Assembly: GCA_051294905.1 (NCBI GenBank)
Contig: CM119371.1
Location: 22,198,001-22,258,000, forward strand
DNA from: Botryllus schlosseri
Taxonomy: Eukaryota
Direction of reading: 5' to 3'
DNA length: 60,000 bases
A program made the position numbers and the translations under genes. This document shows, piece by piece, positions 1-60,000 of this stretch. The number at the start of each line of letters is the position of its first letter. Within the stretch, counting starts at the first letter, position 1. The notes under the pieces are model-generated. The model ran no database searches and had not been told where the DNA came from. It worked only from the letters and a program-made list of their open reading frames with translations.

Positions 1-303
1 AGACAACACAGGGATCTCCTAGAAAATGATCGGGAAGAAAATTCTTTCCGCGATGAGATCGATGACACTGGCGAAGTGATCTCTTTTCATGATGCATGGA
101 AGGCGGTTCGGCCCTCCAAAGATTTTGAAGCTCTAAAAACCTTTTGTGGATAACTGGCAACATTCTTTCCCTAAACGGCTACTGTTGAAGCCGATATTTC
201 CCAGATTCGCTGGGCGAGAAATGAATTTAGGAGAAACTTAGCTGACCTGAGTTTGGAAGCACTGTTACAGTGCAAACGATTTAAGTCTATTCAACAGCTA
301 TAA
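1..303 (+). pseudogene. Decayed hAT-like transposase, C-terminal dimerisation region (5' part outside window)
   Basis: Frame 1 reads ...SFHDAWKAV...FEALKTFCG*LATFFP*TATVEADISQIRWARNEFRRNLADLSLEALLQCKRFKSIQQL*. This follows the hAT dimerisation layout (W...P.T...E..FS...R..L) and carries two in-frame stops. Confidence 0.7.
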
Positions 304-644
304 CAATCAGCTGTTTCGCGTGTTTGTTAGGCTTTTTTTCGCTTATTGGCACCGATTCCGATGGATACTGCACATTTTGTGGTTTCGTTTGATATTATTA
401 ACCTATGAAATCGTTAGGTTTTTTCTTCTTCTTATTGTTTGTTGGCACTGATTATACGAGGATGCTGCACATTTTGTGGTGTCTTTTGACAAACTAGCCC
501 AAATAAAGCGTTTTTGTGACTAATTCAAGGCTGATACTATCTATTTAGAGGTCGATGCCAAAACTGCCAAAAATAAAAATCGAAAAATGCCAAAAATAAG
601 TTATTTTTGGCAGTTTTGGCATGTGCCAAAAATAACACGGCCTG
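1..644 (+). mobile_element. 3' end of hAT element with subterminal repeats and TIR
   Basis: The transposase remnant is followed by a diverged direct duplication (~325-410 / ~413-490), then clustered GCCAAAA/TTTTGGC motifs (557-633), then the terminus ...AATAACACGGCCTG (reverse complement CAGG...). Confidence 0.6.
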
Positions 645-844
645 GTTTTAGTGGAATAGATGATATCAAAAGGAGCGAAAAAAGTTACCTTTTTAATGAG
701 GACACTTTATAGCTTAAGCTACATAGTAGCCAATTTGTTGCGCATCTGAACAAAATGTTGTTAAGTAACTTCATCTTCTTTTTGCATAACAATTTTCGGT
801 TAGTTTGTGCGAATGAAATTTATTTTACAAAAAAAGTGCGAATG

Positions 845-870
845 GAGCTCAAAAAGGTTGAAAAGCACTG
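845..870. mobile_element. Right terminus of a hAT-type MITE
   Basis: AAAAAGGTTGAAAAGCACTG resembles the right end of the 8590-9530 element (AAAAAGGTTGAGAACCACTG). Confidence 0.45.
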
Positions 871-2379
871 CTCTAGTTGTTATAAGAATCGTACTTTCTT
901 CATGACAGACACGAAACTGACTCTCACTCTCTCACTTTCGAAAGTCAACTTCAAACTGCTAGCGATGGAAGGCAGTTTATTTTCGTCCGCATAATCGCGG
1001 TGCTTTGACGATTAATACACGCAAAGTAACACTACCAATTTCCCTCCCCAATGCTAGGACTTTAGCCTACACCCGATAACATTGCTTATGATAAGTGCGT
1101 TCGAAAAGACTGATAATAAACGTTCGATAGGTGAATATTTTAATAGTATGACGAGTGGTACTTCTTTCGAAAGTGGCACGTCGTCTGCGATCCGGGAATT
1201 TGGCATGCGACCCTCAGATTGGTATTGTCCTTATATAAAAGTCAGCCATGCGCTCAGTATCGTTTCACTAATGCCACAAATTGTCGTAAAATCTGACTAC
1301 AATGCAGAATAAGTGCGCAGTTCATATAATAATCTGGGTCGCGTCTAATCACATTTACGGCGGAATTAGGGGCCAGAACATTGTGCTGTTGTGTATATGC
1401 TTTCGAATCGCTCGAATATGGTGACTTTTAGCCGTAGAGACTCTGCATTACAGAGGTATCACAATGTCCTACACTTCAAGTACCTTTACATTGTTTTATA
1501 GGTGGTTTTATGTGAGTGTTGAGCTATCCTAGCACTACTCTCAGATTTCTTGAGAGCTGGAACCGAAGAATGGGCACGTCTCAATCGAAAAGGCGAAAAA
1601 AATCTGGTGAGTACCGAGTAAAGATTTTTGGTAATATTTAAACTAACCGCATGGAGTCGCGAGAGGATATAGCTAAATATTTCTGCAGGTGTGGTGAAGG
1701 CGGGGTTATCATAGCCCTGAGTAGGTATAGTAGAAATTGCATCAAAGCTGATTCGAATCACATGCTGAGAATTTGGCTCGAATCGAATCGAGTCACCGCT
1801 CTCAAATACTATTTTATTGATCGAAATTTACATCGAATTGAAATTCAAAGCGATTTGCTTAGTGAAACACATAGAACAAACGAAATAATAAAATATTTAT
1901 GGACCCTACATGACCAGTGGCATTGCTTCCAGACGCGGAACGAATCTTTTGGAAGACGTAAGGGTAGCTGGGAATTGCAGATATTTATTCGCCTGATTTG
2001 AAAATCAACAAAAACTTACCAGTTGAATGGATTTGCTCAAGTGTAATTCTTCACTATTCAAATACACCGCCATGCCTCATCATTCCTTGTCACCGTATTT
2101 TTCATTATATGGGAGAATTTCTATTTGATTAATGATCAGTTCCTTATCCATTGGATGAGCGTATGCGCGATCGATACCTTTACCTTCATAATTTATGATC
2201 GAGGTTGATGGCAACAACATTAGCATGATTGAGCATAATACATGGGTGCGTTGAACGATAACAAAATTTAAGTGCTTTTGTGCATTATTGTTTCCAAGGA
2301 TCCCAGAGTGAGAGATCGACCCATACCAAGTCAATTACCTGATATAACTGTACACAGTGTACAGTGTACAGTGTGGTGG

Positions 2380-2835
2380 CTCTTGGACAAGACACCCGAG
2401 TCAGACTCAAGTCGTAAACTCGACTTGACTCGTGTAATTTCATTAAAAATAGAAAATACCTCCACTCGACTCTAGTCGATTTGTGTACTCGAACAAGTCA
2501 TCTGACTCGACAAATTCTACATGACTTGTTCCTGTCTCACATATATCTAGTTCGACAATAGAAAAATAGGTTTTGAATCTGTCTTTAATCTGTTTGAATA
2601 AACATGTTTCGAGTGGGAAAATAAGTACAATATGAATCCCAGACCATCGATATCACCCCAATAGTTTCACAGATGTGAGTTAAACCTGACTGGAACTCTA
2701 TACTGAACACTAAATACTATGGCTTGAACTCGGACTCGAGTCTCAACATTAGGACTTCACTCGATGTTAAATTGAAGATTACTCAACTTGACTCGAGTCA
2801 AAACGACAAAAGTCCAATTTACTTGGGACTCTGGA
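2380..2835. mobile_element. Degenerate MITE with GACTCGAGTC/GACTTGA subterminal motifs
   Basis: Clusters of gactc/gagtc motifs at both ends; same motif vocabulary as 37023-37531. Confidence 0.45.
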
Positions 2836-3346
2836 CCTTTTGACTTTGTTACAACCCCGCTTTAAGATTTCCTTCTCGCGAAAACTAATTATCGAATCTG
2901 CACATAGCAGGGGTGGTCAGACCACTATCATGCTCAACCGCACATCAAAAAAACTTAATTTTGAAAAAGTCCTTACACAAAACATCAAAGGGACAATTTA
3001 TTCATTCACAATGAGGCGTGGGCTACCTAATAATGATAATATTATTGTGTGGTTATGGTTTAACTGTGAGTCCGCACCGCGAACGCAATGCATATGAAAT
3101 TGGGCTGACGTGAAGATATGGCGGCAGTGCGTAGCGTTGTCCAAGTTTGTGTTTGTCGAAATTGAGTGATGCCTTAACCTGATAAATTTATTCCGCCATG
3201 AAATTTATCGACTCGACAACAGTAGTTTATTCTGGTGAAATTAAAATCAGTCGAATACCTGTTTTGTCAGGTACGAGTTATGGGGTTAGGAACTTTTTTT
3301 CCAGATCTCCAGCGTAGTGAAACGTTAAACTTTAAGTTTTTGCGAT

Positions 3347-4175
3347 TAGGGGCGGGCAACTTCTCCTGTCTACAGGCCGGATATGAGAAAATGAAGTACT
3401 TGGCGGACCAAATTCATGAGTCGATACATGTTTCGCCGATTTATCTACACATACAAGGAATAATCGTATCAATGAATGTTAACTTCAAGTCCATTAAGCA
3501 TTGAGACCAAACACAGAATTCAATGAATTTATTGGCGAAATATCCCTTGAATTCTTTAGGACATTTGTGGTCGATCAAAGCTGTCAATAAGTTAATTAAA
3601 CGCCGGTTAAAGCCTTCGTAAATACTGCACGTGCACGTCAGTCAGATTAGAACGCGGCATTGTGTTGTTAATGCACAAGGTCGAAAATGTTGGTTCGCAA
3701 ATATATGTAGACCCGTACAAAACAAGTAGTTTCATGGCCATCTTTCTCAGGTTGGCAAACTTGGATTCATTCAGTGACGCATAAAATTTGTCAATGCTTT
3801 CAAATTGGAATTTCTGTTTCCAGGTAGATTCACATTGCAGATTATTCAACGCTTGGTGCAATTCTTGATTTCAAGGCGTTCGATAAGCCCGGTTTATCCT
3901 AAATTTACCAAGATATCAATTCATTAGGGTTGAGTAGGCCAACACCGTAAATGCCGAAAATGCAAGTCTTCTGGATTGGACGAACTTATGCGTAAGCTCC
4001 ACACTCTGCCAATCAAAATAGAATCACTAAATGTTGACGTAGTAAGTAAGTAGCTGGGCCTGGGAATATCGGCAGACTGCCACAGTATTATGTAGGACGG
4101 AGAACTGTCCGCGGGCCAGACAAAATCCCGTCGTGGGCCGGATCCGGCGCGCGGGCCGTATGTTGCCCGCCCCTG
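3347..4175 (-). mobile_element. Internally deleted Charlie/SPIN-type hAT element
   Basis: TIRs (T)AGGGGCGGGCAAC and GTTGCCCGCCCCTG; GCGGGCC subterminal motifs at 4110-4160; encloses a transposase fragment. TSD not preserved. Confidence 0.7.
3607..3861 (-). pseudogene. Charlie/GTF2IRD2-like hAT transposase C-terminal fragment
   Basis: FYASLNESKFANLRKMAMKLLVLYGSTYICEPTFS...RSNLTD matches the Charlie-group FGSTYxCEQxFS...RSxLTD motif. Confidence 0.85.
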
Positions 4176-4389
4176 ACATAGATACACAGTAAGGATAATA
4201 CGCATCATTGTTCACTGGAAGTTGAATGTGACCTGTGCTACTGCCATTAATTAATTATCAAGTTCATTGCTGATTACTAGGCCCCATTGAAATGTTCATA
4301 TCAACTCGATTCGAGAGTTTAATTGCTCCATTATAACCCGATATAGACGCACTTCCATAAATTTTCCAATCGGTACTCATACGCTTAAG

Positions 4390-4587
4390 CAGTGGTTCTT
4401 AAATTTTTTTTGACACTCCCCCTTTATGATAGTGAAAAATGCCGCGCCCCCGAGAATTCTCATATGAAATTCGGGCTTTACAATGAGCAAAAACTACGTG
4501 TTGGAGGTAGTAAATCGCGCGAAGTAGACCGCAGTTTCGCGCCCCCCTCCTTCAGATGCTTTCATGACCCCAGTTTGAGAACCACTG
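4390..4587. mobile_element. hAT MITE (~200 bp)
   Basis: Ends CAGTGGTTCT...AGAACCACTG; flanks CGCTTAAG / CGCTAAG (TSD with 1-nt loss). Confidence 0.75.
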
Positions 4588-7500
4588 CGCTAAGCAAGAA
4601 ATAAGAAGTCTTAGAATGCATTGGTTTATAATTTGGTTGAACGGATAACCTCTCGGCAATATGGGGAAATACATGGCACAATGTACATTTCGCATTAAGT
4701 GACCATTAAAGCCGCAATCGAAGACCGCTGTGTGGCCACCCCTGCCATATGGTTCACCTTCAAGGAGTTCGGCCCGGAATTGACAGACAAGTCACAGAAA
4801 TGAATCTCACTTCATGTATCTGAGAGAATTATAGTTTATACAAATCCCCTCGTTAACATATAATATAAGTAACTTTCATAGCTCAACTAGCCAACAGCGA
4901 TGTTAAATTATGCCGTATTGGTGTATTATGCCGTATTGGTGTACGTACGAAGGAGTAAGGTATGTGTTTCACAAAGTATTGGTTTAAACGTGATATAGCG
5001 GTCTCGTATGGCTCCAATATAGCCTCTCATCAGATATTAAGCATGCCGGTATCGCCTGACAGGCTTTTAAGGGCTCTCGAGTCGGCGATTGAGTAAACAA
5101 TCAGAGCTTGATCGCTCCTCAAAGTATGATAGGCTATATTCTTTACCGGAATTATATTGAATAGACGAGTCGAATTCGCAGTAAAGCTATCGTTTCCGGG
5201 ACTTGTGTGAGACTGAGGCAATGTTGAAGGGTATGGTAAAGACGAGCCTATGACATCACGTAGTATTACGAACGATCGGACGATGGACAGGACGTTACCT
5301 ACTTTCCGTCAAGCGCAATAGAATTCTGATACAGTGACGAAAGGCAATCGGTAATATTGATATCATTTACGTAGCCATGATGTCAATTTAATGGTGAGTT
5401 CTGCATCGATAAAACACTTCAAATTATAGAACACATAACTTAGTATTAGCTTGCATGCCACTGTATGCAATATTTCATGTCGTGTAACTGAGGTATTGTA
5501 AACCTACCGATGAGTTTCTCAATCGTAGAACTCAGCTTCTCGGGAGGCCGCCGGCTCAGCGTCTGAAGGACAACATTTACCCGCGTCTGAGATTTACTAG
5601 GATAACGGCGGGCTTTCGATATGGTAAATTGCCGCAGCGCGCTTGATATACTTCGACGAAGCACAATTTACCTTCTCGACTTCTCGAGTCGCACCAATTA
5701 CTGCTACGGGTCTCGGTCGATCTATTCGATTGATTTTAGATTAGCCATAGTTTGAAACACCAGCGTGTACGATCATGATATTGTAGCGACTGGACTGGAT
5801 GTTCCCTATTATGTACTATATATCATGTTGTAGTAATGCTCCAATGTCCATGATGGTTCCAGTCGTACAAACATATCTGATGATTCCTTTACTGACGTGA
5901 TATGCAGCCCACTTCAGTTTCGGGCTAATGTACGACGCTGGTCAGTGTCACACAGCTTTGGCGGTAAAGACCCTTATCCACGCGCTCTGCAAGTCAGTTA
6001 TCTGAGCTTACTCTTACTCACGGTTTACCTTTTCCTGTGTTATTTCTAATCGCCAATGCGATTATTATCGTCACACTTACCACTAAACGACCTGGTTAGT
6101 TCTGTTTTACGAAAATGTCGGGAAATATTTTTTGGAGGGCAACTTATCCTTGCCGCGGCCGAGAAGAAGCAGATATGATACGAACAAATCAGAGTCGCGT
6201 TCCGGATATGAAGCTAGTAATTCAAGGTCAAATACAAATTGTGATTTGATTTCATTTCGTGTCGTGTCGAATCTCCATTTCCAACAGCGATTACAAGTCG
6301 AAAAATACATGCATGTCGTGCAAGTTCGATAATCTAGACATGGTCCAGCAAAAATCGTCCAGTCCAACTCCAAACCCCAATCAACGCTCAATAGCTAGTA
6401 TCCGAGTAAAGGCCTAGAAGGCGTCATCTTTTAATATTGAATGAAATGGGCTTGATTTCGTATCAGTCTCTATGCATGATTCTTCAGCTTTAGGACTTGT
6501 GTGCTAACAAATATGCATGTATTATTAAGGTTCCGTGGTCAGTGGTTTGGTGAATAAGGAATGACGGAATTTTGTCGAGTGAGAAAGAGTATATTGTTAT
6601 GGAAATATCCAACATCACTAGACCGTATTCTGCGTAATTCGCACCTCGTGTGCAAAGTACATTTCTACATAGCTGGGGTGATGTCACGTCTCAATCACGT
6701 TACACAGCTTATCAATCAAGTGGTCGCAATTGATGTCTTGCGCTAATTAGATGATTCTGGTATCATCTATTCATGGTCTTGCGATATATAGTAACACGAA
6801 ACCGTAGTAGTTTGTAACGCGGGAGTAACTGTTGGAAATTGAAATTCGATAATATGGGAGATGTAATGACACCATTCAATCAATTGCTAACTATAATGTA
6901 AAACATGTTTACAATGGTGGGCTGGCACGCAATTACTTGTCATTTTACTCGGTTTTCACCGGGTCAGGCCTGCGGAATTTCGGGAATTGTTGTGGCCTTC
7001 CACGAACACTTCTCGAACACGAATCTGAACAAACTAGTGTGGTTGAAACTTGGCGTATAGTTTCCAAATGTATTTTGCTCGCATCCGTTTTGACGCCACT
7101 GTCCTTGTTGCGTAATCATGATGACGTGACGTTACTCCATTGTCCAAAGTTGACTGCTGACATTAACGTGATTGCTATTTTTGATCAAAACCTTGTAATG
7201 AAAGATATTGATACAGCAGGTTTTGTTTTTGGAATAGTGTGCTTTAGCGCTTCTCCACTGTTAGTGTTATCGGCACTTGAGCACCCGAAACAAAACAAGG
7301 CCAACTAAGTTACAACCGTGAAAGTTGAGTCACGAATCGTAGACGCGGTAAAAAGAAAGAATCTTGACATTTCTCCGAAATTTTTGACGGTCTCTCATTT
7401 CAGTATGACATATTGTCCACCGATATCTTTGATCGTGTATCACCAGTGATCAGTGTAACATAGGCATTAGAATAACCTCGATCGCATGTGTGAATGCGTC

Positions 7501-7625
7501 CTTCCTAGCATTAGATATACGAAGCAGTGTTCTTCTGGAGATCGTGGATCAATGTGCACTGTGCAGTTAGCAGTCCTCGGCGCAGTATTATTGCCAGCCG
7601 TATAATTAACGACTATCGACTATAG

Positions 7626-8333
7626 CAGGGGTGGGCAATTATTTTCCTCCGCGGGCCAAATGAGAAAAATAAATACGTTGGCGCGCCGAGTGAAAAATTC
7701 AGCTATGTTCTTCAGCGTATTTATTTGTATATTTCTAAATAATATTGTTAAAAATGATACTCTATGATTGTGTTGATATTAGGTAATAAGAAAGTGACGG
7801 TTAATTAAAAAAGTATCTATTAGCTGTCATGATTCGAAACAATGTTAAACATGATACATTTTAGCTCTCTTTAACCCCCATCCACTCTAAAACAGTGGTT
7901 TTAAAACATTTTTAGGCACTTCTCCCTTTATGATAGTGAACAATTTCGGGAACACTCATCATGATATCACAAAATATTAAAAAGTGCAACCAGAATGCTA
8001 GCAATCCCAACGGATAATTTGATGGCATGGAAGATTATGGCTGTTGATGAGAGAATTTTGAAATATCAAAGTCGGACAATACACAGAGCAACAACTAGAA
8101 GCTGGGTTATATCGCACTTCGGCTTCGCGTCACCCTTCTGATGCTTTCACGTCACTCAGTTCGAGGGCCACTGCACTGAAATGTATATGCAATAGTACAA
8201 AGCTTATTTTCTTTATCGCTGCCTTCCGAGCAGTGTGCAGGGCAAATAGCCTTTATGTTGAGCGAAGCTTTAATTAAAATCGCTATACTTGCCGACATAA
8301 TCGGTTAAAACTGAAAGGATGGGTTCACCCCTG
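7626..8333. mobile_element. Degenerate hAT MITE hosting a nested element
   Basis: The left end CAGGGGTGGGCAA...GCGGGCCAAATGAGAAAA resembles the 3347 end; putative right end ...TTCACCCCTG. Confidence 0.45.
7893..8173. mobile_element. hAT MITE, relative of 4390-4587
   Basis: Starts CAGTGGTT, shares CCCTTTATGATAGTGAA and GATGCTTTCA with 4390-4587, and ends ...CCACTG. Confidence 0.6.
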
Positions 8334-8589
8334 ACTCCAGTATGCGAATATTTAGTACTCTAAATTCTAAACCTAAACCTTCATTGAATTTATTTTTTCG
8401 ACTTTCTTTTGTGTGCATGTTCGTTGATCCTTTATGGGTTATAGATATGATGAGTCATATATAGTAATCGTGAGCGTTGATTGTCTTTATCACGAATTAG
8501 GGATTTGGAAACATATCACGTCACAAATTGAAACAGACGCCGTATAATGCGTAATGTGACAATGTCAACAAGGAAGGTTTGAACTAGAC

Positions 8590-9530
8590 CAGTGGTTCTC
8601 AACCGGGCGTCCGCGGACTCCTGGGGGTCCGTGAAGCATTTTCAGGGGGTCCGCGAAGCCTCTGAATTTTTAAAATGATCGTCAACATACTTTTTATTTA
8701 TTTTAATTAGGAAAAGCAGGAGCCAGTTTCGCTTCATAATTGCTCAGAATTTATGACTCGCATCATCGAAATGGTCGTCTGAGATAAAATATCCGAATGT
8801 GCAAATTCATTTTAATTGTCAATTTTTCAATAGCCTGCTGATGCAAACCTATTGCTGTTTAGAGATTTTTGTTAGGGTTTGTGAATAAATGAAATGTTGG
8901 AGATAGCAAGGTCAAGCAGGGTGACTTCTAAAAGTTTGCAAAACATTTTGGATTTGGAGTTATCAGTCTCAGCAAATTGGTAACCAGTCGTCTGAAATAT
9001 AAATTCCTGAATTTTTTTCCTAATCTGCCCCAATGAAGGAATTGAAACCTCGCCACGAAATCCATTTTCTCCTGTGATATAACCACTAAATAACTTCAAT
9101 ATAAGATGCTAGATAGAAATGACTAGGCTGGACGTGATATGTTCATTAAAAACTCACAACAAATGCCGTCGTCGGAGGCGTTACGCGGTAATATTACATT
9201 CGCCACCAATATATCTTTGTGGAACTGGAAATGGATTTTGGCCACTCATTCATATCGAATCGAAGACGAGAATTTCCAATACAATAAATACAGCTGGAAA
9301 ATTCATTTCGAAATAATAAAAGCCAGGCCAATTTTCACATATAGTATGGAGTTATTTTCAAGAAAAGTCATTTTGTGGCTATTTCTCACTAGCCTACAAT
9401 TAATATTTGCACAAGACAGATGACGGTTGCACGATAATTGAGCTAATTTTGAACGAAAACTTGAGGAGGTCCGCGGGGTCTGTGACGGTCCAAAAGGGGT
9501 CCACGAACACAAAAAGGTTGAGAACCACTG
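8590..9530. mobile_element. Non-autonomous hAT element (941 bp)
   Basis: TIRs CAGTGGTTCTCAACC / GGTTGAGAACCACTG; perfect 8-bp TSD AACTAGAC; GGGGTCCG subterminal repeats. Confidence 0.92.
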
Positions 9531-9762
9531 AACTAGACTATATGGAAAGAGTGATTTCTTGTGACTTCAGTTGCTATACTCACACTTTGCCACATTGCCT
9601 TTATTTTGAATCTGGATTACGCATGTCAGGTACGTAGGCAGTGTAATCGTGGCATATTAATAAACAGGCTTCAAAGTAAACGAATTTCCTGTTCATTTGA
9701 TACAGCCTATGGTGTTATCCATTAAAAAAGCAAGTTTTATGTTTTGAATTCGAAGCAACCTT

Positions 9763-9829
9763 TCGCGGGCCGCACAGAATAGCATCGCGGGCCGCATTTG
9801 ACCCGCGGGCCGCACTTTGCCCAGGTCTG
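9763..9829. mobile_element. Solo right end of a Charlie-type element
   Basis: Three GCGGGCCGCA motifs ending in TTTGCCCAGGTCTG. Confidence 0.55.
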
Positions 9830-12020
9830 GACTATAGACTAGTATTACAACTTGACTAGTACCAAGCCAATGCTGATTGTCAACATCCATTTTCTGTAGC
9901 GTGTCGCGGACTTCTCTCCGTGGGAAGAAATTATCTCTTTCCTTTCACCTGCCGGTGGCTACGGTTCACCGCGCTTCATAACAAATGTCACTCTCGGCCG
10001 AAGCCTTCCGATGAAACTTCATCAAATTACTGGCAAAGTTACGCTACGCAATTCTACTACACCGTGCTAGGTTTCTGCAATTAGTGCCTTGCAGCAAACG
10101 GCAATCCTTTTTGGCTATAACCTGTTCTCATTCTGATGAATCACCGAATCGCCTGGCAGCTTAGGATCTGCAGGCAAGGCGGCTTGCGGTGTATCATGCT
10201 GTTGTTCAGTAATGTTGCGATATGATTTGTACTCGTTAACAATGTCAAGGTATATGTCAAAGTGTATATGCATAAGAATGCTATTTGTAGAAATTCGCAA
10301 TATATAATAATCTGTGAAAACAGACTTTGGATCACGCCAATCCTGTTTTATTTCTCTATCTCAGTTGATATAGTTAGGTGTCGCAAATAAGCGCTAGCGT
10401 CCAGCTCTCGGCAATGATTCACCGATCTTACGACTGTGCAAACCAACTAAGAAAATTTACTTGGGGGTGATACATGGGGGTGATTGTGTCACGTTTAAAG
10501 TATTTCACTTGCCGGTATTTGAGATATCACGCTTCGAGGGTAGTGAATGTGACTGAGTTGGTCTTCGAATGTCTTTTCTACTCTCGCGAGAATCTTTTAT
10601 AGTAAACGTAGTGTTTCTGACAGGTATGTAACCTTATAACAGTCGTGTTAGGACATCGCATCGTGTGTATTTGTTCGAACTACACAGAGCACATACCTCT
10701 TGTGCGAGCTATTCATAACGAGACGAGGGCAATAGGTTTAGCTTAATGTATTGCGAAAGTATGGTATCCTTTTATACGATCGCGTCAATCGATGTTTGAT
10801 ATTTGATAGTAACGATAGAGTTTAAGGCATCGATTTGAAAGTGGAGATTTCTATGATGTATGCTAGTTTTACGAGTTCATTTTTGTAAGTATAGGTTTTC
10901 TGAGATTTGAAATATATGTGTTATGGAAACCATGCTCTGTCTGATACCGCCTTAATTGCGCAGGCCGTGGTCGTGGTCAGTGTTTTATTTTGCGCTGATC
11001 GCACAAGGACCCCAATGCGTGCATTTTACAGTAACTAACTTAAGTAGGTTACACTACGTTATATACGAATTTTCATTTATATCAGTCGTTAACTTGGGTC
11101 AGAACTGTTCAAACTATGGAATCCTTTATTTGCGATCCGGACTGTACATTCAATGGTTTAGCGGTTAATCGTGCCCAACGCGCAAAGTTATCTATTTCAA
11201 ATCTAGAAGCTGTTTAGTGTCTTGTCTTCCGGGCGATATCACCATGAGAGAAACCCAGATTTTGTGCGTATCACGTCGGCTTTCTCTAGTAGAAAAACCA
11301 ACGGGAACTCAACCATGTCTGTCTTAGAAGTCCACCGTATTCGGCACTCGAGATTGAGGAATCCAAGTCCAGGTATAATCCGGTTCCGAACAACTTGCAG
11401 GATAATTTTTCGGTTATGATCCAGTATCCCAATCCTGTACGATGTGCGTCTCTATTACGTTGCACTATTTAGCATCCATTCTCTGACTTTGCATTCCTAA
11501 AATAGGTACTACGCATATCGTGTTTCTGTACACAATGCGTATTATGGTGTCACGAAGTACGTTGGCAGCGGTGGGGCTTCAACTACTGTACTTGCTGTAG
11601 ATATTTTATCTAAAGATACGGTCGATTTTAGTCGAGCGTGCGTGTAAAAGTTATACAAAATTTATAAGCTTTACGCAGTGAATTTATTTTCATGCACAAT
11701 TCGACCGTCATGCACTACACTCCGCGTATATAACACGATCTAAAATTCTTTTTGGAGCGTTCGGTTGGAAGCTAGTGCAACTATGAAATGGTAGGATTAT
11801 CTTGTGTTTATGCGTGCTAATCCCTCGCCTAAATCATATCTAGATCCGCCATGCGTTGCGGTTGTTTAAAAAAGGTTATGCTTTTATGTGGCGTTTAGTA
11901 GGTTACTGTGGTTCTCGAATGCAGTAAGCTTGAATAATCGTCGTGGCAAGATGACAGTTATCTGACAACACGGCCGGATTTGTAGATATTGAAGATGACT
12001 GGTTTATTGACACCGTATCA

Positions 12021-13499
12021 CAGGGGTTCTCAACCCGCGGCCCGCGGGCCGCATGCGGCCCGCAGACGTTCATTTTGCGGCCCGCGACATCTTTCATCAT
12101 GAACGCAATTATTAGTGGCACGGTATTGTTACACATCAATTTAGCTACTTGGTTCTCTTATCTCACCGTCTCTGTTTCATTGATTACTCATTCTCTGATG
12201 TGTTCTGGATTCTTGATATATGCTCGAGTTTAGATTGTTATTGCTTTAAATCGCTATTCGGCTGGACTCTTGTTCAAGGGGCCCCACTTCGTAGTACAAG
12301 AGTGTTTCACTCACCGCGAATGATTTGAACAGAAACAAGAACAAGGATCGGTACAATAAACGTCGAAAACTGGGTTTGTAACTCTGCGCGCAACAATGAA
12401 TTTGCTTTCTCGGATATTAACGGAAAACCAATGTGTCATATTTGTCGAAGAACACTTGTAGTAAAGAAGGGTTGAAGCTTACAATGGTACCACGACAGTT
12501 TCTTCTGGAGTTGTACATATCACCTGATCTTAGAAAAAACGCTGCTACCTAGGTGTCAAACCAAGCAATTCAATTCAATTCACATTGTTAAAATTGCCGA
12601 CGACGTTACAGACGCATCGTTCAAAATTGATTGGAATATCGCTAAACCAAAGAAATCTGCCAGAGAAGGTGTATTTCAATTAAACTTTAACATACTGTGA
12701 GAATATTCGCTGTTTCCGGCGCTTAGCACCAAGGACAACATCTCCTGACAAATTTCGACGCTACAGTTGTCTGATTCAACCGTGACCAGATGAGTAACAG
12801 CAATGTCAGTCGATATTTTACCGCGTGTTCTGAAGCACGTTGCCGCGAAGACTACTCTAGCCCCGCATTGGACTAATCCACTGGCTCCACATACATTGCA
12901 GAGCTAATTATCTGGGCACATTTATGAGAGTGGGCATATTTGCAGACGAAATGCTACGGGGAAAAAGGGGGGAGGGACCAGCGAAAAACATCAACTTGTT
13001 AAAGCTTACTTTTGAAACTATGGAATGAAAGGAGATGAAGGGTTGATTGGTTTGCCCAGAAATGACCCCAAACGCCAGACTTCTTATATATTTGCGAGCT
13101 TAAGGTGATAATTGCCTCAGTACCGAAAAAGTGACAGTAATTTAATGCTTGCTCGCTCACGCATTAAAACATAGAGTTCGGTTCTCTGGTGGAAGAGTTC
13201 GAAGGTGCATATAACGACTTGGTAACGAATGCAATGCAAGCTCCATGAAGGGTGTTACTTGCGCCGCTGGAAGATACTTATTCTCACAAAAATACAGCAA
13301 CTGCAAACTTACGAACGCCGCCCATCAATGCTTTGGAATTCATAAAAATGTCCTAAATGCCCGTATACGATTGGTAGATAGGCTACAGAAACCCAAATCT
13401 AATAGTAGCCCAAAATACATGGTTATAATGTTCTGCGGCCCGCAGCGTCATTTACTGTTGAAATGCGGCCCGTTATACAACGGAAGTTGAGAACCCCTG
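12021..13499 (+). mobile_element. Deleted Charlie-group hAT element (1479 bp)
   Basis: TIRs CAGGGGTTCTCAAC / GTTGAGAACCCCTG; perfect TSD CCGTATCA; GCGGCCCGC subterminal motifs. Confidence 0.93.
12396..12920 (+). pseudogene. Decayed Charlie (ZBED5/SCAND3/GTF2IRD2-like) transposase, N-terminal half
   Basis: Fragments in shifting frames, with stops: NEFAFSDINGKPMCHIC (zinc finger), TDASFKIDWNIAKPKKS, LQLSDSTVTR, and ALD*STGSTYIAELII (first catalytic D, DEST motif). Confidence 0.8.
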
Positions 13500-13721
13500 C
13501 CGTATCAGAACTGAGCAGTGACTGCGGAACTACAGTGTAATCAGATTTTACGCCGTATAGACGCGCTAACAATTATGTAGAGTACATACACTCGGTTGTA
13601 ATCTAACATTTATGTAATTATTTCATGCCTCAATGCAATGGGATGGACAATTCTTGTCACAAAGAGTTGAATTTGTATGTCTACTGAATGTGGGTATAAA
13701 TTTTGTGTGTAGACTTTTATC

Positions 13722-14352
13722 TTGTTGTTGTTTGCGGTATTCATGGTGTTTGTCGACTACTACGATCATGGTCATTTACACCAGGCCAATTTTCTTCGTT
13801 TTTATTCCGTTGCTGCCGACTAGGGCTGGGCACAATGATTCGAGTACTCGAATCTGAATCGAGTAATAATTTTAATGATTCGAGTCGAGTAGTAAAAGAC
13901 GAGTTTTTTGAGTACTGAAATTATACGCTCCTCGCCACTGAAAGTTACTTATCAACGAGAATTGTAGTATTGGTACTATTTTCCACTGTGCAAGCCTTGA
14001 AAGCTAAGTAAGGTTACTGGAAATAACACATTTCCGAAGTTCTGACCATCCGACAATATTGTCACATAGTGCAATGAATTCGGTGTGGTCGAAAAAATAC
14101 CAAAGTATACTTAATGTGATGGATGAAAAGCATTATATTCTTTCGGGTGGCATGTAAGGTGCATATTCGAACTTTGACATCTTACATTATGTTATGACGT
14201 CATAATGAGTGATGCTCGAATACTCGACTCGAAGCATAATACGGGATTCAGAATCGAATCACTCAGGTACTCGATTTCGCCCAGCCCTACTGCCGACTTG
14301 TAGTGCGGCCCACTTGTAGGCTTTTTTAAGACATCGCTTACACGGATGAGAT
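13722..14352 (-). mobile_element. 5'-truncated tRNA-derived SINE, interrupted by a MITE
   Basis: 13738-13820 joined to 14298-14352 is the reverse complement of the SINE body at ~42660-42790. Confidence 0.8.
13821..14289 (+). mobile_element. hAT-type MITE family A (TAGGGCTGGGC TIR)
   Basis: Ends TAGGGCTGGGC...GCCCAGCCCTA; perfect TSD CTGCCGAC; TCGAGT/GATTCG subterminal motifs. Confidence 0.93.
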
Positions 14353-17300
14353 TCCTTAGCTAGCTAAGTTAATAGGAATCAAGCGTCTTGTTTTATTTTG
14401 AGCCAGATTCTGACAAGTAACTTGTGAAATCTTTCTTTTCGCTAATTCCAATTCCAATTATAATCTAATTTGTGAAATGTTCTATGCTCCAATTTTAGTT
14501 CTACTCTAACTTCTTCTTTTCCTGAACATACTGCGGAAGAACGAGTGCGAAACGTGCAAACCTTGCTGTACTGTACAGACATTTGCCATTGTCATGCTCG
14601 TGAGAATGAAATCTTATATGATATGAACTGATCTTGACTCTGTTCCAAATTTCGCAAATTCAGTAATTGTATTTCTTCGAAAAAGTTGTGTAGCTATTTT
14701 TTAGTTCTGATCTAATTTCAAAAAGAAGTCCGACTCTACTCACTGAGAATGGTAACGTCATAGTGTTTTGTTGCGTCACAATACTGGCGGGACGTTTGAT
14801 TAGCCACCTAATTAAAGGTAATGTGCTTTACATATCTTCATATTTACCAGATCTCGTTTAATGAAGCCGGGACTGTGTGATATATGTGTGTGTAATGAAC
14901 ACCGTTGGCGTATTAGAATTGATATCAAAGGCGGTACCGTACAGAGAGTATATTATCCTCATTCCGCCAGGTATAGGAAACTAAATAAGTTTACATATAT
15001 ACGATACATGTTCTTCCGACACTGAGGACATGTATTCACTTCCTTAAACATGCCCCAATGCCCGTTCTCGTTAACTATACGCGCCGAGGCATGATATCAA
15101 ATTCCGCGGTATGGTGTGGAGTCGTGTTGGGAGTTTGATGTAGCTAATAAACAAGGGTAAATCAATGGGTTGATCATGTAGGCGGGAACATGGTGACACA
15201 GTGTAAACAGTCAACACCGATTATACTGGTCCACATACAAAAAATTGCCGATTGGCTTTTGCAATTTCATTTTAGTTTTAGAGTTATCAGCAAATGTCGA
15301 TGTTTTCGTTAGACCGTACCCTTTAAATTTCAGGCTAGGTTTTATTTCATGTCGCCAATGGTAAATGTTGTAAGTCTATCTTCACTATAGAACCACGGTA
15401 TAACTGGCTAACGGTAAAGTGCTGCATTAATGTATTAGTTTCCATATATTGAATACGAGAAATGCCACACAAACTCTGCGCGATCTATTAGTATTTTTAA
15501 ATATGTGTTTATAAATAGCAGTAATTCGTAGGTGAAAAGCTTCATTTATGTGCTCAGGTGGCGAATTTTGTTGTCCCAATCCTTTTTTTGCTTTCCGCTT
15601 TTTACTACCGTACTAAGATTAGGAAATACTTGCATACGTACACCAGACAATTGTTAATTGCTGTGGCTAGGTGTTTGATGTGCAATGGGGTTTAAATGAC
15701 GCGATCGTGACTGACGATGGGATCATGGACTATTTACAATGCTTTTCTTCGTGTAATCGGAATCCGGCGTTTACCCGTGGCACCACTATCCCAGTGGAAA
15801 ATATAGCGGGTATTCTTAGTGTTTTATTTGGCGCAGATTTGAATTTGTCTTTTGAAAACGCAGTCTGAATACTTTTACCGAATTCCAATTAAATTAGGAA
15901 TTACAATCTTTGCGAAACCGATTTGCGATCTCGAATTATGAGTCATATCGGCGATGTTGATGTTATTTTTACACGCATTCCAGTCAATAACTTGAAAATT
16001 CGAAAATGAAAGCGAACGAATCCAGAATTCGAATACTACTTGAGGTCTCACCCAGAGTCAGATATCGATACGAAAAGTCTTGCGACACTGTCAACATTTC
16101 GAATGCATCCGTGATAGTATAACGGGTATGAATTCGGATTCTGAAATGACATCGAAAGGATTCCAGATCCGAATGTGGATTTCAAACCCGGAACGGGATC
16201 TCAATTTGGTAATATTCGCGTCCCAGTCACGACCGAATATGAATTTGGATCCTCATAAAACACCTAAATAATTCCAGTTCTGGACTCATTCCTGCAGCAG
16301 AATCTTGATTTGAGGCCGGGCTAAGTCTGGTATCTGAGTTGAATGATTCGATTAAGCTAAATTTATCTTTATGATGTCATAGCTTCATGGAAGACTTGGT
16401 AAGTACAAGTCTATAATTTTGATGCAACCACAAATAAAATAAAACCAGTTACGCTACTTCGATGATAAGTTGTTCTATTTTGACCGTATTTCTTTTATGA
16501 CAATGCGGAGAGTCAATAACTATCAAATATCGCTTCCTCCAACGTGCTGGGATGGTTTTAAAGCTTCCGTGACGGAAAGGAATTATCGAAACTATAACTC
16601 CCGTTTATAACTAATACCTTTAGTAGTCACCTTTCACTAATTGACTGGAATCGCAGATAATATAGTTGTTGAATGCCTGGCAACAAAAACATTTATTCGC
16701 GCTTGGCGCGATCTCCTGTTGGCGATTGACATTTCCTCCATGTCCTAAGTCACTGTGTTGGGTACTATTTCCAAATCGAAATACGCAGAAAAGTAGTTGC
16801 GACAACATAGTTTGATCAAGAATATGTACCGATCTTTCTATTACACAAATTGGTTTGATGTTATGATAAGAATTCTGTGACATTGGCTTCACTGCATGGA
16901 AGGTTGTTACTTTCGCGGGGAATTCTCGGACAGGGTACACGGAAAGAAACAGCGGGACCGGAAATGCCGCACCGCATATTTTTAATACCGTACGTATAAT
17001 TTACAAAAGTGAATCTATAACTGTATTAACAGTTGTCAAAAAAACGGTATATTCCAAGTATCGCTTAACGCCGTCGGAGACCGTTGAGATGCTTTAGTCT
17101 AGGGTTGCGCAACATGCAGGTGCGGGCCTATTAGACACTGGTATTTCAGGGCCGACCCTTCCCGTACCAGGACACTTGCAAACATAAAGTTTTGACCAAA
17201 TCGCGTCTGGGCAAAGTGCGTTGCCAAAAATGGGAGTAGATAAAACCTTGGCCCAAAATGCTCGTCGCTGGTTAGTTAAAACCTTCGATATTGATATCTA

Positions 17301-17395
17301 TGGTCGTCGAGATGGTCGGCACCAAATAATCTCGATTGCTGGCCAAATTGAAATCGCGCGCGTTTCAAATGTTTCTGAAAACTTGCGCCGCGTAC

Positions 17396-17480
17396 AGCTG
17401 GTTATTGAATAGTATATTCATATTGAAATGAACCCCAATATACTGTTCAACTGTATAGTGAAGTTCTGTACCTCCAAGAA
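17396..17480. repeat. Short dispersed repeat (deleted copy of the 26433-26600 family)
   Basis: Shares TTATTGAATAGTATATTCATATTGAAATGAAC and AAGTTCT..ACCTCCAAGA with 26433-26600. Confidence 0.6.
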
Positions 17481-19189
17481 GATCTGCAACAGGTCAACTG
17501 CAGCGTTCTATTTCACAGATGACCGTCAAAACATTAAAAATACATAATTTCGATGTGAAAGGTTTGGGTAGCGAGATGCCAATAAAACTCAATATTTAGT
17601 TCATGATTTGAAAGTTTATGAACCAGCCACTGTTATACACGACATCGGCGTGCTGCAGCCATTCTTTGCGGCGCGAGCATTTCTTGAGACATCCCGCGTC
17701 GCAGCATTGCGAGGCGTTCATGCATTTTGTTTTGTGTGTTGCCATTCGACTTTTGTGCGTAACAGTGTGTCGGCATTGTAAAGTACCTATGTGTGGTTTA
17801 CGGTCGCGTTTGGGGATTGTCTGTCGTTCGCCAGTGTATGCGGAATTCGCAATTTGACACTTTCTAAACAGTATCTGTTCAGAAGTGTCTCTTAGCCCTA
17901 CTAAACACATACGTAATTATGTGCTACTGGTGGCATGTCTATTTGATTTCTAGGCTTTGATGTGTGTGATTTGGCGTGTGTATGTTTTTGAAAGGCGCAT
18001 CTTCCGTAAGTAGCTACTGTTGACGATTTGATGAATATATGTTTGCACGAAAGATTATGTTAAGTGCGTTAATTTCGTGTCTAATTTTGGATGTGGCATC
18101 AAGATTTGGGTTGATGGTTTAACGATAAAAGTAGGATAATTGTAAATACGAAATCCACAGTTCCGTCACGACAGGGGTGTTTATTATAGGGATCTACCCT
18201 TAGATCGAGACAGCTTCATGGCAGATTGCGGGAATACTAATCTTAGGGGTCAAAATAAGCGAAGAGGGGTGATATTCATAGTAGGGCTGTGTCCCATTAA
18301 CGATTATGTGGCATTTCCGACCATTCATATTTCGTTATAACACATTAGAATAATATATTCGTATTTAGTCCAGTGATGAGCATCGGAGTTTACTACAGAT
18401 ATTTTTTCGGAGATTTTCGGAGTGTTGTGACTTTTGTCCCCGATATCCTTGGATAGCTCTGACCAGAAGACACTATTGATTACAAACCAAAACTCAGACA
18501 GTTGACACCTTGTAAAGTTGTAATGAGAGGTGATATGCAAAATTGATTGCCAAGTGCATAAAATCAGCCATCTGCACTGCAATTGAGGACTGGAGAGTAG
18601 ACAATACTATAAGGCCAGCCATATTATCACATTTATTTAGTAAAACACATTACCAAGTGTACCATGCTTGCCACTCTAATGATATGGTTAAAATGGTATG
18701 ATTGGTCACGAGCTATCTTAATCTAGTGATCGAGCAAGACATTTCGTTGAGCAGTGTCTGTATAGTGTCCGATGTTTCGGGTACTTGACGAGATCCTTCG
18801 GAGTATCTCGGAGTTTGCGATTGAGCTCTTCGGAGTCGGATGGAGTTTCCTTCGGACACTAAAGTTGTCGGAGGGATTCGGAGTCTCGAACAGCACGATC
18901 CGCTCATCACTGATTTACTCCCGAAGCTTTTCGGCTGACACTGATCAGGGGATACCGTCAGCAATAATGCGAGAATTCGAATAACCATTCTTAACAACAA
19001 TACATATCGCTAATTATGACGTCACACAGAAAATTACAAAGTTAGAAAAACGAGAGAACCGTAGCGTTGGCACGGAGATAGCTTCTCCTGCGAGTAATAG
19101 GATCATTGTGCCTAGCCGAAATGGACAGTGAATGAGCTAGCTTACGGACAAAGTACAACCCGAACGAACAGCTAAGGAGCCATTGTATG

Positions 19190-19355
19190 GAAATACAAGC
19201 TGCGCGCGTTGTGAAAATGACATTTCTGTGTGAAGTCGTGAGCAACTGACTGCATTGTCACAAAAAGTGCAATGAAATACGCATTGTCGCAAAGTACCAA
19301 ATCATCTTTGCGGAATTAGTTTCTCTATTGTCGCTTAAAAAGGTACATATTTGAG
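19190..19355 (+). mobile_element. Old internal fragment of MITE family A
   Basis: ATTGTCAC..AAGTGCAATGAAAT and AAAAGGTACATATTTGA match the family A interior. Confidence 0.55.
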
Positions 19356-19450
19356 CGATACCCGATTGGTAGACTCAGTTCGAAGTCTGACATTCGGTTT
19401 GGAATAAAATCATTCGGGTTTTCAATCTTACCTATAGTCCTACTGATAAC

Positions 19451-20500
19451 TAGGGCTGGGCACAATGATTCGAGTACTCGAATCTGAATCGAGTTATTAT
19501 TCTAATGATTCGAGTCGAGTAGCAAAAGACGATTTTTCGAGTATTGAAATTATACGCTCCTCGGCACTGAAAGTTATTTTATCGACGAGAATTATGGTTT
19601 TGATACTATTTTCCACTGTGGAAGCCATGAAACCTTGGTTGGCCGTGTCGCAGCTAGGGCTGGGCACAATGATTCGAGTACTCGAATCTGAATCGAGTAT
19701 TAATTTTAATGATTCGAGTCGAGTAGTAAAAGACGATTTTTTCGAGTACTGAAATTATACGCTGCTCACCACTGAAAGTTGATTTATCAACGAGGAGTTT
19801 ATCGACGATTAACGAGTTTGTGCTAATTTTACTGTTGAAGCCTTGAAACCTTGATTGGCCGTATCGTAGCATACGAAACATGAAGTACAAAGCTACGAAC
19901 GTTACTGGAAATAGCACATTTCCGAAGTCATGATCATCCCACAATATTGTCACCAAGTGCAATGAAATCGGTATGGTCGAAAAAAATAACAAAGTATCTT
20001 TAATATGATGGCTAACAGGCATTATATTATTTGTGGTCGCTTAAAAGGTACATATTTGAACTTTGACAAATAATACTCTGCTATGACGTCATAATGAGTG
20101 ATACTCGATTACTCGACTCGACTCGAAGCATTTTACGTGATTCAGAATCGAATCACTTAGGTACTCGATTTTGCCCAGCCCTAGTCGCAGCATACGAGAC
20201 ATCATACAAAGCTACGAACGTTACTGGAAATAACACATTTCCGAAGTCATGATCCTCCCACAACATTGTCACAAAGTGAAATGAAATCGGTAGGGTCAAA
20301 ATAATACCAAAGTATCTTTAATGTGATGGATAACAGGCATTGTATTTTTTGTGGGGACATAAAGGTACATATTTGAACCTTGGCATCTTATATACTGATA
20401 TTGCGTCATAATGAGTGATACTCGAATACTCGACTCGACTCGAAGCAAAATACGTGATTCAGAATCGAATCACTCAAGTACTCGATTTTGCCCAGCCCTA
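19451..20500 (+). mobile_element. MITE family A, outer copy
   Basis: TIRs TAGGGCTGGGCA / TGCCCAGCCCTA; perfect TSD CTGATAAC. Confidence 0.93.
19655..20183 (+). mobile_element. MITE family A, inner nested copy
   Basis: Complete TIRs; perfect TSD GTCGCAGC (19647-19654, 20184-20191). Confidence 0.93.
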
Positions 20501-21083
20501 CTGATAACACAGACCAGTTTTAGTTTACATCCCTAACCGGCCTGTATCAGTGCCATACGCATCTATACTTTTACTTTATAAGTGAAAGAAACTGGCAATG
20601 CCGCATTTCCGTCTAGATAACGTGTTGCAACGTCCGAACAAAAGGATACAGGAATACAATCATGATCTTATTAAGGTCTCCATTGCCCATTAATGTCATA
20701 AAAATTGAAACGCCATTGATGTTGATGGATTTTTTGAAAGCCTGCGTAAGCTGAGGGACATACTGGTATTGTGTAAGCTCGCGAATTACACAAATAGCCA
20801 CCGTTAAAAGTGTCTTAATAGGCTTTCGGTATTAATTCCGCCAAATTGAGCTCAGCGCTCTCTATATCCACTCGGGCTACTGGCTCTCCCATTCTTTTAT
20901 GGCGTATCGTATTTCGGCTCACGGCACCAATAGTATCGAATTGCTGTGTTATCAATTCACCCGAGCCCGCAAGTTGGTATGACACAACCCTTCGCAACAA
21001 CGCGCGTGCCATACGTTCATTGACATGGATGTAACGTACTTTGTGATACTTTGGGTAAACTCTAATTGTAACGTTCGAACGTC

Positions 21084-21212
21084 TAGGACGAATCAGGCTT
21101 GCTGTTTGTATTACTATTCGAGTAAGTAGGACGAATCAGGCTTGCTGTTTGTATTACTATTCGAGTAAGTAGGACGAATCAGGCTTGCTGTTTGTATTAC
21201 TATTCGAGTAAG
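21084..21212. repeat. Perfect tandem repeat, 3 x 43 bp
   Basis: Unit TAGGACGAATCAGGCTTGCTGTTTGTATTACTATTCGAGTAAG. Confidence 0.95.
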
Positions 21213-21327
21213 TTGGAATCAGACGTAAGGGTTAGCTCAGAGCTTTGATTTGAGGAACTTTCTGTAAACCGAGAATATTATGTACTAGTAAATGACATGT
21301 TCGTTGTTCATATAGACAGAGTGAATG

Positions 21328-21792
21328 TGGGGCTGACAATAATCGAGCACCTGGGTGATTCAATTCCGAATCAGGTAGTAGGGTTCGCTTCGAGTCGAGT
21401 ATTGTAGTATCACGTATTGTGGTGACTTGGAAATAGTATGATGTTATGAAAATTCGGATATGCGAGGGCACAGAATATAGTGGCAGTTCCCCATCACATG
21501 GATGATAATTCGGTAGTTTTGCTCATCATTGCACTTGCGATAATTCTCTCGGTTGAAACGACATTTCCGCTAATATGCGCAGTTTTGCAGTACGTGTTTT
21601 GCATGCTGTGATACGACTTCAATTATTCCACGGTGGGATAAAAGTTACAGAATCAGTAAATCACGTTAATAATGATAGCTCTTAGTAGAAAGAGGAGTAA
21701 AATTTCGGTGCTCGTCTATCACCATTCGATTCGAACCGTGACAATTAAAAGTCGATCCTGATTCGAAGACTATATTCATTGCGTTAAGCCCT
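21328..21792 (-). mobile_element. Highly degenerate reverse copy of MITE family A
   Basis: Begins GGGGCTG..AATCGAGCACCTGGGTGATTCAATTCCGAATC..CTTCGAGTCGAGTATT and ends ..AGCCCTA. Confidence 0.55.
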
Positions 21793-21807
21793 ATTCTCGA
21801 GTATTAA

Positions 21808-21936
21808 AGGGGCACTGCGCTCTAAAAATGATGTGGTCTCAAATTGAAGGTAAAAACGAACAAAAAATTTTGGCCGCGGCCATTTCCTTCAGAACGCCAC
21901 CGTAATGGAGCTGCAATTTATTGAAATTTCTACAAG
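21808..21936 (+). mobile_element. Solo left end of a TTAA-flanked (Kolobok-like) element
   Basis: TTAA|AGGGGCACTGC...; close homolog at 32401. Confidence 0.55.
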
Positions 21937-21959
21937 ACCAGCTGCCGCGGCTGCTTAAC

Positions 21960-22208
21960 GCGTTACATGGCACGATGTCTTCTTTTAAAAAGGTCAACTT
22001 TCCTGCTCAGCTTCCGAAATCCCCGTCTATGAGCGTTACTTCAGTGCTATTTTACGGTATCTCGGTCGCATTTTACCCTATGTTTAACCAAAATTCTCAA
22101 AGGGACAAAATCTCAATAAGAGGACATTTAAGCGTCCTCGGAGGACATTTTCTAAAACCCGAAAAAGGGAGACAGAATCCCCCTAAAGGAGGACGTATGG
22201 TAACCCTA
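21960..22208. mobile_element. Right portion of MITE family B
   Basis: AGGACA repeats and the terminus GGAGGACGTATGGTAACCCTA. Confidence 0.65.
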
Positions 22209-22769
22209 TACGGTTAGTGCATTAATACCACCCGGGTATGTTATTTCTATGGACGATGGTTCAGTTGTGCTACACGTTTTGAATGATATGTTACTTCGTA
22301 TCGAGGTGGATAGGTTACCGCTGTCAGAAGACATTAACCTAACGATATTGTCGTTCAAGATTTAGTAACTGGCGTCTAATTCCGACACTCGAATACATCG
22401 TCTTCGCTACGCGACTATAGGATCGTCAAAATTGATACTATAGTTAGCAGTCACGCCTAACCCTGATTCTTAATAATATAGATTTACAGTTGCTCAGATA
22501 ACTATCGTAATTTACAGTATTCGGTATAATGGTAGTGTCTGCAAACATTTTTGTAACGAGGGCCATCATCTTGATCTACTATCATGCAGTGCATTGCATT
22601 TGATTAGTTTCGGTTTTATTGCGTTGCGTTCACTACATCATTAACTCTGCTACTCAATCTGTAGTATTCTAGTCGTGTAGACGAGAACTTACATTAGACG
22701 CCTCTAGCCACACATAGTTAATCTATACGGGAATTACAGTTTCAGGGCTATTTATTATTGTGGAAGGAT

Positions 22770-23070
22770 GTAAACCTCGACTGGCGGCATCGCAGCATAC
22801 GAAAATTTCCAAGGTGGAAATTACATATCCGTGAAGTCTTGATCAATCCACAGCTTTGTCATAGAGTGCAATGAAATATTCATGGTCAAAAATACTAAAT
22901 AATCTTCAATGTGTCGTAGAACTGGCAGTGTGTTCTTTGTTGTCGAATAAAAGGTACATATCGCTTATACTCTTATGACGTCATGAGCGATACCGAATAA
23001 TCGACTTGACTCGAAACCTAATCCTCCATTAAGAATCGAATCACTCGCGTATTCGTTTTTCCCAGACATA
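22770..23070 (+). mobile_element. Old 3' half of MITE family A
   Basis: TCGCAGCATACGAAA...GTGCAATGAAAT...AAAAGGTACATAT...TATGACGTCAT...GAATCGAATCACTC. Confidence 0.65.
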
Positions 23071-26000
23071 TCGACAACCACGCAATCTACACACCGGCCA
23101 TCCCACTAGTTGGCGGTATCGTCTAGGTAAATTCCGCCACGGCGTATCAAAAAGCACCACAGCGAATACCGCGTGATTACAGCTGAGTCACCGCCCCGAT
23201 TAATAACGTCGGCCGTAAATATATCCGAAGCGCGGAATGTAATACCCCATACATACTCAGTCGCGGTATGCCCCAAAGACTTATTCGGAAAATGTAGGGC
23301 GCCATATTCCAGAAATCAGAACTTCGCGATGGCCCTGCATGACAATTGCGCGCAGCTGCTTGCGTGACTCGCCACGAAACTTCGATTGGAAGATATAGGA
23401 AGTCATTGTGGATTGTTTGACTGCAGCGTAGACACTGCGCGTTCAAGCGCGTTACTTCGGTTGAAAAAGTTTAACGACATTGAAATTAAGTGTAGTCGCT
23501 GATCATTGAGAGTTGGTAGTGAAGTCGGCTGTGGATTTTATAAATTGATCTGAGTGAAGTAGATGCTGCCGTAGGATGATAAAGACGAAACAAGTTACGC
23601 CATTGAATTTATATGGGCACGCTGTATTTAATATTTTATGTTATTGCGAAACGGTTTACATTCTTGTTCAATGTACACTTGTCCAATTGTACACTGCGCT
23701 GCACAGTGGTTCGGTTTTAGATTATATACTCACTTCTACCAGACAGTTAACGCGTGTTTAGGTTAAACGAGACCTAGCATACTTGCGTTTTAGCTAGTTG
23801 GAAATCGATATTTTTACTTGGACGTATGTGAGAATGTATGACCTTACTAATACTTCTACTTGAGCACCAAAGATCACTCTTTTGACCACCTATGGATGGG
23901 GAGGGTGGGAGTGATTGCAAAATACTGTTTCATTGACCGCGCGCGAAGTGCAGTGCACATCACACAGTGGTATTTACAGCTGGTGCAAGCATTTATTGTT
24001 GGCACTCAACGCAGAAGTATACAATTAAATGATAGGATGATAGGATATATTCACATTGAAATCAACCCAGAATATTTTCGGCTAACACTGATCAGGGATA
24101 ATCATCAGCAACTTGTATAGACATCAAAAGAACTTAGTGTATCAACAGCCCGTCAGCCGCAAATATTTCAGTATGAATATGTTATTCGATTGTATATTGG
24201 TTCAGAAGTTGAAGTCATGTTATGAATTTCTACTCAAGTATCAGCAGTAGCAGCGGTTTCCAAGTAATTAAAATGGTTAGGCCTTGTTTTGCTCAGAAAA
24301 GGAGTAGCATTAGAATCCCCTCCAGATTTGAAATATCCTTGAATCAAAATTCATGTATATGCAATTATGTGTACTGTATATGCAAATTATGTTATACCGG
24401 TGGCGGTAGTATTATAGTAAGGTGTAGAATAGTACAAATTTGCCAGTCAAATCCAACGATTTTTTTGTCTCTGCTCACATACTGAGCAAGCCTATATCAT
24501 CCATTATTGATATTAAAATTCCTGATGTAGCCAGTTCGATGCACGCACGGTTCAGTGCCTGCGTGGAGTCGAGGATCTCGAATAATTGTTCTTATTGGGG
24601 ATGCTCCGCTGAACTGCAACGTGCTGTTGCCGATTCAAAATTGATTGCATTTTATCTAGTTGGGAATCCTAGCGTTGAAATCACATCGCATTATGTGTAT
24701 GATCTGTTGTCAATTAGCATTTAATATTGATTGATGAGCGATTCTCTATTGCGTGCAATGTACACAGGCTTTTGTGCTCTCTCCATAATTTGTCCTCCGA
24801 CTGTCCACTGTTCAGTGTTCAGTGGTGATTTATTCCAGGATTCTTTTGTTTTTACCAAATGCCCACCAAACTGTGAATAAGCATCTATACTCACGTCAAT
24901 TTACACTGCAGAATCATTCTTTCTGTCATGACCTTTGATTTTTCTTATCGGAAGATCGATAAGTATTTACTCGACTATTTACAGTTATAGCCTTAAGTCA
25001 CAGGCCTGTATTTGGGATATGATTCGCGAGCCTGTAGTATTGCTAAACTACAGGTAGGGTTCCGTTTAATATCGCCTGATTTGGATTACTATGGTCACTT
25101 TGTCTGCGTTCAAAGTTAATCTGACAACTCGTCTTACCTTTTGCCGCGTTCTTCCTCAGTTTCTACTACAGCGTAGTCGGCACTGTGTTTACTGGAACTA
25201 TTTAACGGCACACTATTTATTATGGATTATCATGTCTGAGGCATTACCGGTGATTACAATATCAACGGACGCTGTGTCGAAACACGCCGCCACCGAAATC
25301 GTAACAGATAACGCACCAGGTATGTATGGTTAATTGGGTATGGCAGCTATGAACCGATGAAAGGGCGTGGTTAAAGCGGAATCGTGGGCAGGGCATGATT
25401 GTATCACTATCACGTTTATATTGAATTACGCTTCACACGTTATGTTTATGTTGCTTTAGCCGGCCAGGGGTTCCAACCCATGGGTTCGAGATCGGACCGT
25501 GAAGAATCCGAGAATTCACAGATACTATACAAAATTTGCAGCATTCTTCAATTATTATCTTCTTCATACCGCCAATTAACAGATTAATAGTATAGCTCCG
25601 ATATTTCTTGACATTCATTGCCATTTACAAATGTATGCACTGCATCTGCACAATGCATGGTGTTGCAGAATTATTGCTGGTTTACTTGTATATGCATAGC
25701 AAGATTTGCAGGACCCGAAATAATACGGGGCCGTAAATTTGTGGAATAATAGTATAATTCGACTTCGATACTTCTTAACATTTAGTAATATTTACAAATG
25801 TATGCGCAATGCACAGTCTCGCAGTCTTAGCGGTTGTATGCGTGTATGTTGTTAGTATAGTAGCAATTCGACTGCGCCGTTTCTCAACGCCTACTGGCAT
25901 TTAGAAATGTATGTACGACGTACCTACAAGTACACCGTACAGTCGTACAATGCAGGGTTTCGCTTAATTTGGTTGGGTCATGGAAGCCTTGGCTTCGTAA

Positions 26001-26432
26001 GCTTAATAATTTTAGAAGATGTGCGTGACTCGACAACGGTTTGGAATAGCTGCCTTAAATGGTAAATGTCAGTAGCTATCGATGATACTCTAGTCATGAT
26101 GTAACATTTTGCTTGAAGCACGAATGGGAACGTTGTGTTCCAACGTATAAGCTGGACCTATCGGGTATTCAAGTAAATAGCTTGAAGAAATATATTTTAG
26201 GTTACGACCCGACCGATCTCTGTCTCCATATAACTGGCACCGTCAGCCTGCAGTCGATGTTTATCTGCCTGAGCAATGACGTAATCACTCCTACAATTGT
26301 CCCACGTGGAGGGGTATTCACAATACAGTAGTGCTGGATCGATTTATGGGAACCATAGTAGTTCACTTCTTGGTGAAAATGCTGGAGAGTTGCATTTCCT
26401 TATCTACAAGCTAGGAAGTAGTATTTCATGAT

Positions 26433-26600
26433 CAACTGCAGTTTTATTGAATAGTATATTCATATTGAAATGAACATCGTTGATATACATGACGATAACC
26501 CCTTACGAGTGTCAGCCGAAAATGTTCGGGTTCATTTCAATTTGAATACACTATTCAATTATATATTAAAGTTCTAAACCTCCAAGAGCTGTAGTTTTAT
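26433..26600. repeat. Small hairpin-type dispersed element
   Basis: Inverted arms at 26446-26475 and 26530-26559; related pieces at 17396, 18925-18960 and 24045-24105. Confidence 0.6.
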
Positions 26601-27391
26601 TGTAAATAAATGAAGATTAAATGCGTCTAGTTTTTATGTTACTGCTAATTACAAGTTGCAGTTGAAGTATGCCACGTTTTAGTATCGGAAAACATGTTAT
26701 ATCGGTATGCAAACCCTGAGTAAGGTGCGAACTGTGTATTGAAGTATGTCGCGTTTTAATGTCAACAGAAAAGATCGGCTTTAGCGGCAAAATAAGTTAT
26801 ATCCGCGTTAACGGGATTGGCACAAATTTTGATTGAGATTGGCCTCTAGTGTTGAACTCACAGCCATACACATTGACTTGACGAAAACCTATATATTTTA
26901 GTTGCATGCCCCGGGTGCGATGTGTAATGTAACGTAATCTGACCACATCATCTGTGGAAACGAACTATTCTAAACAGCACCGCTTAGAGATATTTGAGAA
27001 GTAGATGAAATCATTGCGTTTCCTTGCATTCATCCCACATCCCAAATACTAACTATATAATATGAACTACGCGAGCCCACCAGAAACATCACAGCGATTG
27101 CGTGCTTTTCTCGAAATTTACGTCACGTCATGCTCTAGTAATCGCCGTGAGTTTAATTCAATTCATGTCACCATCTACGAAGGTCATTGGGACTATGCAA
27201 TCTGAAAATCGCAGCGATACGGCACTTATGACAGCATGTCATGGAATCTTGCAATGAATTCTTATTAGATAGACGATTTCTTTGCGCATTGTTACGTTAG
27301 ATACTCATCGCCCCTCGGGGCCTGATAGATGAATTGTTGACAGCATTTTATCAAAACGAAATTTCAAAATTAACAAGCCAAGCCCTCTACA

Positions 27392-27884
27392 AGCGGAGGT
27401 GGTCAATTAGTCAACATGGCTACTCAAGTAGAAGCAAAAGTAAGGCCGTACGTTTCTACTCACATAAACGCAGGGGTTTCAGAAGTAGTTTCGAAAAGTA
27501 GATTCGGTAGAGGTCGGTTACTCTTATGCGGATGTTAGGACTTAGGGATGTATCTAGTCGACTTACGCAAAATTACCAATGGCCTTACAAATAGGTCCTT
27601 ACAAATGGGCAAATTGAAGTACATAATAAGTTACTATAATACAGGGTCTATTTTGTGGGTTTCTTATGACATTTCCTCTCGCAAAAGTGGTGCAAATTTA
27701 TTCGAACTACTTTCTGCTTTTCAAAATTCACATCGTAAAATGCGAGCAAGTAGTTTCGCCCAATAACTGTAGCAGTTGAATTCCAAGTATAGTCTTAAGC
27801 CACTATCACTTGAGTAAGGAGTTCCAAGTACCAAATAACTACTTGAGTAATCCGAAGAAGTAGCTTACCTTACTGACCGCCTCT
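27392..27884. mobile_element. Old MITE family C (GAGGTGGTCA TIR, AAGTAG/CTACTT motifs)
   Basis: Ends GAGGTGGTCAA...TGACCGCCTC with many tactt/aagta motifs; related decayed copies at ~39380-39975 and ~42200-43136. Confidence 0.55.
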
Positions 27885-30800
27885 CCTTAAAACATCATGT
27901 TATGGTATCGTGACAACAATTGAATGGAGTAGAATGGAGTATATTTGTAGTAGATTCCGTTATTCATTGTTACACGATACATCGCCCCTCGGGGCTGGAT
28001 AGACAAGCTGCCGATAGGCTTTTATCACAACGAACTTTCGAAATTAACAAGCACTCAGTAAGCCTACCCACCTTTTCCGATGACATCCGTCCACTGATAA
28101 CATCTGATCCACATACCTTCCGCGGCATGACGTAACAATTCCGAAGCCACCGGAGCGTGCAGGCGTCGTCCTTAAACGCAAAAATCGTGAAGTCTTAACG
28201 CGTCGCGCATGGCTTACGATGGTATGCAGTCATGAAAGATAAGACGCGCGGCCTCTACTTATGTAGGTAACGTTTGTCACGCTCGGCCTGTCCTTTTAAG
28301 CGGGCTGCCTGTGTCTTAGGCGTAGCCGGCTGCGAGTGCTGTAATTACTGCGCGGAATGCCGAAAATCGAGCGATTTCGACGTGCGTTTTTAGCGCGTAT
28401 ACTGCTATTATATGACAGCTGAAATGGATGGGTGTGAAGTGCGATTGGCGCTCTGTTGGGAATAGGAAAGGCTATATGCGAGCGTGTCAGATTAGACCGC
28501 GTATCTCGCTGTTAATTCATGACGCTTACGCGGAATCCGCTATGTTTTAATGAGCTTAGGTACTTAATTAAAGTGGCTTGTGAGTTTTGTGAGTTTAATA
28601 AGTTATATAATGTTAGGAGGGCTTGCGTAGTGCTGGTGATGGGATGGCCGATTTTTGTTATGAACTGCATAGTTCAGGGAGTCGGCTATCAAAAGGAGAC
28701 TCTAATATCGTAACCTTCGACCCCGCAAGGGGGCGTTTTTCCTGAACTTATTTGGGATATCAAGGATGATGTCCCTTTTTCGATCCGCGACATTTTCGTT
28801 TGTGTGTATCTTGTTTCTTGATTCGCGAAATCGTGTAAATGTGTGGTGGTGCCAATAGATTCGGTCGTGTGTGATAGAGACATTTAAGGTCTACTCCTGA
28901 CATCAGGTGAACATACTGTTCAATGTCTTTACTTATTGCAATATAAGACATTATGAAAAGATTTCTCGTGTTACAAGTGATTTGTGATGACTAATCTTCA
29001 TTACCATAACATATTTGCGAATACAATAGTCAATGATTGGCGGATGGCAGTTAAATTGGGAGTTGTAAGTTATAAACGCATGGATACTAGATGTAAGTCG
29101 GACATTCGCCGTGTAAGTAATTTGGATTCTGTCAGTCACAGGATAGTTTCAGTTCCGGATTTTAATCACAAATGAACCATTTGTTAATAACTTCCGATAC
29201 CCCGCGACAACTAGCCTACAGCACGCTACACTGTGCCATGAATACAGCATCGGATTCCCTTCAATGATCAGACAAGTACCATATAGTTTAGTGACTTTCA
29301 CAACAATATTATTCACAGCAATATTTTGTGTAAGCACGCACATCACACGCCATTGTGTGTGGATCTGTGCAAGAATTTCAAGTTCCAGTTTATTGTGAGT
29401 GCCCTGCCAGTGCAAGCATACAGTACATACAGTACAGAACTCCGTAGTGTGTGCCACATACGCTCCTTGCAAGAACACGCGTTATCGTGTGATGTGTATG
29501 GATATGTGCATTAATTACCTGTTTTATAGGAACTCTCGCTACTTGCCAGCCTTTGGAAACACTTAGTCGCTGACATGCAGTATACATACCTCAGTATGCG
29601 TCACAATGCTACTTGAAGAACATACTCAATTGTGTGAGAATTTATGCGCATAAATTACTACTTGTAAAAACACGCGCTATTATCTGTAGATATGCGCATA
29701 GATTTAGCGCTCTTGCGTTTTGTGTGTAATTTCCAGCTTGCGGGAATCGCGCGATTACAGTTGCCGGCCGCAAAATTACAATGTCCCTACAACGGTACAT
29801 GCCTTCATACCTGAAATAACAACCTCTGCGTATTTGTACAGCCCGATACTTTGATAAAGCGCGCCGAGTTTGTTTACAAGAATACTTACCGTCTTACGTT
29901 ATGAATGTTGCCTCGCATCTGCCCCGTTATCAGCAACGTTTCAACTACTTCAACTCGAGTGGCGGCGATAGGCGAAACGGCCGAGTTATTTACGGATTCC
30001 CCGAACAATATCAGCGAAAATATATTGACCTGTATATGTCGATTAGCGGTCGGCTGAGACTGCTGAGTTGAGTTTAGTCAGACTGCGAATAGTTGTTGTA
30101 TGCTGCAAAGGTAACAGTGTGACTTATAGATATCGTGAAATACTGTTGTGTAAGTCATAAGCACCGCATAGAAAGGACTAAATTAGTAATACATAAATAT
30201 ATTATCTACGTGTAGGTAGAGATTGGCGTGGTGATAATCATAGCCAGCCTGCCGATATCTACATCTGTGGAAAAATCGTTATCGGTAACCTCCAGACCGA
30301 TATTTATCGGTCTGCCAATGGCGTCATTGCTTCATCTACCGCGCGCGTTGGTCATTGCGCCGTGCGGCTGTCTTTATTCGTTGCTATGAGTATCGCAAAT
30401 TGTCACTACTACTAAATCTGGGTTCTAGTGCTCCATTGCTACGAACGATTATTCGTTGGTACTGTCGGACCAGTACAGAGTATAAGCCTGAGTAATTATT
30501 CAGTCTGATTCAAGGGTACCGCCAATGGGGATCTCCCGGTAAGCCAAAACAATATCGTGCTCACTACTTGCTTCCCAGCTGTTTGAAGGTTTCATGGCAA
30601 TGCTGGTGATTTCGATTTGTGATGTCGGCTGATAGCAAGGTATGGAAACTATCAAGTTCGATATTACTGATCCATGAAGACCATAGGAATTCCATATTGA
30701 TGGAAATGTGAAATTTGTGTTTTCTATACCCATGATATATTATTTTACTGTTCTACTAAAGTTTTATTGTGATTAAAGAAATGTTGATATGGCCTATGGA

Positions 30801-31208
30801 TTGTGTTTCTAACAATAATGTCACTAATTAGACCAATTCGACCGTTGGTTGCGGACTCTAGCCCAACTAATCTCTTGTCCAAAATCGCTCGAATACTGAT
30901 GTTTTACCTGGAATCAGATTACTGAACCTACCGCGTTTAAAACCGTGTCACAATTCATCAGATATGAATTCAGGACGATTGGTACAAAACGACCAATCTC
31001 CGTGGTTGTCGAACCACGATAAACCGAAAAAAAGTCAGAGACCGGTGGTTCTCAAATGCCACTCCTCGTCAACTTTCCGGTTGGTTTGCCAAATATTTTT
31101 CAATTATATTCTACAAAAAGTAAGTATGGGAACGCCTGTTCCTTGATTAAATATATAAAGCTACGAATATAAAACCTAAATTATAATGGTATCTGGCGTG
31201 ATATGGAG

Positions 31209-31782
31209 CAGTGGTTCTCAACCGCTGGTCGGTGTCAACTTGAATGCCGGCCGGCCAACTATATTACTATATTTTTTTTTATCTTAATTGTAAAATGCAG
31301 GATGTTGGACGCTGGTCAGAGAAATGAAACGAAAAGATTTATATTCATTTATAAATTGATAACGTATTTTCCAACGTCGGGTCGTAATATAAAGCTATCA
31401 AGCAACTGTATACTTGAACACACGCCGAGAAGTATAAAATGTTGTACCAAGCTGTTTAAAAGTAACCAGCTCAATACTAAGACCAGTATTTTCGGCAGTA
31501 CAATTTGGCGATGTTAGGCAGGGTGATAGTGTCTAGCAAGCAGCAAAGTTGCAGTTCTTTATAAAGAAATCACTCTAGTGTTTTTAACAGGACTTCGCTT
31601 AGAAGAAACTTCAATAGAACGAGGTATTCCAAAAAGGCATACAATTGAAGTTACCAATATATGCTTTCTAGTTGCATGCATTTAATTTGCGTAAATTTCG
31701 AGTTTTGACGGTTCGCAGTTCCGTAAAATTTGTTTGACATTTCACTGGTCCCCGAAGCAAAAACGGTCGGGATTACTCGCTG
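31209..31782. mobile_element. Degenerate hAT MITE
   Basis: Left end CAGTGGTTCTCAACC; decayed right end CTGGTCCCCG..AAAAACGGTCGGGA..CTG. Confidence 0.45.
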
Positions 31783-32316
31783 ATCCAAATATTTGGTCGC
31801 TCAAAACCCGTGAGCCATGACCTAATTTCTGGTGAGTCCCGGATCCATTCCCGTCACGGAATCGTTACTGATCGAATTAGAAATTGCTTCACAAATACTG
31901 CTGATTCGCGGGTAATTTCCACGCTATACCTCACGACTTATGTGTCGAATAATCTGAAATCGCATAACAGCTATCACATCGCTAACAATTTCATCATTCT
32001 CTGGTGGCGTGGAGATGGGCCGGTATTTCAAGTGTTCTATTTATATTGTTTTATTCTGGAATCTCACACCCGGTTGTTTATTTTGCGGCTCGGTATGCTG
32101 TGTGACGTCACTTGAAGGAGGTTATCAATGAGTCGCGTCACTGTTGTTTAAGGGGGCGTTTTTATAGTTGTCGAGGGGTGGGTCTATTGTTTACTGATTA
32201 AAATGCTGTTTCTGGTTTTAGGTTCGACTCCTGGTCTAAATGTAGAACTCACTTGGTATTTTGAATGTTGAGCGGATGGGATTGGAGAATACGAATCACT
32301 GGTTCGAAGACTAAGT

Positions 32317-32364
32317 GTTGTTATTTTCTGACTGAATAAGGTTGTTATTTTCTGACTGAATAAG
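32317..32364. repeat. Tandem duplication, 2 x 24 bp
   Basis: GTTGTTATTTTCTGACTGAATAAG occurs twice. Confidence 0.9.
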
Positions 32365-32400
32365 GTGGTTTCGAATGACATGTCCGAAAAGTCATGTTAA

Positions 32401-32524
32401 AGGGGCACTGCACTCTAAAAATGTGGTCTCAAATTGAAGGGCAAAACGAAAAAGAACTTTGCCGCAGCCGTTTTCTTCAGAACGCTACCGTAATGGAGCT
32501 GCAATTTGTTGAAATTTTTACAGG
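32401..32524 (+). mobile_element. Second solo left end of the Kolobok-like element
   Basis: TTAA|AGGGGCACTGCACTCTAAAAATGTGGTCTCAAATTGAAGG..., homologous to 21808. Confidence 0.55.
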
Positions 32525-33991
32525 CGTTTCACGTTCCAGCCTCCAGCAGTCACGCGGAGATCGAACTTTATATAGTTGTCAGCCGATGTTACTAAGGAAA
32601 TGTGTCGTACTCGCCAAGGTGGTTTAGATACCACGTTCAACGGGAGATGTCCAATGTCCATGTCCAGTCAGGAGATTTATGTCAAAATCGAGCCTAGTGT
32701 ATTCTATTTCTTTAGGACAGAAATAGATCATGTCTAACAATGTTTCATGCATAAACAATGTTTTATACATAAGAATAGAACATGATCGATTTCCGGGCTT
32801 CGAGAAACTAATGGATTTTCAAAAAGCGCAACTGGATCTAGAAGTAGAACTACTCATTTTCAAAACTAGGAATTCCAAATACTACCAAATAGGACTAGTA
32901 CTAACTACCTTCAAAAAGCCGGAATTACAATTAACTAGGTCCTGGGACGAGGTTTCGAGTTTGAAATGGGAGGTGTTTCGACCCCCAAAACCTACCCCTG
33001 GCTACGCCACTGTCCGTTGTGATAATTGGCGACAAGACAATTGAACAACAGAAGACCAGCATTGCGATTCACGTTTAACGACCACTAGAACTCTATAACG
33101 GACAAAGGACGGCTCGTGTTTTTAACATGGCCCACAACTATAAATTCTTTCAATGTACCTGCAACCAGAGCTAGAACTACTAAGAAAATAACAGTCGTTA
33201 GTTGACCGTCAACTAAGTAGATTGGTGGTTTGTACAAGTCTGGTGTTAGCTGACTTTCGAGAGTCGGTCACGTTTTCAACTAGATATTGATGCTTGGAGC
33301 GACGGCGTATGCAGACTGCAGAGCTTGTAATTTAGTGTTGTATACAAAACAGCAGTGCACACATCCATCCATGCACCGGTGTTTTGGGATAATACTGGTA
33401 TTTTATTGCAGTTGGTTGATAAATGTTAGAAAGCGATGATTCGGTCGCGGACATTAGTTTTTGTATTCGATTTCCCCTCCAATGCCAGCAGGTCACTGTC
33501 CTGTCTATGTCCCATAGTCATAGGGTCGGCAGTTATTCTGTGCAACGTCTAATGACAATTGATCAATGAGTGCCAAATCCAAATGACTACATGAAACAAA
33601 GGCTTGTACTATTCGTATGGTATCGGTTTGTATATATGCTATCGAATTGATCCAGGATGCCGTGGCTAATTTATATTGCTTTTGGGGTGAAGTTGTTAAA
33701 CAAATAATAGCGCTGTATGACGTTGCGTTTGACCCGCTATTAATAGTGCATTGTTGAATTAATTTGCGGATATGGCTCCACTCATCTCCAGCTATATAAT
33801 AGTAATGGCGAAGACTACAGGTATGAAATACCCGCTAAGGCCGCTATTGTTAGTAAATCGCGCATGATTGCGTCTTGTGCGATGTACATCACGATGGTAT
33901 CACAGTGTTTATTGTTTTCTTCGCGATAAAAGCCTTCGTATCGCGCGTCGTGTGCCTTGCGGCAAACGGGTGCCTTTATTTTGTACATGCA

Positions 33992-34452
33992 AGCTAATGA
34001 AAAGCTAATGCAGCTAATTAAGCTAATGAAAAGCTAATTAAGCTAATGAAAAGCTAATTGAGCTAATGAAAAGCGAATGAAAAGCTAATTAAGCTAATGA
34101 AAAGCTAATTAAGCTAATGAAAAAGTAAGCTATTGAAAAGTAAGCTAATGAAAAGCTAATTAAGCTAATGAAAAGCTAATTGAGCTAATGAAAAGCGAAT
34201 GAAAAGCTAATTAAGCTAATGAAAAGCTAATTAAGCTAATGAAAAAGTAAGCTATTGAAAAGTAAGCTAATGAAAAGCTAATTAAGCTAATGAAAAGCTA
34301 ATTAAGCTAATGAAAAGCTAATTAAGCTAATGAAAAAGTAAGCTAATGAAAAGTAAGCTAATGAAAAGCTAATGAAGCTAATGGAAAGCTAATGAAAAAG
34401 TAAGCTAATGAAAAGTACGCTAATGAAAAGCTAATGAAGCTAAAAGCTAATG
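33992..34452 (+). repeat. AAGCTAAT-based minisatellite in the left TIR
   Basis: Mixed units AAGCTAATG, AAAAGCTAATT and AAAAGT. Confidence 0.95.
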
Positions 34453-34893
34453 ACTCTAATAACTATGCTGTAGCACGGGGGCCTTTCGACCCGCCTGGCG
34501 GGAGCAGACCTTTTTACGTGGCCCATGCATTTCGAAGGGAAGTTTGGACTTTGAAAATTTTCGAGCTCGCCTATACTTTAACGTGGGCGACATAACTGCC
34601 CCAACTTTGCCGCGTGTCGCCTACCCCAAAACACGCGGCCCTATGGCAAACCGGCTATACTTGCTCGGATCGGTCCCAGATTTCGTGTGAGCCTAGTCGG
34701 GGGGGGGGGGGGGGAGTGTTTGGCCGAGAATTTTTTTTATAAGTTTCCGAAAATTTTTTCGGACTTCAATTTTTTTCAATTTCGTTGCCATGTTAAAGGA
34801 TAGGGAAGTTGGAGTTTTTTTCAAAAAAAAAAATTTTAATTTTTTTTCTCGATTCCCACTTTTCTGGTATCGTTCGACGCAGCGGACGCAGTA

Positions 34894-35327
34894 CAGTAAT
34901 CTACCGCTTAAGTACGCACCCGTTTAAGTTCGCATCCCAGATAAGTACGCAAAAATTCTTCACAATTTCTGGGTTCAACTATTTCAACAATTTATTTATT
35001 TCGAACAGCAAGCACCATATGAATGCCAGGAAAACACTGCTTGAACATATCGTGCAAAGTCATTTAATGCAAATTCTGCCTTCTTTGTTGCTTGACTTCC
35101 AATGTCACCTGTCTCAGTTTTCGCTGAATGCATTTAAATGGGCTTTTGAGGTTGTCATAAGCACCTCCTGCTTGATCTTGTAAGGCAGGACACAACAACT
35201 GATCCTCAACTTCAAACACTTTATTATGAAGTTGTGCAAAGCCATGAAAAACGATGCTGTTTTCGACAGGTGCAGAATCGTTGCTTACGCTAGCCTCGTC
35301 GTCGGTGTCATCATTTTCGGTCTGCAT
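34894..35327 (-). mobile_element. 3' end of a Tigger/pogo-like transposon with transposase C-terminus
   Basis: Terminus TA|CAGTAATCTACCGCTTAAGTACGCA with repeated TAAGT.CGCA. The peptide has an acidic ENDDTDDE tract, then ...KQQRRQNLH*MTLHDMFKQ, like the pogo/Tigger terminal QxTLxxFF motif. Confidence 0.65.
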
Positions 35328-36031
35328 CGGCCAAGAATTTTTTTTTAAATTTTCCTAATATTTTTTCGGACTTTCGGCTTCGTCTCTTTGCGGTGCTTCC
35401 AACGAGGGGTCGAGCTTGGGGCTGGGCCTCGCAGGAGCTGAGCTATAACACGAAACGTCGTATCTCGGCTCCTGTGCGTCGTAGAGCTAAGCGAATAGTC
35501 GATTCGAGCTCCTGATAACAGAACGAGGATAAAAATCTGAAATATTTCTGCGACCTCCTAGAGCCACGCCGAGGGTACCGGCGTGTTCTACGTGTACTGC
35601 GTCCGCTGCGTCGAACGATACCAGAAAAGTGGGAATCGAGAGAAAAATTTAAATTTTTTTTTATCGAAAAAACGACTAACTCCAACTTCCCTATCCTTTA
35701 ACATGGCAACGAAATTGAAAAAAAATTCAAGTCCGAAAAAATTGTCGGAAAATTTAAAAAAATTTTCTCGGCCAAACACCCCCCATGACTAGGCTCACAC
35801 GAAATCTGGGACCGATTCGAGCAAGTATAGCCGGTTTGCCATAGGGCCGCGTGTTTTAAGGTAGGCGACGCGCGGCAAAGTTGCGGCAGTTATGTCGCCC
35901 ACGTTAAAGTATAGGCGAGCTCGAAAATTTTCAAAGTCCAAACTCCCCGTTGAAATGCATGGGCCACGTTAAAAGGTCTGCTCCCGCCAGGCGGGTCGAA
36001 AGGCCCCCGTGCTACAGCATAGTTATTAGCG

Positions 36032-36430
36032 TCATTAGCTTTTAGCTTCATTAGCTTTTCATTAGCGTACTTTTCATTAGCTTACTTTTTCATTAGCTTC
36101 ATTAGCTTTTCATTAGCTTTCTTTCCATTAGCTTACTTTTTCATTAGCTAAATCAGCATTTCATTAGCTTCATTAGCTTTTCATTAGCTTCATTAGCTTT
36201 TCATTAGCTTACTTTTCACTAGCTTACTTTTTCATTAGCTTAATTAGCTTTTCATTAGCCTAATAAGCTTTTCATTAGCTTTTCATTAGCTTAATTAGCT
36301 TTTCATTAGCTTAATTAGCTTTTTATTAGCTTAATTAGCTGCATTAGCTTTTCATTAGCTTAATTAGCTTTTCATTAGCTTAATTAGCTTTTTATTAGCT
36401 TAATTAGCTGCATTAGCTTTTCATTAGCTT
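36032..36430 (-). repeat. Inverted counterpart of the minisatellite, in the right TIR
   Basis: CATTAGCTT / TTTTCATTAGC units. Confidence 0.95.
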
Positions 36431-37022
36431 GCATGTACAAAATAAAGGCACCCCGGCAAACTCTATCGATCTCGAGGATCAAGGCTTCGGTTGAGGCATT
36501 CCTGCTTAGTTTGTGAAGATTAGCGACTACTCTCCTAGTAAATGATCGGAACTGCCTGGAAAAATATCTTGATCGTGGTATTAGGATCTAGCCCGGTTTC
36601 CACTAGCATAACTCCACTCCTGGCGTACGAGATCGAATTCCGCACATTCACGAGAAATAATGACGATTGTCTGAAACAAAAATATGTAACTGACCCCTAC
36701 ACATAGATACAGACGAACACTCCCCCGTCAACAGCCAAAAGCGTTTATAGGTGCAATCAGCACGTCGATTTTTCCTACCATACCTCATGCCAATACTTGT
36801 TTCTCAATCGTAATTGTTCGTTCGATACAAATATTGCTGCTCGGTGCAGATTCAGTGTTGCATTCATCGTTTCGACATGTTTTCATAGCGATTTGTTTTA
36901 GATAGTCTTCATCGGGTCTTTTCGTCGTTAGCTGTCACCAACACTGCAAATATTAAAGTGGAAAATTGTAGTGTTTACCAGATCTCCACCATAGCGTAGG
37001 GAACCAAATTTTGGTTCGACAC

Positions 37023-37531
37023 CACGGTTGTAACCGAGTCACAAGGCTTCCAGTCACAAGTCCATCTCACTTTTATAGTTTTGACTCTAGTAAAGTCGAG
37101 TCATTTTTAGTTCGCCACCGATTCAAATCCGAGTCCAAGTCAGCGAGCAGAGGGTCGAGTCAGAGTCATGGTATTATGACTTGAGTCCGAGTCCAAGTCA
37201 TTGCGTTGACTGCTTGGTTTCGAGTTAAAGTCTTGTTAAAACCACTTTTTATAATTTATAACTTGGTTTGGTGATATCGAATACTTCGCATTTAAAATAT
37301 ACTAATTTTCCTCACTTTTAACAGTTTCTGATCGCATTTTCAAGTACCAGTACCAATAAGCGAGATACCAACAGTGTGATTACTTTACTATTCTTCGAAA
37401 TTGCATTGAAATGTCGGTCTTGGTCGTCTGAGGTTCGAGTCATATGACTTGGTCCGAGTCATGGGCGATGACTCGAGTCCAAGTCGAGTCAATATACAGA
37501 TTTATTCATGACTCGAGTCATTACAGCCCTG
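37023..37531. mobile_element. hAT-type MITE with GAGTC subterminal repeats
   Basis: Ends CACGGTTGTAA...TTACAGCCCTG; flanks GTT(C)GACAC / GTTGACAC. Confidence 0.7.
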
Positions 37532-38524
37532 GTTGACACCCATTCCAACGGGTGAAAACGAGTCTAATACACCAATCGGTTTGTATATATATAATTCCCA
37601 CGTCCACAGGTGTAGTGGGATTCGGTTAACGCACTAACTTTATGTGGTTTGTTGCTGTGGTACGCGAAAACAACAGCCACCGCACCCCTGGTTATATATC
37701 CACAGAGATAGATGTATTTGGATCGGGGTGAGAGCATACTCTTGTACCAAAAAGTGTCATTTACCCGATATTCACACTATACGCCGTGGTGGAAATAGTC
37801 ACTACAAACTTGTTGCAATGATACATACTCATTGTGCAGGGACTTTGAAGTGCAGTGTCACTGTCCTAGAACATGTGATTAAAATGTAAATGTAGGTATT
37901 TGCGCGAGCTCTATTCGTAATCGATACGCCTGCGTCGAAATCCATGCTCCTAAGCGCAAGCTTGATTCGGTAATATTTGCTTGCGGCGTATTGGTGTTGT
38001 GGTACATTCATGGTTCATATTTGTTGTCCAGTCAGGTTCGAACGGCCTGAAGTAGGAATGGTGCGAACGGTCTATTCATTCACATGCGTGCCTGGTATCC
38101 GAAGCTTCATGATTCACACCTCAGCTTTCGCAACAATATATCAGAAGTAGGACACTGAGCTTTTAGATGAATATGAGAATTTGTCAGAGCTCGCGAGGCA
38201 TTTTTGATCGAAATTCATGGAATTTCAACTCCCAATCTCTCGCTGCATCAACAACAAACTCGGACTTTGTCGCACCAAAATTATACTGATTCCAGGGAAA
38301 TTTTCCTGAAATAGCACGCTGTTCTGCTTGTATATAATAAATTGACTAGTTATACCGATGTGCGTCAGTTCGTAAATTACAGAATTAAAATTTTTTACGG
38401 ATAGCATGGTCGCATTATGCCTTGTGTTCCGCACTTTTAATCGTGTCTCCTCAGCACACGGGAATAACAGACGCGCCCACTACGCCGATTGTACCTAGCT
38501 TGAGGTTACGCGCTCCCCGATTTT

Positions 38525-38537
38525 ATGTCGCAGAAAG
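38525..38537 (+). CDS. Candidate alternative start (MSQKG) of a short tensin isoform, in exon 38455-38537
   Basis: Acceptor tctcctcag|38455 and strong donor AAG|GTAAGA. The ATG at 38525 is in frame (phase 1) with the 38722 exon, and in-frame stops lie upstream. Confidence 0.4.
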
Positions 38538-38721
38538 GTAAGATGTGGCATGTGTGTGTTCGATGGTAGATAGCAGGGATGTCTAGATATCACTGGTAGA
38601 CAGGGAATTACAATTCATGTTCAGGTGCTTTAGAGGCTATTTTAAGATTGACTGTGCTAGTGTGTTAGTTTCAATTTGCGAATGTCCTGCACCCATAACA
38701 AACTTGAGGTTTTGTTTCCAG

Positions 38722-38952
38722 GTCGTTTACACTGTCGCGGACCGCTAGATGGCAGTCTCTACGCGAAAGTAAATAAGAATAAAAAGTGTGAGAATGGAGA
38801 AAATCACTGTGTAGAAAAAGACCCTTGCGCGTCTGTCAATCAAGAAGAAAACGCAGCGGTGAACCAGTCTAGCGAATGCGCGAATCCGCAAAATCCTAAC
38901 GTGGTAGTTTTGAACGGAAATAAGATCGTATTCAAGCCGCAATCACATCCCG
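38722..38952 (+). CDS. TNS: Tensin-family internal exon (region just after the PTEN-C2 domain)
   Basis: Splice sites tttgtttccag| and CG|GTAAGT, phase 1-1. Encodes RLHCRGPLDGSLYAKVNKNKK, matching the tensin motif HTQGP[LV]DGSLYAKV[KR]KK. Confidence 0.82.
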
Positions 38953-39997
38953 GTAAGTTGATAGGATTTTCACGATATTGATATGACTGGAAGCTCAAAG
39001 TGTAGGCAGAGTTGATCGCAATCATCATATCGATTATAGTCGTAATGTCTTGTACTTCCACTTGAATTACATGTAGACGTACTGATTATTACGCCATCAC
39101 AACATCAATTGAAGGAGAGCGTAGCAAAGTATCGGACTATTGTCAAAGTACGCCAACCCAGTATGTTTCAACAGAGGGACTTCGTGTATAATGTCATTTG
39201 TGGGTGCCTCATTCATTAGAATTTTGATGCCGGTGATGATGATAGCTTCGATGATGCACAGTATTCTTATCAATTCTAACCTAGCTTCTGAGCATAACCC
39301 CTGACGAGTTTCACCTAATATACTCGGGTATATTTCAACACTAATATATTACTCAATTACTTCGACTTCAACACAAGTGCCAACTATCCGTTTTGTAAAG
39401 GCGAAACTAGCAGCGTCGCCCTTCTACTTTTTCGGAGCACACGAGTAGACATTGCCTACTTGAACTGTCTGCTCAAGTTAGTTAGGATTTTCGACTACTT
39501 CCACTTTTACTGTTGTCAGTTTTATAGACAGAACCAGGTCCTTAACGCATACTTCTTTACTTACTCTATAATCGCTACTTAATGTAATTTAGTATATTTA
39601 CGGTGTTACTTCAGCTTCTACTTATACCTATTACCTGAGTACCAACAACGAGTACTTTGGCCTCCACAGTAAAAAGATTATGAACCACTGTATTTCGGTG
39701 TTGAACAGATGGCGTACAGGTGTAACGCGATCAGTAATGAGGCCAAATTTAAGGCGCTTAATTCTACTTGTACTCGAGTGCCGACGTTGGCTACTTTAAC
39801 CTCTGCAACGGTCGCAACCTTTTAAAGGTTCCCTGCTGTGAAATCTCCATTTTTTTATACAAAACTAAGCTCTTTTATACGCGAATGGAAATCGCTACCG
39901 CAACTTGTACCCGAGCAATAATTCACGAATTGACTTCTACTTCTTACCTATGGTGACTACTATGACAACATCTGCAACAATCGCATCTCTATTCCAG

Positions 39998-40343
39998 GCT
40001 CCCCTACTGTGAAAGCGCCGCTTGCCAACCTCAACGAATTCAACTCGCTCTTCTCCCTCGACTCCTGCGTGGAATCCTACCCATCTTTCTCGACCGTCAC
40101 CAAGCTATCTGTGACGTCATACGACTCCGTCACGCAATCCAGCGCGGAACTGCTACCCGCGCCTCCCGGATACCAGGAGATAATGGCAGACGGACCTACA
40201 TCGCAGGCCGTATCTGGCGAAGTCTTGGGAAGATCTTCTAAATCGAAAAGAAAAGCTGGGGACAAGGCGAGGTTTTCGGAGGTCAGCTCTTGCAGCGCGA
40301 CTACTCTGGGCTCGACCACCAGCGGCGAAGACGGACCTCAAAT
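39998..40343 (+). CDS. TNS: Next tensin exon (Ser/Thr-rich disordered region)
   Basis: Phase 1 acceptor ctctattccag|, open GC-richer frame GSPTVKAPLANLNEF...GEDGPQ, phase 2 donor AT|GTAAGT; phase-compatible with the preceding exon. Confidence 0.72.
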
Positions 40344-40623
40344 GTAAGTGACATTAATTTCGCGAGTGACCGCCAGCAATGCAATGCGGTGTTAGTGTTG
40401 GTTTCGATTTTACTGACTCTTGTATGTCCATTTGTCCATTGCGTTTACTGGTGTTGAGCATATTACTCATTGGGAAGACCTACCTCTGAGTATAATTGAA
40501 ACAAACTCACAGAAACATATTCATTCATTTATTTATTCAATTGCATATTTTCGAAATATCATTTACAGTAACATTTTGTTGGAATATCAGAGTCGTGTAT
40601 ATCCAAACGATTGGTTATTCCGT

Positions 40624-40970
40624 CAGGCATGGGTGATGTCCATCGAGTTCGTTTCTATACTCGATTATGACTATTTTATGGCCATTGCCCATTGAGCATA
40701 ATAGCATTTGCGCATATTGCCCATCATAGTCATACTAGAGTCACAGTCGAATCAAATCGAACTCCAATTTACACGTTTTGATTCGAATCCAATCTAGTCA
40801 AATATTTGTTTGTGTATTTATTTCGTAAATAGTTAATGTGTTGATTTGTCGCAATATCAGAGCCAGAACTATGCGAAATCTTGATTCGTTATTCGAAATA
40901 TCTCGATCTATTTAAATCTTATAGGCATACCGAGGGATTGCGAACCGCCTATTCGAATTACTCATCCCTG
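40624..40970. mobile_element. Degenerate MITE with ATTCGA motifs
   Basis: Ends CAGGCATGGGTGA...TTACTCATCCCTG with tattcgaa motifs inside. Confidence 0.4.
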
Positions 40971-41092
40971 ACGATCACTGTTGTATTCGGCTGTGTTCGG
41001 AACATGCGGCTATTTAAATGTTGTGCTATCAGAGTATTATCCATCGTTCGCTTACGTATTTCTTGTGGCAAGGAGTAGCTGGCTTCTTCTAG

Positions 41093-41282
41093 CGATATAG
41101 TCAATTGTAGCAGCCTGTCATCATTAGAAATCAGTCTTAAGCAGGTCCAGGTTTTTCAGCAAGATCTGTATGGTGAACGCCCGCAAGATCGCGCTGTGAA
41201 CTCGCCATTGAAAATCAGCCTGAGTGAAATTGTTGTTGCATCGAGAACGCCGAAACTCACGGGTGCAAAGACGCCTTTGAAA
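41093..41282 (+). CDS. Possible further tensin exon
   Basis: Phase 2 acceptor cttcttctag|C continues the frame as DIVNCSSLSSLEISLKQ...SRTPKLTGAKTPLK. The donor AAA|GTAATG is weak and no conserved motif is present. Confidence 0.3.
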
Positions 41283-42520
41283 GTAATGTTACACGAGTCA
41301 AGTCTATGGTTGAGAATATGCCATAAGTCACGCAGAATATTGTTTTTTCGGCGATATTTTTGGTTTTCATAGTTGATAGCGTTAAGACAGTTACCGAGGT
41401 ATTTTAGATCTTCTGTCTGCCCTCGTTTTCATGGACTTACTTGGACACATCATTATGAATTTTTTTATACTTTGATTTGCTCTACGAGCTCTGTGTATTG
41501 AAGTGGTTTTGCGATCATGTCTATTTTATCAGCGAAATTGTTAACCGCGGGTAAATATAGCTGCTGGGTCACGATCGCGGAATACAGTTTGAAGTTTTCT
41601 CCGTATTTTCGTAACGACCTTGTCCATTATGAGTTTGTCGCGGGTGTGTTTTCAAAAATTCGTACAGCTGCCGTTTGTTGTTGACAAATAAATCTGGCTA
41701 CGTGCCGTCCCAAGGTAATTGCTGTTGGTTGAGATTTTCTTTAAACTATCGCATTTTACTGTTACTTGAATTGCATTTAACATACTTGTGGATTTGTACT
41801 TGCAGTGAAACATTATTTTGCAGCATTGGCGTTATGTCTATATGTGTAGCATTAGTTACACTTTGACCAACTCTGGAAAAAGAAATTATGAACCACTGTT
41901 ACTGGGTGTCCAAATGGCGTGACGCGATATTGTCGAATAACCGCTCCCCTAGACAAGTTATGATAAAGCGGATGTGACGCTGTACGCTCCATCAGCGCGC
42001 GGGCCTGCCGCTGTCCTATCCATTCTGATTATCCGCTGTCTTGGAATGTTCCGGGCTTTCTCTGTGACGGCCAACCCTAATCATGAATTCACCTAGCTTT
42101 TTCGCGTGTCAATGCAAACACATATGTGGTCAATGCGGTAACGCCGTACTTCTACATTTCCTAGATTTTGCCTAATTAGACTATGCTTACTCACGAGGTC
42201 CTGCTTTTATTCTACCTCTATTTCACAGGTCTCGTCTTTTGTGGGTTGAAACGTGGGCATAAGAGTACTTACTTGCTTTTTACTTACTGGAAATTACTGC
42301 TTCTACTTGCAATTCACATGAGTGGACATCTACGACGCTATTTCTAATTGGCATATCTAGGACTACTATATTTACATATATACTTACGGTACTCGAAAAT
42401 AGCTAATATTTGCTTGGAAATCCCTCCGACTTGTACTTAATAGGAAGATAAGGCGCTTTTTCTAATTTTACTCCGAACTTCACTGGTCTTTAGGCGAATC
42501 TATACAAGGGTTGCATTTTA

Positions 42521-42798
42521 AGTGGTGGTGAGATAGCGTAGTGGTAAATTCACACTTCACAGCCATAGCCCCAATGAGTTGCGGGTTCGAGTCCGACCGT
42601 GGTTGACTCCAGAATTGCTACTCAAGTGTTGGCGGTTTATTTAGGCTCCTCCTCGCCATCTCATCCGTGTAAGCGATGTCTTATAGAAGCCTAGAAGTGG
42701 GCCGTGCTACAAGTCGGCAGCTACGGATTAAAAATGATGGAAATTGGCCTAGCGTAAATGGTCAGGGTAGTCGACAAGCATCATGAATATCACTATCA
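42521..42798 (+). mobile_element. Near-full-length tRNA-derived SINE
   Basis: A-box TAGCGTAGTGGT and B-box GGGTTCGAGTCC; body repeated at 13722-14352 and 48785-49003; degenerate TSD TACAA..TTGCATTTT on both sides. Confidence 0.8.
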
Positions 42799-43569
42799 TA
42801 CAAACTTGCATTTTTACTTACTCTAAAAACGCTACTTCTACGTTACTTGAATATGATTGTACGACCGTCATTTCAACTTCTACTTTACATTTCTCAGTTC
42901 TTACGCAACACTAGGCCTACGGACTTCATTTTAATTTGATTTACTTGGGAATCGTTACTTCCACTTGTACCGGAGTAAAAATTTGCGATAGATCTCAGTG
43001 TTTTAGTCCTTACTGGACATAGAATACTTAATTCTCTACTTGGAACTAGGTACTTCTATACAAACCTGAGTAGAAATTTAGGACTTTCCTTGTACTTCCA
43101 CTTGAGTTCCTACGATGACTACGTTGACCACCTCTGTTTAAATCGCGGGTGGCGCACTGTCAGTTCTCGCTAATGCCAATGTTTATCTTCGCCTACCCAC
43201 TCGTATCGCGTATCACTTACCGGCGGCCGTGATTCATAAACGCCGCACGGATGCCGGCCATCCCAATCGCCAGATTACAAAGGCCGCTAATCCCTCGGAA
43301 TAAGATTTTAGTCGCTATCAGGCAAGTTGCCTTTTCGCTTAATTTGATCAACTCGGGTCGGTGCCAATGGGGCGAAACGGAAAGGAAAATGTCACATCAC
43401 CCTAAAAAGTGGAACGTAATCGCGTAAGTTACATTTGGCGAACACGAATCAAAATCTCGAGCTGAGCAAAAATACCTCGCGAAGGATATGTCGTCAAGTA
43501 CCTGTGACGTAATAGAAGAAGTTGTCACCTGTTCAGTGTTCAGTTTACTTTTGGTTTATATCACTAGGA

Positions 43570-43900
43570 ATGGATATTGTTTTTCAAGTATATGGGCCAA
43601 ATCCTCTAAGAAATGAGTAGACAGGGGTTAAGAAGTCTCTAATGCACTGAATGTGTATAGTTACCGTTGATTGGGTTATATCGATTGGTATGAATATGTT
43701 TGCCAGGTATTGATGAAATTGCTTGAAAGTTGGTTAGAACGTGGTTAAAAGACCCCTATACGGCCAACGTGTATCTTGACTTGGCTTCTATCAATTGGTA
43801 ACAATATATTTGTTGACTATGGGCAAAATTATTAGAAAAATGGTTAGATATTGGTTGGAACAATCACTATGCAGTGCACGTGTATCTTGACTGGGCAGTA
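43570..43900. repeat. Degenerate ~110-bp tandem repeat (~3 units)
   Basis: ACGTGTATCTTGACT.GG at 43768 and 43878; TATC.ATTGGTA and TATGGGC.AAAT recur. Confidence 0.45.
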
Positions 43901-43926
43901 GGTTCTGGACACATCACGTCAGAAAC

Positions 43927-44000
43927 CAGGGGTGTCAAACTCAAGTGGCTCCGCTGTCCGGATGCAGACCTGCAAATCGCTCGCGGGCCGGACCAGTCAA
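43927..44000. mobile_element. Terminus of a Charlie-type element
   Basis: CAGGGGTGTCAAACTCAAG...CTCGCGGGCCGGA; partner end not identified. Confidence 0.55.
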
Positions 44001-44657
44001 TATATTCCAAATAGTTACCTCAAAATCCATGCCCGCGTTCTTCACTTAAATACTCGTACTGTACTCATTAATATACTATTCTAGCAACACCTTTATCCGT
44101 AAACAATGAAATTGACAATAGTACGATTATTGGTCGATTGAATACAGTTATTTAACGACGATACACGTTGGCATATTGCTATGATGACTTTGTTTGAGTC
44201 TAAATCTGGCAATAGTCATGTGTATGCGTTGTGAGGAATACACGAGATTTGACTGTAAACGCAGACGTTTGGTTCATTATTATTATATCGCGATTAATTT
44301 CTTTCTGTTGCGATCACAGATATTTTAAATGTATTTTTGTGTAACAATTATGATCTCCAGGTAGCCTGCATACACGGTTTCTAACTGGTTTCACTTCTGT
44401 GAATAACCACCTTTAGTTTCATTTGTCCACAAAACTCTGAGCTCAGTGTGCGCTGTGCACTTTATCCCTTCTCAGAATTACGTGTCAATTACAGCGACTT
44501 GTTGCTCTTGGTCATGACAGTGAAACCGTAACACCACTATCGGATGGTTATAATGTGGCCATTGAACATAATCAATATTTTCTGTCTTGAGGGATTATTT
44601 AATGAAAGTAATCTCAGCATTTGTCAGAAATGTGCTGGATAATACAGCCATTGTTCA

Positions 44658-45045
44658 GAATGGTGTCCGGTCAATACCGAGAATGTTATTACCGAGAATA
44701 CCGAGAATGCTATTACCGAGAAGAACAATACCGAGAATAGACATTACCGAGAATGGACATTACCGAGAATGATATATGCAATGCAGGCATGTTATGAATA
44801 TGAACAGGTCGTGTGTGTGCATCACGGCGTTGCCACATTCGGTATCGATCCTCAGGTATAAATTTTGCGACAACTTACGTTACATTAAGCTAGATTCTTG
44901 GCATTGACCATTCTCGGTAATGTCCGTTCTCGGTAATGTCTATTCTCGGTAATGTCCTTTCTCGGTAATGTCCATTCTCGGTAATAGCATTCTCGGTAAT
45001 GTCCATCTCGGTAATAGCATTCTCGGTATTAGTATGGACCCATTC
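44658..45045. mobile_element. Palindromic MITE with ~15-bp TACCGAGAAT tandem units in both arms
   Basis: (ATTACCGAGAATRGAC)n at 44674-44771 and the inverted (ATTCTCGGTAAT)n at 44893-45030. Confidence 0.8.
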
Positions 45046-45152
45046 GTGCGGAGGAAGTCTCACAATACATTGTGCGGCGTTATCGTCTATGGAAATCGAT
45101 ATTCGCACCAGCTCGCGGTATTTAGATGGTTAAAAATCTATATACTGTATGA

Positions 45153-45500
45153 CAGGGGTGTTTAACGTACGGCTCGCGGGCCGCATTCGGTCCACTAGAC
45201 GATTTCATCCGACCCGCGAAGCGATACTGAACGTTCCAGATTTTTAACCGTCTCAATACCGCGAGCTGGTGCGACCATCGATCTCCGCAGTCGATAACGC
45301 CGCTCAATGTATTGTGAGATTTCCTCCGCACGTATACCTGTCGACAACGCAACATAAACTTGTCGAGGGAAACCTTGACGAATTGCTTTCGCGATTACCG
45401 GACGCTGCCACACGCGCGCTAGCATTCTCGGCGGGGGACACACTTTGCATTCTTGGCCTTCCTACCCCGCTGCGCCGTTCGCGCTAACGCCGACTAAACG
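45153..45500. mobile_element. Left end of a Charlie-type element
   Basis: CAGGGGTGTTTAACGTACGGCTCGCGGGCCGCA...CCGACCCGCG; inner boundary uncertain. Confidence 0.6.
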
Positions 45501-47358
45501 GGAGATTATTGCCATCACTTATTCATTTCAAAGCCAATCCCGCGGTGTGTAGCGCGCCATTGCTAACCGATGTTGCAACGAGAGGTATCCTGTATCTAAG
45601 TATACTTTCACTGTTACACAGAGTTCCCAAAAAGAGACCCCCTGTATCACGATATCTGAATATAGTTTCAAAATCTCCATTAATTGTAGTACGATTATAG
45701 TAGTTTCGCTGTAGTCGCGAGCATACGCCTTGCAATTTTGAAGGTCTATCCACTCCCGCTGACCTACTGAAAGTATGTGTTCCAGACTGAAAGTACGTGT
45801 TCCAGACCAAATCTTCCACTTTTTCAAAGTTATTGAATTTTCTGGTAGAGGTAATTACATGATCTTCAAATTGCATCTTCTTGCAATTGATCGAAATTAC
45901 GATGTTCGTTCATTTCTACTTGAGTATAGCAACACCGACTGCATTGGCCACCTCAGGTCGAAACATCTATCATTTGTTACCTAATGGGCTATTCAGGTGT
46001 GTTAAATCCGCGATGATTCGATGTGTCGAAGACCTTTCCTTCCACTTCCTTTCAATTACCGGCTAGGAATTTCGCAAGTACAATGCGCCCGCGCTTAACG
46101 CGCGGGTGGTATGTCCGGACAAATCGCTGTTCAAAGCGTCGCTATTCTCCTGAGCCGTGTTTGCGTTACGCTTTGGCCGTTTTGAAGTGTCCGAATAATG
46201 CGGTTAAGTGCGGATTTGTGATGATTTCGAACTTGTCTGGTCAATGAAGCTAGTCAATGGAATGGAACCTACATTCTGGCGGTTATTGGCCCTTGTTGAT
46301 TACCTGAATGAGATGAGATGCGAGTCGATTTACGAGTAACGAACGTATAAACCTTCACTTCTAGAGTAATATTTTATCAACAAATATATAGTTTGAATAT
46401 TGCACGTACCCGACCATCGTTGTAACTTCGAAACCTTGGCTAACCGTAGTTCACCATCAAGAAACATGTTGTACAAGGCTACTAATACTCATGGAGCCGT
46501 TAGACGTTAAAGCAATCATCATAATTTTGATTGTTATTACGACAAAACGAATCAGACTATTTTTTCAATTTAAATATATTTATATTCGAGAAAAGAAATT
46601 GCGTTCACGAAGGTGAAAGACCTAATAACTTCTGTAACTGCAACGACACTTCTAGTAACATTTGTGGCAGCTGTTGTTCAGCCAGCAACGCCAACGATGT
46701 TGCACAGGGCTACTGATATTGATAACACTACATGCTGTCAAGCTTAGTGATCATCGACCCTCACTATGGTCACAAAGCGATATGAAATAGTCAAGGTCCC
46801 GAAATGCAAAATTATTTTGGGTGATCCGTATCTGGTATCATTTCCCTGTGTCCTCAAGAACAATAATAGCTGGACTTTTCAAGTCATCATGGCTTTTTTT
46901 ACGACTCGACTTGCAGCTTAGTTGAACTCGAAATCGAAGTGCCCAGGCATATATAATTGATACGGTTTTCATCACTGCGGATTGTCTGATATCGCACTTT
47001 CTTAGGTGATTAACGATTTTGTAATATTGTGTTGGCTATTCCTATCCGGATCAGTCTATTTCGTAATCGCCAGACAGGGTCATGTTTGTTAACTCGTGTC
47101 GTACCCAAATCTGCTCAGCCATAACAATAACGTAATGCGGTCTTGCTAACCTAGTTGTGTTTTGCCGTCTCGCTACAACAAGCTCACAAAGTCACTGGGG
47201 TAGCTGTATTACCGGCACGGCATCCAGTACTAGCTGGGCGGCCCGGACTTGAAAAACTGACTATTGTAATTGCGGTATGATGCATATTGGATTCAAATGT
47301 ATAGAAAGATCCATGCAAAACTAAAATCACTACAATATGTTTGAACGTGTACCTAGAT

Positions 47359-48028
47359 TAGGGTTGCCATACGTCCGGAATTTCCCGGACATGTCCGGAA
47401 TTTCACTGTTCAAACTAGCGTCCGGGAGGAATTTCTAAAATCTGCCAAATGTCCGGAATTTTGAAGACTTGACGTAGGCTCATAATTTTTTCGTAAATCA
47501 GCATAAAACAATATTTTTTAGGAATATTTGTGTTGATGCATGATATTTTTCTACGCGCTGCGCGCGATTTACTATCACATTTTCAAATTGGAGATGGAGT
47601 CGCGACCATTAAAAGTTGGAACTTGGAAGCCACTGGATGGGGGGTGTTTATAAAGCTCCATGGTGCGCATCGGCATAAGGCTGATAAACAATCTTATCGG
47701 TAGGACATGAATATGACTTGACGATGTGCTGTGCAATCACGCTCCTTGTATTTTCGAACCCATCATCCTCCACGAGCTCTACCGCTAATTCTGATCATGT
47801 GGGCGGAGAATAGTAGCTTTATAGTAGTAAATGGAACGACCAATATTATTGACAGAATTCATTCAAATAATTTAACGACCAGATGCATATAGAAACCAGA
47901 TTCATATAGCAAGTACCTCTGGTCTATGAGCAAAGCTTTGCTAGCGTGACGTCATAACCCATTTTGGAATCCACTGGTTGGCGCTAAAGAGCGTCCGGAA
48001 TTTGGGTTGCTGAAATATGGTAACCCTA
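47359..48028. mobile_element. MITE family B (TAGGGTTRCCATA TIR)
   Basis: Ends TAGGGTTGCCATACGTCCGG...TATGGTAACCCTA; flanks ACCTAGAT / ACTAGAT; GTCCGG repeats. Confidence 0.85.
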
Positions 48029-48784
48029 ACTAGATACGATAAGACGGCTTGCATATAACTTCGAAAATGATCATCACCTTGTATGCAAAGCGGTATTTTT
48101 CGCCATTCTCTGACATTCGTATGTATATTCAATTGCTATCATGTTCGGTTATATATAGATTTAAAGTATTGGTTCTGCGGTGACATTAGGGTTTGAGGCT
48201 GGATGCTGCCTATTGCCTATAGTATTACCATTCCCACACAAAGTTTATGGGCTGTTGAACAGCAATTACGTCTATAATATCGTTTTATTTTGTTAGTGGG
48301 CTGATACAAACTTTATTGCATAGAGTGATCGTGATGCTAGGAACACGATACGTTCTCTACCTGTAAATATATATAGATATTATGTCATCGTATTGGTCAC
48401 GTCGTGCAGAACGTGTCGACTTCGTGTGTTCGTGGACGGCTTGGAGCAGCCGACCCCATGCACATTATAAATTTAGAAACGATGGTCGATGGGTCGTTAG
48501 TTAATCCAATATAAGTATCGATACTTTTCGTAATTGTGTGATATTATCAGAGGAGTCATGATCTTGGATGTGAAATTACTTGTTTAAAATGTTAGGCTGG
48601 ATTCGTATTCGGAATCGCGAAGTTTCCCAATGTTGCTATAAGATTCTCATTCACACTGACATTTGCGAATAATTCCGAGTATACTTTCATATTTCGTACA
48701 TTACCGGCCTTTATCACATATAGCAGAGAAGATATATGTTCGAATTTGCCTGGTCTTTATTAAGGTCATGGCGTCATAATATGG

Positions 48785-49003
48785 ATGTTTGTTTGTGGAA
48801 TTCGTGATGTTCTTTGAATATACGATGGACCATCGTCGATGGTCAGTTACACCAGGCCTACATTTTTATCATCATTCCATGTATATTCCCATTGCCCAAT
48901 GCCCAGTTGCCCACTAGTAACACGGCCTACTTCTAGGCTTTGCAAGACGCCGCTCATGCGGATCAGATGGCGATACAGGCCTAGATTAACCCCCAACACT
49001 TGG
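48785..49003 (-). mobile_element. Diverged reverse SINE copy
   Basis: CACCAGGCC, CTTCTAGGCTT, GATGGCGA and CCAACACTTG are complementary to the 42521 SINE body. Confidence 0.7.
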
Positions 49004-52000
49004 ATAGGAAGTGTGAAGGTCCAGACCCACGAAAGTCTCCTTGTGGCCGCAAAAACATACATATTCGAAATATTGATGCCATTATTATTGTTTACGTCAT
49101 TCTATGGAGTAATGCACTCTAATAGTCGACTTGATTCGAAGCTTTATATGTGTTTCGAAATCGAATCACTCGGGTCACTCAATATTGCGTAGTCCTAGTC
49201 ATTAATATAGTCAGTCTAACCGACCGCTTGGACGCGTATATCTAATTCCCACAACCGGCCAGGTACTACACCACCACACTCGAGTTTTTCCAAGTTTTCG
49301 CTAACATTCTACTCCGAAAAGCGACAGTGAGTCAGAACTGTAAGCGATGATTAAAAAATTACTGCGAAGCCGCTCTATAGAAAGAGACATTCTCTAAGTT
49401 TGTTGTTTTCGAGCTCGCTTTGAAATTACTCCGCTATACGCTTGTCCGAAATGCTGTTATTACACCTTATCCGCTACGCCAGGCCTGTTATTAACGATCT
49501 TTCACACCTTTAGTGTTGTTGACATCCCAAATATGCGGCGAGACGTCTAAGAGATTTTCGAGTGCCTGTCAGTTATTCCTCGCAGCCTTTCTGCTTTTCG
49601 TGGCGCGATTGTAATATTTTCCATTCGAACACGTCCGCGCGTTGCAATGCGCGATAGCTATCTGACATCGGCGACTTGGGGCTGAGTAATGGCGCGTTCG
49701 GGCCGCGTCAGGTCAACCATTTCACCTTTTTGAGATTGCAATAAGCGATACAATGTTCCTTGTCAGCGCGATGCCGCATTATCGCGACCCGCGTGACCTT
49801 AAGTTCTGTCGATGCGGTTGTTTTGAAATTTTAAGGTGTTATTCATTCGGTCGCTTTAAATGTCGCGGCGGACTATGACTATGACTATACTTTGCATATA
49901 TAGTACGCTAAAATTCCGTTGTTCGAGTAATGATACGGTATAAATATAAAGTGTACGCACTGGAGATGTAAAATTGTACCAGCACATACAATCACATTAA
50001 CTGCGTAATAAACTACTTTGAATGTATCGATAAGAGAGTATCGATTGGCGTCCAAGCGATTGTTTTTCGTACCAGTATCGTTTCTGCAATTTGTCTTATG
50101 GCATAAAATACGACTGGATCCAAATCCTGAATCTGATCCTTAGGTATCTACCAAGGATATAACTATACCTACAACTTTGGGCGCTATCTGATGGATTATC
50201 TCCCATAGGGGCTGAAATATTCAATAATCTGGATGAGCCCAGAGGTGGCCAATTCTCTACTAGTCGTTGACGATTACCCGTGACGAGTGTCAACCGAAAA
50301 TATCCGGGCTCATTTCTATATGAATAATTTGAATGTACTATTAAATTGTATGTTGAAGTTCAGTACGTACAATAATCACTTCTATTTGTGTACCAACTAT
50401 TACCGCTTTGATCACCTCTCGCTAAACCATGCTCGTGGAGGTGGTGTCCGACACGTACCTGCTTCAAATGCCATCTTGTTGGAGAGTCCCATTTAAGCCA
50501 TGCAAATGACGATGACATCTTTGCTTCACGCCGAATATTACAGCGATTAGCAGCGATTAGCATTACGATTCATACCAATTCGAAACAATCGCTTTACTGT
50601 GATAGCGCGTTTTGACACTCCGCAGACGAACCCAAGGAATTTTACGTAGCCTTCGCCCGAACTAGCGTATTTTTACTCCACTATTTCGGCTACGCTTTCA
50701 GTGTGATGTAATGGCGAACGCATTAACTGCGCGCACGAACGGGTTCTCGGAAAAGCTGGCCGTTAAGCGTCAGTTATGCCTATCGGACGGGCCATCTATC
50801 ATCATTGCAAGATTTTGTGGTAGCGGTCTGCGTATACAGTCTGTATTATGATATATGCGCTATCTTCAATATCGAATCAACTCAGTTTTGTTACTGATTC
50901 GAGTCGGCTGTACAGAAATAGATTCTTAACACTCTCGCATACCTTTTGGTTGCTTCCTGTGCGTGCAACTGTTCATCTGAATCAGCGGTTGTCGACCTGG
51001 ACCGCATGGAAATTTTGAGGTGGGCCACAGTCCAGAGTTATTTGTAAAATTATGAAGCTTGTGAAAAGCTTAGTTTTATTTGTTTGCGGAGATATCACAG
51101 TAATGCACGCATGCACCGATATCATTGATTGATTCAGTCATTAAATTTAATGACTGGAGAACTATTGCGAACTGAATTTTGATGATATCAGTACTTGTGA
51201 ATTCCGTGTGTATAGTTAAACAATAAAAACAAATAAATAAGTCTTGCGTTCGCCGTTGAGCCTACCTAGTCTAGCTCGTACGTGAATTGTGTGATACGGG
51301 GCTTCGTTCACTACCGCCATAACTCGGGGTAATCACCCTGAGCCTCCCAAGGTCAGCCTTTCCTTGGCGCGGGACGTCATACAAAGTCCTGTTTCCGTCC
51401 TGTAACCACGTATTACTTGAGCCATATGTCACATTTCGTTCATAACCCTACTGTAAGGCTACTCCGGCCGAAGTATACTTTATTAATTATATTTATGACG
51501 TACCTATATTATTTACTATAAATATTACTTATATAGTACATATGTTGGTCATATTCATTCGTGAAAACCATCCATAATGGCGCCGGTTGAGGATCACATA
51601 AAATAAGACGGTTAAAAGAAATGTGAACACTTGCAAAGTAAACCTTCTCTCATCGCACCCCTGCCACAGCCCGTTTACCGCAATGACATCCGAAGGTGTT
51701 TAAGCTGACAAAGAACCGTGACGCAAATCACAGTTCTGTTGAATCCCATGTACCCGAAAATCCGAGAACTAGTTGCATCGAAATAAATACCCTTTTAATT
51801 TTATCATTACTGGCAATCCTCAAATTATACAATTGTTCACCGTTTTCTCACTAAGGCATACTCTAATTACGCGTAGCGATAAGCTATGTTGTGATTGCGG
51901 TCTTGAAAAAGCACAACATTTGCTGTTTAAGGACTTTTCGAATTGGGTAAAGGTGTTGACACCTGTCATAATATACTTGAAAATTCAATTTAATTTTGGC

Positions 52001-53609
52001 TGCGGGGTCATAATCATGGCTTCATCTTAATTTGGCAACGTGGTTTCCGTTAATGTCCTCGATTGCTAGACAATTGTCGGAAATGCTCCTCAACTCGTAT
52101 TGGTATATCTTTTTAAATAGAATTAATAATTTAAAGTAAGAAAAAAAGTAATTGCTAACAGTAGTAGTCAAGAAGGTTGACACTGTGCTCATCGCCCAAT
52201 TGCTCACGCCTCGGATGAAGGGGACAAATCCATTAAAATGAGAAAATTTGACATGAAACGCAGGCAAATTTTGTATTGGAGACATTTTTGTATTAGAAAG
52301 TGTCGATGGCGTGATTTTCATCTCGCGATATGGTGGAAATGTTCATTGCAGGGTATTGCAGTATAATGGCTTTTACGTTGAGCAGTTCTACGTGACTCGA
52401 TTTGATATCGCGCTCCTGTACGGAAGCACACACATACAGATACACTTGTCTGAGATTATTTCAGATGTCAAATCGCGCAAAACTCGGCCATTATAGCCGC
52501 ATCAGCGAAACGCATACGTTATTTCAAATTAAGGCAATGCCTCGCTGACGCACGGAGCGCTAATCATCGCCACGCCGACCCAGGCAAAAACACATGTAAG
52601 GGAAATGGGAAATGCGTGTCCCATTAGTCAGACACGGCAAACCTGATTTACCCGGCTTTTGGTAGAATCAATACTACGTATCGCGGTTGATACAGGCGCT
52701 GAGCTTGCTTACATCGGATAATCATTTTTATGTTTACGTACCGTTACTCCCGTGTCACGAGTTCACAGCACCTTTGCCATTCAGATGGTTGGAACAATGT
52801 AAGTGCGGCGCATCGCATTGGTGTCAAGTGCAAAGCGCTGTGAATATGTAATCGTGCCGTGTCGCGGTATTGTTTGGGCTAAGTTTAGCGGACATTATCC
52901 AGTGATTAATCAAAAGCTTTACAAATGAAGGTGTCGTTTCGCATTATATCGATTAAGTACACTATACATGGATGGAAAATAAGTGTAGTTACCATCAATT
53001 TCTACCAAAGCGCAGGGTGCAATTCGGGCCATCCACACTTCTTTTACGTCTATTTCAATGATTAGTAGCGCGTCAACTGCACCAATCCTTAACGATATAT
53101 ATATCCCATAGCTGTAGTGGATTATGTTAACGTGTTCCACGTTTTTTGTCCTTCTTGGCCTGGCATGAGACAGTAACACACAAACCACCACCCCTTGGAT
53201 ATATATCGATAAGAATTAATGTAATTGCATCATTTCACCCATTGGAATTGGCGTGAAAGTAAATTCATTTACTGGAACGTGTCGTTATCCTGACTTGCTC
53301 CCTATGCTCTGGTGGAAATCCGCAAAATTCATGATTTTCATATGCATAGCAGTGTTTTTTCTTAAATGGGTGTCAAAAAGATTTATCTGCCATATTTAAA
53401 CCATTGAATAGGGCGTATATTATTCCCTCGTTCCGTTCTGGTACGAAATCTGCATTTACGCCCGTTGCAGATGATGCGAATGCGTAGTTGAGTATACTAA
53501 GGCGTGTTTTTTCGCATTATTGGTGGGATACACGGTAGCATAGCCCACTATGGGCTTGGGATACATATACTACAAAGCCTGATGTGACCTTTGATTGATA
53601 CGTATTAGC

Positions 53610-53773
53610 TAGGGTTACCATATTTTGGAATCGGGAAATGAGGACACTTTTTAAAAAAACATTCGAATTTTGAATAACTTAGCTCTAGAAGCTGTAAAGA
53701 AGGACGAATTGCCAAAAAGAAATACATTTTCAAAACCCCGAAAAAGGGACGAATCCTCCTAAAGGTAACCCTA
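53610..53773. mobile_element. Short MITE family B copy
   Basis: Ends TAGGGTTACC...GGTAACCCTA; TSD GTATTAGC / GTATTACC. Confidence 0.85.
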
Positions 53774-54245
53774 GTATTACCTTGCCATATTGGTTTCGCG
53801 TTTGACTCTGTTTGAATCCCTTTCGTTTGTCGATAGCTATTGATATCAGACACGAGAAAAGAGCTATAATGAATGTATCCTTGCAATGGATGCTGTGGCT
53901 TTTGCCCGTCTTGCCCGACATAAATCTTCCCCGTTTACAATAGATATGTCAGTATATCTGAGCACGATCATACGATGCATTTAGATGCGATATACTTCAG
54001 TACTATACATACACTTCGGCTAAATTTGAGGCTTGGGGTTTGGTTACGTTTAGATTGGGGTTTAGAAAAGCGCATGCTTCGGTATCGCATGCATGTTGTT
54101 TTCCATTGTGCCGCACGCTATAAAAAGGCTGGCAACCCATAAATCCATGTGTCATGCTCAGCGCCCACATTGCTCACTCACGTTTGCAGAAAATTTTGCT
54201 CATAGCACATCTCAGATCAAAGCCCCCGGTTTTATCAAGATAACG

Positions 54246-54438
54246 TCATCCGCGATTCAGTCCGATGCAGGCTAGATATTCCAAACGAGCCGACGGCACA
54301 GGAATAGAACTACGCAAGCGTCTCGTTCCGGCCTTGTCTTGTTCTTGATCTCGCGTTTGCAATATATCACAATCAAAATGCTTTCGTCTGGCAACGCGCT
54401 GGTAAGGTAGATCGCAGTGGTTATAGCTATAACTAAGG
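54246..54438 (-). CDS. Terminal coding exon of a putative antisense Cys-rich protein gene
   Basis: Phase 2 acceptor ttttacacag|C; reads LSYSYNHCDLPYQRVARRKHFDCDILQ...LACIGLNRG*. This is a different frame from the listed 54272-54475 ORF. Confidence 0.5.
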
Positions 54439-56063
54439 CTGTGTAAAATCGAATAACAGAGCGATACTGTTCCAAGTCTAGTATGAAGCTTCGAGTCGAA
54501 TCGAGTGTACGGGTACCGCTCTTCTTGGCGTCATAACAGTAGGAGAGACTTGGAAGTGTGGTAATGCCTACTTTTTGGCAACCAGGAAGTAAATAACGCA
54601 GGATACATGTAGTTATATGGAATATTTCAAGTTTGCTGACAATAATCTGTCATTGCGAGCGTGTGTCGCGTTTCCCATAGTTTGACAGTTGGGAAATTTT
54701 CAGCGTTTACAAATTAGATTTGAAGTAGTATTACAGATATACGCAGTTTCTTTCCAAATTAGTTTAGAATTAGAAATATAGCTCTCCAAGTAAGTTTATT
54801 AAACAACTCTAATTATTTAGTTGTGAAGCTCCGCCTCTATTGCGTGTATTGAATGATACGCTACCTCAAGAGTACTGCGATGGCATGAGATTATCGTAAG
54901 GACAATTTTCGCCCACAAAAGGAAAGGGGGGGGGGGGTTCGCCGAGCTGCTATGAGATTGCCCATCGACCTAGCCTGATAAAAAATGTGTCTAAAATCCG
55001 ATCTGGCTATGCTCTTGCGAAAAACGCCAGCCATTGTGAACACACAACACAATATGTGAATCATGTCATCGCAATTCAAAAGTCAAACACACTTACTGCC
55101 AAGTTCGCTAACCGTGGTATCGTATTATATTCCAGACCATTTTCGTAGAATCCATAGATTCGATTACACGTTTCCCGCATTCGCGATTCAATTCAAAGTC
55201 GTCTTTGTCTCACAGAAAAATTTGCTTTTCCACAAATTACCGGGTGACATAACAGAACGGATGTGCCTATTTGGTTTCGCAGCGTTTGCGATACGCGTTG
55301 ATGTACGACCTTATGCTGAAAACAGTTGATATCAGCACAAGCTTAGTGCTGAGTGGCGTGGCTGAGTAGGATATGCTTTAAATCGGGATTGCTCCAGTTG
55401 GAAAATAGATGATCGGCTGGTATTGTACACTGTAAACGAAAATCGCGTATTTCAACTGTTTTCATCGTAGCTTATCGTGCAAATCTGATAAACGACCATT
55501 TATGGTACACAATTATGCTTTCAAACCCATTCCACTTACGAAAACCGAGTCAAAGAAACCCGTTGGTATGGAGATGTATGTATATTCCATGCAGTGGCGT
55601 ATGGGTTCGTTCTGTTGAGATATATTACCGTTTTGCGACCTCGTTGGGTGGTATATAAAAACAGAACCTATAGTCCATCCCTGGGTGATATCCCCATACG
55701 AATTGGCATACTTGTCTCGTGTTTACCCATTAGAATGGATGTGAAAGCAATATTCTTTAGAGCAAAGTGTTCTTGACCTGATATGCACTCCACGCTAGGG
55801 CGGAAATAGACGAAATGTACAATTTTCCTGGTACAAAAGTTAACTCACTATGAACGGTTGATGAATTCCGTAGTGTATAATCGGATGCTATAATCTTCAA
55901 AATATGTACGCGTTATTGCACGAATTGAAACGCGAATCGTAAATCATAAATCAGGTGCATAGGCTTAATCATATGTCTTAATCATAAATGTTCGTAGAAC
56001 GCAAATGATTAGTAATAGCCCTGTGACCTGGAGCAATAAGAAATGACCAGTACGGGTCCTGAC

Positions 56064-56229
56064 CTCAGGTAGATGGGCAGGCAGTCGACGTTAAACTTAT
56101 CATTGTCCAACCACACACTGTCACACCACACTCTCTTGTTGACGGTTAGCACTGTCGCATTTTTACACGGACTCAATGTTGACTTCTCATTTGCGAGGGT
56201 TGTGTCGTACACACAGTTACCCGTGGCAC
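56064..56229 (-). CDS. Middle exon of the putative antisense Cys-rich protein gene
   Basis: Phase 1 acceptor tttttcaaacgcag|GT and phase 2 donor AG|GTCAGG; reads ATGNCVYDTTLANEKSTLSPCKNATVLTVNKRVWCDSVWLDNDKFNVDCLPIYL. Confidence 0.55.
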
Positions 56230-57412
56230 CTGCGTTTGAAAAAGGCGCTGCAGATTTTGATCTGTTGGTACTGTACGCCTGACTGGATCACCGCCCCGCG
56301 TTTACGATATGTTAGATATCTCGGCAGATGCGCCTTTTCGAGAGTTAGTGTTTCAAACGCCGGCGTTAGGCAGCGCCAAGATATTTTGTCTATTAGAATC
56401 CGATTTTTATCGATGATTTCACGTAGAGGTGTTAAGATCTTCGTACGCGTCGCTTGTTGATATACCAGGAAATACAGCCGCGAAAATGGTAGCAATACAT
56501 TCGGATATGATCGAGTTATAGTGCCAAATTTCAGGCTGGTAATAATTGGTATTGGCGTACATTCCCATCAGGTAATTTTTCACCGGTAACAATGCTTGGT
56601 GCTTGCAATTTAGGCAAAATGCTTTCGAGTTTGTTTTGCTACCTGCGGAAATAGTAACGCATCAAGTTGGGAGTCTTAATCTCATGTGACGTCATTATGC
56701 AGGTAACATCACAATGTGAACGCCAGAAGACCCTTTTTCTTGGTACTGGTGGTCCTGTTATTAATACGCTCAATTCCAGTTCCGGTTCCAAATTTCGATC
56801 TTTATAGATTGACAACCAGGAGTTTATTATGGCGCAAATCCAGGCCCTGCTATGATTGAAATTGAAATATTATTTATACTTTCAAACAGTGTGCGAACGA
56901 TCAATATCGGTACTATAGTTTCGCTGCCCAACCGGACTACATTTACTAAAACGTTCTGTATCTGACCAGCGTTTCGAATCCAGCCAGAATATTAAGATTT
57001 CTTTTACGTTCAAGTTCAAATTTATGCTGATCAGCGCGGTAGGGACACACCTTACCCGTAATGGCGCAGGATAGGTCGGTATTACGAAGTACTCAGTACC
57101 GGTACTCGAGCTCAGCTTGCATCTTAGCATAATCACTATCAGGCCAACTCGCGCAGTTTCGGTAATCGGTAATGAAATTATTTTCGGATATTTCGAGACT
57201 TGTCAGTCTGCCGCGAAATTAAAATTCAACTTGATAACCACTCATCATTCCGGAAGTAAAATAGCTACCGTGGTATTAATGTGCGATGTGGTGTAATCGG
57301 TGACGAAGACCTTTTTTTGCGCATAGTTGCCAGTGATGTTGAACTCTAGCAGCGTAGCAAATTATTGCAGCTGGTGCCGTGCGCTTGTGAGTTGGTCAAT
57401 GCTTATCTATAA

Positions 57413-57881
57413 TAGGCTTACCATACGTCCTCTTTTAAGAGGATTTGTCCTCTTTTTTGACTTTTTTGAAAGTGTCCTCGGAGGACGCCCTTTTGTCCTC
57501 TTTTTTGAGATTTTGTCCTCTTTTTTGAAAATTTAGGTCAGATTTAGAGGAAATTGCGAGTGATATGCCGCAAATTAGCGCAGAAGTGAAGCTCCGGCGG
57601 GTATTTCGGAGGGAAAAGTGGTGATTTCAGCTCTGAGCGAAAAGAAGACCTTTTTTTTTTTTTTTTTTAGTCATCTACCTAGCAATGTGGAGTGAAAAAC
57701 GTGTTTTTGAGCTCTGAGCGGAAGTGATGACCTTTTTTTTTTTTTTTTTTTTTCTTGTTTAGTCAACCGATCATGAAGCGGGTGAAATTTACCTGTTTTT
57801 GAGAATTCTTCTCCAGTTTTGCTTGTCTGAAATTTCTGAAAAAGTGTCCTCTTTTTTCATTTCCGAAATATGGTAAGCCTA
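57413..57881. mobile_element. MITE family B variant (TAGGCTTACCATA TIR)
   Basis: Perfect TSD ATCTATAA; TGTCCTCTTTT repeats; two internal GCTCTGAGCG...GACC-poly(T) modules. Confidence 0.92.
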
Positions 57882-58891
57882 ATCTATAAGAATTCAGTTG
57901 AAAATAATTTTACGTAATTCTGCTTAATCTTTGACCGCGCAGGGTGTTCACAAACTGGGTTTGTTAGATCTACTACAGCTGTCCAGTTCCAGCTAGTAAT
58001 CGCGTTTAGGACAAGCATGAGGAATGTGCAAAGCCAAGATGTAGGCTCATTGTGACCTATTTGTAGTGTCATGGTCGTTAGTCGAGAGGATGCAATATCG
58101 ACGAGAGTTACGCGAGCGGAATTAAGTGAGGAAGCCACTAGCGCTTTAACCCAAGAGACTTCGAAGTCTAAAAGAATAGCGCCCGACCACTGTCTTTCGG
58201 CGCTTACATAGCTCAGTTCATGAACCGGGCGTTGTCCAGCGGAATTCCAAACTGTTCAAGATTGCTCTTTGGGCTCGCGGGTCATCTGACGACGGCTGTG
58301 TTTACGGTCGAGGCGCAGATGCTATCGCTAGCATGACTGATGCAGAAGGCATCGCTTGAGATCGCTGGCGCATGTAGTGTAGGTTCTTTAAAAATTCGTG
58401 CCCGAACTGAGATACGAATCAATCAACATGGTGGATATATATCAAGCTGATTTGGTTCCTACTTGAGTATTAAGCATCGGGTTTAGAGGTATGATTTTAT
58501 AACAGTGATAACGAAATGAAATGTTCAAGAACGTATTTTCTAGCGCCCACAAGGAAAGTGACACCAGTTACCCGTTATCCAAACAAACACCGGTATCGTG
58601 TTTATGGACAATGGCTATCTCGTAGCGCTTTGTGACAACAGTGAGGGTCGATCATTACTCGGCTGAAATGCCGTACCATGAATATTCGTAACCTGGTGTA
58701 ACATGTTTTTCTATGGTGAACTACGGATAGTCGGGATTGTGACGCTCCAACGTTGGAACTAGAACAGGTTTATTTCAAACTAGAGTCCGCGGACTGGTTT
58801 TAAGGGTAACATAAGGGTAACATGTACAGACAATGAAAATGTCAGTGTTGCTCGATCAAAAACGAAGTCACGATATTGAGTTCTTGTAGAT

Positions 58892-58945
58892 CAGTGGGTC
58901 TCAAACTGGGGAGAGTTAAATCATCTGGAGGGGGCGCGAAGCTGC
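58892..58945. mobile_element. Left end of a hAT MITE
   Basis: CAGTGGGTCTCAAACTGGGG...GGGGGCGCGAAG. Confidence 0.45.
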
Positions 58946-59505
58946 AGTCAACTGAAAAACTTTTTCGCGAAAAAAATGGCATTCGGTATTCCTCGAATTC
59001 AGTAAAACGAGCATTTGTAACCAGTTTATTTTTATTCTGTTTTCATGCGTTCAGATTTATAGCCGGACTCAGGTTGAAACAAACCACAAACATTTTAGGG
59101 CCCGCGCTTCGTGTTGTTAGTGACACTATATTTATCGCATATCAAAATTGATTTTATGTGAAGGTATGTATATATATTGTCGTTTTGCGCAAAAAATGAC
59201 TCTTGCTATATTCGAATTATTACTATTGATACACTTCTAACCATCTCACCCTGGCGCCGTCAGTGCAGCTTCGCAAGATAGACTCCAATTTTACGTAGGC
59301 TCACCCGAGCCTATCGGTGACCTTACCTACTAATGATTACGTCACCGGTTCGCATCCCGCGCGCGCCGTCGGATCATCCGACCGAAGCCAGCGAAAGCAA
59401 GCCAGCGTATTATGATTTCCATGCTCATCGCCTGCATCAATCTGGATTAGCGATCCATGTAATTTGACGTAAGCCCCGCAAGGCTGTGTGCGCTACAGGG
59501 CTTAC

Positions 59506-59592
59506 GAAATTGTGAGTCGGTCGCTTTAGGCGTGGAGGTGGCCGAAGCAGTCGTCGTTAGTACTCGAGTCGAAGTAACTTCGTAATTCTCCA
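59506..59592 (-). CDS. Thr-rich exon of the putative antisense gene
   Basis: Splice sites tatatttcag|TG and C|GTAAGC, phase 1-1; reads ENYEVTSTRVLTTTASATSTPKATDSQF; the other two frames are closed. Confidence 0.5.
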
Positions 59593-59740
59593 CTGAAATA
59601 TACGTAGAACTAGTGGTATTCAAGTAAGTGAAAAGGTAAATATTCCGGTTTCTATCTAGTTTCGCATGAAAAATGATAATCATTTAGTAGAGTAATTAGT
59701 CTGAATCATAACCACTTGGATAAGTATGACAGTACGTAAT

Positions 59741-60000
59741 TATGGCTGGGCAAAATCGAGTACCAGAGTGATTCGATTCTGAATCACGTATTATAATTCA
59801 AATCGAGTCGAGTATTCGAGTATTACTCATTATGACATCACAGCAGAATGTAATATGTCAAAGTTCAAATATGTACCTTGTGTGCCATCACAAACAATAT
59901 AATGTCTCTTATCCATCACATTACCGAAACTTTGGTATTTTTTCGAACATACCGAAGTCATTGTACTTTGTGACAAAGTTGTGGGACGATCATGACTTCG
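59741..60000 (-). mobile_element. MITE family A, reverse copy truncated by the window edge
   Basis: TATGGCTGGGCAAAATCGAGTACC..GTGATTCGATTCTGAATCACGTA is the reverse complement of the family A right end. Confidence 0.88.

Follow-up and report, generated by a model that had tools for sequence, protein, structure and literature searches.

We found, on the minus strand of a 60,000-nucleotide stretch of Botryllus schlosseri DNA (referred to below as the window), a three-exon reading frame that probably belongs to a real, lineage-restricted gene for a secreted protein and that likely lies nested in an intron of a tensin gene. Our best explanation as a whole, a nested antisense gene for a stalked, exported, disulfide-rich protein, is put forward tentatively, at a little under an even chance. 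The coordinates of the three segments are exact; each segment is preceded by AG, the first two are followed by GT, the phases match, and the spliced product reads without a stop as far as the TGA at 54248-54246. In these respects the initial annotation, which had described three spliced minus-strand exons, was accurate, although the exons stand out from chance only in part. The features are as follows.

59506 to 59592, minus strand: exon A (87 nt), internal, phase 1-1, with AG and GT ends; 28 codons, 12 of them for Ser/Thr; putative O-glycosylated stalk.
56064 to 56229, minus strand: exon B (166 nt), internal, phase 1-2; 54 codons, with those for Cys 34, 50, 64 and 78 at 56215, 56167, 56125 and 56083; one N-glycosylation sequon.
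54246 to 54438, minus strand: exon C (193 nt), proposed terminal exon, phase 2; 63 codons, with those for Cys 92, 107 and 141 at 54416, 54371 and 54269; ends in the stop codon.
52744 to 52837, minus strand: alternative terminal exon, phase as exon C; 30 codons, Cys-Cys pair at its end, Cys period kept; 5.6 bits, against 6.4 for exon C.
56009 to 56063, minus strand: alternative ending by read-through of exon B, with a stop at 56009; 18 additional codons and a fifth Cys 16 residues past Cys 78.
59744 to 60000, no strand: high-copy repeat upstream of exon A; loose ends at 59744, very high depth in four of four runs.

The spliced model comprises 147 amino acids with seven Cys (residues 34, 50, 64, 78, 92, 107 and 141) and a single N-glycosylation sequon (residue 52), which confirms the earlier counts, and its 19-residue hydropathy peaks at 0.63. 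The 5' exon or exons, which would carry a start codon and a signal peptide, are most likely to be sought past the window end; after an in-frame ATG 49 codons above exon A, no signal-peptide-like stretch was seen by eye. The description of the product as a Thr-stalked, Cys-rich secreted protein is plausible, although its signal peptide, start codon and transcript were not found in the window and the runs compared. Exon C overlaps another open frame of 54 codons, hydrophobic in part (hydropathy up to 1.38); it was discarded, being phase-incompatible with the donor at 56064 and having no Pfam match.

Judged by its sequence, the host gene, on the opposite strand, is a tensin. Three of its features are relevant here.

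38722 to 38952, plus strand: tensin exon encoding GPLDGSLYAKV, with top-scoring splice sites.
39998 to 40343, plus strand: next tensin exon, from the Ser-rich central region; 55.4 bits, spliced out at the GT at 40344.
40344 to 60000, plus strand: putative tensin intron containing the candidate gene, with no SH2/PTB exon in the window.

All 11 residues of GPLDGSLYAKV agree with the peptide around Tyr366 of human tensin-1 given in PMC5889215. A contig of 2847 nt from run X1 matches positions 40001-40344 with its letters 427-770 and continues with 2077 further letters. Downstream, 142 plus-strand frames (38 residues or longer) gave no match to the tensin domains PTP/C2 and SH2/PTB, and no convincing SH2/PTB motif was seen after 40343 in the window; likewise, none of 121 upstream plus-strand frames of at least 52 residues matched these domains. 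Nesting in the intron is likely, since the window contains no SH2/PTB exon beyond 40343, where the spliced contig departs. The initial annotation had proposed both the tensin host and the nesting, and the 11-residue match, the departing contig and the missing SH2/PTB lend support to each. Reading the same DNA as plus-strand tensin exons was rejected: it gave no family match, and the phase-compatible candidates after 40400 reach at most 17.5 bits. Antisense genes nested in long introns, on the opposite strand and with several exons, are known, so the arrangement is not of an unusual kind; the candidate, too, is on the opposite strand, has several exons and would sit in a large host gene whose intron exceeds 19 kb. 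In the literature, no paper listed has a title or abstract opening that concerns a gene within the tensin intron of a tunicate.

The exons were scored in bits with a crude splice-plus-codon model, for which 40 simulated 60-kb windows served as the null. Splice sites and open frame alone do not place the candidate beyond chance: all 40 simulated windows contain a chain that scores above the candidate's three-exon sum (44.7 bits; 12.2, 26.1 and 6.4 for exons A, B and C, with 55.4 and 30.5 for the tensin exons), and its two-exon score was 38.3, against a null mean of 40.4. These figures favour the view that there is no gene here, and that intronic DNA was chance-spliced into a protein-like frame whose segments were picked for that quality, which we consider rather unlikely. 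The same view can draw on the ordinary Cys counts (no enrichment per exon; as many Cys in 11% and 30% of equal-length stop-free stretches), on the lack of a nearby poly(A) signal (none closer to the stop than 2.2 kb; nearest downstream ATTAAA and AATAAA at 51994 and 51484), and on searches that yielded neither RNA support nor a homologue or family. Against it stands the GC3 of exon B (0.65), a value reached by none of 1194 overlapping stop-free stretches. The codon-position signals of exons A and B are equalled by 0.6% and 1.2% of null stretches, while exon C shows no such signal, 33% scoring as high. Among the exon candidates of the window, exon B is outranked only by the two tensin exons and by one tensin exon's antisense shadow, and its score was matched by the best exon in 6 of the 40 simulated windows. 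Chance is also opposed by the presence of a unique Ser/Thr-rich upstream exon: exon A, on the same strand as exon B and phase-compatible with it, holds 8 Thr (a count met in 0.06% of 5116 stop-free stretches) and is the only one of 354 exon-like candidates with at least 42% Ser+Thr, a threshold set post hoc, after exon A had been seen. Its donor is weak (2.6 bits), and its total is equalled by a rival candidate at 56642-56466 (12.5 bits). The crude model, moreover, is biased against exons rich in Cys, Arg and His, which it penalises.

A further argument against chance is the regular Cys period, which runs across the junction of exons B and C. The successive gaps of the first six Cys are 16, 14, 14, 14 and 15, and 35 of 1,028,790 placements were equally regular in this post hoc test. 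The period also bears on the possibility, which we regard as unlikely, that exons A and B are real and the gene ends elsewhere (at 52837-52744, by read-through to 56009, or through more exons), in which case the Cys pattern and the fold argument would change. Such an ending would accord with the lack of codon signal in exon C; the exon at 52837 keeps the period and meets the relaxed six-Cys pattern described below equally well, the read-through holds the codon score level with its Cys 16 residues on, and several phase-compatible candidates score above exon C in the crude model. In favour of exon C, no donor around the 3' end of exon B scores higher than the one at 56064 (7.0 bits; the weak second GT at 56027, within the read-through, has 3.4). 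Furthermore, the acceptor at 54438 lies nearer to exon B than 52837. Of 824 open acceptors in a compatible phase, 6 extend the 14-16 Cys period by two further steps, and 54438 has the top score among them. Two other ideas were dropped: exons B and C aligned as homologous internal repeats with a score of 15, which 479 of 488 null stretches equalled or exceeded, and a resemblance of the read-through form to ricin-B (QxW) had no Pfam support.

Positions 40001-60000 were compared with 4 of 24 sequencing runs. Spliced reads had been proposed as a check of junctions 59506/56229 and 56064/54438, and among the joints listed for these positions in the four runs none belongs to the candidate gene. Run X1 contains spliced tensin at a depth of 15.2; its bins over exon B (3.76) and exon C (1.66) do not rise above the flanking intron (3.68-6.21). 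The raw RNA runs X5 and X9 are uninformative: their depth is zero at these bins and likewise at the tensin exon, and 97-99% of their aligned reads diverge from the stretch. Exons B and C fall in low-depth, single-copy bins. Run X2 resembles the DNA of another individual, with 52 differences over 56027-57052 and 39 plus 22 gap letters over 53772-54958; the individual differences listed lie outside the exons.

The homology searches were blank, which is weak evidence for the absence of a gene because the databases also lack the host animal's own tensin exon: a word search with this exon listed 25 candidates, none at E up to 10, and the B. schlosseri proteome is probably missing from that collection. 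Exon B, compared with 1.84 billion representatives (HMMER), had no homologue besides three false matches, each summed from 5-8 stretches (a PKD/T9SS repeat protein, a repeated trypsin fragment and a simple repeat protein). A word search with exons B and C found no relatives, and an Atlas search no homologue; its recognition values (1145 and 1241) lie below the 2300 mark, which would suit the absence of a gene, and are uninformative according to the tool. Pfam assigned no family to single exons A, B and C, a comparison in which a domain split over exons loses score. Among PDB sequences exon B had no match and exon C six weak, unrelated ones (best E 0.078). Three metagenome loci were set aside, their likeness being limited to a short stretch within unrelated, microbial-looking reading frames. 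The single-exon AlphaFold models (mean pLDDT 40.3 and 41.9) are unusable, and the lack of Foldseek matches at E up to 10 with the first of them is meaningless at that confidence.

We propose that the nested gene is single-copy and lineage-restricted, and that its own promoter would lie beyond 60000. The product would be exported through a signal peptide or membrane anchor encoded by the missing 5' exon. Exon A would form an O-glycosylated Ser/Thr stalk, followed by a compact, N-glycosylated C-terminal domain of about 75 residues, with three disulfides among six evenly spaced Cys and the seventh Cys free for a dimer. Its role would most likely be the binding of an extracellular partner (a growth factor, a receptor or a sulfated glycan) and not that of an enzyme. 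The open frame, its splice signals, the Cys spacing and the identity of the tensin are shown by the sequence; expression, export, disulfides, fold, function and nesting are inferred. Even if this is just a nested orphan gene, it would be a gain for annotation: a further secreted protein, restricted to its lineage, from the sister group of vertebrates.

The initial annotation had likened the product to IL-17, a comparison that was not supported; a divergent IL-17 cytokine is highly improbable. A Ser-Pro dipeptide, Cys-x-Pro-Ile-Tyr and Cys-x3-Tyr do occur in IL-17 order, as seen directly, and invertebrate IL-17s are divergent and may lack single motifs (excerpt of PMC4517768). Nevertheless, MEME motifs 1, 2 and 3 of IL-17 (same excerpt) agree at 4/16, 4/11 and 4/14 positions, and of 2000 shuffles 1983, 1374 and 1847 agree at least as well. 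The SPW (chordate) or CPW (invertebrate) motif that marks IL-17 (excerpt of PMC8353272) is absent, with 2 of 3 positions present, as in 1407 of 2000 shuffles. The model contains no CxC, terminal or other, and none of 3011 downstream acceptors would provide a terminal one; nor did single exons match IL17 in Pfam or PDB. IL-17 itself is a precedent for a cystine-knot fold minus one knot disulfide, with two Ser in chordates (excerpts of PMC4517768 and PMC8353272). The candidate resembles it as a small, putatively secreted Cys protein with a few residues in loose order, whereas IL-17 retains four knot Cys, including the terminal CxC, and the candidate has neither the CxC nor the three motifs.

The broader guess of a cystine-knot-like protein fared better in spacing, although defining ring features are missing. 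The Cys spacing suggests a closer fit to eight-membered-ring knots (DAN/gremlin/cerberus, GPA2/GPB5) than to IL-17, in a post hoc comparison and with one ring disulfide and the ring Gly lacking. Like the DAN/glycoprotein-hormone type, the candidate has four basic residues in its would-be second finger and, like DAN/GPA2/GPB5, an odd seventh Cys. It also shares a Pro two residues past Cys 4, which is typical of eight-membered-ring cystine knots. The two-finger scaffold of these proteins is our best fold lead: Cys 34, 64 and 78 might correspond to knot Cys 1, 3 and 4, Cys 107 to knot Cys 5 or 6, and Cys 50 and 92 to the extra Cys I and III. The pairs would be 34-78, 50-92 and 64-107, and the scaffold would have lost one ring disulfide and the ring glycine. 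The residues between these Cys number 15, 13, 13, 13 and 14. Fingers 1-I (15), I-3 (13) and 4-III (13) thereby fall within the published ranges (1-I 13-16, I-3 12-13, 4-III 13-16, III-5 15-18; excerpt of PMC3224965, supplement 1), whereas the last gap of 14 is short by 1 or 3 (15-18 for Cys 5, 17-20 for Cys 6) and loop 2, from Cys 3 to Cys 4, has 13 residues instead of 18-27 (same supplement). With gremlin/SOSD (excerpt of PMC4079206) the candidate shares N-glycosylation and an extended N-terminal part ahead of the Cys domain.

Unlike DAN/GPA2/GPB5, the candidate has no knot Cys 2, no ring Gly and no Cys II, lacks one of the two Cys of the terminal CxC, and carries a 40-residue C-terminal tail; single exons gave no Pfam or PDB sequence match to these families. 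The six knot Cys have been called invariant (excerpt of PMC4079206), and the ring Gly is conserved in all eight-membered rings (excerpt of PMC3224965). The full DAN formula, CX13CX8-9CX3CX14-18CX2CX13CX15-18CXC (excerpt of PMC8835488), the CxGxC ring with its Gly and the ring CxC are all absent from the model. A relaxed six-Cys pattern, drawn post hoc so that its odds are optimistic, was found in 13 of 50,000 shuffles, in 2 of the window's 6,139 two-exon chains (both with exon B) and in 8 of 200 simulated windows, or in none of the 200 when an internal exon of at least 20 bits was required.

We rate a degenerate knot fold as improbable, and would give a similarly low rank to its more specific form: a tunicate-restricted descendant of the DAN/glycoprotein-hormone scaffold, in which the knot opened, one ring disulfide was lost on both sides along with the ring Gly, loop 2 shortened and a mucin-like stalk was gained. 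Such a protein, encoded antisense in the tensin intron and escaping sequence profiles, could act as an “unknotted” growth-factor-type ligand or a BMP/Wnt trap. If true, it would represent a second, independent path to a reduced knot besides IL-17, and tunicate DAN-type repertoires would have been undercounted; one vertebrate-centred survey (excerpt of 10.1101/794404) includes a single tunicate DAN-type sequence.

The three minus-strand exons of the candidate antisense gene (A, 59592-59506; B, 56229-56064; C, 54438-54246) were found to carry AG/GT borders and to agree in phase, as stated in the initial annotation. The spliced frame (147 residues and a stop) contains seven Cys (34, 50, 64, 78, 92, 107 and 141) and a single sequon. 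The window is animal DNA, with approximately 41% GC and numerous short repeats. A crude exon-scoring model (general splice weights and average protein composition) assigned 26.1 bits to exon B, 12.2 to exon A and 6.4 to exon C, and 55.4 and 30.5 bits to the plus-strand tensin exons (39998-40343 and 38722-38952, respectively). A single exon of at least 26.1 bits appeared in 6 of 40 simulated 60-kb windows, and the best chance chain exceeded the candidate three-exon chain (44.7 bits) in 40/40, so that GT-AG borders in compatible phase do not count as evidence. Nor do the seven Cys, since stop-free stretches of the same length reach the Cys count of exon B in 11% of cases and that of exon C in 30%.

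That the segments arose by chance is unlikely but deserves serious weight. The GC3 of exon B (0.65) was attained by none of 1194 overlapping stop-free stretches, and in the whole window only the tensin exons and an antisense shadow cast by one of these ranked above it. With the tensin exons as training set, a codon-position model placed exons A and B above 99.4% and 98.8% of stop-free stretches; the model is weak, as the tensin exons were themselves matched by 10% and 15% of nulls when cross-tested. Exon C carries no codon-position signal (33% of stop-free stretches score equally high). Exon A, located upstream of exon B on the same strand and in phase, is the one exon-like candidate in 354 with Ser+Thr of at least 42%, a threshold chosen post hoc. 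We consider it fairly probable that a real coding gene of some kind occupies this locus; the three-exon secreted-protein model is tentative, falling slightly short of an even chance.

The first six Cys are separated by gaps of 16, 14, 14, 14 and 15, an evenness equalled in 35 of 1,028,790 random placements (6 of 903 for the Cys of exon B alone). Six acceptors, out of 824 in the window that are open and phase-compatible, extend this period twice; 54438 scores best, yet 52837 also continues it, so exon C is favoured as the continuation but not fixed. A different ending, for example through the exon at 52837-52744, is improbable. The following was also observed on the minus strand. A contig of the sequencing run X2 (1063 nt, 37 letters unaligned at one end) has an alignment that begins at 57052 and stops precisely at 56027, where the G of a weak GT donor lies within the read-through of exon B to a stop at 56009; this boundary may reflect chance or a second splice site. 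A 54-nt segment in phase 2-2 (50943-50996), whose splice sites are strong (19.6 bits), fits the donor of exon B.

The IL-17 likeness proposed initially did not hold: the motifs given in PMC4517768 and PMC8353272 match no better than in shuffled sequence, and neither SPW/CPW nor CxC is present (none of 3011 downstream acceptors supplies CxC). Membership of this family is very improbable, and the even Cys spacing pointed instead toward another, cystine-knot proteins with an eight-membered ring. In PMC3224965 (supplement 1) and PMC8835488, the residues between Cys in gremlin, cerberus, DAN, GPA2, GPB5 and GPH-beta number 13-16 (knot Cys 1 to the extra Cys I), 12-13, or 14 in GPH-beta (I to 3), 18-27 (3 to 4), 13-16 (4 to III) and 15-18 (III to 5). 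In the candidate these numbers are 15, 13, 13, 13 and 14, and its loop 2 (3 to 4) is too short. Read as a knot, all six Cys would be paired (34-78, 50-92, 64-107), and one ring disulfide (both sides) and the ring Gly are lacking; the six knot Cys are termed invariant in PMC4079206. Among 50,000 shuffles, 13 fitted a relaxed six-Cys pattern drawn after the sequence was seen. In the window, 2 two-exon chains out of 6,139 did so, each including exon B. Eight of 200 simulated windows also fitted it; in none of them did the internal exon reach 20 bits. The full DAN Cys formula and CxGxC are missing from the candidate, as is CxC, and single-exon structure predictions were unusable (pLDDT 40.3 and 41.9). 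The candidate is outside the DAN and glycoprotein-hormone families by their own definitions; it may function like their members, and a knot-derived fold is a minor prospect. The survey in 10.1101/794404 found a single urochordate DAN-family sequence.

Word searches returned 4 candidates for exon B and 10 for exon C, none significant, and HMMER against 1.84 billion representatives gave no genuine homologue of exon B; three repeat-summed, unrelated matches were discarded, and the metagenome loci were judged false. The Atlas held no usable match for exon B or C, Pfam nothing credible in the candidate exons or 131 minus-strand frames across 45-60 kb, and PDB sequences none for exon B and six for exon C, all weak and unrelated. 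A tensin exon used as query was likewise without matches; the proteome of this animal is therefore probably missing from the searched collection, and the candidate's blanks argue only against close conservation.

As for the proposed nesting in tensin, the identity of the host stood: exon 38722-38952 encodes GPLDGSLYAKV, identical over 11 residues to the Tyr366 peptide of human tensin-1 in PMC5889215. The intron placement is suggested by a contig splice and by the absence of SH2/PTB matches. A 2847-nt contig of run X1 matches 40001-40344, one base beyond the exon end, and runs on for 2077 letters, its depth accounting fully for its bin (7.84 expected, 7.82 seen). No SH2/PTB match was found downstream in any of 142 plus-strand frames 38 aa or longer, in agreement with the earlier claim, and short motifs gave nothing convincing. 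Tensins terminate in SH2-PTB, so the gene should extend past 60000 with the candidate inside its intron. The best phase-compatible option for a next tensin exon reaches only 17.5 bits. If real, the candidate is very probably nested; small unconserved tensin exons may lie in the window.

Several further features concern tensin itself. An exon-like segment at 25172-25319 (plus; strong phase-1 donor, 10.6 bits; ATG near 25232) would join exon 38722 in frame and is possibly an alternative first exon of a short tensin without N-terminal domains; no PTP/C2 exon was found across the upstream 38 kb. The X1 contig carries about 190 unplaced letters upstream of exon 38722. An in-frame stop (40342-40347, plus) directly follows the tensin donor, and retention of the intron after 40343 would truncate tensin ahead of SH2/PTB.

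Four of the 24 listed sequencing runs were compared with 40001-60000. The two raw RNA runs among them had zero depth over exons B and C and also over the tensin exon, and are thus uninformative. In X1, spliced tensin depth was 15.2, and the exon B and C bins (3.76 and 1.66) did not rise above the flanking intron (3.68-6.21); no splice joint of the candidate was among the joints listed. X1 is a weak negative, as a single sample whose RNA nature is guessed.

Beyond the frame, splice signals, spacing and host identity, which were observed, we infer that the antisense gene would most likely be transcribed from its own promoter, and its product exported with an O-glycosylated stalk, the small three-disulfide domain binding an extracellular partner. 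A basic patch (four Arg/Lys in residues 93-106) could bind sulfated glycans, much as gremlin binds heparin (PMC8835488). In the literature searched, with most subscription journals outside it, neither this gene nor any tunicate protein of a ring-less DAN type was described. Genes nested in antisense orientation and orphan proteins rich in Cys are both commonplace.

The window also contains repeats and mobile elements:

33991-36430, apparent foldback-type transposon, 2.4 kb, with long mirror-image arrays of a 9-20-nt unit at its two ends (33991-34453 and 36042-36430)
35064-35354, minus, acidic 96-codon frame inside that element, no Pfam match
3610-3870, minus, hAT transposase remnant, matching the C-terminal dimerisation region in PF05699 with a score that passes the curated threshold (E 4.4e-5)
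44673-45335, 47340-48030, 53610-53660, 57413-57881 and 59744-60000, short elements of high copy number, their ends inverted

Some of the short high-copy elements are heavily represented among RNA reads, on both strands.
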